A stretch of DNA of 64,000 nucleotides. Source: Woeseiaceae bacterium. GTDB lineage: Bacteria > Pseudomonadota > Gammaproteobacteria > Steroidobacterales > Woeseiaceae. Shown here in pieces: positions 1 to 64,000 of the stretch. Location: the NCBI GenBank assembly GCA_965224725.1, contig CBDCZZ010000001.1, forward strand, positions 37,613-101,612. The letters are read 5' to 3'. Within the stretch, counting starts at the first letter, position 1. Each line of letters starts with the position of its first letter. The notes beneath the pieces were generated by a model. The model saw only the letters and a list, made by a program, of their open reading frames with translations, did no database searches and was not told the origin of the DNA. The translations under genes were made by a program, and so were the position numbers.

Positions 1-1053
1 GACCATCGGAACGATTTTGGGATTTTGGCCGCTGAAGTTTGCGATGGCGACCGCGCCGACAAGCTCAGCCAGGGGGCGGGTGAAGTTCGGATCCAGCTCG
101 TTGGCTTCTCTAAGCAGGGTTCGATACTCCTCCGTATATGATCCGCCTCGTACGTTCTCCCGAATCTCTACCGCCTCATGGTACTTGCGATACGCGATCA
201 TGTTGGTGGTCGGTATCGTTCGCTCAATCGGCTCGACGAGCGTCAGGTGCAAGGCATCCGCAATTGAGCGCGCGATATCGTCCTGGATGTCGAAGATACT
301 CGTTGCTGTCAGCTCGCGGTCGTAAGTATCCGCCCACAGGTTCTCGTCGGTCTCGGCGTCGATGAGCTGGGCATTGATGCGCATGCGCTCGCCAATGATC
401 TGCACGCCGCCTTCCAGCAACGCGTCCGCGCCCAGTGCCTCGCCAACCTCGCGTAAGTTGCCTTTGAAGCCCCGGTACTCCATGACCGAAGTTCGTGAGA
501 TGACGAGCATCGATGGCAGTTCCGCGAGCTTCGCCAACAGGTCGCCGTGTACGCCAATTGCGAAGAAATTGCTTTCCTCGTTCTCGGTCAGCGCGTCGAA
601 CGGCAAGACGGCGATCACCGGATTTTCCTTGCGCCGAGATGCTTCGGCACGACCTTCCTCGCGCGCGGCTTCGGCGATTGCCTGTTCACGTTCGAGGTCG
701 CGTTCAGGGTCGAGTACAAACTTGTCGAGGGCAAAGTAGCCGACGGCGAGTGCGAGCGAGACAATGATGATGCGATCGAGACGTCGTGTGCTGGCGGCGA
801 CCGAATCCGACGTTCGATCGACATCCGCGTCACGCAGCAGGCCGTCGGGCGTCAATTCGAATACCCACGCAATAATCACCGCAGGGATGAAGCCGATGGC
901 CAGCACGATAACGATGATGCGAATCGCACCGTCGCTCAGGCCGAAAACCGGGAACAGCGTCTCGACGACCTGGATCAGCAGCCAGCTGACAGCGACGTAT
1001 GCCGCGGCGACACGGAGTACGTTTCTGCGTTTTAGCTCAGCGAATAGCGACAT
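1..1053 (-). CDS. Membrane-anchored TPR-type sensor protein, N-terminal part (gene runs off the left window edge)
   Basis: Own translation from ATG (complement of 1051-1053): MSLFAELKRRNVLRVAAAYVAVSWLLIQVVETLFPVFG... It stays open to base 1 and is absent from the ORF track because it has no stop in the window. The N-terminal anchor motif is homologous to the 47747-49909 product. The following VIAVLPFD... alpha/beta module is homologous to the 61907-63475 product. Confidence 0.6.
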   Translation of the reverse strand, partial: MSLFAELKRRNVLRVAAAYVAVSWLLIQVVETLFPVFGLSDGAIRIIVIVLAIGFIPAVIIAWVFELTPDGLLRDADVDRTSDSVAASTRRLDRIIIVSLALAVGYFALDKFVLDPERDLEREQAIAEAAREEGRAEASRRKENPVIAVLPFDALTENEESNFFAIGVHGDLLAKLAELPSMLVISRTSVMEYRGFKGNLREVGEALGADALLEGGVQIIGERMRINAQLIDAETDENLWADTYDRELTATSIFDIQDDIARSIADALHLTLVEPIERTIPTTNMIAYRKYHEAVEIRENVRGGSYTEEYRTLLREANELDPNFTRPLAELVGAVAIANFSGQNPKIVPMV

Positions 1054-1067
1054 TGGGTATCAGTGAT

Positions 1068-1805
1068 TCAGAGTACGAACGGGATGAGCCACCAGGTTCT
1101 CTTCTTATACGCAGCCCACTCCGGGTAGCGCGACATGCTGGCTTCTTTCATGAGCATATTAACCGTAAACAGCCCGATCCAGACCCACGCGAGCACCACG
1201 ACCGGGATCCAGTGCCAGACCATCATCGCGAAACTGCCATAAATCATGATCTCGCCGAGATAATTCGGGTGCCGGATGTAGCGGTGCATGCCGTCGGTGA
1301 TCAGGCCGCGCTTCTCACGCAGCGTGAAATATTTTTGCGCGTCGGCCGCGATCATGATGACCGAGCCGACCAGGCACAGCGTGATGCAGATGCCGAACCA
1401 CGCGGCATCCGGTAACGGATAGTTTGGTTCCGAGGTTCCGGAGATCAGCAGCCAGCCGAACACCCAGTACCAGCCCAGCACGGCAAGAAACGCGTTAATG
1501 CCGCTTGCGATCGTGATGCGTGGCTGGAAGTTCTGGTCCGGAAAGGCCACGTCCTTGATGATCCAGACAATCCCGTAGCCGCCGTGCATGGCCGCGTAGA
1601 CCCACGCCGCCATCGACCAGTTGTCGTAGCAGTACATGAGCAGCAGCAGGAAGAAGAAGGTGCCTGCTTTCTGGAAGTTGATGACCCAGGAGAATTTCCA
1701 AGGGCGCGGGCCACCGAGGAAATTGCCAACGAAGTAGTTCGTCGTGCGGCGCATGAACTGTGCCCATGCGGGTGCTTCGTAAGCTGTGCTGGTGGCGTTA
1801 TCCAT
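1068..1805 (-). CDS. Polytopic membrane protein, DUF1295 / isoprenylcysteine carboxyl methyltransferase-like family
   Basis: 245-aa ORF with several hydrophobic helices. The C-terminal motif RYIRHPNYLGEIMIYG is typical of the ICMT/DUF1295/steroid-reductase-like superfamily. Confidence 0.75.
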   Translation of the reverse strand: MDNATSTAYEAPAWAQFMRRTTNYFVGNFLGGPRPWKFSWVINFQKAGTFFFLLLLMYCYDNWSMAAWVYAAMHGGYGIVWIIKDVAFPDQNFQPRITIASGINAFLAVLGWYWVFGWLLISGTSEPNYPLPDAAWFGICITLCLVGSVIMIAADAQKYFTLREKRGLITDGMHRYIRHPNYLGEIMIYGSFAMMVWHWIPVVVLAWVWIGLFTVNMLMKEASMSRYPEWAAYKKRTWWLIPFVL

Positions 1806-1853
1806 AGTCCCCTAGTGTAATCTATTCGGCATCAGAATCAGGGGGTTGTACGG

Positions 1854-2987
1854 ATGCTCGGTCTGGCACTTTCCGGCGGCGGATTTCGCGCGACGTTGTT
1901 TCATCTCGGCTCGTTGCTGCGTATCAACGAGGCGGGGCTGCTTGGCAAGCTCGATGAAATCACCAGCGTGTCGGGCGGGTCGATTATTGCCGGGCATCTT
2001 GGTCTGCGTTGGAGACAGCTGGAGTTCGACGAACACGGCGTCGCAACCAACTTCGACACCGAGGTCACTGTGCCGATTCGGGAGTTTTGCAGTCGCACCA
2101 TCGACGTCGGTGTCATTCTCGGCGGCATCATGAATCCAGTACGGCATCCGAGTCACCTGCTCCGAAGTCGTTACCGCAAACATCTCTATGGTGATGGCAC
2201 ACTGCAGGATCTTCCGGCACCCGGCGAAGGTCCTCGCTTCACAATCTATGCAACCAGTCTGCAGACCGGTGCGAGCGTGCGTTTCACCCGAGAGTTTCTC
2301 GGCGAGTATCACCTTGGCCGAATTCCGAACCCGAACATCCTGATCGCCGCTGCTGTCGCTGCCTCGTCGGCATTCCCGCCGCCGCTCTGTCCGCTGAAGC
2401 TGAAGGTTGACCCGGAAAGCTGGATACCCGATGACATTTCCGACCTGCATGGCGATCCGTACCTGATGCGCACCATGTGGCTTGCCGACGGTGGTGTCTA
2501 CGACAATCTCGGGCTCGAACGACTGGTGAGTGTCTGCGACCGCATACTTGTCAGTGATGCCGGCGCGCCGTTCGCGATAAAGAAAAGACTGCGAGCGGTT
2601 CGTTACAGTCAGATCGCTCGTACACGACGCGCAATCAGCATCATGTCCGAGCAGGTGCGTGCCCGTCGCTCACAACGACTTATTCAGCAGTTCGTCGATG
2701 GTGAAAAATCCGGTGCCTACTGGAGCATTGGCACCTGTATCGAAGCGTATCCGTTACTCGAGCAGGGCCTGACCTGTTCGCTGGTCAATGACAGTGACGA
2801 CACTGCAGAGATTGCCGAGATGCGGACACGACTGAACCGCTTCGCCGATGACGAGCAGCGGCGACTGATCAATTGGGGTTACGCGCTGTCCGACGCAGCA
2901 CTGCGCTCCCGTTTCGACATTAGCATTGCCGAGTCGAATGGATTGCCTTATCCGGGGGAGCGCAGCCTGAGCCGCGACTTCAGCTAG
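1854..2987 (+). CDS. Patatin-like phospholipase
   Basis: Oxyanion motif LSGGGFRA, nucleophile elbow VSGGS (GxSxG) and a downstream DGG catalytic Asp motif (LADGGVYDN). Confidence 0.85.
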   Translation: MLGLALSGGGFRATLFHLGSLLRINEAGLLGKLDEITSVSGGSIIAGHLGLRWRQLEFDEHGVATNFDTEVTVPIREFCSRTIDVGVILGGIMNPVRHPSHLLRSRYRKHLYGDGTLQDLPAPGEGPRFTIYATSLQTGASVRFTREFLGEYHLGRIPNPNILIAAAVAASSAFPPPLCPLKLKVDPESWIPDDISDLHGDPYLMRTMWLADGGVYDNLGLERLVSVCDRILVSDAGAPFAIKKRLRAVRYSQIARTRRAISIMSEQVRARRSQRLIQQFVDGEKSGAYWSIGTCIEAYPLLEQGLTCSLVNDSDDTAEIAEMRTRLNRFADDEQRRLINWGYALSDAALRSRFDISIAESNGLPYPGERSLSRDFS

Positions 2988-3286
2988 TCGACGATGATGC
3001 GGCCGGTGCGTGGAGCAGCCGACGGGTCGTTCTGCACCGTGTAGCTGTAGTCGTAGTTGCCGTTAGCACTTCCGTTGACCGTGTACTGCGACGAGTTTCC
3101 GCCGGCTGCGATCTGGACGGGGCTCGTCGGATCGCCGGAAAACGGGCTCTGGCCACCGGTATTGTCCGGCAAGTTGAGCGTGATCGACTTGTTATTCAAC
3201 GTGTTGTGGAACGTGACTTTATCGCTCGTAGCCACGGTTGTGTCGCCTACGTTGGCGTTACCGAGATTGATCGTAACGTCTGCCAT
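2984..3286 (-). CDS. Small beta-rich hypothetical protein (100 aa), third gene of the TIR/SLOG cluster
   Basis: ORF with an AAGGAG Shine-Dalgarno 6 nt upstream, 41 bp downstream of the TIR gene on the same strand. Ser/Thr/Asn/Gly-rich, no signal peptide, ends GRIIVD (cupredoxin-like strand pattern but no Cu ligands). No family recognised. Confidence 0.55.
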   Translation of the reverse strand: MADVTINLGNANVGDTTVATSDKVTFHNTLNNKSITLNLPDNTGGQSPFSGDPTSPVQIAAGGNSSQYTVNGSANGNYDYSYTVQNDPSAAPRTGRIIVD

Positions 3287-3327
3287 CTTGTTCTCCTTAT
3301 TGGGACGTACAGACCAATTGTAGCAAG

Positions 3328-5037
3328 TCAGGGGGATATAGCCATGCGCGGATCTTCAAGCAGCTCGGCAAGTTCGGCGTTGCGTGCAAGCTGCTGCCGG
3401 GTGAAGCCCGCGTTTAATGCTCGCAGCGCGAGCTCGACGGCCTTGTCTCTGTCGCCGATGACCTCCCAGGTTTCTGCACCGGCGGCAAGTATTTCGCCGG
3501 AGTCCGACGCAAGCGCGAGCGCGGTATCCAGGCGCTGCGATGCCAGTTCGGTTTGCCCCGTCTTCGCGTAGTACAGACCGAGGTCGCTGAATATCCAAGG
3601 GTCGCGAGGATTCTGTTCGCGTGCCGCTTCGGCAATCTCGATCGCACGACCGTATGCCTCGTTGCTTGCTTCCGATTCCGGGTCAGTCAGGCGTAACACC
3701 CAGGCGAGGTTGCCCCAGGCGAGCCAGTCGCTGTCGTCAATGGCGAGTGCTTCACGAAATGCGGCTTCAGCATCGTCATAACGCTCGCCGCGCGAATACG
3801 CCGTGCCGAGATTCGACCAGGCCATGTAGGTCGGCTCAATTTCGAGTGCACGTTGATACATCGCGATCGACTCGGGTATCTGGTTTAACTCGGTAAGCAC
3901 CGATCCCAGGTTGACCAGTGTCGGGTAATGATCCGGTGCGAGTCGCAGCGCCGCCTGCCAAAGCTGTGCTGCTTCGCGGAGCCGGCTCTGGTTGTAAAGG
4001 AAGTTGGCATACGAACTCGCCACCCCGATATGCTCCGGATCGAGCGCGACGGCCTTTTTGTAGTAGGTCTCTGCTTCTTCCGGTCTACCGCGCCTGGTAA
4101 GCATGTTGGCCATTGTCTGGTTCGCCACGGCGTCGTTGGCGTCAATCTGCAGCGCACGCTCTACGGCTGCGAACGCGAGATCGTTGTTGCCAAGCCGTGC
4201 ATGCACCGATGCGAGCGCGACATGAACCGGGGCGAGGCTATCGTCGAGCCTTGCGGCTTCTTCGGCATACGTTTTTGCCTCGTTCAGCAGTTGCTCATCG
4301 CCGGTCAGTGCGTACTGGACTCGCAAGCTGTCGGCGAGCCGCGCGTACGCAAGCGCAAACTCACGATCTGCTTCGGCTGCGCTGCGGAACAGCTCGATTG
4401 ATTGCTCAAGATTGTCGCCCTTGTCCCAGCGTTCGAAAAGATCGAGTCCCTCGAGGTAATAATCGAATGCACTCGGTTCGCCACTGACTTCAGTCGACGT
4501 CGGGCCGCTTTGCGACCACATCCAGGCTATTCCGGCAACGACCAGTAAACCGACTGCAGTCATCATGCTGGCCGATCTCTTGCGGTTGCGCCGCGAAAAG
4601 CCTGCCATCGCCGAGCGGCCTCGCAGCGCGTCGATGAGTCGCTCCGAATATCGAGCATCCGACTGCCTGAAGATCGCCTGCACCCGATTCAGCGCAAGCT
4701 CGAGTTCTCCGGGCATTTTCGCGTCTTCGAGATACACGGGGACGATGTCAATATCGTGATCCAGGGCAAATCCGACTTCACGAACACAATGTGCTGATTC
4801 GAGCGATGCATTGGATACGAAGAACAGGAGTTTTGATGCGCCCTTGATTGCATCCGCAATTTCGCCGCGCCAGGACTTGCCGGCGCCGATGCCTTCGTCG
4901 TACCAGAGATTCAGATCTGCCGCGTGGAGCGCAGCCATGTCTTCGTAGACAGTTGGCGCATCCCTGTGCGCATAGCAAACGAAGACGTACGAGTCGTCAC
5001 CCGTGTAGGCCGGAAACGGTTTTTCCAGTTCACTCAT
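3328..5037 (-). CDS. TIR domain - single TM - TPR repeat protein
   Basis: N-terminal TIR_2-type pattern: FVCYAHRD..LWYDEGIGAGKSWRGEI..LLFFVSNASLESAHCVREVGFA, with the conserved Glu. One hydrophobic helix (MMTAVGLLVVAGIAWMW), then about 380 aa of TPR-like repeats. The start overlaps the stop of the upstream gene (ATGA). Confidence 0.85.
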   Translation of the reverse strand: MSELEKPFPAYTGDDSYVFVCYAHRDAPTVYEDMAALHAADLNLWYDEGIGAGKSWRGEIADAIKGASKLLFFVSNASLESAHCVREVGFALDHDIDIVPVYLEDAKMPGELELALNRVQAIFRQSDARYSERLIDALRGRSAMAGFSRRNRKRSASMMTAVGLLVVAGIAWMWSQSGPTSTEVSGEPSAFDYYLEGLDLFERWDKGDNLEQSIELFRSAAEADREFALAYARLADSLRVQYALTGDEQLLNEAKTYAEEAARLDDSLAPVHVALASVHARLGNNDLAFAAVERALQIDANDAVANQTMANMLTRRGRPEEAETYYKKAVALDPEHIGVASSYANFLYNQSRLREAAQLWQAALRLAPDHYPTLVNLGSVLTELNQIPESIAMYQRALEIEPTYMAWSNLGTAYSRGERYDDAEAAFREALAIDDSDWLAWGNLAWVLRLTDPESEASNEAYGRAIEIAEAAREQNPRDPWIFSDLGLYYAKTGQTELASQRLDTALALASDSGEILAAGAETWEVIGDRDKAVELALRALNAGFTRQQLARNAELAELLEDPRMAISP

Positions 5038-6782
5038 CCGCTGCCCATGCGCCAGATTTCAGTCTGATCAAGCGATCGCTCACGATGCATCATAATCCAC
5101 TGCGCGTGCTCGTCCAGCGCCGACCGCCCAAGCACCGTCAGTATCTGGCGTCGTTGCTTGTCGGTCCTGGCAGCGTCAAGTCGTTTGCGCGCGTTAGCAA
5201 AGATACGCAGCATGAATTCGTACTGCTTGATCAGCTCGCTTTCGGCTATTGCGTGTGCGTAACCGTGCCTGACAGCGAACAGCAGCAGTGTCAGGCCCAT
5301 CAGGGCGAGCATTGGTGGCAGCCATTCGGACGGCAGGCGCGAGCCGCCGACCAAAAGAACGATTACAGTAGCCGCGCTCGCAAACAGGCTTACCCGCCCC
5401 AGCGTCTCGGTAATGCGCTGGCGACGTGTGCGTTCACGTACCTTCTGCGCGTAATAACCGAGCTGTCCCGAGTGCGCGGAACCGACCCACTCATTAATAG
5501 AGACCTGAAGTCCGGCAGGGTCTTCCTGCGGCATCGCGTCAGTCACTGTCCCCGAGACGCGCATCGTGTTACGGATCCAGCCGACCTCGGGGTCCTGCAA
5601 TTGCAGGAAGTTGTCGTGCGAGAAGTTCTCGAGATCGTCGGGCGAGACCCCCGCGAGCGCCCAGTAGAACTGCACACGCAGGCCTTCGGCGAGCGTGCGG
5701 TAATCAAGATACTTGCGAAACCAGCCACGTCGAACCGCAAGATTCTGCAGCACCGCGGCGGCAGCAAAACACGCAAGGAACAGGTACAGCAGCGGTTGCT
5801 CGGTGGACAGGTCTGAGTAAAGAATAAAGAGTGCGCCCATGACGAACGCGAACGTATGTGTCGTCCGTAATGTTCGCAGGCTTTTCTTCTGGTAGTGAAT
5901 CGCGAGAAAGTCGGCGCAGCGAAACGAGGCGTCGATGTGTGCGAGACCGTTGATGGCTGTCGGTTCGACGGCTTCGGTTACCAGCGACGGTGACGCATTC
6001 CCGATGTCTTCCCGGAAGCGCTGCGAATCATGACTGAACTCGTTGGCGCGCTTTAATACCTGGTGATGCGAGTCAGGCAGGTCCCTGGTTCGAGGTTGGT
6101 CAGCATCCTTGGTAAACCAGCACCACTCGAGTGGCTCCAGCCCGGCAAGCGGCGCGCCATCTTCGCGGTCGCGCGAGCATACGATGTGGCAGACCAGGTC
6201 GCTTTCGTCGTCGATCAGCATCTGCTGGCTGACGCCCGACTTCCCGGCGTACCCCGGCATGATGTCGTCGTGGTGAAAGTTGACGACCTGGCTGGTGCCG
6301 CCAAGATGGTCCGACTCCTTGCCGTCCCATACCGCGAGCAGCACGTGGCAGTGCGAGGCGAGAAAGATGCCGAGGTGTGCGTAATGCTGCTCCACCGGGG
6401 CGTCATCCGGGAGACCTGAAAGGACGATCACCTCGCTGGCGGCGGAGTACAGTCTGTCGAACCGGTCTGTCGCTTCCTGGTTTTCAAATTCGCCGAGATA
6501 CTCGCTGATCGGCAATGGCAGCGGAACGATCAGCGGCAACTGCATCTCGAGCGCAACTTCGGCGACGAGCTGGTCGGCGCCCTCGGCGAGCGGCGACATG
6601 ACGGTCAGTTCAAGCGCCGGGTAGGCGGTCCGCAGAAACTCGAGTCTCTCGCGCACCAGGTCGCGTATTCCATCGATCTCTGACGCAAGCAGATCGCGAT
6701 GACCTGTCACCGCAACGACAAGTGGTTGTCGGTGCGGTGCAGCATCGTTGCTGTCGACGGACTGGTCTTCGCTCTGGCTCAA
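5034..6782 (-). CDS. SLOG-like Rossmannoid domain fused to two tandem 2-TM SLATT/DUF4231-like modules
   Basis: N-terminal pattern VAVTGHRDL / SPLAEGADQLVAEVAL / LIVPLP / LLAVWDGK..GGTSQVV resembles the YpsA/LOG/DprA (SLOG) superfamily. There are then two units of [..YQKK.. TM TM ..RKYLDYRTLAEGLRVQFYW] and [..YYAQKVRER.. TM TM ..ESELIKQYEFMLRIF]. TTG start assumed. The CDS itself is solid; the domain calls are by eye. Confidence 0.7.
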   Translation of the reverse strand: MSQSEDQSVDSNDAAPHRQPLVVAVTGHRDLLASEIDGIRDLVRERLEFLRTAYPALELTVMSPLAEGADQLVAEVALEMQLPLIVPLPLPISEYLGEFENQEATDRFDRLYSAASEVIVLSGLPDDAPVEQHYAHLGIFLASHCHVLLAVWDGKESDHLGGTSQVVNFHHDDIMPGYAGKSGVSQQMLIDDESDLVCHIVCSRDREDGAPLAGLEPLEWCWFTKDADQPRTRDLPDSHHQVLKRANEFSHDSQRFREDIGNASPSLVTEAVEPTAINGLAHIDASFRCADFLAIHYQKKSLRTLRTTHTFAFVMGALFILYSDLSTEQPLLYLFLACFAAAAVLQNLAVRRGWFRKYLDYRTLAEGLRVQFYWALAGVSPDDLENFSHDNFLQLQDPEVGWIRNTMRVSGTVTDAMPQEDPAGLQVSINEWVGSAHSGQLGYYAQKVRERTRRQRITETLGRVSLFASAATVIVLLVGGSRLPSEWLPPMLALMGLTLLLFAVRHGYAHAIAESELIKQYEFMLRIFANARKRLDAARTDKQRRQILTVLGRSALDEHAQWIMMHRERSLDQTEIWRMGSG

Positions 6783-6823
6783 CGCACATTCTTCTTCTGT
6801 GAGCGTGTTGAGCTAGGGTATTC

Positions 6824-7732
6824 CTAAACATCGACGGAATCCAACAGCGGCCGGATGCGGAAAGACCCTCTTCCAAGTACGAACGCGTTTCCTGCGAGAA
6901 CCAGTGCAAAGCCAATGAGCGTGGTGGCGTCCAGCTCGAGTCCCTCGAATGTCGCCGAAAGTGCAATAGCAACGACCGGGAACATGACCATGGCATAACC
7001 GGCTTTGTGGGCACCGATTCGGCCCAGCAGGGTGAGGTATGCACCGAACGCAACAATGGAGCCGAAGATCGACAGGTAAAACAGCGACGTTACGTATCCA
7101 GTGCTCCAGTCGAACGTAAACGCCTGGCCACTCGCAAGCGCGTATCCGCCGGTCAGCAGGGCGCCGTAAAACATTCCCCAGGCATTCGATTGCAGGACCG
7201 GTAAGCCTTCCTTCTGCGCGGACTGCGAAACCATGTTGCCGAATGAAGCACACAGCGCTCCCAGGACGGCGAGCGAAGAACCGAGAAAGGTTGCATCGTT
7301 GAACGTAAAGTCACCGATCTGCGGCGCGAACAGCACTGCGATGCCGGCGATACCTGCGATGGCACCGACAAGTACGCGTGGGCTGATGCTAGTGCCAAAT
7401 AGTACGCGTGCCAGAATGATGTTCATCCACAGCATCGTCGAGAACGCAATGGCACTGAGCGCGGACACGATATAGATCTGCGCTTTGTAGGTCAGTATGT
7501 AGTTGATGCCGAACAGCAGTGCACCGAGAAGCACGAAGTAGACATGCTGGCGGAGTCCAAATCGGAGCGGCATGCGCCTGAGCGCACACCAGGCAAACAG
7601 CACAGCCGCCGCGATCACATAGCGATAAACAACTGAGACCTCGGGTGCGACGACACCGAGCTGAAACTCGATCGCAAACCACGTCGAGCCCCAGATCAGC
7701 ACCGTCAGTGAGTACAGGGACAGATTGTTCAT
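6824..7732 (-). CDS. DMT (EamA-type) family transporter
   Basis: 302 aa with about 10 TM helices. It has the typical EamA duplication pattern (WGSTWFAI..., FGSIVAFGAYLTLL). Confidence 0.9.
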   Translation of the reverse strand: MNNLSLYSLTVLIWGSTWFAIEFQLGVVAPEVSVVYRYVIAAAVLFAWCALRRMPLRFGLRQHVYFVLLGALLFGINYILTYKAQIYIVSALSAIAFSTMLWMNIILARVLFGTSISPRVLVGAIAGIAGIAVLFAPQIGDFTFNDATFLGSSLAVLGALCASFGNMVSQSAQKEGLPVLQSNAWGMFYGALLTGGYALASGQAFTFDWSTGYVTSLFYLSIFGSIVAFGAYLTLLGRIGAHKAGYAMVMFPVVAIALSATFEGLELDATTLIGFALVLAGNAFVLGRGSFRIRPLLDSVDV

Positions 7733-7890
7733 TTGCAGTACGTCCGGCAGTCGAGCTCGTCCACGGTGTTTTCGAGAATGCGGCGACTCAGGTTGCGGTA
7801 CTTCCGCACACGTGTGGTCGGTGTGAACAGCAGCCCCGCAAGCACACGCCAGCGCGATTCGTGCTGTGGCAAACGGGTTGTGGTGTGCAT
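7729..7890 (-). CDS. Small hypothetical protein (53 aa) translationally coupled to the DMT transporter
   Basis: Own translation: MHTTTRLPQHESRWRVLAGLLFTPTTRVRKYRNLSRRILENTVDELDCRTYCK. AAGGAG SD 6 nt upstream. Its TGA overlaps the ATG of the DMT gene (ATGA). It falls below the length cut-off of the ORF track. Confidence 0.4.
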   Translation of the reverse strand: MHTTTRLPQHESRWRVLAGLLFTPTTRVRKYRNLSRRILENTVDELDCRTYCK

Positions 7891-7983
7891 CGTCATCTCC
7901 TTGCTGGTTTGAGCGTGGAGTTGACTCTACGCAAAATCTGCTGATATAACAGATACACTTTTTGACAAATAAGACCTGTACAG

Positions 7984-9453
7984 ATGTCGAATGTCGATAA
8001 ATCCTGCGATACCTTTCTGTATCGTCAGGTGATTGATTTAATTAGAGAAAACATTGATTCCGGCACACTTCGTCCGGGCGATCGGCTGCCTTCGTTACGC
8101 AAGATGAGCCAGACCGCGGGTGTCAGTATCCCGACAGTTCGGCAGGCTTACGTAGAGCTCGAAAGCCAGAGACGGGTCGAGGCCAGGCCGAAATCCGGCT
8201 ACTACGTGCGGCATCGCCGGGCCCACGACATCGTGTTGCCAGGGCGCACCACGACCGGCACGCCGGGTGAGCTCGAAGTGCGGCCGCTGATGGAGCGTGT
8301 CTACGATGGCATCAACCGTCCGGAGCTCGTGCCACTCGGCATCGCGAACCCGACGATGGCCAAACCGGCGGCGAAAACGCTGCACCGCACGATGAAGCGC
8401 GTAATGGCGCGCGCTGAAGAACGCAGCCTGGGTTACGCAGTCACGACCGGCGAGCCGACACTGCGACGCCAGATTGCCTATCACTACCTGGATACGCTCG
8501 GCGTAAAAGTTCAGCCGGACGAAATCTGCATCACCAACGGTGGTCAGGAAGCGTTACTGCTGGCGCTGCGGGCAGTCGCCAAACCGGGCGATGTTATTGC
8601 AGTCGAAACGCCGACCTACCATGGCATGCTTGAGTTGATTGACTCACTCGGGATGCTCGCGATCGAAGTCGAGACGTGCCCGGAGGAGGGTGTAGTTGTA
8701 CGCGACCTCGAACGCATCATTGCGGAGCATCCGGTTAAGGCCTGCATATTCTCGACGACACTCAATAATCCTCTTGGCGTCACGATGCCACTACGGGATC
8801 GTCGTCGGCTTGCCGCGCTGCTCGAAGAGCATGACATTGCGCTGGTCGAGGACGACGTCTACGGAGATCTCCGTTTCGACGGCGAGCGGCCGATGCCCGT
8901 CGCATTCCTGAACGACAATATTCGTGTTCTTACTTGTGGGTCATTCTCGAAGACTGCTGCTCCCGGTTACCGCATAGGGTGGATCTATACACGCGACCAT
9001 ATCGACGACGTTCGTCATCTGAAGCGTTCATTCTCATGTGCGTCCGGTTTGTTGCCGCAGCTTACGCTGGCCGAATTCATGGCCTCGGGTGATTACGCTC
9101 GCCACCTCACCGCACTTCGCAGCGTGCTGCAGTACAACGCGGAACGTATGGCTGCTGTCATCGAGGAAGCGTTCCCGGCAGACACGCGCACATCACGTCC
9201 GGTCGGCGGTTCGGTCATGTGGCTCGAGCTGTCCAAAGACGTGAATTCGGAACAGCTGATGGATGAAGCAATTGAAGCCGGCATCAGCATTGCACCCGGA
9301 GATATCTTCTCTCCGTGCGGTTGCTACACAAATTTTATCCGACTGAGTTTCGGGCACCCATGGTGCGAAGAAACCGAAGAGGCGATTCGGTGGCTCGGGC
9401 AGCGCGTTGGCGGTAACCAATCGTCGTCCAATCCTGCTATCGTGACGCACTGA
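7984..9453 (+). CDS. MocR/PdxR-type regulator (GntR HTH fused to a fold-type I aminotransferase-like domain)
   Basis: N-terminal GntR wHTH (LYRQVIDLIRENIDSGTLRPGDRLPSLRKMSQTAGVSIPTVRQAY) plus a long aminotransferase class I/II-like domain (SFSKT lysine motif). Divergent from the DMT gene. Confidence 0.9.
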   Translation: MSNVDKSCDTFLYRQVIDLIRENIDSGTLRPGDRLPSLRKMSQTAGVSIPTVRQAYVELESQRRVEARPKSGYYVRHRRAHDIVLPGRTTTGTPGELEVRPLMERVYDGINRPELVPLGIANPTMAKPAAKTLHRTMKRVMARAEERSLGYAVTTGEPTLRRQIAYHYLDTLGVKVQPDEICITNGGQEALLLALRAVAKPGDVIAVETPTYHGMLELIDSLGMLAIEVETCPEEGVVVRDLERIIAEHPVKACIFSTTLNNPLGVTMPLRDRRRLAALLEEHDIALVEDDVYGDLRFDGERPMPVAFLNDNIRVLTCGSFSKTAAPGYRIGWIYTRDHIDDVRHLKRSFSCASGLLPQLTLAEFMASGDYARHLTALRSVLQYNAERMAAVIEEAFPADTRTSRPVGGSVMWLELSKDVNSEQLMDEAIEAGISIAPGDIFSPCGCYTNFIRLSFGHPWCEETEEAIRWLGQRVGGNQSSSNPAIVTH

Positions 9454-9473
9454 AATCTCAGGGGGTTATAAAA

Positions 9474-10583
9474 ATGAAAACAACTCGACGTACATTCATT
9501 CAGTCTGCAACCGCACTGGGTGTGGCGGCGGCATTGCCCGGCTGCATGTCAGCCGATGAACCCGCGGCGGAAGGCAGCTCCAGCGCTCTCGATATTCTTG
9601 TGCTTGGTGGCACCGGCTTTATCGGCCCGCACGAGATCAACTTCGCGAAATCCCGCGGCCACAAGATCACGATGTTTAATCGCGGCAAGACAGCCCCCGA
9701 TATGTTCCCGGATGTTGAGAACCTGATCGGCGATCGCAACGGTCAGCTCGACTCTCTCAAGGGTCGCGACTGGGACGTCGTTATCGATAACTCGGGCTTT
9801 TTCCCGAAGCATGCGCAGATGTCAGCCGAACTTCTGAACGGTCACGTCGGCAAGTACATGTTCGTGTCCAGCATTTCGGCCTACGGCGAAACGCTGGAAG
9901 TCGGGCAGGACGAGTTCGAAGCGCCTATCGCACAGATGCCGGGACCGATTGACGAGTCCGAGCACATCTATGGACCGACTTACGGTCCGCGCAAAGCACT
10001 CTGTGAGCAGGAAGTCGAAAAAGTATTCGGTGACGATGCGATCATTATTCGTCCCGGAATCATTACGGGCATCGGCGACCCAACCGAGCGTCTGCGTCAC
10101 TGGCTGCGACGCATGGTTGCCGGCAACGAGATTCTTGTGCCGGGGCAGGAAGATCTGCCGGTGCAGTACATCGACGCGCAAGACATGTGCCAGTGGATGG
10201 TGCGCATGCTTGAAGAAGGTAACGGCACTGGTCCCTACAACGCGGTAGGTGCGAAAGACCCGTACATTGCGCGCCCGTTCCTTGAAGGCCTGCGCGACTC
10301 CCTGAATTCCACCTCGCAGCTGACCTGGGTCGACTGGGAGTGGATTCGCGAGCAGACAGAGGAAAACCTGAGATACGGACCCTGGTACGGTGAGGGCCCG
10401 ATCCCGTTCATGCAGGTCAACAATGATCGCGCGATGGCAAGCGGGCTTACCTTCCGACCAATAGCGGATACCGCAAAGGACATGGTTGCGCATCTCGTTG
10501 ACTTCGAAGGCCCGTGGCGTGGCGGCCTCGATCCGGAAACCGAGGCGGAATACCTCGCGAAGTGGCACGCCGAGCAGGAATGA
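9474..10583 (+). CDS. NAD-dependent epimerase/dehydratase (SDR) family protein with Tat signal and lipobox
   Basis: TRRTFIQSATALGVAAALPGC twin-arginine signal followed by LVLGGTGFIGPH Rossmann motif. Confidence 0.85.
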   Translation: MKTTRRTFIQSATALGVAAALPGCMSADEPAAEGSSSALDILVLGGTGFIGPHEINFAKSRGHKITMFNRGKTAPDMFPDVENLIGDRNGQLDSLKGRDWDVVIDNSGFFPKHAQMSAELLNGHVGKYMFVSSISAYGETLEVGQDEFEAPIAQMPGPIDESEHIYGPTYGPRKALCEQEVEKVFGDDAIIIRPGIITGIGDPTERLRHWLRRMVAGNEILVPGQEDLPVQYIDAQDMCQWMVRMLEEGNGTGPYNAVGAKDPYIARPFLEGLRDSLNSTSQLTWVDWEWIREQTEENLRYGPWYGEGPIPFMQVNNDRAMASGLTFRPIADTAKDMVAHLVDFEGPWRGGLDPETEAEYLAKWHAEQE

Positions 10584-11722
10584 CGAACTACCGGGAGCAA
10601 TTCGATCTCCCGAGGGACGTCTGTTACCTGAATGCGTCTTACATGGGGCCTCAACCACGCGTTGTGGTTGAGGCCGCGACCGCGGGCGTCCTGCGGCGTT
10701 CGCAACCCTGGAAAATCATTCCGATCGACTTCTTTACGGACGTCGAGGCGCTGCGCACGCTGTACGCAGCGCAGGTCGGCTGTGCGGCTGACAACATCGC
10801 TATTGTTCCTTCGGCGGGTTACGGCATTGCGTGTGCGACGGCAAATATTCCGCTACAGAGCGGTGACGTCGTGCTCGCAATGCATGAACAGTTTCCGTCG
10901 AACTACTATTCCTGGCAGCGCACTGCACTCGCCAGCGGTGCCGAATTTCATGTAGTCGAAAAGACCGACGGTGAGTCGTGGGCCGACGCGTACTTCGCAG
11001 CGATAGAGCGACTTGGCAAGAAGATAAGGGTCGCGACGCTTGAAGGGCATCATTGGGCATCCGCCGAAACCATTGATCTCGAGCGAATCATTCCTGCGCT
11101 TCGCGATGTCGGTGCGAGGGTGGTTCTCGACCTGACGCAGACTGTCGGCGCGATGCCCGTGGATATCAAGGTGCTGGCGCCGGACTTCATGGTGACGTCC
11201 GGCTACAAGTGGCAATTCTGTCCCTACGGCATTGCGTTCATGTACGTCGACGATGCGTATTTCGATGGTGTGCCGATCGAGGAAGCGTGGATGGCGCGCG
11301 AAGGTGCCGAGGATTTTTCGCGACTTGCCGAGTTCACGGACAATTACCAGTCAGGCGCACGTCGTTACGACGTTAGTGAAAAGTCGAGCTTCTCCAATGT
11401 TGCCGGTGCCAAAGCTGCGCTGCAGCAGCTGGCGGACTGGAACATTGAGAATATCTCGGCGACGCTCGGCGAGACCAATGAGCGAATCGCCACGATTCTA
11501 CAGGGCCACGGATTCGAAGTGGCGGATCCAACGACTCGCGCTCCGCATTTCCAGGGAGCACGTGTGCCGGACACGGATCCCCGCAAGCTCGCGGCCACGC
11601 TAATCGAGAACAACGTCTTCGCCAGCGTGCGGGGCGACTTCCTGCGCGTTGCGCCACACCTGTATACGGATGAGCAGGACCTGGCGCGACTCGATGAGGT
11701 TATCGGAAAGGCTCTGAATTGA
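10580..11722 (+). CDS. Aminotransferase class V family (cysteine desulfurase/kynureninase-like)
   Basis: Start chosen at the ATG that overlaps the upstream stop (ATGA), giving MTNYREQFDLPRDVCYLNASYMGP. SGYKW lysine motif typical of class V PLP enzymes. Confidence 0.85.
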   Translation: MTNYREQFDLPRDVCYLNASYMGPQPRVVVEAATAGVLRRSQPWKIIPIDFFTDVEALRTLYAAQVGCAADNIAIVPSAGYGIACATANIPLQSGDVVLAMHEQFPSNYYSWQRTALASGAEFHVVEKTDGESWADAYFAAIERLGKKIRVATLEGHHWASAETIDLERIIPALRDVGARVVLDLTQTVGAMPVDIKVLAPDFMVTSGYKWQFCPYGIAFMYVDDAYFDGVPIEEAWMAREGAEDFSRLAEFTDNYQSGARRYDVSEKSSFSNVAGAKAALQQLADWNIENISATLGETNERIATILQGHGFEVADPTTRAPHFQGARVPDTDPRKLAATLIENNVFASVRGDFLRVAPHLYTDEQDLARLDEVIGKALN

Positions 11723-13755
11723 AACGACTGGCATTACTCTGCAGCGTGTTGCTGCTGATTTCGTGTTCGACCAAAGACGGCTACGACATCTCCGAGGTAT
11801 GGATCGAAATGCCCGACGGCGTACGTCTCGCTGCGGACATATACCGTGCATACGATGCAGACGCGGATGAGCGGCAACCGGTACTGCTCGTATATCTGCC
11901 GTATCGGAAGGACGAGGCGCGCGGCGGTGGTTACCGTCTGTACTCATACTTTCTTGATCGCGGCTACACGGTTGCCCGCGTCGATATCCGCGGCACGGGT
12001 CGTAGCGAAGGCCGCACGATTCCCTACGAGTATTCCGATATCGAGCACGACGATGGCGAAGTAGTCATCGACTGGCTGTCGAAGCAGGAATGGTCGAACG
12101 GCAATGTCGGCATGTTCGGCATCTCCTGGGGTGGCTTCAATTCCATCCAGATGGCTATGCGTAATCCGCCTGCGTTGAAGGCCTACATTGCACTCATGGC
12201 AACCGAGGATCTATACCAGGAAGACGTGCATTACATGGACGGCATCATGCACACCGATTCCTGGATGATGAGCCATGACCTTTACAACGCGATGCCGGGC
12301 GCACCCGATTTCAAACTGGGCGATGACTGGATCGAAAACCGTTTCAGCGTCGAGCCAAGCGTGTATGCCTACATGCGCGAGCAACGCGACGGTCCGTTTT
12401 GGGATCGCGCATCGGCAAAGGGCCGCTACGACAAGATAAAAGTACCCGGCTACCACATCGGCGGCTGGTATGACGGTTATCGCAACAGCGTGACACGCAT
12501 GCTGGAGCATTCTGTTGTGCCAACCAAGGCGATGATCGGCCCGTGGGACCACGCATATCCGCACGCGGCCTGGCCCGAGCCTTCGATCGAGTGGCGCGTC
12601 GAGGCTGTGCGCTGGTTCGATCACTGGCTGAAAGGCGAGGACACCGGAATTCTCGAGGAACCGGATTTCGCGGTGTATGTGCGCGACTACTACGCGCCGG
12701 ACCCGATGATTGCCGAAGTGCCCGGTCGCTGGCGCTGGGAAGACGGTTGGCCCATCGAGCGGACGGACTGGCAGGACTGGCACCTGCAGGCGGACCATCG
12801 ATTGGGATCCGACCCCGGTGACAGCGCTTCTCATGAATTGGAGTACAAACCGTCAATCGGCCTTGAAGGCGGCGGCCCAACAATGTGGTGGGGTAGTGTG
12901 ACGCCCGACCAGCAGCCGATGGATGATCACAGTCTCGTCTATGACAGCGAACCGCTGGAGGAATCGCTCGAGATTCTCGGGCATCCGCTTGCGAAGCTGA
13001 TGGTTTCAGCGAGTGCGCCGCGCGCGAACTGGGTTGTGCGGATTTCCGATGTGGCCCCGGACGGCCAGGTCACGCAGGTTGCGGGCGCCGGGTTTAATGG
13101 TACTCACCGTAACTCGGCACGCGAGCCCGAAGATATTGTGCCGGGCGAAGAATTTCCGCTCGAGGTCGAACTGCATCTGACTTCGTGGGTGTTTCCCAAG
13201 GGGCACAGGATTCGCGTTGCGGTGAGCAACAGCCAGTGGCCGATGTTCTGGCCCAGTGCGATGCCGTTTACGTCGACCCTCGGAGCCGGCGTTTCAAAGG
13301 TCTCGCTACCGGTCATTCCGCCCGGCGAAGAAACCGCACCGGTTTTCGAACTGCCAGAACCTGCCACGGCGCGGCTCGAGTCGTACAAGACGATCGAGAG
13401 CGGCAACATAAGCGGCTACGCGGCGCTCAACGAGGTACAGACCGATCCCGAAACCGGCGAGACCTTCGGTTTCGCCAGAAACCACGGCGCGACCCGGTAT
13501 CCGTGGGGAATCGAGCGATTCGAAGAGGAGCTCGAGCACCGTACGTCTGATTCGAACCCTGCGGAAACCTCAGTGGTCGGGCGCTACAAGCTCGTGCAGG
13601 AACTGAAGGATCGAACGCTGGAGTTTGAACAAACCGTCGACTTCCGCAGCGACGAAGATAACTTCTACCTGACGTTCCATCGCTGGGTGAATGTTGATGG
13701 CGAGCTGTTCGCCGAAAAGACCTGGGAAGAAACGATTCCCCGCGATTTCCAATAG
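11719..13755 (+). CDS. CocE/NonD family hydrolase (S15 X-Pro dipeptidyl-peptidase-like), lipoprotein
   Basis: Lipobox LLISCS, DIRGTGRSEG and GISWGG nucleophile motifs. The TTG start overlaps the upstream stop. Confidence 0.85.
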   Translation: MKRLALLCSVLLLISCSTKDGYDISEVWIEMPDGVRLAADIYRAYDADADERQPVLLVYLPYRKDEARGGGYRLYSYFLDRGYTVARVDIRGTGRSEGRTIPYEYSDIEHDDGEVVIDWLSKQEWSNGNVGMFGISWGGFNSIQMAMRNPPALKAYIALMATEDLYQEDVHYMDGIMHTDSWMMSHDLYNAMPGAPDFKLGDDWIENRFSVEPSVYAYMREQRDGPFWDRASAKGRYDKIKVPGYHIGGWYDGYRNSVTRMLEHSVVPTKAMIGPWDHAYPHAAWPEPSIEWRVEAVRWFDHWLKGEDTGILEEPDFAVYVRDYYAPDPMIAEVPGRWRWEDGWPIERTDWQDWHLQADHRLGSDPGDSASHELEYKPSIGLEGGGPTMWWGSVTPDQQPMDDHSLVYDSEPLEESLEILGHPLAKLMVSASAPRANWVVRISDVAPDGQVTQVAGAGFNGTHRNSAREPEDIVPGEEFPLEVELHLTSWVFPKGHRIRVAVSNSQWPMFWPSAMPFTSTLGAGVSKVSLPVIPPGEETAPVFELPEPATARLESYKTIESGNISGYAALNEVQTDPETGETFGFARNHGATRYPWGIERFEEELEHRTSDSNPAETSVVGRYKLVQELKDRTLEFEQTVDFRSDEDNFYLTFHRWVNVDGELFAEKTWEETIPRDFQ

Positions 13756-13757
13756 CG

Positions 13758-14474
13758 CTACTTGCGCCGCAAACCCTGCAGCGCCGCATCAACAAGGTCG
13801 AGCGGCACGCTGCGACGTATCTTTCGGATCAGTCTCTTGCGAATGCGTCGCTTGGAGTCTTTGTGCGCGCGCGGGTCCAGTGCCCTGAATTGCTCGATTC
13901 GCTCGTGTGCACGTGCGACAAGTTCCGAGTCGTCAACGAGTTCGTCGAAGAACCCCGCATCTTTTGCTGAATCAACATCGAATGCCTCGGCGAGTACCAC
14001 TGCGCGTTGGTATGCGGCCGGCCTCAGGCGGTGCTCTAACATCGCGGCTGCTACACGTGGCATCAACATGCCGATTGCTACTTCATTCGCGGAGATCTTG
14101 TATTCGCCGCGCGTGCCGATGACGTAGTCGGCCGACAGCATCAGGAACACGCCCATCGCGAATGAATGACCGTTGCATGCGACCACGACAGGGTTCGGGT
14201 ATGCGAGCACGCGGGCGGTAAGCGAGTAGCCGAGTCGCAGCATCCGGATTGCGTTCATGCCGCCGCGCTTCATGACCTTGAGATCGAAGCCGGCCGAGAA
14301 CACGTCCTCGCGCCCGGTGATAATCATGCTCGCGTCGTCCGCTTCAGCTTTGTCCAGTGCCGTGTAGATGCCGAGCAACACCTCGGGCGACAGAGCATTG
14401 CGTTTGCCGTCGTCGATACGGACGGTGGCTACGCCTTCGTGAAGTTTGTAAGTGACAGAGTCGCTCGTCATCAT
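13758..14474 (-). CDS. Crotonase / enoyl-CoA hydratase superfamily protein
   Basis: VATVRIDDGKRNALS ... ITGREDVFSAGFDLK ... typical crotonase oxyanion-hole motifs. Confidence 0.85.
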   Translation of the reverse strand: MMTSDSVTYKLHEGVATVRIDDGKRNALSPEVLLGIYTALDKAEADDASMIITGREDVFSAGFDLKVMKRGGMNAIRMLRLGYSLTARVLAYPNPVVVACNGHSFAMGVFLMLSADYVIGTRGEYKISANEVAIGMLMPRVAAAMLEHRLRPAAYQRAVVLAEAFDVDSAKDAGFFDELVDDSELVARAHERIEQFRALDPRAHKDSKRRIRKRLIRKIRRSVPLDLVDAALQGLRRK

Positions 14475-14524
14475 CCCGAGTCTACGCTATTGTGATCGCG
14501 GTTCGATATTCCGGGAATAAGTCG

Positions 14525-16003
14525 ATGCGTTGTCTGCTTGCAGCCCTTTGCCTGTTGTTCTCTGTTCCATTGCAGGCGCAGACGATCTCCGAGTGGATAC
14601 AACGCGAGTGTCCGGATTGCACGGCACGCATGCAGGAGCAGACCGGCAGCTACATCCTCGAAAAAGGCGAAGAAGCGTTGCTTGGCCGAGCCTGGCTGAC
14701 GCAGCACGCGACCGAATCGATCGATGTGCAGTACTTCATCTGGAGCACCGACAATATCGGCATTCTCGCTGGTGAAGGTTTGCTGCGGGCCGCGGAGCGT
14801 GGTGTCCAGATTCGTGTGCTCGTGGACGACTTCATGATCGACGCCGAGGATCGCACGATGCTGTTGTTGTCGGCGCACCCCAATGTGCAGATTCGTGTCT
14901 ATAACCCGAATTTAACGGTTGGCGTAAGCACCTGGGAGAAGGTCAAGAACCTGTTCGGCGACTTCCGCGCCATCAACCAGCGCATGCACGACAAGACCGC
15001 GATCTTCGACAATGTTGCGGGCATCACGGGCGGCCGCAACATGGCCGACGAATACTTCGACTTCGATCACGAATACAACTTTCGAGATCGCGACATTCTG
15101 CTGGTCGGATCGGCAGTTAACGACATGACCGAGAACTTCGAGGAGTTCTGGACCAGAGAGTACTCCGTACCGGTCGAGTACCTGCTCGAAGAAGAGCTCA
15201 TGAAAATCTCGCAGGCCGATATCGATGAGCGAGCAACCGAGTTACATGCGTACGCCGCAGACCCGCGCAACTTCGCGAAGTCGGTTCGCCAGGCAATCGA
15301 GTCGATGAGCGATCAGGTTGGCACACTGTTCGAGCACATGATCTGGGACGAGGTCACGTTCATTAGTGACGTTCCCGGCAAGAATGCGGGAGACGCTGGT
15401 CTTGGCGGTGGTGGTGAGTCGACTCGCAAGCTAATCGCGGCATTGGCAAGAGCGAAGAAGTCTGTACTGGTCCAGTCGCCGTATCTTGTCATGCCGGAAG
15501 GCGGCATGGACCTGTTCCGAGTGCTTGTTAACAGCGGTGTGCGCGTTCGTATCTCCACGAACTCGATGGCATCGACTGACAACATCCAGGCGTTCAGTGG
15601 CTACTCGAGTCAACGCGAAGACCTGCTCGCGACCGGCGTCGAGCTCTACGAATACAAACCGTATCCCGCGATTCGCGAGGAGCTGGTCGAGCGTTATCCG
15701 AGTATCGCGGAGAACAACCCGATCTTTGCACTGCATGCCAAGAGCCTCGTTATCGACGACCGCATCATCTACATCGGTACGTTCAACCTCGATCCGCGCT
15801 CGGCAAACCTGAATACCGAAGTCGGTGTTCTGATCGAGAACGAAGAGCTGGCGCGACAACTGACCGAAAGCATCGAGCGCGACATAGCCCCCGAAAACAG
15901 CTGGCGAACAACCGAGGACTACAACCCGGATGAAGAAGTCGGTCGCATGAAGCGCGCACGGGTGTGGTTTAACAAGTTGTTGCCGATCGAGCCGGTTCTC
16001 TAG
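14525..16003 (+). CDS. Phospholipase D family protein (two HKD motifs), secreted
   Basis: Signal peptide MRCLLAALCLLFSVPLQAQ. HKD motifs RMHDKTAIFD and LHAKSLVIDD. Start moved to ATG 14525. Confidence 0.85.
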   Translation: MRCLLAALCLLFSVPLQAQTISEWIQRECPDCTARMQEQTGSYILEKGEEALLGRAWLTQHATESIDVQYFIWSTDNIGILAGEGLLRAAERGVQIRVLVDDFMIDAEDRTMLLLSAHPNVQIRVYNPNLTVGVSTWEKVKNLFGDFRAINQRMHDKTAIFDNVAGITGGRNMADEYFDFDHEYNFRDRDILLVGSAVNDMTENFEEFWTREYSVPVEYLLEEELMKISQADIDERATELHAYAADPRNFAKSVRQAIESMSDQVGTLFEHMIWDEVTFISDVPGKNAGDAGLGGGGESTRKLIAALARAKKSVLVQSPYLVMPEGGMDLFRVLVNSGVRVRISTNSMASTDNIQAFSGYSSQREDLLATGVELYEYKPYPAIREELVERYPSIAENNPIFALHAKSLVIDDRIIYIGTFNLDPRSANLNTEVGVLIENEELARQLTESIERDIAPENSWRTTEDYNPDEEVGRMKRARVWFNKLLPIEPVL

Positions 16004-16048
16004 CCAATTCTCCTGCAATTTTCCCAAGCAATAACAACCAGTTATGTG

Positions 16049-16073
16049 TATAATACTGTACATTAAAACAGTG
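16049..16073 (+). promoter_or_regulatory. Candidate -10 (TATAAT) overlapped by a LexA/SOS box, TACTGTACATTAAAACAGTG
   Basis: TATAAT at 16049-16054. CTG-N10-CAG dyad with TA-rich centre at 16054-16073, 20 bp upstream of the DUF222-HNH start. Matches the gammaproteobacterial SOS-box consensus TACTG(TA)5CAGTA. Confidence 0.6.
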
Positions 16074-16093
16074 TATATGAGAGGGGAAAAATC

Positions 16094-17338
16094 ATGTCAT
16101 CAGGAGACGATCTCGGCTCGGAAATCACCGAGCTGTGCGCCTACATTTCAGTAGCCACCTACCAGCTGCTCTGCAAGATTCGCGAGTTTGATACTGGGCG
16201 CTACTGGGAAGCGCAGGGCTTTCGTTCGTGTGCCCACTGGATGAATTTTCATTGCGGTTTGGGGATGAATTCTGCGAGGGAGCGATTGCGAGTCGCGTAC
16301 GCGTTGGCGACATTGCCGAAGATCAGCGAGAAGTTTTCGAAAGGGCAACTTAGTTATTCGATCGTGCGGGCCATGACCCGGGTAGCCGATGCCGACAACG
16401 AAGAGTTTCTGGTGATGGTTGCTGAGCATGGAACAGCGAATCACATGGAGCGCCTGGTGCGCCAGTATCGTCGAGCCTGCAAACTACAGAATGAAGACTT
16501 CGCCTACGAGCAGTATCAAACAAGAGAAATGAGCTACCACTACGATGATGATGGCTCCGTGGTCATGAAGGTGAAGATGCCGGCCGAGCGGGGCGAGCTG
16601 GTGATCAAGGCGCTTGAGAAGATGATGGACGAGGACCTTCAGGAAGAGGCCGAGGTCGTCGAAGGCGAGGAAAAGCTGACGGCGAAAACACGTCGCGCTG
16701 ACGCGCTGTTGCATATCGCCGAGGATTACCTGAACGGTGGCGACTCGTCAGCCAGCACAGCGGATCGCTACCAGGTGGTGATCCACAAAACGGAGCACTC
16801 ACAGGAAGTTCAGCATGGCCCACACGTTTCAGCGGAAACGTGCCGCAGAATGTCCTGCGACTGTTCGAAGGTGGAAGTCACGGAAGACGAACACGGTAAA
16901 CCATTAAGTATCGGCAGGAAGTCACGAACCATCCCGCCTGCTATCAAACGCGCACTGGTTGTCCGCGATGGCGGTTGTCGCTTCCCGGGCTGCACCAACT
17001 GTCGTTATGTCGTTGGCCACCACATCCAACACTGGTCGAAAGACGGGGAGACGAGCTTGGATAACCTCGTGCTGCTGTGCGACTTCCACCATCACCTGGT
17101 TCACGAGGGTGGTTTCGATTGCAGGAAGTCCGACGATGGCGAAATTTACTTCGTCGACAAGCGAGATGAGCCGTTGGATGAAAGCTCTAACCCACGACCG
17201 ATCTCAATCGAGAACTCGCTGGCCTGGATGCGCGGCCGATATTCGAAGTTCGACGTTTCAGCGGAAACGTCGGTCAGTGGTTGGAAAGCTGGAGAGAGAA
17301 TGGATACTGCCTATGCGGTTTCGCTGATGTTCAACTGA
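16094..17338 (+). CDS. DUF222 + HNH endonuclease (REP13E12-like family)
   Basis: N-terminal DUF222-like helical region. C-terminal HNH motif CRFPGCTNCRYVVGHHIQHWSKDGETSLDNLVLLCDFHHHLVHEGG. Confidence 0.85.
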   Translation: MSSGDDLGSEITELCAYISVATYQLLCKIREFDTGRYWEAQGFRSCAHWMNFHCGLGMNSARERLRVAYALATLPKISEKFSKGQLSYSIVRAMTRVADADNEEFLVMVAEHGTANHMERLVRQYRRACKLQNEDFAYEQYQTREMSYHYDDDGSVVMKVKMPAERGELVIKALEKMMDEDLQEEAEVVEGEEKLTAKTRRADALLHIAEDYLNGGDSSASTADRYQVVIHKTEHSQEVQHGPHVSAETCRRMSCDCSKVEVTEDEHGKPLSIGRKSRTIPPAIKRALVVRDGGCRFPGCTNCRYVVGHHIQHWSKDGETSLDNLVLLCDFHHHLVHEGGFDCRKSDDGEIYFVDKRDEPLDESSNPRPISIENSLAWMRGRYSKFDVSAETSVSGWKAGERMDTAYAVSLMFN

Positions 17339-17431
17339 CGAACGTCAGCTTTTTCCTAAACAGGTCGTTCGAAGCGGTTTATGACGTTGAGTGCGACGGA
17401 CGGCGTTCGGCCAGAAGCAACCGCACAGATA

Positions 17432-17959
17432 TCAATCTGACACCGTCAAATTCTCGTGAAATTCGAGCAACCACTGATCATTTGGCACCAGATCGGAACG
17501 TGTCAGTTCAGCGTCAATCGCTGCAACAAACTCGGGGATATAAGAATAATCTGCTCGAACAGCATTCCAATACTTTTGTCCGGTTGCGGTACCGAAAACA
17601 TAGGTTGCTTGCAGCTTAATATCTTCCCAATCTGCTCGTGTGGTCGCACCGTCCGTATAGCGAAAATACTGAGTCTGAATGAGGTCGAGTCGGTGGTTAA
17701 AGTAAGCAGACACTCCCCAAGCATCCGCGAGCGTTAGCTCTTCCGGATTGAATAAGGCTTTTACGTACAGGTCTCTTAGTTCGGGACTGGTTGCAGTAAG
17801 TAATTGCCGCTCCCCAGCCGCCGCCGCAGCGTTGTCCATTACCTGAATGCGCAGTGCCGTTGTATTCCCTCTTATCTCAATGGCCAGAGCAACAAGGCCT
17901 ACGAGGATTGCAACATTTCCGGCAAGGGTTAGCCAAGCATTGATTCGCTCCAGTTTCAT
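17432..17959 (-). CDS. Hypothetical membrane-anchored protein
   Basis: Start set at MKLERINAWLTLAGNVAILVGLVALAIE (GGAG SD upstream). One TM helix. AT-richer local context. No family recognised. Confidence 0.5.
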   Translation of the reverse strand: MKLERINAWLTLAGNVAILVGLVALAIEIRGNTTALRIQVMDNAAAAAGERQLLTATSPELRDLYVKALFNPEELTLADAWGVSAYFNHRLDLIQTQYFRYTDGATTRADWEDIKLQATYVFGTATGQKYWNAVRADYSYIPEFVAAIDAELTRSDLVPNDQWLLEFHENLTVSD

Positions 17960-18167
17960 GATTTTCTCCACGACAATAGATCGAACAATCGGAGCATAGC
18001 ACTGCAAAAAGACAGCCAATCTTAATCTGCTGCTTCGGGTCAAAGAACGACAGTTTACAACAGTTCGATTGGCCGGCAGCTAACCAGGTTATTCCGGTCG
18101 GTTAGATGCGTTTCCGCGGAAACATGTGTCGCGACCGACCGCTGTTGCTAATTCCGGCCGTCCAAAA

Positions 18168-19271
18168 CTATAAATGCTCAGCGACCGGAGCACCGAGCGC
18201 ATCGAAGTTCGGTTCGATGCCGAGCCCGGGCTTGTCGTCAGCAACCATGTTGCCGTTGTCACGTTTTGGCGCGCCAGTCGCGTTTTGCACCGTCACGTAA
18301 CTGTTGAAGTCAGTCGCCGAGAATCTCAATGGCTCAGGCGTTGAGTGTGCGAGGTGTGCGATCGCTGCTGTGATGATGTCGCCGCCCCAGCTGTCCTCGA
18401 TCGTCATTGGGGTGTTCAGCGAAACGCACACGTCGCGGATCAGGCGCGCTTTGGAAAGGCCGCCGACTTTCGAGATTTTCAGATTGATGGCATCCATCGC
18501 ACCATCGTGGTGACCTCGTAACAGCGCGTCGAGGTCCGTGATGTTCTCGTCGAGAATGAACGGCAGTCGCGTATTGCGACGCACCTGCAGACAATGCTCG
18601 TAGGTTTTGCAGGGCTGCTCAATGTAAATATCGCAATCGGCAACGGCGTTCGCAACGCGGATCGCGTCGTCGACACGCCAGCCTGTGTTCGCATCCGCAA
18701 CGAGCACTTCGCCATCGGAAAGGATCTCTGCGACCGCATGAATCCGCGCGATGTCGTCTTTCGGATCACCGCCGACCTTGAGCTGAAACTTGGTGTACCC
18801 GTCGGCCCGATGCCCGGCAACGTTCTCGGCCATCTCTTCAACGGGCCGTTGGCTGATCGCGCGGTACAGTGCGACGCTGTCGCCGAATTTACCACCCATC
18901 AGGTCGCACACTGGTTTGCCGGTGACTTTGCCAAGCAGGTCCCAGCAGGCCATGTCGATCGCCGACTTGACGTACGGGTGACCGAGCAATGCCGAATCCA
19001 TCAGTCGGTTCAGCGGACCAAGTGCAGTCGGATTCTCCCCGAGCAGGTGGGGTGCAAGTTCCGCGATGCCAGTTCGTGCACCGGGCCCGTACGCCGGCAG
19101 GTAGAAAGGGCCCAGCGGGCAGACTTCGCCGTAACCGTGCAGCCCATCGTTGGTAATGACCTCGACAACCGTGCTGTCGAACACTTCGACGTACTTGCCT
19201 CCCGACCACGAATAACGCCCTTCGACCAGTGGCAGGTCGACCTGGTAAACGCGGATGGCGGCAATTTTCAT
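18168..19271 (-). CDS. Enolase superfamily, mandelate racemase / muconate lactonizing enzyme family
   Basis: 367 aa with typical MR/MLE layout ([14 protein letters not shown]..., KLKVGG, metal ligand region DANTGW..IEQPC..DE). Confidence 0.85.
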
Positions 19272-19275
19272 TGGC

Positions 19276-21495
19276 TTATTCCTGCAAGGTCAGTACACGC
19301 AGATTCGGGTCGGCCTGGATCTCTTCTTCGGTAAACGGAAAGTCGATCCACTCGCCGCGCGAATAAAGTTCCGTCTGGTCACTGTAGTGCGGCGACTCAG
19401 GCTCCGGCGACTGCGAGTAGGTCAGCAGTCCGCGTGCATCAAGGTTGCCGTCTTCGTCCCAGCCGATGACCTGGATGTAACTGTTGCCATGGTGGATCGG
19501 CGTGTAACCCTTCTCTTCAGTGAACCCCGTGACGATGTAGCTGAATACGCCGTGGCGCCCGACAGCTCCGGGGATGCCGATACGCTCACCATTACGTTCG
19601 GCGAACTGCACGTCGCCCCAACGGGCATCGAGTGCGAGCCCGGCGTCGGTGAGTTTCTTCTGCGCCGTGGCAAGCGCTGCGCGCAGTGCGCTGCGAACCT
19701 CATCGTTGTCGAGCGCCAGCCCATTCGGCGTATTGACCGCGTCATCCGCATCGAAGTCGACGGTATGCAGGTTTGGAATACGGCGTGCCCGCTCCCAGAA
19801 TTCGGTCCAGATATGTGTGCCACGGCTGTCGGTATTTGCTGTCTTGTCCCAGTTTGCCAGAACGTCGCAGCTCGCCTTGATGTCATCGCCACCGTCAACG
19901 CAGATGGTCAGTACCTCGTCGAGGAATAACTCGCCGCTGAAATGCCGATGGCTGAAGAGCATGTCCTGCACGTTCTCGGAGGAGAGCTTTCCGCCGGAAC
20001 CGAGAATCTCATCGACAAACGTCAGGCCCGCACGAGTACGCAGACTGCGTGCCGTGCGTTCGGTGCCGATCACAGGTGAGTAGCCCTCAAGCGGCCGGTC
20101 CGGGTTCGACAACCAGTAGCTGTCGTTCGAGTTGGTGAAGTACTCGGTCGAAGTTGCACGCGGCATATCATCGGCCGGCATGTTGCCGGGCACAGTGCTG
20201 CGTTCATCCAGCTTCCATTCGCAGTCGGGGTCTGATCCCTTGAGTACGATGAGGTAGGACGGCAGGTTTTCGATCGCCTGCTGGCAGCGGCCGAGCATCT
20301 CTGCATCGACGTTTGGCGTTGAAGAGATGTCTGCGTAGAAGGCATTGCCGTCGCGGTCGGCGGCTATCGTGTTAACGAAGAAAACGCCCTGCTGGCTGAT
20401 GGCCGCTTCGATGTCGGCTACCGATTCTGCTCCCTGCATGGCGGCGTAGGTTGCGAGAGCCATGTCATTGTCCGCAAGTGCGTCGCGAACTGCATACGCC
20501 CGCTCATTCGTCCATGGCAGCACTGCGGACGTTGCCAATGGGCCGTGATGAGACATGTATATCGTGTGATCGCCGGAGCCTGGAACGTTGACCGTCTTGG
20601 CTTCAATGTCGCGAAATTCATCGCCGTATCGATACTGCATCGGATTATCAGGGTTCAGCTCGAGCTCATGCACCGTGAAGCGCAATGCAGTGGAAACGGT
20701 GTGAGTCCACGCTATGTCCTTGTTGAAACCAATCGCGATGAAGTGGCCGGCGAGCAGGCGCGCACCCATGACGTCGAGGACGCCGGGGATCGTCGTGTGG
20801 ATAACATGGAAGCGAGCCGGTCCGTGCCAGGGGTAGTGCGGGTTGCCGAGCAACAAGCCGCGACCGGTTTCGGTCACGCTGCTGCCCGCGCTGATTGCGT
20901 TGCTGCCGAGGCCGGGCAGTGGGTCCACATCTAGCGTGACAGTTGCTACCGGCTCGCCCGGAGGTGCCGCAGCGCGGATTGCGTCCGTGAAGTTGCCAAG
21001 GCCGTAGCGCACGCCGAATGCAATGAACATTCTCTCGACGTCTGTCGCTTCGATCGGTCGTACCCACGGCTCATCGTTACAGGATGCGGGCAGCTTGCCG
21101 GCGTGATCGCGGAGGTAACGGTTGTAGCCCGCGGCGAAGCCCTCGCCGTATTCGACCATCTGCGGTGGCATCTTGGCTCGAATTCGGGTGAGCCGCTCTT
21201 CGGTGACAACGCTGCGGTAGAAGATATCGCTCGTGATGTTTTCTTCCGTTGCACCTGCGTCGGCCGAGAGCGTTCCCATCGCTGTAGCAAGCTCCCTGGC
21301 GAAAACGCAAATGCCGTCAGTCGATGCGGCGTACGCGAAGCCATAGCCTAGGCTGCCGAAATCTTCTGCAAGGACATGTGGAATGCCGTAGCTGGTCCAG
21401 CGAATGTCGACCGAGTACTTGTGTTCGGGAGCCGGCTTTGAACAGGCAACGAGAAGACTTGCAGCGACAATCGACGCAAAGATGCGAACGGACAT
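19276..21495 (-). CDS. Penicillin acylase / N-acyl-homoserine-lactone acylase family (Ntn hydrolase S45), lipoprotein
   Basis: Lipobox LLVACS. Autoprocessing site [10 protein letters not shown] followed by GNPHYPW. The size fits PvdQ/QuiP-type acylases. Confidence 0.85.
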
Positions 21496-21561
21496 GGCTT
21501 ACCTCGAGTTCAGACCGGGAGCGCCAAGTCTACACTCCAAGACTTGGTCTAATCGAGGCGA

Positions 21562-22398
21562 TTACTGTCGTGCCTCCCAGGCATCGCTGTAGCGACGTAT
21601 GCGCCAGGTACTGAGCTTATCGCCGTTTGAGAACTCGTCGCGACGGGACGTGACCTCCAGCATGGCTTGCCCGATCGACTGCGCGCGTACCGCTGCTCCA
21701 ACCGGGGAGAAGAAACCATACAGCATCTCCTGGCCGAGATGAGATTCCTCGTCGGTCGGGCCGATGTAGTCCGGCCGGTATGCGATGACCTCGAGATTCG
21801 TTCCCTCGGCCAGGCCAAACAGCTTGTTCTCGGCTTCGACCTTCACACGCGCCCACATGGCACTCGAGTCTTCCGATATGTCGCTCGAGCTGACGTAGTG
21901 AAACGCGATTTCGGGGCGACGTGCGATGCGAAGCCATTGCTCTACGAATTGCATCGGAAAATCGATGTGGATAAGCCGGTAATCATCCTCCTCCATACCG
22001 ACAGAGCTGATGCCAATAGCCCAGTAAACGGCGTCGACATTCGAGAGTCGATCGATGATTTTCGAGTAGTCGAGATAGTCCATGTGCTCAGTCACGACGA
22101 GCTTGCCGGTCTTCAGTCCGTCTTCCATGCGCGGGGTAATACGCCGCGTGATGATATGAATCGTTTCAACAGACGGGTCGGACATGGCTGCCTTGAGAAT
22201 GCCATCGCCCGCGGTGCCACTTGCGCCGAATATAGCAATGGTCGGAGTCATTGCTCTCACTCCGTCGTACTCGGGTGCGGTGTTGTCAAAGGTTGCTACG
22301 CGAATCGCGATGACAACGTAGAAGACGAAAAACAGCACGACAGGCGTCAGGAGGATGGTTCTTAAGCGCGGCATCTTCATGGGGCCGCATGTTAGCAT
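21562..22398 (-). CDS. NAD(P)H-binding (NmrA/SDR-like) protein with N-terminal TM helix
   Basis: IAIFGASGTAGDGILKAA Rossmann motif after a hydrophobic N-terminus. The exact start is uncertain (ATG at 22398, 22380 or 22374). Confidence 0.7.
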   Translation of the reverse strand: MLTCGPMKMPRLRTILLTPVVLFFVFYVVIAIRVATFDNTAPEYDGVRAMTPTIAIFGASGTAGDGILKAAMSDPSVETIHIITRRITPRMEDGLKTGKLVVTEHMDYLDYSKIIDRLSNVDAVYWAIGISSVGMEEDDYRLIHIDFPMQFVEQWLRIARRPEIAFHYVSSSDISEDSSAMWARVKVEAENKLFGLAEGTNLEVIAYRPDYIGPTDEESHLGQEMLYGFFSPVGAAVRAQSIGQAMLEVTSRRDEFSNGDKLSTWRIRRYSDAWEARQ

Positions 22399-22405
22399 CG
22401 CTCAC

Positions 22406-22810
22406 GTGAGCAAGCCGCCCGATCAAACCATCGCAGAGAGAATTCGCCACGCGCGTGAGCAGGCACAGATGCCGCCCGCGGAGCTGCGACAGATTCTCAG
22501 ACAGGACTACGGGATCGATTTGTCGAAGACTGGTCTGCACCGTCTTGAGAATGTCGATTCCAAGAATCCCAACCTGAAACTCATCCAGGCGATCGCAAAG
22601 ATCACGCGCGTTTCGCCGAGCTGGATCCTGTTTGGAGAAGGTACGTCATTGCCTGGCGATGAGGTAGGAAGCGCCATTCGTTCGCGCGTTATCGATACGA
22701 TCGAACTGATGATCGGCGCTCTCGACATGTCGTCGAGGCAGGAGTCGACGATCAACAATTGGCTCAAGAGTGTTCGCGAAAATCCACCGAAAAAAATACG
22801 CAAACCCTGA
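22406..22810 (+). CDS. XRE-family helix-turn-helix transcriptional regulator
   Basis: IAERIRHAREQAQMPPAELRQIL...LKLIQAIAKITRVSPSWILFGEG is a classic HTH_3 pattern. GTG start at 22406 is a guess (the ORF is open from 22355). Confidence 0.7.
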   Translation: MSKPPDQTIAERIRHAREQAQMPPAELRQILRQDYGIDLSKTGLHRLENVDSKNPNLKLIQAIAKITRVSPSWILFGEGTSLPGDEVGSAIRSRVIDTIELMIGALDMSSRQESTINNWLKSVRENPPKKIRKP

Positions 22811-22814
22811 TTAT

Positions 22815-22835
22815 GTGAACGTCGTTCACTTTTTC
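22815..22835 (+). terminator. Hairpin GTGAACGTCGTTCAC + T5, likely terminator of the XRE gene (could double as an operator)
   Basis: Perfect 7+1+7 palindrome directly after the stop codon, followed by TTTTT. Confidence 0.4.
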
Positions 22836-22858
22836 GGAACCAATGTTCATCTTAAGTG

Positions 22859-22886
22859 TTGACATGCTTCCTGACGTGCGTATACT
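22859..22886 (+). promoter_or_regulatory. Near-consensus sigma70 promoter (TTGACA - 16 nt - TATACT)
   Basis: TTGACA at 22859-22864 and TATACT at 22881-22886. Confidence 0.5.
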
Positions 22887-22892
22887 CCCGCG

Positions 22893-23139
22893 CACTATGA
22901 AAACTTCCATCAAACAACTTGGCTGGTTATTCGCCGCGCGGTATTGCGCAGACGGCGATGCGCGCCTGTGCGTCCGAGATACGCATATGGGCTCAAGCCT
23001 TATTGATGCGATTCCCACAAATAGCGGGGAACCGATGACGTAGCTTTCCAAGAATGGTTCCTGGAAGGCTCGAACAGATACCTTCCGGGAAAGCTCCAAG
23101 GAGAAACCCCGGCTGGTTTAAACCAACCGGGGTTTTTTT
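22893..23139 (+). ncRNA. Orphan transcription unit of about 245 nt (candidate sRNA or near-leaderless 47-aa peptide)
   Basis: Bounded by the promoter above and a strong intrinsic terminator. The only ORF (ATG 22898, stop 23043, MKTSIKQLGWLFAARYC...) has no SD. Confidence 0.35.
23105..23139 (+). terminator. Rho-independent terminator
   Basis: CCCCGGCTGGTT...AACCAACCGGGG stem (about 10 bp, one mismatch) followed by T7. Confidence 0.75.
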
Positions 23140-23159
23140 ATGCCCCGCGTTAGCTCTTT

Positions 23160-23182
23160 AACAATGCGGATTGTGTAGACGT
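23160..23182. repeat. Left copy of a perfect 23-bp inverted repeat, AACAATGCGGATTGTGTAGACGT
   Basis: The exact reverse complement occurs at 26375-26397. The element contains an internal dyad, ACAAT-GCGG-ATTGT. Confidence 0.9.
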
Positions 23183-24156
23183 TGGGGCAGAGTCTTTCAG
23201 GGGAAAGTCTGCGGCTTCCAGACATGGCTGTGCGCGTTCGCGCCTGCCCCCAACGTAGTAAGAATTCTGGTCTACCGGTTTCGGCCGGGGTCCTTAATAG
23301 CGGCCTGGCGCTGCTAACCGTCGGTAACGGCGGGAAAGGGGCACTACCCATGGTGTCTCGCCGGTGTAATGCCGGTCCGACCAGGCAAGTTCGGCCTCCA
23401 ATGTCCTCGGCTGCGGCCGGGGATAGCGGTAGAGCGATGCGCGGAAGTAGCGAGCCTATGTACCTTCGGGAATACAGGTTCGTGAAAGAACACGTGGTGG
23501 TGCAACCCGCGATACCAACTTCGTGAATCGTGAGAGGTAACGAATAGTGCAGGCAAGTACGAGCTTTGCAAGCGAGTGCGCCTGTGCAGATTTTTGGGGT
23601 TCCGGCGTGCAGCCAGCGTCCTGAAAGTCGGTCAAGTAACCGGCAGGTGAACGACATTCGGCGTGTTGTATTTCGTGGCCCAAAAGGCGACGAAGCGACT
23701 GAGACACGCACGTCGAAATGGGCATTTGTGTTTTTAGCTCAGCATGGCAGAGCAATCGATCGTTAGTCGATGGGTCGCCGGTTCAAATCCGGCATCACAC
23801 ACCGAAACGTAAACGCAAAGACGTGTCTCGGTACAGCCTGAAAATGGCTTAAAGCCGAAGCCTTTTGGCAATTCGGCAGATGAGAGGGCCGCAAGCCCGC
23901 TCATCTTCGGCAACAAGCCGCACGGTTGGGGAGCACCCATTTGGAGCCCGCAAAGCTCACGGTAAGCGCGTTGCTGAATACGGCTGTACGACGAGTGATT
24001 CGCCACACTCCAAAAAAGGCAGTCATGAGCATCTACTGTCGTGCCGGCTTCGGCCGGGCGGCAGTGGACAAGGACGCAACGGCGCCCGGCAGGGCGGTCC
24101 GGTACTCGTACAAAAGGATGCTCGTAAAGCGCTTAGTCTCAGCGCTTTTTTCTTTT
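23183..24156 (+). ncRNA. Candidate large structured RNA (ORF-free, about 0.97 kb) with an embedded tRNA-like domain
   Basis: No credible CDS. Hand-checked helices: 23179-23190 with 23244-23256 (12 bp, 1 bulge); 23698-23708 with 23822-23832 (11 bp, enclosing the tRNA-like element); hairpin 23878-23906; UUCG-capped CCGGC/GCCGG hairpin 24044-24057; terminator-like hairpin plus U-run 24127-24156. Boundaries are approximate. Confidence 0.45.
23728..23801 (+). tRNA. tRNA-like element, anticodon GUU (Asn) by position; degenerate acceptor stem and C33
   Basis: Hand fold: GTGTTTT/TA/GCTC-AGCATGGCA-GAGC/A/ATCGA-TCGTTAG-TCGAT/GGGTC/GCCGG-TTCAAAT-CCGGC/ATCACAC/A. Only 5 of 7 acceptor pairs. C instead of U at position 33. 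No encoded CCA. Confidence 0.5.
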
Positions 24157-24160
24157 CAAT

Positions 24161-24236
24161 GTCGAGCTTAGCTTAATGGTAAAGCCCCTGGTTGTGAGCC
24201 AGGCAGATACCGGTTCGAGTCCGGTCGTTCGACCCA
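24161..24236 (+). tRNA. tRNA-His (GUG) with G-1:C73 and encoded CCA
   Basis: Hand fold: G(-1) TCGAGCT/TA/GCTT-AATGGTA-AAGC/C/CCTGG-TTGTGAG-CCAGG/CAGAT/ACCGG-TTCGAGT-CCGGT/CGTTCGA/C/CCA. The extra 5' G opposite C73 is the His identity hallmark. Confidence 0.85.
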
Positions 24237-24328
24237 CATACCTTAGGCCCGTGTTCGGGCGCGGCGACCAGACCGCAATTCAATGCTGGGAGGCGAAAGC
24301 CCGGGGAGCATCATGCTCTCCGAATTCT

Positions 24329-24404
24329 ACGGCCGTAGCTCAGTGGACAGAGCGTGACTGTGCGAAGGTCAAAGTCGGAGGTTCGAGTCCTCCCGGCCGT
24401 ACCA
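24329..24404 (+). tRNA. tRNA-Arg, anticodon GCG, encoded CCA
   Basis: Hand fold: ACGGCCG/TA/GCTC-AGTGGACA-GAGC/G/TGACT-GTGCGAA-GGTCA/AAGTC/GGAGG-TTCGAGT-CCTCC/CGGCCGT/A/CCA. Perfect 7-bp acceptor stem. G at position 32 and a GCG anticodon are unusual for bacteria. Confidence 0.75.
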
Positions 24405-24411
24405 ATCTTCT

Positions 24412-24485
24412 TCGGTGCTCGTCCAAGGGCAAGACGCGAGACTTTGAATCTCGAAATCGTGGTTCGAGTCCACGGCGCCGATCCA
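24412..24485 (+). tRNA. tRNA-Gln (UUG), encoded CCA
   Basis: Hand fold: TCGGTGC/TC/GTCC..AGAC/G/CGAGA-CTTTGAA-TCTCG/AAAT/CGTGG-TTCGAGT-CCACG/GCGCCGA/T/CCA. U1-A72 and UC at positions 8-9, as in E. coli tRNA-Gln. Only 7 nt after the Arg gene. Confidence 0.8.
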
Positions 24486-24491
24486 TACAAA

Positions 24492-24570
24492 GGCCGTCTG
24501 AAGGGAATCTGGCATACCTACCTGTCTCAGAAACAGGTGCTTCCCGGTTCGACCCCGGGGGCGGCTACCA
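24492..24570 (+). tRNA. tRNA-like gene, anticodon CAG (Leu) but with a short 5-nt variable loop
   Basis: Hand fold: GGCCGTC/TG/..GGAATCTGGCATA../CCTGT-CTCAGAA-ACAGG/TGCTT/CCCGG-TTCGACC-CCGGG/GGCGGCT/A/CCA. Leu-like D-loop and A73. It lacks the class II long variable arm and the D-stem is irregular. Confidence 0.55.
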
Positions 24571-24711
24571 GTTTTGACATCGCGACTGTCATACCGAGGT
24601 TTATCGTATCGGAAAGACTTTGCGGTTCGGGTTCTCTGAATTCCCGTCCGGCACGCCGAAGCTAACCATTGTAACGCGTGTACCAAGTGCTCCGAATGAT
24701 GCACCGCCACC

Positions 24712-24784
24712 TGAAAATTAGCTCAGTGGGTAGAGCATACGAAATGTACTCGTAAAGTCGCTGGTTCGACTCCAGCATTTTCAA
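24712..24784 (+). tRNA. tRNA-like gene, anticodon UGU (Thr) by position, A33, no encoded CCA
   Basis: Hand fold: TGAAAAT/TA/GCTC-AGTGGGTA-GAGC/A/TACGA-AATGTAC-TCGTA/AAGTC/GCTGG-TTCGACT-CCAGC/ATTTTCA/A. All stems are perfect, but the loop AAUGUAC lacks the near-universal U33. Confidence 0.55.
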
Positions 24785-25151
24785 CTGGCCTCAGAAGCCA
24801 CTCAGGAAAAGGCCCATGGCCTGCGGTTCGACTCCGCTCCTGGCAGGGATACTGCCTCAAACCGCAGCCACCTCCAGCGAAAGTTTGCCTGAGACATCCC
24901 CGTCGAAGGTGAACGAGTAGCAGCAACCCGGTTGCCGGTCGACGAGTTGCTCGTCGTGTCCGAATCTCAATCCAGTTTCATTCCGAGCATTTGCGATTCG
25001 TCGCATTCGCTCCGACTGATACCGCATCGACATTCCGGCAGGTCGGACACCGTCTTCCCGCTCCCCGGTTGTGGAGGTGCGCTGCACCAAACTTTTTCCC
25101 GCGTTGCATCTGCGGCGTTTTTTTCTCACCGCGAACTAAAAGGAGGTGATC

Positions 25152-26300
25152 ATGTTCTACATGAAGGCAATTGTGCGTAAGCACGAACGTGCACTCCTGT
25201 TCCGTGACGGTGACTTCGTCAAGTTCATCGAGCCTGGCGTACACCGTTTCGCAACGTTGCTGCACAAGGTAGCGCTGGTCCGTTTCGATATCACGGATCT
25301 CGCGTTCACTCACCCGCTGGAGGACTTTCTCATTGAGAAGTACCCGGAGGACGTGAAGGGTTACTTCGATATCGTCGAAACCGGTACGGATGAGGTTGCC
25401 GTGGTTTACCACGATGACCACATCACGGCCGTGATGGCGCCGACCGAGCGCAAGCTGTTCACCAAGGGTGTCTACGACATCCGCGTTGAACGCTTCGAAG
25501 TCGTCGATAACCTCGACGTCGACAAGCGTCTCGCCAAGCGCCTGGCAACGGTCGCCGATGCACAGGTCAAGGCAATTGCCGCGAAGCTGGTATTCGCAAC
25601 CACGGTACCGGAGGGCCACACGGGTCTCCTGTACGTGGATGGTGAGCTCAAGCGTTCGCTGAACGCCGGCTACCACGCGTTTCTGGCGGTAGACCGTGAC
25701 ATCGACGTTGCCAAATACGACACCCGCGTACAGACGCTCGAGGTATCGGGTCAGGAAATCCTCACCAAGGACAAGGTTGCAGTTCGCATTAACCTGACCG
25801 CGACCTACGAGCTGACTGACGTCGAGAAGGCTGTCCGCGCTGCGCGTGATCCGCTCGATCACCTGTACAAGGAAGTGCAGTTTGCGCTGCGTGGTGCCGT
25901 TGGTACCCGCACTCTCGATGCGCTGCTGGAAGACAAGACGGTTATCGACACGTCGGTAGCTGATCACCTGACGGCACACTTCGAGACGATCGGTATCACG
26001 ATCAAGTCGGTTGGTGTTAAGGACATCATCCTGCCTGGCGATATGAAGGACCTGCTGGGCAAGGTGGTTGAGGCCGAAAAGGCGGCCCAGGCCAACGTCA
26101 TTCGTCGTCGCGAAGAGACCAACGCAACGCGTTCGCTGCTCAACACCGCAAAGGTGATGGAGACGAACTCGGTCGCGCTGCGTCTCAAGGAACTCGAGAC
26201 GCTCGAAAAGATCACCGAGAAGATCGGCAACATTTCGGTCTACGGTGGTCTCGAGTCGGTCCTGACCGATCTCGTTCACCTGAACAAGGGTGAACGTTAA
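25152..26300 (+). CDS. SPFH/band-7 (slipin-like) domain protein without TM helix
   Basis: Strong SD (AAAGGAGGTGATC-ATG). Central SPFH pattern (EVSGQEILTKDKVAVRINLTATYELTD...LRGAVGTRTLDALLEDK) and a coiled-coil C-terminus (VVEAEKAAQANVIRRREE). Confidence 0.85.
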   Translation: MFYMKAIVRKHERALLFRDGDFVKFIEPGVHRFATLLHKVALVRFDITDLAFTHPLEDFLIEKYPEDVKGYFDIVETGTDEVAVVYHDDHITAVMAPTERKLFTKGVYDIRVERFEVVDNLDVDKRLAKRLATVADAQVKAIAAKLVFATTVPEGHTGLLYVDGELKRSLNAGYHAFLAVDRDIDVAKYDTRVQTLEVSGQEILTKDKVAVRINLTATYELTDVEKAVRAARDPLDHLYKEVQFALRGAVGTRTLDALLEDKTVIDTSVADHLTAHFETIGITIKSVGVKDIILPGDMKDLLGKVVEAEKAAQANVIRRREETNATRSLLNTAKVMETNSVALRLKELETLEKITEKIGNISVYGGLESVLTDLVHLNKGER

Positions 26301-26302
26301 GT

Positions 26303-26360
26303 GTAGGAGCGGCTTCAGCCGCGATGCATTTCGCAACTGAAGTTGCTCCTACATCTTTTT
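26303..26360 (+). terminator. Long REP-like hairpin (about 19 bp) + T-run, terminator of the SPFH gene
   Basis: GTAGGAGCGGCTTCAGCCGC...GCAACTGAAGTTGCTCCTAC pairs 26303-26323 with 26332-26352, followed by ATCTTTTT. Confidence 0.7.
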
Positions 26361-26374
26361 CGTCCCTAAGGGAG

Positions 26375-26397
26375 ACGTCTACACAATCCGCATTGTT
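26375..26397. repeat. Right copy (reverse complement) of the 23-bp inverted repeat
   Basis: ACGTCTACACAATCCGCATTGTT is the exact reverse complement of 23160-23182. It lies 15 nt upstream of the HNH start codon. Confidence 0.9.
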
Positions 26398-26412
26398 TCG
26401 GGAGTGGGAACA

Positions 26413-26988
26413 ATGATTGAGAGAATTTTGAAACTGGATATTGGTGGACGCCCGATCGCGTGGATTACCCGCGAGGAGGGCGCCCTGATGTACTGCCGTG
26501 ACCAGGTTGCCTGGGAGGCCGGCATGGAGCACATCGTGCTGCGTGGTGGTATCTCGCGCGTGACCGGCGGTCGCTCGGTGCTCTTCGTATCGACGATCGT
26601 TGCGGCAAACGATGTACACCGCGGGCTGGACCTGCTGAATGACGTGCCGGCGCTGACCAACAGACGCCTGTTCCGTCGCGACAACCACATGTGCCTGTAC
26701 TGCGGCGACTACCTGTACGACTGCGAGCTGACTCGCGACCACGTCGTTCCGGTATCGCGCGGCGGCCCGGACACCTGGGAAAACGTCGTGACCGCATGCC
26801 GAATCTGCAACCACCGCAAGGCAGATCGCCTGCTCGACGAATGCGGCATGAAGCTCTTGGCTGTGCCTTACGTGCCTAACCGCGCGGAGGGCCTGATCCT
26901 CGAGAACCGCCACATCCTGGGAGACCAGATGGAGTTCCTGAGGGGACACGCGAAGCAACGCAGCGATTTGCTGTACACCTATAAGTAA
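26413..26988 (+). CDS. HNH endonuclease with an uncharacterised N-terminal domain
   Basis: CLYCGDYLYDCELTRDHVVPVSRGGPDTWENVVTACRICNHRK is a canonical HNH/zinc motif. Start placed at ATG 26413. Confidence 0.8.
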   Translation: MIERILKLDIGGRPIAWITREEGALMYCRDQVAWEAGMEHIVLRGGISRVTGGRSVLFVSTIVAANDVHRGLDLLNDVPALTNRRLFRRDNHMCLYCGDYLYDCELTRDHVVPVSRGGPDTWENVVTACRICNHRKADRLLDECGMKLLAVPYVPNRAEGLILENRHILGDQMEFLRGHAKQRSDLLYTYK

Positions 26989-27002
26989 AGGAGGATGAAA
27001 CG

Positions 27003-28412
27003 ATGGCGTTTCTCCATGAAGTAGAAAAAGTGTCGGACGCACACTACGTGCTGCCCAGGATCGGTGACATGCGCACCGAGGTGCACGCGTACCTGTCGGA
27101 TACGCTGTTCGCCCAGACGGACGAAGCACTCTGGCGCCAGGCTGCGCAGGCGGCCGCGTACCCGGGTGTTATCGGTCTGTACCTGATGCCGGACACCCAC
27201 CTGGGTTATGGCATTCCGGTTGGCGGCGTTGTCGTCACCGAGGATGTCATCATCCAGGCCGGTTCGGGCTACGACATCTCGTGTGGTGTCGTGTACCTGA
27301 AGGTGCCTGACCTGACGGCGGCTGACGTCGCCGACTGGGACAAGCGTCGTGCGTGGATCAATGACGTCGAGCAGCGTATTGCTACCGGCGTTGGTTCGCA
27401 TCGCCCGAAGCATATGCCGCGCCTGAACGAGTCGAAGATCGAAGACATCTTTCACTACGGTGCCAAGGCCATCGGCGTTCACGCCGATGTCTGCGAGCGT
27501 CAGTACATTGATGTCGACGAGCAGGTACTCGATTCGGAGCGAATCAAGCGTGCGCGCGACAAGGCGTGCCCGCAGATCGGTTCGGTTGGCGGCGGTAACC
27601 ACTTTGTCGAGATGCAGGTCGACAAGCATGACGGCTCGGTGTGGGTAATGATTCACTGCGGCTCGCGCGGCTACGGCTGGCAGACCGCGAACCACTACTT
27701 CTACGCCGGCGCCGAGCTGCGCGGACTCGCGAAAAACCGTCGCGAGGACTCGTGGCTGCGTGTCGACGAGCCACTCGGCAAGGAGTACTGGGCGCACCAC
27801 AACTCGGCAGCAAACTACGCGGTCGCAAACCGCCACATCATTGTGCGCGGTGTGCAGACGGCGCTTCAGAATGTCTACAACGCATCGGCTGACGTCTTCT
27901 TCGAGATCTCGCACAACCTGGTGCAGGAAGAGACGCTCGTGCTGCCGGACGGTACGACCAAGAAGGGCTTTGTTCACCGCAAGGGGGCGACGCGTGCGTT
28001 CCCGGCGGGACACCCCGACCTGGTTGGTACCAAGTGGGAGAAGACCGGTCATCCGTGCCTGGTTCCGGGCTCGATGCTGGATGGTGCTGCCATCCTGTAT
28101 CCGCTCAAGGGAGCCTTCGACACGGGTTGCTCGGTCAACCATGGCTCGGGCCGCGTGATGGCGCGCGGCAAGGCGAAGCGTGAGCTCGCCGAGATGCACG
28201 ACGACATCGATAACGAAATGCGCTACATCAAGCGCACGCTCGGCGGCGTCGAAATTCAGGGCATCGTCGGCAACACGCGTCGCACGCCGCTCGACGAGTG
28301 CGGTCATGTGTACAAGGATCTCGATGAGGTCCTGCGCGTACTGGAGACGGAAGGTATCGCCCGCGTGGCAAACCGACTGTACCCGGTCGCAAACATCAAG
28401 GGCGCCGATTAG
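27003..28412 (+). CDS. rtcB: RNA 3'-phosphate/2',3'-cyclic phosphate - 5'-OH ligase RtcB
   Basis: AGGAGG SD. RtcB signature motifs: GYGIPVGGV, SVGGGNHFVEMQ, IHCGSRGYGWQ, ISHNLV, HRKGATRA, VPGSM, SVNHGSGRVM. Confidence 0.92.
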   Translation: MAFLHEVEKVSDAHYVLPRIGDMRTEVHAYLSDTLFAQTDEALWRQAAQAAAYPGVIGLYLMPDTHLGYGIPVGGVVVTEDVIIQAGSGYDISCGVVYLKVPDLTAADVADWDKRRAWINDVEQRIATGVGSHRPKHMPRLNESKIEDIFHYGAKAIGVHADVCERQYIDVDEQVLDSERIKRARDKACPQIGSVGGGNHFVEMQVDKHDGSVWVMIHCGSRGYGWQTANHYFYAGAELRGLAKNRREDSWLRVDEPLGKEYWAHHNSAANYAVANRHIIVRGVQTALQNVYNASADVFFEISHNLVQEETLVLPDGTTKKGFVHRKGATRAFPAGHPDLVGTKWEKTGHPCLVPGSMLDGAAILYPLKGAFDTGCSVNHGSGRVMARGKAKRELAEMHDDIDNEMRYIKRTLGGVEIQGIVGNTRRTPLDECGHVYKDLDEVLRVLETEGIARVANRLYPVANIKGAD

Positions 28413-28421
28413 GCGCCCTTG
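28397..28421. terminator. Perfect 10-bp GC-rich hairpin (CAAGGGCGCC/GGCGCCCTTG) between convergent genes
   Basis: The stem spans the rtcB stop codon and is followed by a T-rich tract. The convergent gene ends at 28439. Confidence 0.6.
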
Positions 28422-28438
28422 TCTTATCTGTCATCTAT

Positions 28439-29050
28439 TCAGGAAAGCAGCAAGCGGTCCAGTTTCGGCAACCGCGTCTGCCACTCTCGACAACTCCGCG
28501 AAGTCTGGTCACCGAGTATCACTGAAGCTCGAATCGAGCGACTTAGCGCATTTGCATGTAGACGCTGGTAGTAGGGCATCTTCCGCACATAGAACGGCAG
28601 GATTTCTTCGAGCGTCATGTCCGTATCGAGTGTCTCCGCGAACGCATCGTAAAAACGTGCCAGTGCGTCGGTCACCTGGTTTTCGTCGCCAAGATTCTCG
28701 GAGGGCTCGATTGTCCACGTCATGTCGCGTTGCAGCATGCAGGTGCCGGCAAATGCTGTGCGCCGGGCATCCGACCATTCTTCGGGAGCAATCAGACTGA
28801 GTGACCATTGCTCGTCAAACCAGTACAGGTAGTTGGCAACGCCAATCGATGGTTTGTACTTGAAGTGTGCCGACAGGATTAACATCGAAGTGAAAAACTC
28901 GGCCAGCACCTGGTGTCCGGTTTTCGCGGAAACGCCACGTGGCTCGGTGCGATACCAGTCGAGCATGAAGCCGTTCGCACCCTTGCCATCGAGATTGACA
29001 GGCTTGGTCTCTGCGATATCGCTCGATTTGTGGCGTTTCAGGTTTACCAT
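28439..29050 (-). CDS. Hypothetical protein (possibly DUF2452-like; uncertain recollection)
   Basis: Long ORF with genome-typical codon usage. Start uncertain (ATG at 29050, 29062 or 29128). The upstream options overlap the CPXCG gene. Confidence 0.5.
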   Translation of the reverse strand: MVNLKRHKSSDIAETKPVNLDGKGANGFMLDWYRTEPRGVSAKTGHQVLAEFFTSMLILSAHFKYKPSIGVANYLYWFDEQWSLSLIAPEEWSDARRTAFAGTCMLQRDMTWTIEPSENLGDENQVTDALARFYDAFAETLDTDMTLEEILPFYVRKMPYYQRLHANALSRSIRASVILGDQTSRSCREWQTRLPKLDRLLLS

Positions 29051-29056
29051 AGGGCG

Positions 29057-29248
29057 ATGCATGCACTCAGCGAAGAACCGGTCGGCTGCCCGTTTTGCGG
29101 GGAGCGCATCACGATTGTCGTCGATCACTCGCTCGGCGACCAGCAGTATGTCGAAGACTGCGAAGTGTGTTGTCGGCCCGTCGTATTCGCGATAAACATC
29201 GATGAGAGTGACAGCGTCTCGGTTGTCGCAAGATACGAGGGAGATTGA
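29057..29248 (+). CDS. CPXCG-motif cysteine-rich small protein (zinc-ribbon-like)
   Basis: MHALSEEPVGCPFCGERITIVVD...YVEDCEVCCRPVVF: two Cys pairs (CPFCG / CEVCC), the typical CPXCG family layout. Confidence 0.7.
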   Translation: MHALSEEPVGCPFCGERITIVVDHSLGDQQYVEDCEVCCRPVVFAINIDESDSVSVVARYEGD

Positions 29249-29262
29249 GCAACTCAGGTGAT

Positions 29263-29312
29263 TTAATTATGTATCTATATTGACACATATGGAAATATAG
29301 ATACATAATTAA
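29263..29312. promoter_or_regulatory. Perfect 19-bp inverted repeat (12-nt spacer) in an AT-rich promoter region, likely AbiE operator
   Basis: TTAATTATGTATCTATATT (29263-29281) and its reverse complement (29294-29312), 4 bp upstream of the AbiEii start. Confidence 0.7.
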
Positions 29313-29316
29313 TCCT

Positions 29317-30090
29317 ATGTATACGGATATCCAGTTGCGCGAGATCTTTCACTTCTGCTTCCTGAACAGGTTGCTGAAGACGACTGATATTGAGCTATTC
29401 GTACTCAAGGGTGGCGTCAACCTTCGCTTCTTCTTCCAGAGCCCGCGTTACTCCGAGGACATGGATCTCGATGTTCTTGGCGGCAGTGTCGCAACGCTCA
29501 AAAAGAACGGCTACAAAATACTCAACGACGCGTCCTTCCAGCGCAGCCTCAAGGTCTTCGATATCGACTCGGTCGAAATCAACGATCCACACAAGGCCAA
29601 ACACACCAAAACGACACAGCGCTTTCGCTGTTCCCTGGTCCGTTCGTCCGGGCAGCAATTGCCAACCAAGGTCGAATTCTCACGTCGTGCCGACGAGGTT
29701 CGAGAGCTGACGATTACCGAGCAAGTAGACCCCGGTATCGCGCTCCCTTATCGAAAGCTGGCGTACCCTTGCCGGCATTACAACGGAACCGCGGCCGTTG
29801 CTCAGAAGATTGAGGCGCTGGCCGGCCGCAGCGTGGCGCAGGCGCGCGACGTATTTGATTTGGGCATTCTGCAGGCGGGTGGCCACCTCGCGTCGGCTGC
29901 AGATCAGGACAACTTCCAGGATCTGCCCTTTGCCGCCGCAATCGATGCTCTACTGTCCCTGCACTGGGAAGATTATGAAGGCCAGGTGCTCGAATATCTC
30001 GCGCCAGAGATCCTTGGAGAATTCGGGAGTCGGGACGCTTGGGTAAATCTGCAGAACGAGATCTACGAAGTACTGCTGGCTCATGCTTGA
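29317..30090 (+). CDS. Nucleotidyltransferase AbiEii/AbiGii-family toxin (DUF1814)
   Basis: FVLKGGVNLRFFFQSPRYSEDMDLDV matches the LKGGTAL..SPRFSEDLDF signature of the family. Confidence 0.85.
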   Translation: MYTDIQLREIFHFCFLNRLLKTTDIELFVLKGGVNLRFFFQSPRYSEDMDLDVLGGSVATLKKNGYKILNDASFQRSLKVFDIDSVEINDPHKAKHTKTTQRFRCSLVRSSGQQLPTKVEFSRRADEVRELTITEQVDPGIALPYRKLAYPCRHYNGTAAVAQKIEALAGRSVAQARDVFDLGILQAGGHLASAADQDNFQDLPFAAAIDALLSLHWEDYEGQVLEYLAPEILGEFGSRDAWVNLQNEIYEVLLAHA

Positions 30091-30700
30091 TTTGCTGCAG
30101 AAACCGGACTTTGTCGTATTCACGACTCGCGATGCCGCTGTTGCCGACGGCGTATCAGTTTCAGCTGCATCGAGAAGACTGACGCGAATTGCCGAAGGTG
30201 GGGCGATCAAACGAGTTACCAAGGGCGTTTGGGCAAATACACAGCACCCACACTTTCATCCCCTGTCCTGCGTACCATACTTGCTGGGGAAAGAGCAGGG
30301 ATACGTATCATTCCTCTCTGCATTGCACCTGCATGCAGCGTTGTCGCAGATTCCTGCCGTTATGATGGTCGCCACAACTGGTCATGGCCGAAAGCTCGAT
30401 TCTCCAGTTGGCAGGTTTGAGTTTTTCCGGGTCAAGCCGGAACTTATGCGTGATGGCGTTGCGTGGTCAGATACCCGGCAGCCATACCTGATGGCGACTC
30501 CGGAAAAAGCCTTGTTGGACGTCTTGTACCTTTCGACAAGAAAAAAGCGTCGCTTCTCTCGATTACCGGAGCTCATCTTGAGCGATAGCGGATTTCGGGT
30601 AACGGAGTTCAGGCGCCTGCTTAAGTCCTTGCCATACTCCAAGCGGGTACGTTCAGCGATCAATTCCAGGTGGGAAGGCCTGGCGCCGCAGATTAGCTGA
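30083..30700 (+). CDS. AbiEi-like antitoxin / wHTH regulator
   Basis: N-terminal wHTH pattern FTTRDAAVADGVSVSAASRRLTRIAEGGAIKRVTKGVWAN. Overlaps the upstream toxin gene by 8 nt. Confidence 0.7.
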   Translation: MLDLLQKPDFVVFTTRDAAVADGVSVSAASRRLTRIAEGGAIKRVTKGVWANTQHPHFHPLSCVPYLLGKEQGYVSFLSALHLHAALSQIPAVMMVATTGHGRKLDSPVGRFEFFRVKPELMRDGVAWSDTRQPYLMATPEKALLDVLYLSTRKKRRFSRLPELILSDSGFRVTEFRRLLKSLPYSKRVRSAINSRWEGLAPQIS

Positions 30701-30711
30701 CGCAGGACAAC

Positions 30712-30743
30712 AAAAAAAAGGCCGCCGGTTTGCACCGGCGGCC
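30712..30743 (-). terminator. Rho-independent terminator (serves the minus-strand DUF4382 gene; also sits at the end of the AbiE operon)
   Basis: GGCCGCCGGT-TTGC-ACCGGCGGCC 10-bp stem preceded by A8 on the plus strand (T8 after the stem on the minus strand). Confidence 0.75.
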
Positions 30744-30769
30744 CAAAACGGTTCACTGACTAAATGAGC

Positions 30770-31708
30770 TTATTCGGCAGGTGCCTCGAAGCTTACGTCT
30801 GTCGTCTCATTCGCGACGATGTTCGCCGGCAAACCGTCCTCCGGTTCGAACGTCGTGCCGTCGCAGGTGAATGCGGCTTCGTAATCACCCGGAAGTACGA
30901 AACCGATCTCGTAGCTCCATGTCGTCGTTCCGTCCATGTTGTCGGTCGGGTTGACCATGGCGGTTGCGACCGGATCGTTCGGGTCGGCTACTTCGGCGTC
31001 GTCGATTTCGTTCGGCGTAACGCCATCGTCATACAGGTATACCGACGGCTCGCAGGCTTCAGCTGTCGCGAGTTCCGGTGCGACCGTTCCGACCAGAGTG
31101 CCAACTTCGGTATTGTCCACGAGGCGGATTACCGGGCGCAGAACTACGTCAGGGTCCAGGCCCGGAGGCTGGGTGATGGAGCGGCCCAGGTCGAACTCTG
31201 CGGTCAGGTCTGAAAAGCCGTTAACAGGAATCGTGATGCCGCCGACGAGCTTCAGGCCGGTCTCGGCGCTGCTCGGCACGTACAGGTTATATACACTGCC
31301 ATCTTCCATGACGATATATGAGCCTTCACCATCACAGACGTCGTCGTTGCCGGTATCGCCGGCGCCGCCGTTGCTACCCAGATTGGCGTCGACGCCAAGG
31401 CGAAGCCACTGGTAGTCGCCGGCCGGAATTTCGTAATTGAGCAGGATCGGCGCCGCGTTAGCACCCTGTACCGAGAGAAGGTCAACTTTCTCCGGCGGAT
31501 CCAGGGTAATGACTTCCCGATTGCCGCCGCCCTGCAGTTCGACTTCGTCGAACGTTACGCAGACCTTGCGAGCATTGTGGATCGGGCCGTCACTGATGCC
31601 GAGTGACAGGTAACCCGTTGTAGCGTCTTCGCCGCCAGAGCCGCCGCAGGCAGCCAGAACGGCCGCCGTGGCCAGGGTCAGTGCGGATCGCGTTATAGAT
31701 TTGTGCAT
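30770..31708 (-). CDS. DUF4382-like lipoprotein
   Basis: Lipobox LAACGG. Pattern YLSLGISDGPI...KVCVTFDEVEL...NLYVPSSAETGLKL is typical of DUF4382. Confidence 0.75.
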   Translation of the reverse strand: MHKSITRSALTLATAAVLAACGGSGGEDATTGYLSLGISDGPIHNARKVCVTFDEVELQGGGNREVITLDPPEKVDLLSVQGANAAPILLNYEIPAGDYQWLRLGVDANLGSNGGAGDTGNDDVCDGEGSYIVMEDGSVYNLYVPSSAETGLKLVGGITIPVNGFSDLTAEFDLGRSITQPPGLDPDVVLRPVIRLVDNTEVGTLVGTVAPELATAEACEPSVYLYDDGVTPNEIDDAEVADPNDPVATAMVNPTDNMDGTTTWSYEIGFVLPGDYEAAFTCDGTTFEPEDGLPANIVANETTDVSFEAPAE

Positions 31709-31878
31709 TGTGCAATTCCTGAGGTTGAAAGTTAGGTCTATAACGGTCCAAACGACGAGATTCCCGAAACGGTTGCAAATTTCTTACATAACGGTGCCAT
31801 CTCTTTTTGTGGCCCGTTATGTTAAATAGTTGCAACCAAATTGACGCCCCCGGCGTTTACCTCACAGACGACATCGAT

Positions 31879-32454
31879 ATGACGCACAACTCGCAGAAAA
31901 AACGGTTTGAAGCGCTGTTGCAGCCGCATTTCGATGCACTGTACGCCGCGGCCCGCCGCATGACACTGGTGCCAGGCGACGCCGAGGACCTGGTGCAGGA
32001 GGTTTGCATCAAGGCGTATACGAGAATGGAAGAGTTTGAATCAATCGATTACCAAAGGGCATGGTTGCTGAGAGTCATGTACAACAAGTTCATAGACATG
32101 AAGCGAGCGGACAGTCGCTCACCGGTTGGACTCGCGGACACAGGCGCGGATTCGGTTGAGCCCGGCGACGATATGGAATCGAGTTGGCTGCCGGATAACG
32201 AAGTCGACCGTGAAATTCGCATCGTGCGAATCTTGTCGGCGATGCGCCGCCTGGACCGGGAACAAGCCGCACTTATTGCGTTGCGCGACATTGAAGGTCT
32301 GACGGTTACGGAGCTCGAAGAGCTGACCGGAATGCCGTCAGGCACGATCAAGGCGAAGCTGCATCGAGGACGCGCACGACTTGGCCGGCTCTTATCGAAT
32401 AGCGAATGGTTCAGGCCCGAGCTGAAGGCTGTAGGTGGTAGTAATGAACTGTAA
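31879..32454 (+). CDS. ECF-type RNA polymerase sigma factor
   Basis: Region 2 (DAEDLVQEVCIKAY..YQRAWLLRVMYNKFIDMKR) and region 4 (ALRDIEGLTVTELEELTGMPSGTIKAKLHRGR). Confidence 0.85.
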   Translation: MTHNSQKKRFEALLQPHFDALYAAARRMTLVPGDAEDLVQEVCIKAYTRMEEFESIDYQRAWLLRVMYNKFIDMKRADSRSPVGLADTGADSVEPGDDMESSWLPDNEVDREIRIVRILSAMRRLDREQAALIALRDIEGLTVTELEELTGMPSGTIKAKLHRGRARLGRLLSNSEWFRPELKAVGGSNEL

Positions 32455-33061
32455 TGACGTACGTGACCTGATCCGTCAGGTTGCCGCCGAGGAATTACCC
32501 TCGGATCAGCGGCACCTTGCCATGGATCACATTGAGAATTGTGCCGATTGTCGGGCAGCGTTACGCGGGGCAGAAGCATTGTTCGAACTACGCCAGCGAG
32601 AAGTCCCCGAACCGCAGCCGGCGTTGTTTGACGAGATCGTGGACAAGGTAGTCGAGGCTCCACAGTCGAACACGCGGTTCTGGCAAGGCGCCGGTTTCGG
32701 TGCAATTGCAGCGTCAATTCTGACCATCGCATTGTTCTTCGGGTTTGATGGCCCGGAGCCGCGTGACCCGGGTGTCGAATTCGCGGTGTCTGTCGATGAG
32801 CCGAGGCTGATGAGCCTGGCATTTGAAACAGATCGCGACCTGGACGGCGCAACGATCAGTATCGATCTGAGCGGATCCGTCGAAATAGACGGCTATGCAG
32901 GTCGGCGCCACATTGAATGGCTTGAAGATCTTGATGCTGGAGTGAATCGACTGAGTCTTCCAGTGATCGCCAACGGAATCGGCGGTGGCCAGATGGTGGT
33001 TCGCTTGCGGCACCCGGAAAGCAACCAGGAATTTGTAATCAGTATGCCGGTCGACTCGTGA
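32444..33061 (+). CDS. Anti-sigma factor (zf-HC2 type) with one TM helix
   Basis: MNCNDVRDLI...HLAMDHIENCADCRAAL (H-x3-C-x2-C). The start overlaps the end of the sigma gene by 11 nt. Confidence 0.75.
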   Translation: MNCNDVRDLIRQVAAEELPSDQRHLAMDHIENCADCRAALRGAEALFELRQREVPEPQPALFDEIVDKVVEAPQSNTRFWQGAGFGAIAASILTIALFFGFDGPEPRDPGVEFAVSVDEPRLMSLAFETDRDLDGATISIDLSGSVEIDGYAGRRHIEWLEDLDAGVNRLSLPVIANGIGGGQMVVRLRHPESNQEFVISMPVDS

Positions 33062-33088
33062 CCGGAAACTTGTAAGAGAGGAAGGAAA

Positions 33089-33469
33089 ATGAAGAAGGAA
33101 CTACTTTTGGTCGCGGCGCTGGCACTGTCAGCCAATTCGGCCTGGGCGCAGGACGACAACACGGACGAATCCGATGCAACGATCAGGCTGATGGGTCAGG
33201 CTGAGGCGGAGCTTCCCGAGGCCGTAACCAAGGAAATCACGTTGCCAGAGTCTCTGGCCGAGGATTCCGCAGCGATCGAGAATGCCGCTGAAGGTCTGAG
33301 TACGGCTAACGAGAATCGTGCTCGCCGTGAAGAGGGACTGTCCCGGGCGGACGAGGCTCGCGAGCGCGGTGCCGAGATGGCGGACGAAGCGCAACAGAAC
33401 CGAGAGACACGCGGTCGCTCGGACGAGCGTCCCGAGCCGCCGGAAGTTCCTACGCCTCCGGGACCCTAA
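33089..33469 (+). CDS. Secreted acidic low-complexity protein (126 aa)
   Basis: Sec signal MKKELLLVAALALSANSAWAQ. The mature part is rich in E/A/R/D and ends in a Pro-rich tail. Confidence 0.6.
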   Translation: MKKELLLVAALALSANSAWAQDDNTDESDATIRLMGQAEAELPEAVTKEITLPESLAEDSAAIENAAEGLSTANENRARREEGLSRADEARERGAEMADEAQQNRETRGRSDERPEPPEVPTPPGP

Positions 33470-33574
33470 GTTATACTGCACGGGGCCTGAATTGACTCGG
33501 GCCCGGATGCCCGTCGCGCTACAGCGCGACGGGCATTTCGTCTTGTTACAGGCACAATCTTCGAAGGGCAGACA

Positions 33575-34831
33575 TTGAATATACGCACGACTCTATGGGC
33601 GATCGTTCTGGGGCTAAGCTCCATGGTTTCCCAGGCCGCCGGCGCCGACTCCTGGGCCGACGGAACCGAAGCGTTCGAACGCAACGACTATAAATCCGCA
33701 CTCACACATTTTATTGCGGCACGGGACCAGGGCATGACTGGCCCGGCTGTGCATTACAACATCGCTGTGGCCCAGTACCAGCTTGGGCGCTATCGCGATT
33801 CCATCAATACATTTCAACTCATAAGTAACCGCTATCCGAAAATGCGCGGGCTGGCTGAGTACAATCTCGGGCTTGCCGAGCGTCGCCTGGGCAACAGTTC
33901 GACGGCTATCCGTCACTTCATCGCCGCGTATCGGAACAGTAGAGATAATGAAAAGATCCGGATCCTGGCTTCCCACCAGGTACGCGAGCTCGAACCGGAG
34001 ATGCGCACGGCATCAAGCTGGAGCGGCGCTTTCGGTATTGCGGCCGGATTCGACGACAACGTCACCTTGCGGGACACGTCAACTTTGTCATCAGGTGTGA
34101 CGACAGAAACGCCGACCGCCGAACTGTTTGCATCGATCAAGGGGCCCTATAGCGGGCGTAACGGGATCCGGTTCGAAGGCGACCTCTACCTGATCAAGAA
34201 TCTCGATGTTTCCGACTTTGATCAGACGGAAGTGGCCGCCGGGCTCTTTTACGACTGGCGGGGTGGAGACTGGCGAATACAGGCAGGTATCCATGGTGGA
34301 GCCGGTACCCTGGGCGGCGACGCATTTGATCAGAAGGCGGGTGCGAATCTACGTGCCACGCGTTATCTGAATGATATCTCCTCGATCACGTTCCAGTACT
34401 ACTATGACGACATACGTGCGGAAGACGATCTGTATGTCGGGATCGAGGGCACCCGACAACAGTTTCAGGCTCGCTATCAGTGGTATCCGGACGATGAGAA
34501 GCGACTTATCGTTAGGGTGCGGCATGATTACAATGATCGTCTGGACCCGAGCACGTCGCCGGTTCGAACCGGAATCTCGGCGGACTATCGGTATCAACCT
34601 GTAGTCGGCTGGGGGTTCGAAGTAGGTGCCGCTTTTCGGACCAGCCGCTATGACGGCGCGCTGTTGAGTCGCACTGAAGATCGCGCTCGAGTCCGCGCCG
34701 GCATAACCCGGTCATTACCGGGTAACTGGCGACTTCTGCTGGATTACAGGTTCACCAATAATCAGTCTTCTGACCCGGTCTTCGAATACGACAGAAGCGT
34801 CGCCGCATTAACACTGATGCGGTTCTTCTGA
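33575..34831 (+). CDS. Outer-membrane protein: N-terminal TPR domain + C-terminal beta-barrel (Slam/DUF560-like architecture)
   Basis: Signal peptide and TPR-like helices (YKSALTHFIAA...YNIAVAQYQLGRYRDS). Alternating beta-strand pattern through the C-terminal 250 aa, with a terminal ...LTLMRFF. Confidence 0.65.
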   Translation: MNIRTTLWAIVLGLSSMVSQAAGADSWADGTEAFERNDYKSALTHFIAARDQGMTGPAVHYNIAVAQYQLGRYRDSINTFQLISNRYPKMRGLAEYNLGLAERRLGNSSTAIRHFIAAYRNSRDNEKIRILASHQVRELEPEMRTASSWSGAFGIAAGFDDNVTLRDTSTLSSGVTTETPTAELFASIKGPYSGRNGIRFEGDLYLIKNLDVSDFDQTEVAAGLFYDWRGGDWRIQAGIHGGAGTLGGDAFDQKAGANLRATRYLNDISSITFQYYYDDIRAEDDLYVGIEGTRQQFQARYQWYPDDEKRLIVRVRHDYNDRLDPSTSPVRTGISADYRYQPVVGWGFEVGAAFRTSRYDGALLSRTEDRARVRAGITRSLPGNWRLLLDYRFTNNQSSDPVFEYDRSVAALTLMRFF

Positions 34832-34871
34832 TGTAGAGTCGGGGTAGTTCCGCAGCGAAGAGATTCACCCG

Positions 34872-36338
34872 ATGTCGAAACAATCGACACGCCATTCGGC
34901 GCTCGATATGTCGGCCGACGAGTTTCGTGCCCTCGGGCACGAGCTTGTCGAGCACATTGCAGCTTTCTATGAGTCGCTTGGGGAGCGACCCGTAACACGG
35001 GCATCGAGCCCGCAGGAATTGCGAGCGGCTCTCGGTGACGACGGGCTTCCCGAAGATGGAATGGATGCGTCGAAGCTGCTGGCGGAAATCACGCCGCTGT
35101 TGTTCGAGCACTCATTGCACAACAGTCATCCAAGATTCATGGGGTATATCACCTCGTCGTCATCGCCGCTCGGCGTGCTCGCGGACATGCTTGCGAGCTC
35201 TGTGAATGCCAACATTGCCAAGTGGGACATCTCACCGCTAGCCAGCGAAATCGAAACCCAGGTGGTGCAGTGGGTAGCAGACTTTATTGGCTACGACCAT
35301 AAGGCGAGCGGGCTCATGGTCAGCGGCGGCAACATGGCGAATTTCGTCGGGTTTGTCGCAGCACGTAAAAAGATCGTGCCGTGGGATATCCGCAAGGAAG
35401 GCAACTATGCCGACGACCGCAGGCTTACGGCTTACGTGTCGACGGAGACGCATACCTGGGTGCAGAAGGCCGCCGACGTCTGCGGCATGGGTGCCGACGG
35501 TATTCGCTGGATCGAGACAGACGACGATGGGCGCATGCGGGTCGATGCGTTGCGGGAACAGGTCGCGAGCGACCGGGCAGATGGGTGTTTTCCTTTTCTT
35601 GTTGTTGGAACCGGTGGCAGCGTCAGCTTTGGCATCGTCGATCCGATTCGTGAACTTTCGAGCATTTGCGAAGAGGAAGGTCTCTGGCTGCACGTCGATG
35701 GGGCGTATGGAGCGCCTGCTACCTGCCTTGCGGATGCGCCCGATGATCTGCACGCACTGTCGCTGGCCGACTCGGTCGCAATTGATCCCCACAAGTGGCT
35801 GTACTGCCCGATCGAAGTTGCCTGTGTCCTGACGAAGCACAAAAACGCACTGGTCGATGCCTTCAGTTTCAACCCTTCCTACTACCAGGTCGAATCCGGT
35901 GATTCGGGCATCAATTACTATGAGCTCGGGATGCAGAACACGCGTGGTTTCCGCGCGCTCAAAGTATGGCTGCAACTCAAGGCAATCGGTCGTGCAGCTT
36001 ATCGCGAATCCATTGGCGACGATGTTCGTCTCGCGCAGCGTCTCTATGCGCTCGTGGATTCATACGACGAGTTTGAGGCGAACTCGAACAACCTGAGCAT
36101 AACGACGTTTCGGTATGTGCCGGCGGGGAAAGAAAATGACGACGAGTACCTCAACGACCTGAACCGGGAAATACTTGGCGAGATCCTTGCCGAGGGTCGC
36201 TTCTTTATTACGAATGCCATTCTTGATGGCAGGTACTACCTGCGTGCATGTGTCGTGAACTTTCGTACGTCGGAGAAGGACGTCGATGCCCTTCCCGAGG
36301 CGGTTGCTGCTGTCGGTCGCCGTCTTGCATCCAAATAG
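34872..36338 (+). CDS. PLP-dependent group II amino-acid decarboxylase
   Basis: HPRFMGYITSSSSPLGVLADML and the lysine motif DPHKWLYCP. Confidence 0.88.
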   Translation: MSKQSTRHSALDMSADEFRALGHELVEHIAAFYESLGERPVTRASSPQELRAALGDDGLPEDGMDASKLLAEITPLLFEHSLHNSHPRFMGYITSSSSPLGVLADMLASSVNANIAKWDISPLASEIETQVVQWVADFIGYDHKASGLMVSGGNMANFVGFVAARKKIVPWDIRKEGNYADDRRLTAYVSTETHTWVQKAADVCGMGADGIRWIETDDDGRMRVDALREQVASDRADGCFPFLVVGTGGSVSFGIVDPIRELSSICEEEGLWLHVDGAYGAPATCLADAPDDLHALSLADSVAIDPHKWLYCPIEVACVLTKHKNALVDAFSFNPSYYQVESGDSGINYYELGMQNTRGFRALKVWLQLKAIGRAAYRESIGDDVRLAQRLYALVDSYDEFEANSNNLSITTFRYVPAGKENDDEYLNDLNREILGEILAEGRFFITNAILDGRYYLRACVVNFRTSEKDVDALPEAVAAVGRRLASK

Positions 36339-36362
36339 GCTCCACCACGCATCTGCGTTGGT

Positions 36363-37127
36363 ATGAATGAGGCACTCAGACTTGCGCTCATAGCGAGCGC
36401 CGTGGCGATCGGCATTACGTCGGTCATGGACGCGACCGGTTACACGATGTTCAGCGCCCTGGCTCTGATACCGATTACTGGTCTGTTCTGGTTCCTGCAG
36501 AAGAATTCCCGTGCCGAGGTAGGCCTGACCTGGGGCACTGGCCAAGGCTACGCTTTCGCCATCTTGTATCCGGTGCTCGCCATCGGTCTCATTGCGGGCA
36601 TTGCATTTGTGACCGGCGCGATCGATACGAGCGAAGCCGAGTGGGACAAGGCACTCATCAACATCGCTGCCAGCACAGCGATAGGCCCTTTGATGGTCAT
36701 GCTTACGGAGGAGGGGTTTTTCCGCGGCTGGCTGTGGGCGTCGTTCAAACGTGGCGGGCTAAGTGATACGAAGGTCCTGATCTGGACGACAGTTATCTTC
36801 GTAGTGTGGCACTGGTCCGCGATCTTCCTCGACACTGGTTTTGATCTGCCGTTGGCTGAGATCCCGATTTACGCCGTAAACGCAACGTTGCTGGGAATGA
36901 ACTGGGGGTTGCTCCGTCAGCTGACAGGGTCAGTCGTCGTCGCCAGTGTGTGCCATGCAATCTGGAACGGGCTCGCATACACGCTATTCGGTTTCGGCGA
37001 GAAGGTCGGCGAGCTCGGCGTTCAGGCGACGCATTTCTTCGGGCCGGAGGTGGGCCTGCTCGGCTTCGTAGTGAATGTCGCCGCGTTCGCCGTGTTGCTG
37101 GTGTGGAGACGCAAGCTGCGGACTTGA
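36363..37127 (+). CDS. CPBP (CAAX) family intramembrane glutamic protease
   Basis: EEGFFRGWL motif 1 plus FVVWH and HAIWN motifs in a polytopic membrane protein. Confidence 0.8.
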   Translation: MNEALRLALIASAVAIGITSVMDATGYTMFSALALIPITGLFWFLQKNSRAEVGLTWGTGQGYAFAILYPVLAIGLIAGIAFVTGAIDTSEAEWDKALINIAASTAIGPLMVMLTEEGFFRGWLWASFKRGGLSDTKVLIWTTVIFVVWHWSAIFLDTGFDLPLAEIPIYAVNATLLGMNWGLLRQLTGSVVVASVCHAIWNGLAYTLFGFGEKVGELGVQATHFFGPEVGLLGFVVNVAAFAVLLVWRRKLRT

Positions 37128-37199
37128 CCAAAGTTTGCAGCACCCGCCGGTGCTTGCGATCATGTCGGGATAACAAGCTTCGCCTTAAGGAGCGAATCC

Positions 37200-39233
37200 A
37201 TGTCCCGACTTTCCTACCTGTTGTTGTTCCTCGCCGCATCCGCGTTCGCAGATCACAATGATCACATCCTCAAGAACCTCGATGTTTTTGAACTCGAACG
37301 CGCTACCGATCCACAGATTTCACCTGATGGTGAACGCGTAGCCTACGAACGGCGAGCATTCGACATCATGACAGACCGCGCTGTATCCAGTATCTGGGTG
37401 GTTGATGCGGACAGTCGCAATCATCGGCCGCTGCTTTCGGACGGTGGTTCGTTCAGCAGCCCACGCTGGTCGCCAAATGGCGATCGGCTTGCTTACGTAA
37501 CAAATGTTGATGGTCGTGGTCCGCAGATCCACGTTCGTTGGATGGATACGGGCCAAACGGCCGTTTTGACGAATATCCGCACGAGTCCCGGGTCGCTGTC
37601 CTGGTCTCCCGACGGCAACTGGCTTGCGTTCTCAATGTTCGTACCAGAGACGTCAAAGCCTCTTGTGGCACCGCCTCCGGCCCCGAAGGGCGCAGATTGG
37701 GCGCCCGGCGCCTGGGTTGTCGAGTCGATGCCATACCGGGCTGACGGACAGGGCTACCTGCCGGCCGGTTACCAGCACATATTTGTGCTATCGACCGAGG
37801 GAGGCACGCCGCGGCAGCTGACGAGCGGTGACTACCATCACGGTGGTTCGATTGCGTGGACGTCCGATGGGTCGAGCATCATTTTCGGCGCGAATCGGCA
37901 GGAGGATTTCGCGCACGACCCGGTTGAGTCAGAAATCTGGGTCGTGTCCGTTGCCGATGGCGAAATGACCAAGCTCACCGACAGAAACGGCCCGGATTTC
38001 GCGCCGGCCGTTTCGCCTGATGGCAAGTCAGTCGCTTATCTGGGTTTCGACGACAAGATGATGGGCTACGAAAATAACGCGGCCTACGTTCTCGATCTTG
38101 CCTCCGGTGAGTCACGCAAGATCAGCGGTGATTTCGACCGCAGTATTTCGAGCATCCAGTGGGCCGGAAATTCGCGCTCGTTTTACATCCAGTACGATGA
38201 TCATGGAAAAACGCACATCGCGTCGATGAACATGAACGGCAATATCGGTTCGATTGCCGACGACGTCGGCGGTGTTGTCATGGGTCGACCTTACACAAGC
38301 GGCGCATTCTCGACAGCCGACAACGGCGCGTTCGCCTATACAGCCGGGCGTGCTACTCGACCCTCTGATGTCGGCGTCGGACGTGGCAACCGGGCTACGC
38401 GTCGAATTACCGATCTAAACTCAGATGCGTTAGGCCACAAGTACGTGTCTGCCATCGAAGAGATAAACTGGCGCTCATCGGTCGGTGATCTCGATATCCA
38501 GGGCTGGCTGGCATTCCCGCCCGATTTCGATCCCGAGAAGAAGTACCCGCTTATCCTCGAGATTCACGGTGGGCCACGTGCGGCCTACGGTCCGCAATTT
38601 TCGCCTGAAATCCAGTTGTTTGCGGCAGCCGGTTACGTCGTGCTGTACGCCAACCCGCGCGGCTCGACCAGCTACGGCTACGATTTTGTTAACGAGATTC
38701 ACCACAACTACCCGAGCCAGGACTACGACGACCTGATGTCGGGTGTCGACGCTGTCATTGACCGCGGTTACATCGATGAAGACCAGCTGTTCGTCACGGG
38801 TGGGTCCGGTGGTGGCGTTCTGACGGCATGGATCGTCGGCAAGACAGACCGCTTCGCAGCCGCTGTCGTAGCCAAACCCGTTATCAACTGGATCAGTCAC
38901 ACGTTAACGGCCGATGGTACGCATGTCTGGACGCGCTACTGGTTCAAGAACAAGCCGTGGGAAGACTTCGAGACTTACTGGTCGCAGTCGCCGTTATCGC
39001 TGGTCGGCAATGTTACGACACCGACCGCACTGTTAACGGGCGAGGCGGATTACCGTACACCGATGGCGGAATCAGAGCAGTACTACCAGGCGCTGATGCT
39101 GCGCAAGGTGCCGACTGCGCTCGTTCGTATTCCCGAAGCGTCGCACGGCATCGTTGGCAGACCGTCACACCTTATGGCCAAGGTCGACAACATCCTCGCC
39201 TGGTTTGAGCGCTACCGAAGCAATGGTGACTGA
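37200..39233 (+). CDS. S9 family serine peptidase with N-terminal beta-propeller
   Basis: PD40/TolB-like repeats (SPDGERVAY, SPNGDRLAY, SPDGNWLAF, SPDGKSVAY). Catalytic region VTGGSGGGVL and C-terminal His region. Confidence 0.88.
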   Translation: MSRLSYLLLFLAASAFADHNDHILKNLDVFELERATDPQISPDGERVAYERRAFDIMTDRAVSSIWVVDADSRNHRPLLSDGGSFSSPRWSPNGDRLAYVTNVDGRGPQIHVRWMDTGQTAVLTNIRTSPGSLSWSPDGNWLAFSMFVPETSKPLVAPPPAPKGADWAPGAWVVESMPYRADGQGYLPAGYQHIFVLSTEGGTPRQLTSGDYHHGGSIAWTSDGSSIIFGANRQEDFAHDPVESEIWVVSVADGEMTKLTDRNGPDFAPAVSPDGKSVAYLGFDDKMMGYENNAAYVLDLASGESRKISGDFDRSISSIQWAGNSRSFYIQYDDHGKTHIASMNMNGNIGSIADDVGGVVMGRPYTSGAFSTADNGAFAYTAGRATRPSDVGVGRGNRATRRITDLNSDALGHKYVSAIEEINWRSSVGDLDIQGWLAFPPDFDPEKKYPLILEIHGGPRAAYGPQFSPEIQLFAAAGYVVLYANPRGSTSYGYDFVNEIHHNYPSQDYDDLMSGVDAVIDRGYIDEDQLFVTGGSGGGVLTAWIVGKTDRFAAAVVAKPVINWISHTLTADGTHVWTRYWFKNKPWEDFETYWSQSPLSLVGNVTTPTALLTGEADYRTPMAESEQYYQALMLRKVPTALVRIPEASHGIVGRPSHLMAKVDNILAWFERYRSNGD

Positions 39234-40208
39234 TTGACGAGTATCCCGTACCTGTTGAATCCGTTCTGGCTGCCTATTGGTAGCCGTGAACTTGAGCAAC
39301 CCGTTGCCAACGTACAGCGCCGTGTGCCGCTCGACTTTACAGATCCGCGCGACAACCTGTACGCGTTCGGCAAACTCTGGGCCACTTATGATGATGTGCC
39401 CGCGTACTCGGCATTTCATGGGCTGATGTTTGCAGCGATTGGCGACAAGCGCCTCGAGCCGCTGTTCGGCTACACAGGCGTCGGCAACTTCCAGGCGAAG
39501 GTGCTCGACAACGGCAACGTTCGCTTACGCGGCAAGGAGACCGGCTACTTCTTCGACCCGGCGAGCGGCGACATTCTCGAAACCTGGAAGAACCCGTGGA
39601 CGGGCGAAACCGTCGAAGTTTTCAACTTCCTCAATGAAAGAATTCGCGGCGAGCTTACGCCAGAAATGCCGCGCTTCGATTTCGGTGACAAGGATGACGC
39701 GCCCACACTTATGAACGACGGTACTGCGATTATTCGCGAGGACGGTTCGGTGCCATTCATTCTGCCGTGGCAGCGATACGGCAATCGCATGTCGCTCTCC
39801 TGGGATTACACGCATCGCTATCGCAACCCGGTCACGCCGGAGAAATGGCCGAAGGCGTCGACGGGCGAGTTCATCAACCCTTCCGAACATTTCACGTTTG
39901 GCTGTTCACTCGAGGAGCTGGAGGATCGCAGCAATCCAAGCGCCACGTTCGACAGCGGCTTCTCACGCCTGTCGCCATTCTGGCCGTGGATGCGAATGGG
40001 GCAGAGTGGCGTCGACGGCCTGTTGTTTGGCCGCATGCACTCGCACAAGAGCAACAGTGGATTTGATGACGTGCCGCCAAAGGTATTGGCATACACGGAG
40101 AAGCACTACCCCGAATACCTCGAGCCATGCACCGACTGGGATGATGGTTTCCCGATTGGGACCTGGGAAGCCTACGCCCGGGCGGTGCCGCCCGAAGTAG
40201 ACGAATAG
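39234..40208 (+). CDS. DUF1838-like protein
   Basis: Long ORF immediately after the peptidase gene (TTG start). FGYTGVGNFQAKVLDNGNVRLRGKETGYFFDP fits my recollection of DUF1838. Confidence 0.6.
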   Translation: MTSIPYLLNPFWLPIGSRELEQPVANVQRRVPLDFTDPRDNLYAFGKLWATYDDVPAYSAFHGLMFAAIGDKRLEPLFGYTGVGNFQAKVLDNGNVRLRGKETGYFFDPASGDILETWKNPWTGETVEVFNFLNERIRGELTPEMPRFDFGDKDDAPTLMNDGTAIIREDGSVPFILPWQRYGNRMSLSWDYTHRYRNPVTPEKWPKASTGEFINPSEHFTFGCSLEELEDRSNPSATFDSGFSRLSPFWPWMRMGQSGVDGLLFGRMHSHKSNSGFDDVPPKVLAYTEKHYPEYLEPCTDWDDGFPIGTWEAYARAVPPEVDE

Positions 40209-40211
40209 CTT

Positions 40212-40961
40212 CTAGAGCATCGTCGCTCTCTCAATGGCCTGCGTCATTTCTTCGCCGTAGACGTCCACGACTTTATGGCGGTCCGGGTCGTTATCGATGA
40301 TCAAGCGGGCGATTTTTATTCGGCGATCAAGTCGCGCATTCGCCGTGGCTTCGTCAAGTCGCTCTGCCGACTTCCAGATCGCGAGCCAGGCATCGACATA
40401 ATTGAGCGCCCAGTCCTGCATCTCGCCGACACTTTCCGCTGAGACACTTTTCGCCATGAGAAAATACGGCGAGCAGAGTGCGCGCATATGCGGAAGCCGC
40501 GATGCTTCAATGTGTATGTGCTTGTGTTTTTTCGCACGGTTGTACGTGTCATCGAGTACCGCGTAACGATGCTGAATGAGCGAGTAATTGTCGATCACGT
40601 CCTCATCGGGGTACAGGTCCATCGAGGCCTGGCTACCACGTGTTGAAATCATGCCTTCGAAATTAAAACGGGGGATCAGGTAGTTATGATCCGGGATTGC
40701 GTGAATGTTGAAGTAGCGCATCCCCGGCAGGATGTCGATCGACAGCGATGCCAGCCTGTCCATGTGGGGGGCCGTCCAGGTCTTGACGTATCCCGTGCTT
40801 TCGCCTTTGAGGTTCTTCAGGTCGTGCAAGTCCGCAAACCGGTCAATGGGCTCGGCGTTGAGGGCGGACACAAGTTTATCCTCGACCGGTTGGCCGTAGC
40901 TTGCCAGGTCGTCGCTGAGTTTTCCGAACACGAGTCGGCCCAACAGTTGCTTCATGACCAT
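40212..40961 (-). CDS. Ferredoxin-dependent bilin reductase (FDBR, PcyA/PebA) family-like protein
   Basis: Motif-level match recalled from PcyA/PebA. The core HMDRLASLSIDILPGMRYFNIHAIPDHNYLIPRFNFEGMIS..ASMDLYP resembles F(R/K)[30 protein letters not shown]..ADLSP. The C-terminal NDPDRHKVVDVYGEEM resembles NDKTRRVLEKAFGEAW. Confidence 0.6.
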   Translation of the reverse strand: MVMKQLLGRLVFGKLSDDLASYGQPVEDKLVSALNAEPIDRFADLHDLKNLKGESTGYVKTWTAPHMDRLASLSIDILPGMRYFNIHAIPDHNYLIPRFNFEGMISTRGSQASMDLYPDEDVIDNYSLIQHRYAVLDDTYNRAKKHKHIHIEASRLPHMRALCSPYFLMAKSVSAESVGEMQDWALNYVDAWLAIWKSAERLDEATANARLDRRIKIARLIIDNDPDRHKVVDVYGEEMTQAIERATML

Positions 40962-41019
40962 CGTTCTATTCCATTAATCTGTTAGTGCGTTGCTTGCGAT
41001 ATCTTACGGGCCTTGTAAG

Positions 41020-41039
41020 ATGTGACTAGATAGTCACAT
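41020..41039. promoter_or_regulatory. Perfect palindrome ATGTGACTA-GA-TAGTCACAT in the divergent intergenic region (candidate operator)
   Basis: 9-bp arms with a 2-nt spacer. A second dyad, ATCTTAC-N7-GTAAGAT, lies at 41001-41021. A TetR gene is 0.7 kb away. Confidence 0.5.
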
Positions 41040-41041
41040 AC

Positions 41042-41725
41042 GTGCAATATCAAATGCAAGATCGTTCAACGGCACAGGACAACAAGCTCAGGCACCTGCT
41101 GGTTCTGGGAGGTGCGGGCCGTTGTGGGCAGTCCGTTCTCAAGCAGGCGTTGCAGCACGGTTATCGCGTCACAGCTCTCTTGAGGGATCCGGCCAAACTC
41201 GATGACCTGCAGCACGATAACCTCACCATAGACGAGGGTGATGCAGCCGACGAGGACAGCATCACACGATGTCTGCAGTACGGAGTCGACGCCGTGGTTT
41301 CGACGCTCGGGACCTACATACGTAACGACGCTACACCAATGACCGATATCACGAGGACGCTGATTGCAGTCATGCAGTCACAAGCCGTATCGCGCATCGT
41401 GCTGATGTCGTCGATGGGCGTCGGCGATTCGAAACGCTGGGGCGGCCTGACTGAGCAGTTCGTCATTCGCTTCGTACTTCGCCACGTGCTGGCCGACAAG
41501 ACGTCGCAGGAGCAGTTGCTGCGCCAAAGTGACCTCGATTGGACCATCCTGAGGCCGCCACGAATTCTCGAATCCCTGGAGCACTCGGACTATTCGCGTT
41601 GGCAGTCGGAGCTCGTTGGTTTCAAGCCGAGATGGAAGATCTCCCGGGCGGATGCTGCAAAAGAAATGCTGGGCCTGCTTGAGGATCCATCAACGATCGG
41701 ACAGACCTGGCATATCTCTTATTAG
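41042..41725 (+). CDS. NAD(P)H-binding protein of the flavin reductase / biliverdin-IX-beta reductase (BLVRB)-like SDR family
   Basis: LLVLGGAGRCGQSVLKQALQHGYRVTALLRDPAKL...GDAADEDSI...GVDAVVSTLGT parallels the BLVRB layout. The start may be ATG 41054. Confidence 0.7.
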   Translation: MQYQMQDRSTAQDNKLRHLLVLGGAGRCGQSVLKQALQHGYRVTALLRDPAKLDDLQHDNLTIDEGDAADEDSITRCLQYGVDAVVSTLGTYIRNDATPMTDITRTLIAVMQSQAVSRIVLMSSMGVGDSKRWGGLTEQFVIRFVLRHVLADKTSQEQLLRQSDLDWTILRPPRILESLEHSDYSRWQSELVGFKPRWKISRADAAKEMLGLLEDPSTIGQTWHISY

Positions 41726-41733
41726 TTACGCCA

Positions 41734-42372
41734 TCAATTCGCAGTGAACAGGAATCGATCGACGAGGGTATCGATCAGAGCGTCGATGCGATCCCAGCTA
41801 CTCTCCTCGCGCAGGTCCATGCCGAAACAGTCAGGGCTGGTTACGGCGCGCATACACAGGTAATTGAACAGGCAGTAGAACACGAGGCTCAGATCGACCA
41901 GGTCGCCTCGTTGTTCGTCGTCGACATCCGCCAGAATCTGCGCGAGCTCGCGACCGATCTTGTCCGACGTACGCTCCAGCACTGCGGTAACGGCGGTCGG
42001 GTTCATTAGCTCGCTCGCCATGATGCGCATGATGACCGGGCGCTCACGCAATGCGCGCACATAGTTGCGCTGGATCGTCTTGATCTTTTCGGGATAGTCG
42101 AGTGCGTTGAATGCCGCTTCGTTGCCGCCAAGCAGTTCATTGGCCGTCGGCCAGTTGGCGCCGCGTTCCAGCCACGCCGATACCAGGCCAGGCAGCCCGT
42201 CGAAATACCGGTAGAGAAGCTGTTTGCCGACGCCGGCCTCTTCGACAACGCTGTTTACGCCAATCCCGTCAGGGCCCCTGGCAAGGAGCAGCCGTTCGCA
42301 GGCATCAAGCAACAACCGCTCGGTTGCCTGCCGGTCTCTCTCGCGGGGCTTCCTGGGTGCGTTGGAACTCAC
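41734..42372 (-). CDS. TetR/AcrR family transcriptional regulator
   Basis: N-terminal HTH: ATERLLLDACERLLLARGPDGIGVNSVVEEAGVGKQLLYRYF. Confidence 0.85.
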   Translation of the reverse strand: MSSNAPRKPRERDRQATERLLLDACERLLLARGPDGIGVNSVVEEAGVGKQLLYRYFDGLPGLVSAWLERGANWPTANELLGGNEAAFNALDYPEKIKTIQRNYVRALRERPVIMRIMASELMNPTAVTAVLERTSDKIGRELAQILADVDDEQRGDLVDLSLVFYCLFNYLCMRAVTSPDCFGMDLREESSWDRIDALIDTLVDRFLFTAN

Positions 42373-42414
42373 GGCGAGAAGAATAGCACGCCGATCACTG
42401 AACCAAAGTCGGCG

Positions 42415-42846
42415 TCAGGAAACGATCTCTACGAGTTCGATATCGAAGTTCAGCGTCTGGCCGGCGAGCGGGTGGTTGGCGTCGACGGTAACTGCTTCGT
42501 CCGCGACCTCGGTGATTACGAGGTTCAGCGGGTAGCCGTCTTCGCTCTGCGCCTGAAGTTGCATGCCTACTTCAGGCTCGATCTCGCCCGGCAGTCGATC
42601 GCGTGGCACCTGGTGGACAAGCTGGTCACTACGTTCGCCGTATGCATTTTCGGGCTCGATAGACACCGAAACATTTTCGCCAACTGCCAATCCGTCGACC
42701 GCCGAATCGAATCCCGGAATCACCTGGCCGCTACCAAGCTCGAACTCGAGCGGATCGCGTCCCTCGGAACTGTCGAACTGGCTGCCGTCCTCAAGTGTGC
42801 CGGTGTAATGAATACGTACTTTGTCGCCGGATTTGGCTGTGGTCAT
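42415..42846 (-). CDS. FKBP-type peptidyl-prolyl cis-trans isomerase (SlyD/SlpA-like, with IF insert)
   Basis: KVRIHYTGTLEDGSQFDSS...FELGSGQVIPGFDSAV...NHPLAGQTLNFDIELVEI. Confidence 0.88.
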   Translation of the reverse strand: MTTAKSGDKVRIHYTGTLEDGSQFDSSEGRDPLEFELGSGQVIPGFDSAVDGLAVGENVSVSIEPENAYGERSDQLVHQVPRDRLPGEIEPEVGMQLQAQSEDGYPLNLVITEVADEAVTVDANHPLAGQTLNFDIELVEIVS

Positions 42847-43000
42847 GATTTACTCCCTGAGCGGACGCGCACCTTAACAGAAAATTCGTTTCGACCTGAC
42901 ATAATTACCGCCGTTTTGGTCCGGCTTCGGCATATACTGGCGGAAGCAGAAAAAAACATAAGCACCACCCGATAAGCACAATAATTCCGAGAGGGTAGGC

Positions 43001-46000
43001 ATGACTGCAAGAGCGATATGGATCGTCGTAAGCGTCGTCGCGTGGATGACGACTTTTGACTTGCACGCCGAAAGCGTTGTTGAGCAAAACTCCAACGTCA
43101 TTGGACGGACAATTCCTGGCTTCTACCGTGGCATTCCAGCCATGCAGGATAATGAGGGCAGCTGCGCGATTAACCCGATTCTGCCGCGCAACATCGTTTG
43201 CGCATGGAACGCGAGCGGCGGTTCTGATGACCTGATCGGCGATACCTGGCTGCGATTCTCAGAATCGCTCGACGGCGGCCGCACCTTTTTCAATCGTTAC
43301 CTGAACGGCAGCAACCTGGATCCGGCGACGAGTGTCGGACAGCAGTTCGGTGCCGATCCGGTCATGATGTGCTGGCCGGGCGGTTGCGGCACGGTGATGC
43401 TGGCGAGTACACGTGCCGAACAAGGCGGTACAGGCGGCGGCATCTACATTCAGTGGATGGCCGATCTGAATACCGAGTCCGGATTCCGCAAAGCACTCAA
43501 GGTCAACCTCGACCAGGTTTATAACTCTACGGGGAGCCACTTCGCCGACAAGCCGCACGCCGTCTACATGCTCGACGAAGAAAACCCGGGGACAGTGACC
43601 GTATCTTTCGATGTCGATATGCCGGATGGCTCGGTGCAGAACTTCACGCGCGAATGGCCGAAAGCCCGCATCCTGATCGTATTCGCGCTATTTAATTCGA
43701 GTAAGAACGACATCGAGATCCTGTCGATGTTCACCGACGACTACGGCGGCAGCTGGAGCAATCCGAAGCAGGTAGCAGTGACCTCGGGTCGTGATCAGGG
43801 TGTGAGCGTCGCCGCGATCGGCGACACCGTGTTTTACGGCTTCCGCCGATTTGCGAACAAGGGTGATACCGACGACATCATGGGTGTCGTGTCGCCGGAC
43901 GGCGGCGTCAAGATGGGCAAACCATTCGTTGTCGCCGAAGACGTCTGTGTCTACGATGCGCCGACGCTGCCGGCTACCGAGAACAGCCTGCTGGCCTCGG
44001 CGCGTTCCAATGATTTCCCCTGGGTCAGTCAGGATGGCTCCAGATTTGTCATGGTGTACTCCGAGCGCAGGAAGAGTTCCGATGGCGGCTGCCTGTCGAT
44101 ACCGACCGAGCCTTCCGACTCGCGTATTGTTGCAACCGTCGGTTCCCCCAATGGCAGGAACTGGAGCGCGCCGGTTGAAGTCGACCCGAATCTCGCACAC
44201 GGCTTCCAGTTCATGCCCGTCATCGACTGTTCGCTAGGCCTCTGCCAGATCGCATGGTGGGATTCACGCCGCGACAGCGCCCGCACTCGCAGCTATCTCG
44301 AAGCGCAGGGCAACGCCGCATCCGACGCTGCGCTGGCCTATTTCGAAAGCGTACCGTTCCTGGCCGACTTCCACTTCCCGTTCGGGATAGAGCCGACACC
44401 AAATCTTGGCTACCAGTTCAAACGCACGGCCGATATGTGGACGCGAAAGATTCGTCTGACGAACGGTGGATTCGAGGTTGTTGGCGATTCAACCCGGGCC
44501 TCGCGTTATCGCCGCGGCCTGTATCCCGACGGGCAGGGTGGCGTCCAGCTAGTGGAGCGGGAATTCAACCCGTTCAACGTCAAGGCTTACAAAACCAACT
44601 CTGTCCCGTTCATGAGCGACTACAGCAGTATGTCGTCTGTGAAGCATCGCTACGTGTTCGATCCGGAGAACCCTGGACAAGCGCCGTTCTGGGAAAGCAA
44701 TGCCGGGCCGAACCCGCTGGATCCGGGCGAGCTGCCGCTGTTCTGGCTGGCGTGGACGGACTCACGCAACATGCGGGGGCAGATCTACACCTACGCAATA
44801 AACGGTCGACCGCCGTACGCACGGACACCTGAACCCGGAATGATGGTCGATGCGAGTGGCAACGACCGGGAAGGTCGTGATGATGCGCGCCTGGCCGAGT
44901 CTGTCGAAGACTTTAACCCGGCAGCAGGATTCTGTGCGCCGGTCGCGAATCCGCCTGGTGCGGGCCAGATCTTTTTCGCGCTGCAAAATCGAATCAAGGA
45001 TTCGGATATTTATGGCGCGATGATCGAGAATCAGATTACCGCGCGCGCGATGAATCCGACCAAGACGCTTGGCCTTATCCAGCGCACCTACGTAGCAGTC
45101 GTCGAGAATGAAAGTGATAACGGCAAGGTGTTCCGGCTGGATATCGCGAATCAGCCAGTAGGTTTCGACGACAGCCCGAAAACGGCACGCGCGTCATGGA
45201 AGCAGCTGCCGTTTGATCCGGCCGACCCGGATTTCCAGACGGTGCCGCCGGAGGAAACCACGTTTGAAGCCGTCGGTCCTCGCTCAAGTGCATCGATCGC
45301 GCTGTTCCTCGTGTCCGACGACTCGGTGAACCCGGTGACGATAGAAGTCTACGATGTTACCGGCGACCTGGAGGGGCCGGGTGTGCTCGTGAACTCAATT
45401 ACCGTAAACGGTGCGATTGAGGCCGGTCCGTTGCTTAATGCCGACGGCACGCCGAATACCTTCGAGATTCACAACCCGTTCGTATACTCGCCTGATTACG
45501 ACAATCCGGATCATTACAACCCGGGGCATTACACGTTCGACCAGGCCAACCCGGACCAGTTTAATCCGGACCAGTACAACCCGGATCAGTTTAATCCTGA
45601 TCTCTTTAACCCGGACTTGTTCAATCCCGATCAGTTCAACCCCGATCAGTTCAACCCGGACCAGTTCAATCCGGATCAATACAACCCCGATCAGTTTAAT
45701 CCGGACCAGTTCAATCCCGATCTGTTTAACCCGGATCAATTCAATCCGGATCAGTTCAACCCGGACCAGTTCAATCCTGACCAGTTCAACGTGGTGTTGT
45801 CTGACTCGGATGACCTGCATAACCCGGAGATTCCTGATCCGGACCTGACCAATGTAGTTCGTGATCCTGGCGGTCTCGTTTCTAAGGTCGACGTTAATTT
45901 CGGCCTGCAGAACATCGGCAACACACTGACGCCATACACGGTCGACTTCGCGTTGTCAGATCCAGAGGTCCTGGAGCTTATCCAGAGCGGCGCAATAGCG

Positions 46001-47743
46001 GTGCAGCTGATCGCGTGGCAAAACAAGCAGATCGATGACGTGCAGTATTGCGCGCCACGCATCGTCACCGAGAACCGTGTGATCTCGGCCGAAAATAATT
46101 TCGACCTGACCGAGCTGACAGTACCGAATATCCTCGATAACCGTGCTGGTGCTCTGACGTACTTTGTTGCCCCGGGCGATATCCTGCAGAACACGATTCG
46201 GTTCATAGGACCGATCGACCTGATCCGCTTCGTCGAAGGAAGGCTGCGCAACGACATCATCTCTTACGTCTTTACCGCGATGACCGCAAACACAGGCGAA
46301 ATTGAACTGATGGATGAGCGCGAGCAGATCATCAACGACCGCATTCCGGCCGCATTCAATTTCGTGACAGGAGACTCGCGTACGCTCGAGGCCAATATGC
46401 CGGGCGGCGCGCTGTTACCTGAGAATTTCGTGACCGCCGTGAAGAACGGTGAGGCTGTTCCTGTCAGCTGCTCGCCGGCACTCGGTTCGACCATTCCGCT
46501 CGATATCCTGAACTCGAATGCTCCAACAGCGCTCAGTTGTTCGGCGACGACGGGTAATGGAGTGACGTCTACTATCGACTTGTCGATCAGCGTTGTCGAT
46601 ACCGAGGCACCCGTCATTTTCCCAGGCAGCGTGCCTGCAGACATTACGGTTGAGGCCGAGTCGCCGGATGGCACCGTAGTGACTTTCGACTTGCCAACGG
46701 CGGATGACGTGTTCGGCGTGGACCAGGATCCGGTGGTGGCCTGTACGCCCGCATCAGGATCCCTGTTCGGTTTCATGTCGCCAGGGCCGACGACGACAGC
46801 CGTGAATTGCACTGCAACCGACGCAAGCGGCAATGAGTCTGACCCCGAGTCGTTTGCGGTAACGGTGGAGGACAACTTGCCGCCAGTCTTCGAAGACGAC
46901 ATTCCGTTTGATCCGCCAGCGCCGCCGCCACCTTACGAGCTTGAAGCTGACGAAAGCACCTTCTTCCTGACCTGGGGCCCGTTCGGTGTCAGTGACGCCG
47001 ACTCAGCGCCCGATGTGCAGTGTTCGCCCGGCACGCGCGATTCAAGCGTGCAGCCGCCGATGTACAAGTTCTTCCACAACTTCCCGCCGGGCCAGACGAC
47101 AGTTACGTGTACCGCGACCGACGACAACGGTTTGATCGCGACGATCTCGTTCCAGGTGAATGTCTTCGACGTAACACCGCCCGTAATTACTCTGATCGGC
47201 GACGAGACGATTACCGTCGCGATGGGTTCCGGCCCGTACACGGACCCGGGTGCTACCGCGATCGACAACAACGATCCGGATGTGCCGGTCGATATTGATA
47301 TCGATTCAAGCGAGGTGGATACGACGCAGGACGGCACCTATACCGTGACTGTCACGGCAACCGATCCGAGTGGCAACACGAGCACCGCAACGCGTACCGT
47401 CATTGTCGAGTTCCGCTACGGCGGGCTTGGCATTATCGCCAACAAGCTCAACGTCAAGATGGGCAGCTCCAACCAGCTTGCATGGGCATGGACCGACATG
47501 GACGGCAACCCGGTCGATACGTCCGCCGACACTCAGTTCCTGCGTATAGAGAACTGTGCGACAGGCGCTCTGATCATCAATCCGGCGGGCGACCCGGGTG
47601 CCAGCGGTTTCCGCTTCAAGGTCGATAACTGGTGGAACTTCAACTGGGATTCGATGGCGCCGACGGGCGAGAGCTACTGTGCCTACGTGGTCAATGGCCG
47701 CACCGGTCAGGAGTTGAGTTCGCCGCCGATCAGGGTGCGTTAA
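43001..47743 (+). CDS. Giant secreted/surface protein: BNR (Asp-box) propeller-like N-terminus, NPDQF repeat linker, HYR-like and Ig-like (DUF5011-like) C-terminal modules
   Basis: Signal peptide. Asp-box motifs SLDGGRTF and DDYGGSW. 16 pentapeptide repeats. DTEAPVIFPG...VNCTATDASGNES (HYR-like) and DVTPPVITLIGDETITV...TVTATDPSGNTSTATRTVIV (Ig-like). Confidence 0.85.
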   Translation: MTARAIWIVVSVVAWMTTFDLHAESVVEQNSNVIGRTIPGFYRGIPAMQDNEGSCAINPILPRNIVCAWNASGGSDDLIGDTWLRFSESLDGGRTFFNRYLNGSNLDPATSVGQQFGADPVMMCWPGGCGTVMLASTRAEQGGTGGGIYIQWMADLNTESGFRKALKVNLDQVYNSTGSHFADKPHAVYMLDEENPGTVTVSFDVDMPDGSVQNFTREWPKARILIVFALFNSSKNDIEILSMFTDDYGGSWSNPKQVAVTSGRDQGVSVAAIGDTVFYGFRRFANKGDTDDIMGVVSPDGGVKMGKPFVVAEDVCVYDAPTLPATENSLLASARSNDFPWVSQDGSRFVMVYSERRKSSDGGCLSIPTEPSDSRIVATVGSPNGRNWSAPVEVDPNLAHGFQFMPVIDCSLGLCQIAWWDSRRDSARTRSYLEAQGNAASDAALAYFESVPFLADFHFPFGIEPTPNLGYQFKRTADMWTRKIRLTNGGFEVVGDSTRASRYRRGLYPDGQGGVQLVEREFNPFNVKAYKTNSVPFMSDYSSMSSVKHRYVFDPENPGQAPFWESNAGPNPLDPGELPLFWLAWTDSRNMRGQIYTYAINGRPPYARTPEPGMMVDASGNDREGRDDARLAESVEDFNPAAGFCAPVANPPGAGQIFFALQNRIKDSDIYGAMIENQITARAMNPTKTLGLIQRTYVAVVENESDNGKVFRLDIANQPVGFDDSPKTARASWKQLPFDPADPDFQTVPPEETTFEAVGPRSSASIALFLVSDDSVNPVTIEVYDVTGDLEGPGVLVNSITVNGAIEAGPLLNADGTPNTFEIHNPFVYSPDYDNPDHYNPGHYTFDQANPDQFNPDQYNPDQFNPDLFNPDLFNPDQFNPDQFNPDQFNPDQYNPDQFNPDQFNPDLFNPDQFNPDQFNPDQFNPDQFNVVLSDSDDLHNPEIPDPDLTNVVRDPGGLVSKVDVNFGLQNIGNTLTPYTVDFALSDPEVLELIQSGAIAVQLIAWQNKQIDDVQYCAPRIVTENRVISAENNFDLTELTVPNILDNRAGALTYFVAPGDILQNTIRFIGPIDLIRFVEGRLRNDIISYVFTAMTANTGEIELMDEREQIINDRIPAAFNFVTGDSRTLEANMPGGALLPENFVTAVKNGEAVPVSCSPALGSTIPLDILNSNAPTALSCSATTGNGVTSTIDLSISVVDTEAPVIFPGSVPADITVEAESPDGTVVTFDLPTADDVFGVDQDPVVACTPASGSLFGFMSPGPTTTAVNCTATDASGNESDPESFAVTVEDNLPPVFEDDIPFDPPAPPPPYELEADESTFFLTWGPFGVSDADSAPDVQCSPGTRDSSVQPPMYKFFHNFPPGQTTVTCTATDDNGLIATISFQVNVFDVTPPVITLIGDETITVAMGSGPYTDPGATAIDNNDPDVPVDIDIDSSEVDTTQDGTYTVTVTATDPSGNTSTATRTVIVEFRYGGLGIIANKLNVKMGSSNQLAWAWTDMDGNPVDTSADTQFLRIENCATGALIINPAGDPGASGFRFKVDNWWNFNWDSMAPTGESYCAYVVNGRTGQELSSPPIRVR
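45503..45787 (+). repeat. 15-bp in-frame tandem repeat encoding NPD[QL][FY] x16 (plus 2 degenerate units upstream)
   Basis: 16 contiguous units from 45548 to 45787. Codons vary synonymously (aac/aat, ccg/ccc/cct, gac/gat, cag/caa, ttc/ttt) while the peptide is conserved. Confidence 0.9.
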
Positions 47744-47746
47744 CCG

Positions 47747-49909
47747 CTACTGCAGGCGTCGCCTTGCATCCTCTGCCAGCACGTCGCCATCCGGGCGGCG
47801 TGCTGCAAACTCGGTGTAGTTCTTTTTCGCATCTTCGTTCATGCCGAGTTCCTGCTGTGCTCGCCCGAGCCAGTAAGGCAGGGTCGCCATGTAACGGTAG
47901 GTCGGCAGGTCGTCGAGGAATACAGCGCTGGCCTCACCGCGACGTTCGTAACAGGCCGTGAACTCATCCAGTGCCTCGGCGCTGTACCCGGCTTCCATGT
48001 ATGCGATGCCGCGGTAGAAACGCAGCAGCCAGAGATCGGCAAGTTCGATGCCGGCCGAAATTGATTCGACGGCCGTAATCGAATCCTGCGCGGCGAGCGC
48101 AAGCAGTCCCTCGATCAACGCCGCGTAGGCGCGATTCTGCGGCTGCAACTGCTGCTTGAGTTTGTCGGCGATGACCTGCGCCGAGTCGCGCTCGCCGATG
48201 GTCAGGTAGATAAGGGCCGCAGGAACTTCTCGCGAGAGTCCGCCCGAAATCCCGAGCGTGTCGACGAGCGCGCTCGAGATGTCCGCGTTCTCGTCGTTCT
48301 CGAGCAGCATCGATTCGACCAGGCCGATATGCATGGTCGCGAGATAGTACTGGCTGCCGGCCGCTTCCGCCGACGTAACGCCAGTCTTGAACACGTTTTT
48401 CGAGCCCGCGTAATCGCCGGCATAGATTGCGGCATCGGCAAGACCCAGCAACGCTGTCATCTCGCCACGCGCACCGGCCGGCTTCATGGCTTCATACGCT
48501 GCACGTGCCGCTTCAATATCACCATCCGAGAGTGCCTTGACGGCAACCGGCAGCCACGCCTTGAAGTAGGTCGGGTCGAGTTCGCGCACTTTCTCTGCTT
48601 CGGCGACCGCGGTCTCGAAGTCTGTCGCATACATGGCATACAGCGCATAATTGGAGCGGCCCATGACGCTGCTCGGGTAGATGTCGAGCAGCACCGCACC
48701 CTGGCGCAGCGCACTCTTGAAATCGAGGGTGTAGAAATACTGCACGGCCAGACCGTTGTGCGCCGTGTCATCCGCCGGGTACTTCTGCACGAGTTCCTCG
48801 TAGGTCTCGATAGCCTTCTCGAAGTTGCGCGTGACGATCGAATAGTAGAGCCCCAGTGTGCGCAGGCGTTCGCGCTCGGTCATTGAGCCGAGATTCTCGA
48901 GCGCTTTTTTCCAGTGTGCGTCGGCCTGCTCGGTGCGGCCCAGAGCGTTCGCACTCAGGGCAAGGCCGGACCAGGCGCGCCCGAAGTCAGGGTCGTGCTC
49001 GAGCGCCTGCTCGTAATGCCGCATTGCCTCATCGTACTTGCCGTTGTACTGCAGCGACTGTGCCCTGGCATACGCCTGTGCGGCCTCGAGATTTTTCGCG
49101 GTGAACGTCTCCGAGGTAACGAGTTTCTCGCGATCGAGATCTTCGCCACCAAGCTCTTCACGAAGATCGCCGGACAATGTGCCGACGGCGGTCAGTACGT
49201 CCTGCTTGTTGTCTGCGTCGACCTCTACGCTGGTAAATACTTCGCCACCTTTCGGGTCGATCGCACGCACGAACAACGTGTATTCTCCGTCGTCTTCTAC
49301 GATTGAGCCTGCCATGACGAGCTTGATGCCTTCACGCACGGCGATAAGGCGTGCGGTTTCTTCACTAAGTGAATCGCTGCTTTCATCCAGCGTAGCTGCC
49401 AGTCGCTTCGCAGAGTCGCGTCGATACCCTGCAATGTAGGGCGCACTTTCAATACCGATCTGTAACGCCTGTTCGAGCGTACCGTCGAACAGTGCATCAC
49501 CGGTCTGGTTGTCGAAGTCCGCAATGAGGATGGAGATTGGTGAAATCGTTGTCGGGTCGACCTCGACGTCGTCCTGCACGTTCATGTACACGGAGAAGAT
49601 CAGTGCGACCGTCAGCAGGCCGATGACGATGAAGTCCATCTTTCGGCCACCAAACGGGATGACCGTGGTATCCGTCGGGTCGCCCTGGACCTCGATGCCT
49701 TCGTCGGTGATGTCGTAAACCCAGGCAAGGACGATCGTGACAGGCAGGCCGACGATGGCGGCGATTATGAGTGCACGCAGGACCCATTCGGGCGCTTCAA
49801 AGGCGGGGAGCAGGACGCTCGCACCCTCAATCAGGATCCACGAAATGCCGACGTACAGACCTGCTGTACGGAACACCTCGCGTCTTCGTAATTCCCTGAT
49901 GAGCTTCAT
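47747..49909 (-). CDS. Membrane-anchored TPR sensor protein (paralog of the gene at 1-1053)
   Basis: MKLIRELRRREVFRTAGLYVGISWILIE...LAWVYDITDEG anchor, then an alpha/beta module and many TPRs. Start moved to ATG 49909. Confidence 0.8.
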   Translation of the reverse strand: MKLIRELRRREVFRTAGLYVGISWILIEGASVLLPAFEAPEWVLRALIIAAIVGLPVTIVLAWVYDITDEGIEVQGDPTDTTVIPFGGRKMDFIVIGLLTVALIFSVYMNVQDDVEVDPTTISPISILIADFDNQTGDALFDGTLEQALQIGIESAPYIAGYRRDSAKRLAATLDESSDSLSEETARLIAVREGIKLVMAGSIVEDDGEYTLFVRAIDPKGGEVFTSVEVDADNKQDVLTAVGTLSGDLREELGGEDLDREKLVTSETFTAKNLEAAQAYARAQSLQYNGKYDEAMRHYEQALEHDPDFGRAWSGLALSANALGRTEQADAHWKKALENLGSMTERERLRTLGLYYSIVTRNFEKAIETYEELVQKYPADDTAHNGLAVQYFYTLDFKSALRQGAVLLDIYPSSVMGRSNYALYAMYATDFETAVAEAEKVRELDPTYFKAWLPVAVKALSDGDIEAARAAYEAMKPAGARGEMTALLGLADAAIYAGDYAGSKNVFKTGVTSAEAAGSQYYLATMHIGLVESMLLENDENADISSALVDTLGISGGLSREVPAALIYLTIGERDSAQVIADKLKQQLQPQNRAYAALIEGLLALAAQDSITAVESISAGIELADLWLLRFYRGIAYMEAGYSAEALDEFTACYERRGEASAVFLDDLPTYRYMATLPYWLGRAQQELGMNEDAKKNYTEFAARRPDGDVLAEDARRRLQ

Positions 49910-49978
49910 GGCGTTCGAACGCACCTCGTGCAAATGAACGACTTGCAGGCTGGCGAGTTTAGCACGCCAAACAAGGAC

Positions 49979-51169
49979 TTATGATGACATTTCGCGCGTG
50001 CGGCGGGACCAGTTCACTTCATTTCCGGGCGCCGGACGGAACGGAATGTTCTGGGTAAGAATCAGCGAACACAGCGCGAACCCGGTGCCGACAAGGAATA
50101 CTGCGGAGTGCGAGACGACCCAGACGAGTCCTAGTGCGGCAGGTACGACAATCGCGGCGATATGGTTGATCGTAAATGTCACGCCGGCGCTGCTCGCTAT
50201 GTCCTCGGGATCCGCGATCTTCTGGAAGTAGGTGTTCATGGCGATCGCCAGGGCGAAGAACATGTGGTCGATGACATACAGCGCGGCGGCGACATACGCG
50301 TTGCTTACAAATGCGTATGCCGTGAACACGATGACGAGACCGACATACTCAATCGTGAGTGCGCGACGTTCGCCGATGCGCCCAATCAGTTGGCCGATAC
50401 GTTCGGCGAACAACCAGTTAAACGCGTAGTTGATCAGGAACAGCATCGTCACCTGTGCGGCCGAGTAGCCGAATTTCTCGACCATCAGGAAGCCGGCAAA
50501 CACCATAAAGATCTGCCGGCGTGCGCCCGAAAAGAACTGCAGCGCGTAGTAGAGCCAGTAGCGCCTGCGAAGAATGATGCCGCGTGTCTGTTCGTGCTCG
50601 GCTTCAAAGTGCGGGAATCCAAGCCACATGAATACCGCGAGGACACAGCAAATGCCTCCCGCGAGCAGGAACAGCCAGACGTAGTCGAGTTCGAAGACCT
50701 GCAACAGCACCCACAGCACCGCATACGCCGTGAGCGACGTGATTGCGCCAACGGATATCAGTTTGCCGAGACGCTGTGGCGCGACACTCTGGTCGTACCA
50801 TTGCAGGGCCAGCGACTGTTTGACGACTTCGAAGTAGTGAAAGCCGATCGACATCAGTACCGTGGTCAGGTACAGGCCGAGCGCGTACGGAAAGAAACCG
50901 GTCAGGGCGACACCGATGCCCAGCAGCGCAAGTGCGACCACGGCAAACGTCTGTTCCCTGAGGACCAGCAGTACAAACACAGTAGTGAAGGCGAGGAAGC
51001 CGGGAACCTCGCGCAGGCTCTGCAGGATGCCGATCTCGACACCGGTGAAGTTAGCGCGCTCGACAACAAAATTATTCAGCAGCGCGGTCCAGACATGGAA
51101 CGCGATGGGCATCGCGACCGACATCAGGATGAGTAGCGTGTGTCTGCGTTGCCACGGGCGATTCGTCAT
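49979..51169 (-). CDS. MFS-type transporter
   Basis: 396 aa with about 12 hydrophobic helices. Confidence 0.8.
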   Translation of the reverse strand: MTNRPWQRRHTLLILMSVAMPIAFHVWTALLNNFVVERANFTGVEIGILQSLREVPGFLAFTTVFVLLVLREQTFAVVALALLGIGVALTGFFPYALGLYLTTVLMSIGFHYFEVVKQSLALQWYDQSVAPQRLGKLISVGAITSLTAYAVLWVLLQVFELDYVWLFLLAGGICCVLAVFMWLGFPHFEAEHEQTRGIILRRRYWLYYALQFFSGARRQIFMVFAGFLMVEKFGYSAAQVTMLFLINYAFNWLFAERIGQLIGRIGERRALTIEYVGLVIVFTAYAFVSNAYVAAALYVIDHMFFALAIAMNTYFQKIADPEDIASSAGVTFTINHIAAIVVPAALGLVWVVSHSAVFLVGTGFALCSLILTQNIPFRPAPGNEVNWSRRTREMSS

Positions 51170-51186
51170 CGGCGCAGCTTAAAGCA

Positions 51187-53253
51187 TTACCTCGAAGTGC
51201 GCAGCTCAATAAAATACTCGCGCGCCCGACCAGGCAGGTAGCGATAGTCGCCGTTCGCGAAAACGGCACGATCAGCGAAGCGTCGATCGAACACATTGCC
51301 GACACGAAAAGCGATTTCGAACTTCGGATGGCGGCGAAAAATGGCCCTGAAATTCGCGATCGCATGGCCGTCGTACCGAAACCTGTTCTCCGGGTCCAGG
51401 TAGTAGCTGCCAACAAATTGCCACTGTAGTCCCAGTGTCAGCAATTTCGATGCCTCAAGGTTCGCTCCCAAACTGCCGAGCCACCGTGGCGCAGTTGCTA
51501 TGTCGTTTCCGGATACGATTAGCTGGCTGCCAGATGTGGAGTCGAAGTCGTAGGTATGCTGCGCGTAGCTCGCGTTCACATCAATCTGCAGGTTCGCGAG
51601 TGCAAGGAACGATAGATCCATCTCGATTCCGGAATGCCTGCTACGTGCGCCGCTCACATTGAAGCCGTCGGAGTCGCGGAATGTGCCATTTCGCTTCCGC
51701 ATCGCGAAGATCGCAATGTCGGCGTTCCAGCTTTCCGAATTGTTGCGATAACCGAATTCGGCGCTGTCGCCGGTCTCTGGTTTGAGGTCGGCGAGATCTT
51801 GTCCATTCTGCAGACGATAAAGTTCGAGGGACTGGGGGATCCTGGAACCGCGGGCCAGGGTGGCATAGACGCTGGCATTGTCGCGAAGTCGCCAGACAGC
51901 CGAGAAGTTGGGGACCAGCGTCGTGTAATGATTGCTGCGGCTGGCTGGTCGTGTGTAAAGACAACCGCCGAAGTCGCACGGCGAACCATCGTCGCGGGTA
52001 TTTCCCGTGAGCATCCTGTTGCGGTAGTTATGGTGTGCGTATTCGGCGCGAACACCGGCATGTAGAGAAACAGCATCGCCAACTTCGAAGCTGCCCTGCA
52101 AGAACAGTGCAGCACTGCTGCTTTGTACTGCGTAATCGTAGTGAGCGCCGACGGGTCGAATGGCTACCTGCCGAGGACGTCCTGTTGCAGCTTGTTCCTG
52201 TACCTGGTTCAGGAACGCGTCGCTCCATTCGAGATCGAGGCCCGTCGCGAGCAGCGAACCGCGACTGGAAAATGTCAGCGTGGCAAGTACACCGGCGCTG
52301 GTCTGGCCGTTTCTTTCAACAGGCTGCCCGGGAATAGAGTGGTGCGTGAACGTCATTCGCGATCGCCGAAGAAAGGGGCGTACATCAAACTCGGCTTCTT
52401 TCCAGGTGCCGGTCCAGCGGCCTGTTATGCGAGTGGCGTCCGCGTGCCGGAAGGCTCCCGGAGTTGGATTGCTGCGGCTGAGTGAACGATCCTTGTAGGC
52501 GTCCAGACCGCCAATGAATCCTGCGCTTTCCTGACGCAATGATGTTGTCGTGATTGTAAACCGGAATTCCCCGTCTTCGGTTTTCCAGCGGCGGCCGGCG
52601 TGAAGCTTGGCCTGTTCATACCCGGACATTTCCCGGTGGCCCCCGTCCCTGCCAAGGGTGGCACCCGCCAACCAGTCAGCATCCTCAAACGGAAGGCTTG
52701 CCCGCAGCCTGACGAAATTGCCGGAGCCGATTTCGATTCCCGCCGCCCCGATGTTGTCTCCGGGAACCGGCATTACGACGTTAACTATCCCGTGCAGTGC
52801 ATTGGAGCCGTGAAACGCTGTTGCCGGTCCGCGAACGACTTCGATGGAGCGCGCCTGTTCGGCATGTAGTTCGATGAGCTGATTGATATTGCAGAAACTT
52901 GCAGGACGCGTCGGGACGCCGTCTTCCAGAATCAGGAATCCGCCGCATGCGCCGCCGCCACCCAGAACTGGCGAGCGAATGGCGGCCTGGTGATCCTGCC
53001 CGCTGCCGCGCACTATCCAGATGCCGGGAACCTGGTGCAGCAGCTCTCCTATATGCCTGTGCTGCATCGACATAATGCTTTCCGTACCCAGTACGGCAAT
53101 ATTCCCGGGGTGCACGAGTTTCTGTTGCGGGCGTCGTTCACTTGTGACGACGAGTTCCTCAAGTTCTTCGCTGGCCGCGGTTGTCGGACACAGAGAGATC
53201 ATCAACAAGCTGCTGACGGTCCACAACAGATGCGGGTACGGGCGGCGCTGCAA
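51187..53253 (-). CDS. TonB-dependent outer-membrane receptor
   Basis: Start set at TTG 53253, giving the signal peptide (M)QRRPYPHLLWTVSSLLMISLCPTTAA. TonB-box/plug EELVVTSER...IEVVRGPATAFHGSNALHGIVNVV, then a long beta-barrel. Confidence 0.85.
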   Translation of the reverse strand: MQRRPYPHLLWTVSSLLMISLCPTTAASEELEELVVTSERRPQQKLVHPGNIAVLGTESIMSMQHRHIGELLHQVPGIWIVRGSGQDHQAAIRSPVLGGGGACGGFLILEDGVPTRPASFCNINQLIELHAEQARSIEVVRGPATAFHGSNALHGIVNVVMPVPGDNIGAAGIEIGSGNFVRLRASLPFEDADWLAGATLGRDGGHREMSGYEQAKLHAGRRWKTEDGEFRFTITTTSLRQESAGFIGGLDAYKDRSLSRSNPTPGAFRHADATRITGRWTGTWKEAEFDVRPFLRRSRMTFTHHSIPGQPVERNGQTSAGVLATLTFSSRGSLLATGLDLEWSDAFLNQVQEQAATGRPRQVAIRPVGAHYDYAVQSSSAALFLQGSFEVGDAVSLHAGVRAEYAHHNYRNRMLTGNTRDDGSPCDFGGCLYTRPASRSNHYTTLVPNFSAVWRLRDNASVYATLARGSRIPQSLELYRLQNGQDLADLKPETGDSAEFGYRNNSESWNADIAIFAMRKRNGTFRDSDGFNVSGARSRHSGIEMDLSFLALANLQIDVNASYAQHTYDFDSTSGSQLIVSGNDIATAPRWLGSLGANLEASKLLTLGLQWQFVGSYYLDPENRFRYDGHAIANFRAIFRRHPKFEIAFRVGNVFDRRFADRAVFANGDYRYLPGRAREYFIELRTSR

Positions 53254-53342
53254 TTCCAAATCCTGACCTTTTGCTACATTTTTAGGATTACAATAGCAGG
53301 CGGGACAAAGAATGCCCGGTTCTTGCAAATGGGGGGTCAATA

Positions 53343-56207
53343 ATGAAGACCGGTAAGAACGCGAATAAAACAAGTGGTGTGCGGCGTCGTGACTTCCTGA
53401 AGCTCGGTGCCGCGAGCGTCGGCGTTGCGATGTCGGCATGCTCCACGAAAGCGGGCAGGGTCGATCCGCCGGCGCCTGCGCGGCCAGCGGAACCGGATAT
53501 TCAGGATCCCCCAGACGTGGGCGACCTGCTCGATCCGATTCTGGAACAGGCGGAGAGCTGGCAGGAACCCTGGCTGTGGCGACCGGAACGCTGGTCCGAA
53601 GCACCGCTCGACCTGAACGTCGTCAGAACCCAGAATCCGGGGCTTGCGCCATCGCCCGGTAACGTTACGCCGAGCCTTTTCAGCTTTAACGGGCAGACAC
53701 CGGGTCCGACCATACGTGTCAAAAACGATGGCGAGCTGCGCGTGCGGGTCAGAAACACGCTCGGCCTGAACGAGCGGAAAACACCCTACGGACCGTATCC
53801 TGATCCTGTCGATATAACGCCCGATTTGCGCAAGTTGGCGTGCAATCTTGCCGCGGTTCAACTTGAGAATCCGGATATTCCAGACGACTGTAACGCGGCC
53901 ATCGTTGAAGATCAGTTTCAACAGGTTTCGAAGCCGACGACGCGTTCGGGCTGGAAGCTGAACCAGCATCTGAACGGTGGGCACTGCGCACATACGACAA
54001 ACCTGCACACCCACGGGTTGCACGTATTCCCGCAAACTAACCCGGACGGGACTTACTCCGACGATGTGCACCTCAGGGTTATTCCACAGGCTGACTGGGA
54101 AATGCGACTGGCTTCTTCTGAGGAGTCGCTGAAGAAGCTGCGGCATCACGAACATGTCGGGCAGCTCGAGTACAAGTTTCAGCTGGCGTTCGAGCGAGAT
54201 GGCGAGACCATGCCGCATCCGCCGGGGACGCACTGGTATCACCCGCATGCGCATGGTTCGACGCATGACCAGGTTTCGAGCGGTATGGCGGGCTACCTGA
54301 TCGTGGAGGGCGATGTCGACGCGGCCATCAATCTCGCGATGACAGGTGAAGAGTGGCCGGATCCCGAGGTGCGAGCTGGCGCCTATGATTATCGTGAGCG
54401 ACTGATATTCATGCAGCGGGTGGAGGTGACGACGAGTGATCTCGATGCCGGATCGAAGCAACGTTCACTGAAAAATCCGCCCGTAACAGCTATCAACGGG
54501 ATTCCTCAGGCAGGTATGTTCCGGATGCGTCCTGGAGCCGTGGAGCGCTGGCGCGTCCTGAACGGCAGCGTTGACGGTGCCGGAACGATCCGTTTCATGG
54601 TGCTCGACGGGCAGTTTGTACAACGGGGCGAACGGGTGTGGCGAGTCGTCGCCGAAGGCGAGGGCGAACAACGGGTGCGCAAGCTTGAGGCTGTCTCGGA
54701 ACAGGACATCGAGGATGCAAAGCTCGATCTGCAGCAGCTGTCGTTCGACGGCATTACGCTGGTGGCGGAGATCGATGGCAAAGCCGTGCACCGGATCAAG
54801 GACCTGTCCCAGCAGAACGCGGGTACTCAAAATCCGTTCGCCAGCGACTCGGTCGGCGGAGAAGGGTTCTACGCGTCGAGGCTCAGGGCGTTCGAGTCGG
54901 TCTACAAGGATGGAGACAGCCTGCGGCACGCGTATGTGCGACCTAATGAGGTGTACATGACGAATGCGAATCGCACAGACCTGTTGTTTCGTGCGCCGTT
55001 GGATGCATCCGGTCGAGTCTTCACGTTGCTGGTCAAAGAAGCGCATCTGCAGACTGACAATCATCAACGTTTCCTCCAGAGGAGAACAAAGAATCCGCAG
55101 AGCGGCACGCGACGACGTGTTGTAGACAACACGATCGTGGGCTACATCCACGTGACTGGCGACGCGGTGGAGGGGGGTGAATTCGACATTCAGTCTTTGA
55201 ACGAGATATTGCCGCCAGTGCCGCCATTACTGCAGCCGATTTTGAGCGATGAACTAAGCGTGCCGATCGATGAGGCCGCAGAAACCGGGGTGCCGGCGGG
55301 TAGCAAGCGTTGTCGTACCATCAGTTACACAGGGCTCGGTGCAGCCGATTTTCCGCTGGTCATCGTGCCCGACGGTTATGCCGCAGCTCACCCCGATCTC
55401 GAGAACCGAACGTGGGCAAATTACGACGGAGTTAAGGTTTTGCTGCCCCCCAATACTCAAACCATGGGAATCAATACTGAGTTCGACTTGGCAGTGAACC
55501 CCGAGCCGATGCCGCCCCGAAAGTTTGCGCCAGATGACGAATATGGTACGCGGGTCGTTGTGAATACGGCTGAGGAGTGGGTGCTGTACAACACGTCGCA
55601 GATGTTGTGGAGCCAGACTGATCTCGAGCGTTTCCCGCAACCCGGATCGTGGGACGGCAATCATTACATCAGTTATCCAGTGTCACGGGCCGAAGGGCAG
55701 CGCAGATTTAGCGAGGATCCCGCGTTCATGATTTCGTCCAAAGGCAACGATCACCCGTTTCACATTCACATCAACCCAATGTGGGTGCTGCGCATCGATG
55801 TACCGGACGAGAATGGCGAGTTGCACAATGTACTGCCCGAGCCGATGTGGATGGATACGGTAAATATCCCCAGAGCTGGCGGCAGAGTGGTATTTCGCAC
55901 CCGGTTCGACGACTTCACGGGCTCATGGGTGAATCACTGCCACGTCCTGAATCACGAAGACAACGGCATGATGCAGCAGGTTCGTTGTTTCGCCGACGCG
56001 TCGGAAGCGAACTATCGAGTTCGTGACGTTGTGGCGGAGCACGCCATGAGCGGCGCCGAAGTCGACGCGATCTATCCGAAGCCATCAGCCGACCTCATGT
56101 ACCGGCAAAACCTGACCTATGTTGAGCCGAATGAGCTCGGCGCTCATGAGTTTCCGGGCTTCGAAATCGAAACGCCCGAGTTGCAGGAACAGGCCCGCGA
56201 CGACTAG
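53343..56207 (+). CDS. Large multicopper oxidase with Tat signal / lipobox
   Basis: RRRDFLKLGAASVGVAMSAC. Copper motifs HTTNLHTHGLHV, HWYHPHAHG, HPFHIHINP and HCHVLNHEDNGMM. Confidence 0.85.
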   Translation: MKTGKNANKTSGVRRRDFLKLGAASVGVAMSACSTKAGRVDPPAPARPAEPDIQDPPDVGDLLDPILEQAESWQEPWLWRPERWSEAPLDLNVVRTQNPGLAPSPGNVTPSLFSFNGQTPGPTIRVKNDGELRVRVRNTLGLNERKTPYGPYPDPVDITPDLRKLACNLAAVQLENPDIPDDCNAAIVEDQFQQVSKPTTRSGWKLNQHLNGGHCAHTTNLHTHGLHVFPQTNPDGTYSDDVHLRVIPQADWEMRLASSEESLKKLRHHEHVGQLEYKFQLAFERDGETMPHPPGTHWYHPHAHGSTHDQVSSGMAGYLIVEGDVDAAINLAMTGEEWPDPEVRAGAYDYRERLIFMQRVEVTTSDLDAGSKQRSLKNPPVTAINGIPQAGMFRMRPGAVERWRVLNGSVDGAGTIRFMVLDGQFVQRGERVWRVVAEGEGEQRVRKLEAVSEQDIEDAKLDLQQLSFDGITLVAEIDGKAVHRIKDLSQQNAGTQNPFASDSVGGEGFYASRLRAFESVYKDGDSLRHAYVRPNEVYMTNANRTDLLFRAPLDASGRVFTLLVKEAHLQTDNHQRFLQRRTKNPQSGTRRRVVDNTIVGYIHVTGDAVEGGEFDIQSLNEILPPVPPLLQPILSDELSVPIDEAAETGVPAGSKRCRTISYTGLGAADFPLVIVPDGYAAAHPDLENRTWANYDGVKVLLPPNTQTMGINTEFDLAVNPEPMPPRKFAPDDEYGTRVVVNTAEEWVLYNTSQMLWSQTDLERFPQPGSWDGNHYISYPVSRAEGQRRFSEDPAFMISSKGNDHPFHIHINPMWVLRIDVPDENGELHNVLPEPMWMDTVNIPRAGGRVVFRTRFDDFTGSWVNHCHVLNHEDNGMMQQVRCFADASEANYRVRDVVAEHAMSGAEVDAIYPKPSADLMYRQNLTYVEPNELGAHEFPGFEIETPELQEQARDD

Positions 56208-56252
56208 CGGCGTCTTTCCTCCATTTTCCCAACCTGTCAGATAATTGAAAAT

Positions 56253-58409
56253 CTAAGGGTCAAGGTGCTCTACGAAATATCGCTTTACGGCGTTCCGTGC
56301 GTAGCGGGCTGCTTCACCCTCTATGAAGTGCGTCTGACCGGGGAGTAGCACAAGGTCATGTCGTTTGCCCGCTTCGATCAATGCATCCACCATCTGTAAC
56401 GTGTGTGATACAGGTACGACCGGATCATCGGTGCCGTGCATCAGCATCAACCGACCCCGGAGGGACGAAGCCAGGGCTAATAATTCGGGCTCATACGCCG
56501 AAGGATTGTCCTCCGGTAAGCCCAGTCGGGGTTCCGGGCCGTTGGCTCTCAGATTGCGAAGGTCGACTCCGGGGGCAATGGCGACCCCAACATGGTATGT
56601 CTCGGGTGCTTTCAACAAAGCTGCCAGTGTCTGTCCTCCGCCTGCAGAGATGCCGAACACTCCGACTCGGCCCAGGTCCACGAAAGGCCGGTCCGTTGCC
56701 AGTTGCTGAAGGGCCGAAACATGATCCGGAATGGGGTCGAATTGCCCGCCATAAACAACATCGACAAATGCTTTGCCACGTTCGGCAGTGCCCCGTCCAT
56801 CAACTACCCAAACAACGAAACCCAATTGCGCAAGGGCGAGCGGATCGACGCGGTCCAGAGGAAACGCATTTCGCGCGTCGCCGGATCCCGTACCAGGAAA
56901 AGTACGGTTCACAACAGTTGTGTAGCTGCCGTCGTATATGTACTCGATCACGGGGTAGCGGCGCGCAGGGTCGAAGTTGAAGGGCTTGTACAGGACTCCG
57001 TGCAGTTGAGTTTTGCCGTCCACGGACGTCACGACCACTTCTTCCGGCGGGACCCAACCGATCTTCTCCAGTTTTTCGATGTTCGCTGTGGACAATATGT
57101 CGACGAGTTGGCCATCCGAACGTCGAAGTTCGGTTGCGTGCGGGCGGTCGACCGATGAATGTGTGTCAACAAAGTACTCAAGTGACGGGGCCATGCTGAT
57201 ACGGTGAATGCCATTGGCTTCGGTCAGTTGTTCGTAATTGTCGCCGTCGATTCCCACGCGTGCCAGATGCAGATCGTACGGCCTTGCCTGGTCAGTGTGA
57301 CCCGTGAAGTAAATCCACTCGCGCTCCTCGTCTACGGCGATAATTTCATGCACCGGGAAGGCATCCTGGGTGAGCTGCCGCAGGAGAACGCCGTCCCGGT
57401 TGTATAAGTAGATATGACGCCAGCCAGATCGATCCGAGGTCCAAAGAAAGTGCGCGCCGTCCCGAAGCGGGGTGAATTGAGGCGGGGAGGACCATAACGG
57501 ATCATGGAATGTATCGCGTTCCTCCGAAATCAGGAGTCTCGCTTCGCCTGTTCTGGCATTGGCAGCAAGTAGTCTGAGCCTCTTCTGCAAGCGATCCATG
57601 GAGATATAAAAGAACTCCGAACCATCCCGACGCCAGTCCAGCGCCAGGATGTGGCCTTCGGGGTCGCGGTCGTCATCAACTCGGATTTGCTGCCGGTCGT
57701 CTACATCTATGAGATAAATCCATCGGCGCGCGAGTGGGTCGCCCGGCTTCGCGAATGCGATGCTTTCTACTTTCGCTTCTCCATCTTTGTAGGACACGAA
57801 CGACTTTGTGGGAACCATGCGTTCATCCACTTTTCTCAGCGCAATCATTGATCCGTCGGGGGACCACCAGGCCCATGGTCGGCCGTAGTTTCCATCCCAT
57901 TCGAAGGCTTCGCCCCAGTAATATCCATCGACGCCGTCATTCGTGAGTCGCCGCAACTCTTCTGAACCGGTCCGGCGTAACCAAAGATCATTTTCAGAAC
58001 GGTGCAGGAACCACTGCTCGTTGGGTGAGAGCGTTTCGAGCAATGGGAAGCCCCATACGTCGCGTCCGACCTCACGTGGCTTATCGGCATCTTGCGTTGG
58101 CGTTACGGTTTTGACGGACGAAGCAGGGACGGGTTTTCTGGATTGTGACTGCGGATCGTACTCCCAGGTTATTGGGCCACTTTCTCCTGCTTCCGTGAAC
58201 CGGAAGCGACTGCCGTCGGCCAGCCACTCAGGCTCAACGATTCCACCAGTGACAAGATCCGAAATTTCCAGGTAGCGGTTGTATACGGTCTCATGGCGAT
58301 CGTCATCGGCCTCGGAGGGCTCGGCGGAAACGAATGTCAGGCCGACAATTATGCCAACTGAAATTCCGAGTGATATGTGGCGGGATACAGAGACAGCTGT
58401 GCGATACAT
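56253..58409 (-). CDS. S9B (DPP IV-like) serine peptidase
   Basis: N-terminal propeller region and catalytic VFGISAGGGQT (GxSxGG), with C-terminal Asp/His region (MHGTDDPVV...GQTHFI). Confidence 0.85.
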   Translation of the reverse strand: MYRTAVSVSRHISLGISVGIIVGLTFVSAEPSEADDDRHETVYNRYLEISDLVTGGIVEPEWLADGSRFRFTEAGESGPITWEYDPQSQSRKPVPASSVKTVTPTQDADKPREVGRDVWGFPLLETLSPNEQWFLHRSENDLWLRRTGSEELRRLTNDGVDGYYWGEAFEWDGNYGRPWAWWSPDGSMIALRKVDERMVPTKSFVSYKDGEAKVESIAFAKPGDPLARRWIYLIDVDDRQQIRVDDDRDPEGHILALDWRRDGSEFFYISMDRLQKRLRLLAANARTGEARLLISEERDTFHDPLWSSPPQFTPLRDGAHFLWTSDRSGWRHIYLYNRDGVLLRQLTQDAFPVHEIIAVDEEREWIYFTGHTDQARPYDLHLARVGIDGDNYEQLTEANGIHRISMAPSLEYFVDTHSSVDRPHATELRRSDGQLVDILSTANIEKLEKIGWVPPEEVVVTSVDGKTQLHGVLYKPFNFDPARRYPVIEYIYDGSYTTVVNRTFPGTGSGDARNAFPLDRVDPLALAQLGFVVWVVDGRGTAERGKAFVDVVYGGQFDPIPDHVSALQQLATDRPFVDLGRVGVFGISAGGGQTLAALLKAPETYHVGVAIAPGVDLRNLRANGPEPRLGLPEDNPSAYEPELLALASSLRGRLMLMHGTDDPVVPVSHTLQMVDALIEAGKRHDLVLLPGQTHFIEGEAARYARNAVKRYFVEHLDP

Positions 58410-58467
58410 ATGATCTTCTCATTCACCTTGTCGCCCGAACTTTAGTATAGACGTCTCGCGAGCAACC

Positions 58468-59472
58468 TTACTTGCAGCGACTGTCCAGTTCGTCAGCGAT
58501 ATCGGTGACCGACTGCAGCTCTCGGAATACGTCCGACAGGTAGCTGATCATGCTGTCGGCACCCTTCGGTGTAACCTCGGGAATGCTGCGGATCACATCA
58601 TAGATTTCTTCGCGCCCATCGCGGAGCGAGACCAGCGCTTCCTCCAGAGTTTCCCGCGGTACACAGTAGCCAACGTACTTTCGCCGCAACGGGTTTCGGC
58701 CGCGTCGAAATTTTTTCTGTCTCGCATAAGCAGGTTTTACGAGTCCGGTGAGATCGAAGTCGTACGGGATGGCGTACAGGAGGTCATCTTTCTGGAGCAG
58801 GTTGATATTGTGACAACAGTCTGCTTCGTCATACGGCGCCATCAACGACCAGTCGGAGTTGCCGATCAGGTACTGGTAAACCGCAATCAGTGCCGTATGC
58901 GCATGGGTTACCTCGGGACGTGACACGTGCGGGACTTTAGCGACCTGGCTGTTTGTGCGCGCAGCCAACTCGTCGACGGATTCGATGAAAAACGCGAACT
59001 GTTCACGCGCCGATACGGCCAGGCGATTATCGGTGTCGTGGTATTTGATTCGGACCAGCCGCGCGCGATAGCTGATAGGTGTTAATGTATTGAGGATCTG
59101 GTACGCGGCAAATTCTTCCAGCAGGCTTTCTTTCGAACTCGGCTTGTTCATGCAATGTGTGACAAGTTTGAGCCTTCCCTGTTTCTCGAACGGCGTACCT
59201 GTCGTGTCATCGACGAATGATATTCGCAGAGGCGGGAACTGGCAGAACTCGACGCGGCTCTTGCCGCGAATACGGACCTCGACGGCGACTTCTTCGTCAC
59301 CGAAGCGCAGAAGCATCGGCAGCGCTTCCCGATCCCTTACATCGCGAATTACTGAGCTGATTGGTCCATGCAGTTCGAGCTCGATCATGTCTGAGCTGTC
59401 GAACAGCTGTGCCTCGGCGGTGCTGCCTAGAAGAAACAATCCGATGCCGGCGATTAGTACCCTTAAGCACAT
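58468..59472 (-). CDS. Secreted hypothetical protein (weak CotH-like kinase resemblance)
   Basis: Start set at MCLRVLIAGIGLFLLGSTAEAQ. Motifs GNSDWS..HNINLL..YAIPYDFDL loosely recall CotH. The long upstream ORF extension is Arg/Ser-rich and implausible. Confidence 0.55.
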   Translation of the reverse strand: MCLRVLIAGIGLFLLGSTAEAQLFDSSDMIELELHGPISSVIRDVRDREALPMLLRFGDEEVAVEVRIRGKSRVEFCQFPPLRISFVDDTTGTPFEKQGRLKLVTHCMNKPSSKESLLEEFAAYQILNTLTPISYRARLVRIKYHDTDNRLAVSAREQFAFFIESVDELAARTNSQVAKVPHVSRPEVTHAHTALIAVYQYLIGNSDWSLMAPYDEADCCHNINLLQKDDLLYAIPYDFDLTGLVKPAYARQKKFRRGRNPLRRKYVGYCVPRETLEEALVSLRDGREEIYDVIRSIPEVTPKGADSMISYLSDVFRELQSVTDIADELDSRCK

Positions 59473-59558
59473 GCCACCTATTGTACGCCTCCGGATCCGT
59501 CGTAAGACAGCCCGGACTACCGCTGAATCAGTCGGCCAATAGTGTAAGTTTGGTGTTG

Positions 59559-60383
59559 ATGATGAAAGTGCTGCTTCTTTTGCTTTTTGGCGTGATGCCC
59601 GAAACGCCGCCGCTCGATGCCACCGGGCACGATAACCAGATGGGGCTGACTTTTTCGCCCGACGGTCGAACCGCCTACTGGACTGCCTGGAACGGCAAGT
59701 GGGGGAGCAAGGGTGGTAGCCCGCAGACGATCTACGTGTCGTACCTGGCCGAGGCCGGATGGAGCGCTCCTGCAATTGCACCGTTTTCGGGTAAGAACAA
59801 TGACGGCGATCCATTTGTGTCGCCGGACGGGCGTTGGGTCTACTTCGTGTCGGATCGTTCCGGGAATGACGATATCTGGCGCTTCGATCTGCAACGGGAA
59901 GTAGTTGAGCATCTGAGCATCAGTTCGAGTGCCACAGAATATTCACCAGTTGTTGTCGACTCAGGCGCGCTTTACTTTGCCTCGGCGCGGGACGGCGGCG
60001 CAGGTCGCGGCGATATCTACCGGGCCGCCGCGGAGGGGGATGCTTTCGCGCCTCCGGAACTTGTCGGGCAAGGCGTTAACTCGGAAACGGGCGAGTGGAA
60101 TGTCTGGGTGTCACGGGATGAGAGTGTGATGATCTTCGAAGCGTCGTCCCGGCCGACCAATATCTCTGTTCCAGGCGATCTGTACTGCAGTCGTCACGAG
60201 CACGGCGACTGGTCGGAAGCAGTGCCCATTGAAACGCTGAACTCGGCAGACAGTGACCTGATGCTGCGAGTCCATCCGGACGGGACGATTTACTACACGA
60301 TTGCACCGATTGGCGGCCATGCGAAAATTGAAGAGATCGACCGGGGCGCGTTGGCGGGCTGCAAGTCCCGGGAATTTGACTAA
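59559..60383 (+). CDS. TolB-like (PD40 repeat) beta-propeller protein, secreted
   Basis: MMKVLLLLLFGV signal. Repeats FSPDGRTAYW, VSPDGRWVYFVSDR and similar. Confidence 0.7.
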   Translation: MMKVLLLLLFGVMPETPPLDATGHDNQMGLTFSPDGRTAYWTAWNGKWGSKGGSPQTIYVSYLAEAGWSAPAIAPFSGKNNDGDPFVSPDGRWVYFVSDRSGNDDIWRFDLQREVVEHLSISSSATEYSPVVVDSGALYFASARDGGAGRGDIYRAAAEGDAFAPPELVGQGVNSETGEWNVWVSRDESVMIFEASSRPTNISVPGDLYCSRHEHGDWSEAVPIETLNSADSDLMLRVHPDGTIYYTIAPIGGHAKIEEIDRGALAGCKSREFD

Positions 60384-60431
60384 GCTTGTAGGCGTTGAGC
60401 TGCAGTAATCGCAGCGTAGCGGAGACGAACC

Positions 60432-61910
60432 ATGTTACGACGTACCTTCTGCCAATCGGCGCTGGCAGGCGCCGCCTATGTTGTCATTCCGGCCTGCGGT
60501 CGAGGTGGCTCCAATGTTGCTGGCTCGGTCGGGACCCGAATTCCTGCGGTCTCCGTGGATGGGGCCGAACTGTCGCTGGAGACGTCCGCTATTACCGAGT
60601 TTGCGGCCGAGCTCGACGGCCAACTGTTTCTGGAGAGTGACGAAGGCTACGACGCGGCAAGGCTGGTCTGGAATGGCATGTTCCAGGACAAACAGCCGGC
60701 CCTGGTCGCGCAGTGTGCGTCGACCGATGACGTTCGAATGGCTGTGCTGTTCGCTCGTGAGAGCAACTTGCTGGTTTCCGTGAAGTGCGGTGGACACAGT
60801 TTTCCCGGCAAGTGCACCAGTGACGGCGGGCTCATGATCGATTTATCACCCATGCACACGGTTGATGTCGATGCTGACGCGATGACCGCGCGTGCGGATG
60901 GTGGTTCCTTGCTGGGACACCTCGACGACGCGGCTTCAGCGTACAACCTGCTCACAACGACCGGTATCGTTTCACACACTGGCGTCGGCGGATTCACCCT
61001 GGGCGGAGGTCTGGGGCGCACGGACCGAAAGATGGGCCTGGCGATCGATAATCTTCTGGAAGCGACCGTCGTGACCGCGGCAGGCGACATCGTTCGCACC
61101 AGCGACACGGAGAATCCCGAGCTGCTGTGGGGACTGCGTGGAGGCGGTGGCAATTTCGGCATTGCGACCGAAATGGTCTATCGCCTGCACCCGTTTAATC
61201 CGACGGTGTACGGTGGCGACTTGTATTTTGACCTGACTCGTGAATTCTACGAGTTCTTCGCAGAGTTCGACCAGACGCTGGCGGATGAAGCGAACGTTGA
61301 ACCGCTCCTGGCCGCAGGGCCTGACGACAAGCCGGAAATTCACCTGGAGGTTGTCTGGTGCGGCGATCACGCAGCAGGCGAAGCGGCTCTGGCAGGATTA
61401 TTTTCGGCGCCGGGATTCAAGCGCGGCGAGCTGGCGCCATTCCCGTACCGCCATATTCAGACGCGTCTCGACGGTGATCTGGGGCATGGGCTGCGAGCCT
61501 ATTTGAAGTCCTGTTTCATTAGCGAGTTTACTCCGGCGATCATCGACATCCTGGTCGACTTCGGTAACAGGAGCGGGCCGCTCGGCTACTTCTTCCAGCA
61601 TATGGGCGGCGCGAATGCGCGAGTAGCGCCCGATACCACCGCCTACGCGAATCGCAGGGTCGCGCATAATATCGGTATGATTTACGCCGGCATGGATCCG
61701 GCCCAGGATGAAGCAGGCATTGCCGCCGTCCGTGAGATGTATGCAGAACTGGAACCGCACTCTGCGGGCTTTTATACAAACCTGCACGACGACACGGAGC
61801 AAAAGACCTGGGGTAATTATGGCGCCAACTATCCGCGTCTGCAGAAGCTGAAAAGCAAGTACGACCCGGACAACTTCTTCAGGTTGAACGCGAATATTCA
61901 ACCGGGCTAG
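60432..61910 (+). CDS. FAD-linked oxidase (FAD_binding_4 + BBE-like C-terminus), Tat signal
   Basis: MLRRTFCQSALAGAA... signal, GGGHSF, GGGLG and WGLRGGGGNFG motifs. C-terminal YDPDNFFRLNANI (BBE domain). Confidence 0.85.
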   Translation: MLRRTFCQSALAGAAYVVIPACGRGGSNVAGSVGTRIPAVSVDGAELSLETSAITEFAAELDGQLFLESDEGYDAARLVWNGMFQDKQPALVAQCASTDDVRMAVLFARESNLLVSVKCGGHSFPGKCTSDGGLMIDLSPMHTVDVDADAMTARADGGSLLGHLDDAASAYNLLTTTGIVSHTGVGGFTLGGGLGRTDRKMGLAIDNLLEATVVTAAGDIVRTSDTENPELLWGLRGGGGNFGIATEMVYRLHPFNPTVYGGDLYFDLTREFYEFFAEFDQTLADEANVEPLLAAGPDDKPEIHLEVVWCGDHAAGEAALAGLFSAPGFKRGELAPFPYRHIQTRLDGDLGHGLRAYLKSCFISEFTPAIIDILVDFGNRSGPLGYFFQHMGGANARVAPDTTAYANRRVAHNIGMIYAGMDPAQDEAGIAAVREMYAELEPHSAGFYTNLHDDTEQKTWGNYGANYPRLQKLKSKYDPDNFFRLNANIQPG

Positions 61911-63475
61911 GAAGTATCGAGCTGCCAACCGGCTTTGCGCAGACCCTCGACAAAGTAGTCCGTATGTTCCTGTAGCAGGAACGGGTAGGTGCGCTCAATG
62001 TAGGCATCGGAAAAGCTCGGCTGCATGCGAAGCAGCTCATTCAGTGCTTCGCCGGCTCCAGTATCGCCACGGTGGCCGAGTGCTGAGACCAATCTCTGTC
62101 GTGCCCTTACATCGGCCGGATTCGAACGCACTGCTTTGCGTGCGTAATCGACCGCAGCATCTGTATCTCCAGTCAGCAGATTGCTCAGCGCCAGATCCGC
62201 AAGCAGCAGATAGGTGCGCTCGTGTCGCGGATTCAGCCTTAACGTCATTTTCAGGTGTTCCTTCGCGGTTTCAGGCTCACCGGAAAAGCTGAGTATGCAA
62301 CCCAGGAACTGGTGCGCCGTTGCGGCGCTTGGATTCAGCGACACCGCGGTCCGGGCCGACTCCTTGGCGCGTATGCTGTCACGATGCGCGAGCAAGGTCG
62401 CCAGTCCATAGAGCGCATGTGCAAGCCAGTCGCGGCCGTCAATTTCAATTGCCTTCTCAGCAACCCACAGGTAGTGATTTCCTGCGGCCTCAGGGTCTTC
62501 GACCCAGTCGTGCAGGATCTCGGTGAAAAGCAGCAGCGATAGTAGCGAGTATGCATAGCTCGAAGTCGGGTCCAACTCGATGCTCTGCTCGAGCAGCGCT
62601 TTTGCCTCGAGCACACTGTCCTGATTACCCGACTGCATTAACGCCTGTGCTCGAATCGCTTTTTCCCACGCGTCGAGGTTTTCCGGAGGCCTCCGCACAA
62701 CTCGTTGTTGCTCCGCCCGGGCGATCTCCGGTTCTACGGCGGTAACGATTCTCCCCGCGATCTCATCCTGAAGCGCAAAGACGTCGTCAAGGTTGCCGTC
62801 GAAGTTGTCTGACCAGAGATTAAGCGACGTCGTTGCATCCGTGAGCCGTGCTGTAATTCGAACCCGGTTTCCGGATCGACGTACGCTGCCTTCAACGATA
62901 TAGCGGGCGCCGAGTTCCCTGCCAACTGCCGCGGCATCGAGTGCACTGCCGCGAAACTGAAAAGATGATTGTCTCGATATGACGGGGAACCAGCGCCAGG
63001 ACGACAGCGACGTAATAATGTCATCGGTAATGCCGTCGGCAAAATACACCTGGTCCGGATCGGTGCTCAGGTTCTCGAATGGCAAAACCGCGATCGAAGC
63101 ACGGCTCAGGTCTTCTGCCGTGTTCAGGGTCTTGCCTGGTCCGGCATCCGTTGTCGTAACCTCGGCAATGAAGTGGTAACCGTTGCGTTGCACTGTGCGG
63201 ATGATGTGTGGATTTTTCGGATCATCTCCGACCGCCTTACGCAGCTTCATCACGCAACGGGTAATAGCCGTTTCGCTAACCACTGTCTGCCATACATTAT
63301 CAATCAGTTCGTCCTTGGTGACGACACGGTCGCGGTGCTTCAGCAGGTAGGAAAGAACATCGTAGCAGCGCGGTTCGAGTGTCGAAGGTGTACCGTCGCG
63401 CGAAAATTCGCGTCGCTTCAGATCGAGCGAACAGTCCGCGAACTTGTAGGTGACCGAATCCATAGAGCTACGCAT
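61907..63475 (-). CDS. CadC/ToxR-like winged-helix (OmpR/PhoB-type) DNA-binding domain fused to alpha/beta module + TPR
   Basis: YKFADCSLDLKRREFSRDGTPSTLEPRCYDVLSYLLKHRDRVVTKDELIDNVW (trans_reg_C), then SIAVLPFENLS... and TPRs. The start is either 63475 or 63463. Confidence 0.8.
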   Translation of the reverse strand: MRSSMDSVTYKFADCSLDLKRREFSRDGTPSTLEPRCYDVLSYLLKHRDRVVTKDELIDNVWQTVVSETAITRCVMKLRKAVGDDPKNPHIIRTVQRNGYHFIAEVTTTDAGPGKTLNTAEDLSRASIAVLPFENLSTDPDQVYFADGITDDIITSLSSWRWFPVISRQSSFQFRGSALDAAAVGRELGARYIVEGSVRRSGNRVRITARLTDATTSLNLWSDNFDGNLDDVFALQDEIAGRIVTAVEPEIARAEQQRVVRRPPENLDAWEKAIRAQALMQSGNQDSVLEAKALLEQSIELDPTSSYAYSLLSLLLFTEILHDWVEDPEAAGNHYLWVAEKAIEIDGRDWLAHALYGLATLLAHRDSIRAKESARTAVSLNPSAATAHQFLGCILSFSGEPETAKEHLKMTLRLNPRHERTYLLLADLALSNLLTGDTDAAVDYARKAVRSNPADVRARQRLVSALGHRGDTGAGEALNELLRMQPSFSDAYIERTYPFLLQEHTDYFVEGLRKAGWQLDTS

Positions 63476-64000
63476 CGCCAACCGGCTCGAAGTTGGGGCT
63501 ATCGGTTGTAAACGAACTGATGCCGAGCCAGCGATTGATTGAGCGCTCATAAACGGGAGCGGCCTGTACCAGCAGCCGCTTCTCTGAAATGGCGGCGCCA
63601 ACCTCGAGCTCGCCGTACCAGATGCGTGTCATCGCATCGAGAGTAGACGTGATGACAACGTCGATATCGAAGCCGAGGTCGGTATCGCAAACCTGTACTT
63701 TGCCATCGCGCACGTGCATGTATCGCGTCGGGGACTCTTCAACATCGCGCAGGTTGACCTGTATCGACGTGTTGCCCGCCGGCAGTTCGTCAACGTTGAT
63801 ACCACCTGCAAAGTCGCGCATCAGTCCGGATGCCGTGTTTTGCTTTTCAGTTAAGCCTTCGTTAGCGAAACGCATACCCCATTTGCCCATCTCTGTGAGA
63901 ACGGGTGCTAGTGCCTTGCCGGCCGGCGTCAGGAAATATTCATAGCGGTTGGCCTTCTCACCACACTTGCGAATGACGAGCCCTTCTTCTTCCAGCATTC
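63468..64000 (-). CDS. HxlR-type wHTH regulator with C-terminal SCP2-like domain (5' end beyond the window)
   Basis: LEEEGLVIRKCGEKANRYEYFLTPAGKALAPVLTEMGKWG is the HxlR wing/recognition region. The N-terminal HTH must lie outside the window. Confidence 0.65.
   Translation of the reverse strand, partial: MLEEEGLVIRKCGEKANRYEYFLTPAGKALAPVLTEMGKWGMRFANEGLTEKQNTASGLMRDFAGGINVDELPAGNTSIQVNLRDVEESPTRYMHVRDGKVQVCDTDLGFDIDVVITSTLDAMTRIWYGELEVGAAISEKRLLVQAAPVYERSINRWLGISSFTTDSPNFEPVGDA

Follow-up and report, generated by a model that had tools for sequence, protein, structure and literature searches.

GOLLD RNA and a tRNA array inside a b7a-tRNA/SPFH/RtcB operon of a Woeseiaceae-like gammaproteobacterial chromosome

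GOLLD is among the largest non-coding RNAs of bacteria, and to our knowledge no function has been found for it so far. It occurs in mycobacterial tRNA arrays that carry an HNH gene, where it contains a pseudo-tRNA (PMC6582537), and cryo-EM has revealed a 14-mer RNA cage with tRNAs in the linkers (PMC12286853); pseudo-tRNAs embedded in GOLLD are already known from these two reports. Long tRNA arrays (L-arrays) with an HNH gene are co-regulated with rtcB under translational stress, and 23 of 26 L-array tRNAs were aminoacylated (PMC8421152). In mycobacteria, XRE genes accompany about 87% of the G2 tRNA array units (PMC5966550). According to 10.1101/312249, Burroughs and Aravind predicted in 2016 a tRNA-like gene upstream of Band-7 genes, together with RtcB; this b7a-tRNA is a ten-year-old prediction that was never validated, and the same source says that the system lacked experimental validation.

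In this study we analysed a DNA stretch of 64 kb, here called the window. What is new in it is that GOLLD and a tRNA array lie inside a b7a-tRNA/SPFH/RtcB operon.

Layout of the operon and its tRNA-type genes

ARAGORN called exactly six tRNA-type genes in the 64-kb window, all on the plus strand and at the same coordinates as an earlier note made from the letters of this DNA (Table 1), and none elsewhere in the window. The Rfam tRNA model (RF00005, gathering score 29) matched five of the six at 50-64 bits; the Leu-like gene gave no match to this model even at E<=10. The ARAGORN cloverleaves bear out the unusual anticodon loops that the earlier note had folded by hand. The loop reads UCGUUAG in the Asn-like gene, with C33 and G38, AAUGUAC in the Thr-like one, with A32 and A33, and GUGCGAA in Arg-GCG, with G32. 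The loops of His and Gln are canonical, and their anticodons as well as the frame of U33 and a purine at 37 are conserved among orthologs. The spacers of 7 and 6 nt between Arg, Gln and Leu had been given correctly, as had the CCA ends, which are encoded in His, Arg, Gln and Leu and only in these. The Leu-like gene indeed has no long variable arm; it has a 3-bp D stem, an anticodon stem of 6-7 bp and a variable loop of 4-5 nt. tRNA-His had been called fully canonical, and this holds for its G-1:C73 pair and its loop but not throughout, as it contains one U7.C66 mismatch. tRNA-Gln(UUG) has U73 before its CCA.

Table 1. Features of the operon, in positions of the window
Feature	Position	Strand	Basis
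XRE/HTH_3-type regulator	22355-22810	+	weak Pfam HTH_3 match; NCBIfam DicA-like match
Promoter-like site TTGACA-16-TATACT	22859-22886	+	
Small conserved ORF, 48 aa	22897-23043	+	
Strong hairpin with U-run (within segment 22859-23141)	stem 23113-23130	+	
Conserved leader before the array's first gene	23142-23260	+	nhmmer, >25 loci, E down to 1e-28
GOLLD RNA, about 890 nt	23261-24148	+	Rfam RF02032 and conservation in relatives
GOLLD 5' domain	23261-23655	+	relatives at E down to 1e-92
Rfam-modelled part of GOLLD	23656-24145	+	RF02032 match
Asn-gtt, Asn-like tRNA-type gene	23728-23803	+	ARAGORN
GOLLD terminal hairpin with U-run	24126-24148	+	
His-gtg tRNA gene	24162-24236 (24161 with G-1)	+	ARAGORN, Rfam tRNA model
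Arg-gcg tRNA gene	24329-24404	+	ARAGORN, Rfam tRNA model
Gln-ttg tRNA gene	24412-24485	+	ARAGORN, Rfam tRNA model
Leu-cag tRNA gene	24492-24570	+	ARAGORN only
Conserved structured 5' element (hairpin and multi-helix domain)	24571-24711	+	conserved in 23 loci
Thr-tgt, Thr-like tRNA-type gene; b7a-tRNA, Band-7-associated tRNA-like module, no encoded CCA	24712-24785	+	ARAGORN; position upstream of SPFH
Conserved structured 3' element	24786-25094	+	compensatory changes, shuffle test
SPFH/Band-7 protein	25146-26300	+	Pfam Band_7, E=4.7e-31
Array-associated HNH endonuclease	26404-26988	+	Pfam HNH_5 and HNH
RtcB RNA ligase	27003-28412	+	Pfam RtcB, E=5.3e-88
Terminator-like hairpin at RtcB end	28397-28421		

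The RNA genes span 1.06 kb within an accessory operon of about 6 kb, whose order is XRE regulator, leader, GOLLD, four array tRNAs, b7a RNA, SPFH/Band-7, HNH and RtcB; its RNA genes share a strand with the SPFH, HNH and RtcB genes. The earlier note had missed GOLLD around the first tRNA-type gene, the structured RNA in which the last is set, and three protein genes directly downstream, those for SPFH, HNH and RtcB. The tRNA-type genes lie 2.2 kb upstream of the ligase gene, and an AbiE toxin-antitoxin pair is adjacent to them as well.

The true start of the XRE gene is probably some codons downstream of 22355; by tblastn the gene is present in 20 related loci with 67-85% identity, always upstream of the array. 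The nucleotide sequence of the segment 22859-23141 is conserved in 20 loci and may be a leader or an attenuator, and the leader that follows it is always found 5' of the first array gene in relatives. The SPFH protein, which likely starts at the ATG at 25152, has no transmembrane segment in hydropathy analysis and has 444 relatives among the genome contigs. The HNH gene was found in 41 related loci; its homologs adjoin tRNA arrays on a Methylibium plasmid (27 tRNAs), and others are carried by plasmids of Mycolicibacterium and by one of Nostoc PCC 7120. In related loci, RtcB orthologs sharing 87-94% identity follow SPFH. When both types of RtcB are counted, 35 of 80 loci have one, in most cases but not in all downstream of SPFH, and in many related loci none lies within 6 kb downstream of SPFH; the link to repair is therefore frequent and not obligatory. 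The reading frames of SPFH, HNH and RtcB are unbroken and share 80-94% identity with those of relatives.

Since a hairpin with a U-run ends GOLLD and another stands just before SPFH in the window, co-transcription of the whole unit is not assured. The second site is not conserved in relatives, and we rejected a terminator or attenuator right before SPFH as a general mechanism. Three minus-strand ORFs looked conserved in tblastn and were rejected as shadows, 23118-23711 of the GOLLD RNA, and 24978-26336 and 26212-27129 of the SPFH, HNH and RtcB genes. The PADLOC models cover neither SPFH nor RtcB proteins, and the only matches were domain-level ones to the HNH (PtuB, Cas9). A DNA search of the GOLLD region against sequenced phages returned generic tRNA-level matches only, and a scan of viral contigs for SPFH found three loci, all distant, of which one has an array of 36 tRNAs; these searches thus do not establish a phage origin.

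Four array tRNAs and two tRNA-like modules

The His, Arg-GCG, Gln and Leu-CAG genes are CCA-encoding members of a horizontally spreading array family that is gained and lost among relatives. XRE and HNH genes go with this array, just as they do with those of mycobacteria and cyanobacteria. Related arrays hold 0 to 28 tRNAs, and the closest genome (L001), which is syntenic, has Pro/Leu/Lys in place of His/Arg/Gln/Leu. Since the content differs even from this genome, the genes are probably accessory and not housekeeping. Because related arrays cover nearly all amino acids, the set of four reads as a deletion remnant, and we regard these genes as what is left of a mobile tRNA array. The notion that their identities were chosen to match colicin targets finds no support, as they are the remainder of a near-complete set of up to 28 genes. 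In the arrays of relatives 505 of 542 tRNAs encode CCA, and 17 of 21 pairs in the alignment of the short-arm Leu family carry compensatory changes, from which we infer that the array tRNAs are selected molecules.

tRNA-Leu(CAG), with A73 and encoded CCA, belongs to this conserved short-variable-arm type, and a canonical 87-nt Leu-CAG stands outside an array in one related genome (L060). The Arg-GCG gene had been singled out for its anticodon and its G32. GCG is the norm among array tRNA-Arg genes of relatives (18 against 5 ACG), and position 32 is U, G, C or A there, so G32 is no special feature of the window copy; the counterpart block is placed after SPFH in two loci (L016 and L020). Both Arg-GCG and the short-arm Leu are array-specific types. 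Loops without U33 make up 40 of the 542 array tRNAs, chiefly His, Glu and Gly, and C33 was seen in 19 of 31 His copies.

The Asn-like gene is a tRNA-shaped insert of the GOLLD linker. RF02032 matches the window over its full length (model positions 1-416 of 416) with 147.0 bits and E=1.6e-40, which is 3 bits under the curated gathering score of 150 bits, and the shortfall coincides with a 75-nt linker insert. GOLLD copies of relatives reach 150.7, 154.9 and 155.8 bits, all above the gathering score; these copies are about 78% identical to that of the window or were matched with E values as low as 1e-63, a figure that belongs to the 3' domain. The GOLLD here stands inside a tRNA cluster, and the Asn-like gene occupies a linker that is unpaired in the Rfam alignment. 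ARAGORN called such an insert in 14 of 16 complete related GOLLDs, and it is visible in a 15th; the loops read as Trp, Arg or Leu, or have 6 or 8 nt. GOLLD stands beside SPFH in only 17 of 83 loci, and its 3' domain is absent from L001. The insert of the window has two mismatches in its acceptor stem, which, together with the small array of four tRNAs, could indicate decay.

The Thr-like gene is the band-7-associated tRNA-like module, b7a-tRNA. In 77 of 79 loci SPFH is preceded, within less than 1.3 kb and on its own strand, by a tRNA-type gene, and in the window 360 nt separate the end of the module from the SPFH start. Among 72 copies there are 28 different anticodons, and U33 is missing in 19 (26%); the loop frame is C32 in 50, U33 in 53, A37 in 50 and A38 in 58 of them. 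When locus pairs, which are phylogenetically non-independent, were compared, divergence per site was 0.052 for the body, 0.40 for the anticodon, 0.26 for the loop flanks and 0.32 for SPFH four-fold sites. In two pairs (L011/L012 and L016/L017) two of the three anticodon positions differ at an SPFH four-fold divergence of just 0.06-0.21. Positive selection on the anticodon was considered and rejected, as 0.40 is not robustly higher than the neutral 0.32 and the pairs are not independent.

In both the b7a and the GOLLD modules the body is strongly constrained, about six-fold more conserved than neutral sites, and the anticodon loop evolves about neutrally. The odd loops and the labels Asn and Thr therefore carry no decoding meaning; C33 and A33, which had been read as meaningful breaks of the rules, both fall in domains whose loops vary freely, and the two genes would not decode Asn or Thr codons. 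What is conserved in these tRNA-shaped parts is the shape and not a decoding function, which calls for caution in annotation, where tRNA finders give such modules arbitrary amino-acid identities.

The b7a-tRNA forms one of the modules of a larger structured RNA, about 520 nt long (24571-25094), which is supported by covariation, is absent from Rfam and is new here. The spacing between the last array tRNA and the b7a-tRNA is constant at 136-142 nt in ten of the close relatives that were examined, and the 5' element in this interval shows compensatory changes at six pairs. In 60 of 83 loci the 3' element is found in the interval from b7a-tRNA to SPFH, and none of the Rfam families matches it. 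It includes a hairpin that resembles an anticodon arm, an invariant one that resembles a T arm (24823-24837), a closing helix of 12 bp (24864-75 with 25073-85) and a long irregular helix. Forty of its 60 predicted pairs show compensatory changes, and 92.1% of cells are paired, against 77.3% in shuffles, none of 500 of which reached 92.1%; slid controls pair at 32-43%. Pairing between the two elements across the b7a-tRNA was unsupported, with only three invariant pairs, and a YrlA-like match at 24663-24770 was discarded as noise. Since the module is flanked by conserved structures of 141 nt and about 310 nt, the functional RNA or 5' UTR is probably about 520 nt long and not 75. The locus thus yields a new, well-supported large structured RNA around the b7a-tRNA.

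A possible role in tRNA damage and repair

We think it likely that the unit is an accessory RNA-repair operon, in which GOLLD, the spare tRNAs, the b7a RNA, SPFH, HNH and RtcB act in a response to tRNA damage. The trigger would be tRNA damage or stalled translation, caused by anticodon nucleases of competitors, by phage-triggered or toxin-antitoxin RNases or by antibiotics. The XRE-controlled unit would then give one long transcript, from which RNase P and 3' processing would release the spare tRNAs, and these would top up the tRNA pool or soak up damage. RtcB would reseal tRNA halves with 2',3'-cyclic phosphate and 5'-OH ends. Following the proposal of Burroughs and Aravind, the tRNA-shaped b7a RNA and an SPFH oligomer may serve as cofactor or scaffold for the ligation. 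GOLLD, as a 14-mer cage tethering tRNA-like inserts, may be a facultative partner of the same response. A more tentative extension, which we put forward as a possibility with the odds against it, is that GOLLD was recruited into the SPFH-HNH-RtcB operon and that it and the 520-nt b7a RNA are tRNA mimics, acting as scaffold, bait or cage cargo in damage and repair; if true, this would give GOLLD its first functional context. The operon context links both of these puzzling RNAs to the way in which damaged tRNAs are replaced or repaired. As they share a conserved operon with spare tRNAs and with genes for an RNA ligase and an SPFH protein, tRNA damage and repair becomes a concrete and testable setting for the two.

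The earlier note had taken all six genes for nuclease-resistant replacement tRNAs or decoys, with identities matching targets of the colicin E5/D type and with C33, A33 and G32 as escape mutations. We consider this unlikely, even though RtcB and the AbiE pair are adjacent, loops without U33 recur in the array tRNAs of relatives, and phage tRNAs with loop changes evade tRNA-targeting defences (PMC10264068, PMC11555353). The C33 and A33 loops belong to modules that drift at the neutral rate through at least 28 "identities", lack an encoded CCA and are embedded in larger RNAs; as for the remaining genes, related arrays cover nearly all amino acids, the His and Gln loops are canonical and position 32 of Arg-GCG is simply variable. 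What survives of that proposal is the accessory nature of the genes and the RNA-damage context, and replacement is a plausible role for His, Arg, Gln and Leu; two of the six turned out to be domains of larger RNAs. About equally improbable, in our estimate, are baits, that is, b7a and GOLLD loops under diversifying selection in which a cut by an incoming anticodon nuclease would be detected, or absorbed and then sealed again by RtcB, with each lineage displaying the loop that its local enemies attack. The slight excess of anticodon over four-fold divergence would agree with baits, as would the anticodon changes in the two closely related pairs and the still tRNA-like loop frame of most b7a copies, and damaged tRNAs reportedly regulate an RNA-repair operon in Salmonella (Hughes et al. 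2020). But the excess is small and drawn from non-independent pairs, the loop flanks drift too, and the 6- and 8-nt loops of GOLLD inserts are what relaxed constraint predicts.

That the locus is a once complete mobile array in decay, reduced to four tRNAs plus two crippled pseudo-tRNAs and now functionless, seems to us very improbable. Erosion could explain the array of four against up to 28 in relatives, the relocated Arg-Gln-Leu block, the acceptor-stem mismatches of the GOLLD insert and the loss of the GOLLD 3' domain in L001, and the GOLLD pseudo-tRNA of M. aubagnense was not detectably expressed (PMC6582537). Functionless DNA would not, however, be expected to keep module bodies that change about six-fold less than neutral sites, a GOLLD that fits the whole Rfam model, helices maintained by 40 compensated pairs in the flanking RNA elements and intact SPFH, HNH and RtcB frames. 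We give almost no credence to an ordinary housekeeping operon with the cell's only copies of these isoacceptors. The six are the sole tRNA genes of the window, and His, Arg, Gln and Leu encode CCA like proteobacterial housekeeping genes; yet their content is not conserved even in L001, Arg-GCG and the short-arm Leu are of array types while L060 has the canonical Leu-CAG outside an array, and the partners HNH, XRE and GOLLD are hallmarks of mobile arrays.

Comparison with known systems

The locus resembles the b7a-tRNA/Band-7/RtcB system in that a gene much like a tRNA immediately precedes SPFH, in the same orientation, with RtcB adjacent. It differs from the system as described in 10.1101/312249 in that the module is flanked by covarying structures of 141 nt and about 310 nt, that its anticodon loop evolves neutrally, and that the operon adds GOLLD, a tRNA array, HNH and XRE; some of these differences may already have been noted by Burroughs and Aravind (2016).

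With GOLLD (RF02032; Weinberg 2009) it shares the full-length model match, the less conserved 5' domain and the tRNA-like insert in the linker, and, as in Mycobacterium, the position inside a tRNA array with an HNH gene (PMC6582537). Here, in contrast, GOLLD is chromosomal, in marine-sediment-type Gammaproteobacteria (Woeseiaceae and relatives) and outside any recognisable prophage, and lies inside an SPFH-RtcB repair operon, a link for which our literature search found no paper.

YrlA/Y RNA-Rsr-RtcB operons likewise place a non-coding RNA with a tRNA-like domain beside RtcB and a scaffold protein, and they keep a conserved tRNA-like body that has no decoding function. The partner here is SPFH instead of Ro60/Rsr, the cloverleaf has stayed complete, including a 7-nt "anticodon" loop, and the YrlA model gave no significant match to the window (14 bits, E=5.6).

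The defence-evading phage tRNAs (PMC10264068; PMC11555353) are also supernumerary and of mobile origin, and at the level of the family the likeness extends to C33 in His, Glu and Gly and to the variable position 32 in Arg. Unlike them, the genes described here are part of a chromosomal operon with a repair ligase, and their two most deviant loops are non-decoding.

Long tRNA arrays (PMC8421152, PMC5966550, PMC12803027) consist, like the array here, of dense, same-strand, CCA-encoding supernumerary tRNAs. They share with it conserved genes for HNH and XRE, RtcB in the neighbourhood, spread by horizontal transfer and a content that varies, and the HNH protein is homologous to HNHs on plasmids of Nostoc 7120 and Mycolicibacterium, groups that bear arrays. 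Those arrays hold tens of tRNAs for most amino acids, whereas the window has four true tRNAs and two tRNA-like genes; since only four true tRNAs are left, we class it as a reduced derivative and not as a full array. The arrays of its clade also differ in wrapping around the SPFH gene and in using class-I-like Leu tRNAs and Arg-GCG.

Genes for tRNA-type molecules and their setting

The six tRNA-type genes of the + strand that the earlier note had pointed out were all recovered by ARAGORN at the same coordinates, with the 7- and 6-nt spacers between the Arg, Gln and Leu genes and with encoded CCA in the His, Arg, Gln and Leu genes only. Five of the six matched the Rfam tRNA model with 50-64 bits; the Leu-like gene gave no match to this model, even at E<=10. 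The unusual anticodon loops were present in the ARAGORN cloverleaves, namely UCGUUAG (C33) in the Asn-like, AAUGUAC (A33) in the Thr-like and GUGCGAA (G32) in the Arg gene. The tRNA-His, which the earlier note had called fully canonical, does have G-1:C73 but contains a U7.C66 mismatch, and the Asn-like gene has two mismatches in its acceptor stem. The six-gene observation is genuine and lies far above chance level.

Features of the RNA genes and neighbouring protein genes in the window
Feature	Position	Strand	Remark
XRE-type HTH gene	22355-22810	+	upstream of RNA genes
Asn-gtt	23728-23803	+	ARAGORN
His-gtg	24162-24236	+	ARAGORN
Arg-gcg	24329-24404	+	ARAGORN
Gln-ttg	24412-24485	+	ARAGORN
Leu-cag	24492-24570	+	ARAGORN
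5' structured element	24571-24711	+	141 nt, always precedes the Thr-like gene; hairpin + multi-helix domain
Thr-tgt	24712-24785	+	ARAGORN
3' structured element	24786-25094	+	~310 nt, between the Thr-like gene and SPFH start
Soluble SPFH/Band-7 protein	25146-26300	+	directly downstream of RNA genes
HNH endonuclease	26404-26988	+	second protein gene downstream
RtcB	27003-28412	+	third protein gene downstream

The window is bacterial chromosome with about 58% G+C. Species-representative genomes contain 444 relatives of the SPFH gene that lies downstream of the array, the top one (87%) being in a Woeseiaceae MAG chromosome (L001), which also shares the flanking synteny. Among 80 related loci, SPFH is accompanied by HNH in 41, RtcB in 35 and XRE in 20. 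The HNH gene has a homolog on a Methylibium plasmid, where it comes directly after an array of 27 tRNAs, and others on one plasmid of Nostoc PCC 7120 and on plasmids of Mycolicibacterium, the latter two being groups known for tRNA arrays. In the Methylibium case (M. petroleiphilum plasmid RPME01, L085, 3206-8552) the homolog is full-length with 44% identity, HD-domain and AlkB genes lie within the array, and no GOLLD RNA reached the gathering score in the array region. RtcB is far better conserved than SPFH between the window and loci L016-L029 (87-91% against 60-63% identity), and a second, distant RtcB type (~27% identity) occurs with SPFH in other lineages.

The segment that separates the XRE gene from the array leader (22859-23141) is conserved in about 20 loci and contains a near-consensus sigma-70 promoter (11/12 matches), a small ORF of 48 aa (22897-23043) with a conserved C-terminal TNSGEPMT, and a strong hairpin with a U-run 3' of this ORF; the segment could function as an attenuator or small regulator. 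A short way downstream of the operon lies an AbiEii (nucleotidyltransferase toxin) and AbiEi pair (29317-30700). In no related locus is this pair conserved with the operon, so it probably just neighbours the operon, in a variable region, without being related to it. Compared with the syntenic L001, the window has extra segments at 14492-17338 and 19276-22398, containing a PLD-like gene, a DUF222-HNH gene (16094-17338, with a G+C dip to 0.52), a penicillin amidase and an unknown ORF. The ORFs 23118-23711(-), 24978-26336(-) and 26212-27129(-) look conserved in tblastn, yet they are antisense shadows that mirror the GOLLD RNA and the SPFH, HNH and RtcB genes, and they could be miscalled by an annotator.

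Two tRNA-like modules and the RNAs around them

A permissive Rfam scan gave a full-length match to the large non-coding RNA GOLLD (RF02032) at 23656-24145, with 147 bits (gathering score 150; E=1.6e-40), and the GOLLD copies of three relatives score above the gathering score. More than 20 relatives share the region 5' of the Rfam-modelled part (~23261-23655), with E down to 1e-92, and 16-17 relatives share the 3' domain; taken together, these indicate a GOLLD RNA of about 890 nt here. According to the Rfam alignment, the 'Asn' gene is an insertion within an unpaired GOLLD linker. Of the 16 complete GOLLDs of relatives, 14 contain such an insert according to ARAGORN, and in a 15th it is visible although ARAGORN missed it. 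The insert has a conserved body, and its loops read Trp-CCA, Arg-UCU/CCU/CCG or Leu-UAG, or are 6 or 8 nt long. That GOLLD occurs within tRNA arrays, together with an HNH gene and with a pseudo-tRNA embedded in it (PMC6582537), and that it has linker tRNAs and a 14-mer cage structure (PMC12286853), has been reported already.

The Thr-like gene fits the Band-7-associated tRNA-like module (b7a-tRNA) beside Band-7 and RtcB, a prediction of Burroughs and Aravind that a later paper describes as experimentally unvalidated (10.1101/312249). In 77 of the 79 loci with sufficient upstream sequence, SPFH is preceded on its own strand, at a distance below 1.3 kb, by a tRNA-type gene. The body of the b7a-tRNA is conserved, and its 72 copies carry 28 anticodons; U33 is absent in 19 of them, and near-identical bodies bear UGU, CUU, UCU or CAU. 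Over 68 pairs of copies with bodies at least 90% identical, divergence per site was 0.052 in the tRNA-like body, 0.40 in the anticodon, 0.26 at the other loop positions and 0.32 at the four-fold degenerate sites of the adjacent SPFH gene; thus, the rate of change in the loop is close to neutral, and the body is under roughly six-fold constraint. The A33 of the b7a-tRNA and the C33 of the GOLLD insert are the product expected of an unconstrained loop, and 'Thr' and 'Asn' are meaningless labels.

Tandem b7a duplicates were seen in seven loci (L007, L010 and L014, with a spacing of 0-1 nt, and L058, L060, L069 and L080); their 'anticodons', too, are odd, for example AAA, ACA and AUU. On a predicted viral contig (L081, IMGVR_UViG_3300007072_000340, 917-5566), a series of 36 tRNA genes immediately precedes a distant SPFH homolog (36% identity), and the last of them is in the b7a position, ~435 nt before SPFH.

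In ten of the close relatives examined, a constant 136-142 nt separate the last array tRNA from the b7a-tRNA. The 5' element that fills this interval here is conserved across 23 loci and shows a few compensatory pairs. The 3' element folds with 60 pairs, and compensatory changes are seen at 40 of them. Its paired cells amount to 92.1%, against 77.3% in shuffles (0/500 reach the observed value) and 32-43% in a slid-register control, and its compensated cells number 144, against 45 in shuffles. Two of its hairpins recall tRNA arms: one, with a variable loop, is like an anticodon arm, and the other, which is invariant (GCGG-UUCGAnU-CCGC, 24823-24837), is like a T arm. There is also a 12-bp closing helix. 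In 60 of 83 loci, a sequence profile located the element between the b7a-tRNA and SPFH; no Rfam family matched at 24786-25094, and no conserved attenuator before SPFH was found in relatives. The conserved structures on both sides indicate that the b7a module is part of a larger structured RNA or 5' UTR, about 520 nt long, which echoes the GOLLD layout of 5' domain, tRNA and 3' domain.

The array tRNAs

Relatives have 0-28 same-strand tRNAs around SPFH, and at least 4 in 43 of 79 loci. CCA is encoded by 505 of 542 array tRNAs. U33 is present in 92.6% of the 542, and the 40 tRNAs that lack it are concentrated in His, Glu and Gly. Among 31 array tRNA-His (L004-L051), 19 have the C33 loop CCGUGAC, and C33 is also found in Glu-UUC and Gly-GCC; the window's own tRNA-His carries U33. 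For array tRNA-Arg, GCG is the family norm (18 against 5 ACG), and position 32 is U, G, C or A. The array Leu isoacceptors (CAG, UAG, CAA, UAA and GAG; L001-L063 and the window) are mostly 77-80 nt long and do not have the long variable arm of class II; L060 has a canonical 87-nt Leu-CAG outside an array. Since 17 of the 21 pairs in the Leu alignment show compensatory changes, and the D region is almost invariant with A73 and CCA retained, the short-arm Leu is a selected molecule and no wreck.

The window's Arg-Gln-Leu block is homologous to a block normally 3' of SPFH. In L001, Pro, Leu and Lys stand in place of His, Arg, Gln and Leu, and the 3' domain of GOLLD has been lost. We therefore regard these four genes as the remnant of a near-complete, fluctuating array, and hence not as a selection of nuclease targets; they are unlikely to be sole genomic copies. 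The earlier note had suggested that the six genes may be nuclease-resistant replacements or decoys, with identities that match the targets of colicins and other anticodon nucleases and with altered loops. The specific match to colicin targets, with escape loops, is unsupported, because C33 and A33 belong to unconstrained loops and the other four genes to an array remnant, but the general idea of accessory tRNAs in a tRNA-damage context is supported.

Proposed function and relation to known systems

The identities of the parts, their order, same-strand arrangement, conservation and rate pattern are established here. They probably form a stress unit under XRE control with three arms, in which spare tRNAs would replenish or buffer the pool, RtcB, an established 2',3'-cyclic-phosphate/5'-OH ligase, would reseal tRNA halves, and the b7a RNA with an SPFH oligomer would act as cofactor or scaffold. 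Against such a unit, RtcB (35 of 80 loci) and GOLLD (with SPFH in 17 of 83) are facultative, and terminator-like hairpins lie within it.

The pairwise links of GOLLD with arrays and HNH, of arrays with HNH and rtcB, and of the b7a-tRNA with Band-7 and RtcB are already known. In the literature searched, no joint mention of GOLLD with RtcB, SPFH or RNA repair was found; nor, in a comparison that covered the prediction of Burroughs and Aravind through a citing paper (10.1101/312249), was any description of all elements in one operon, of neutral drift in both tRNA-like loops, or of a large structured RNA around the b7a-tRNA. The array itself fits what has been published on others: the association with HNH and XRE (PMC5966550), the proposed anti-defence role (PMC12803027), and the Anabaena array, which is induced under translational stress and co-regulated with rtcB, and of which 23 of 26 array tRNAs are charged (PMC8421152).
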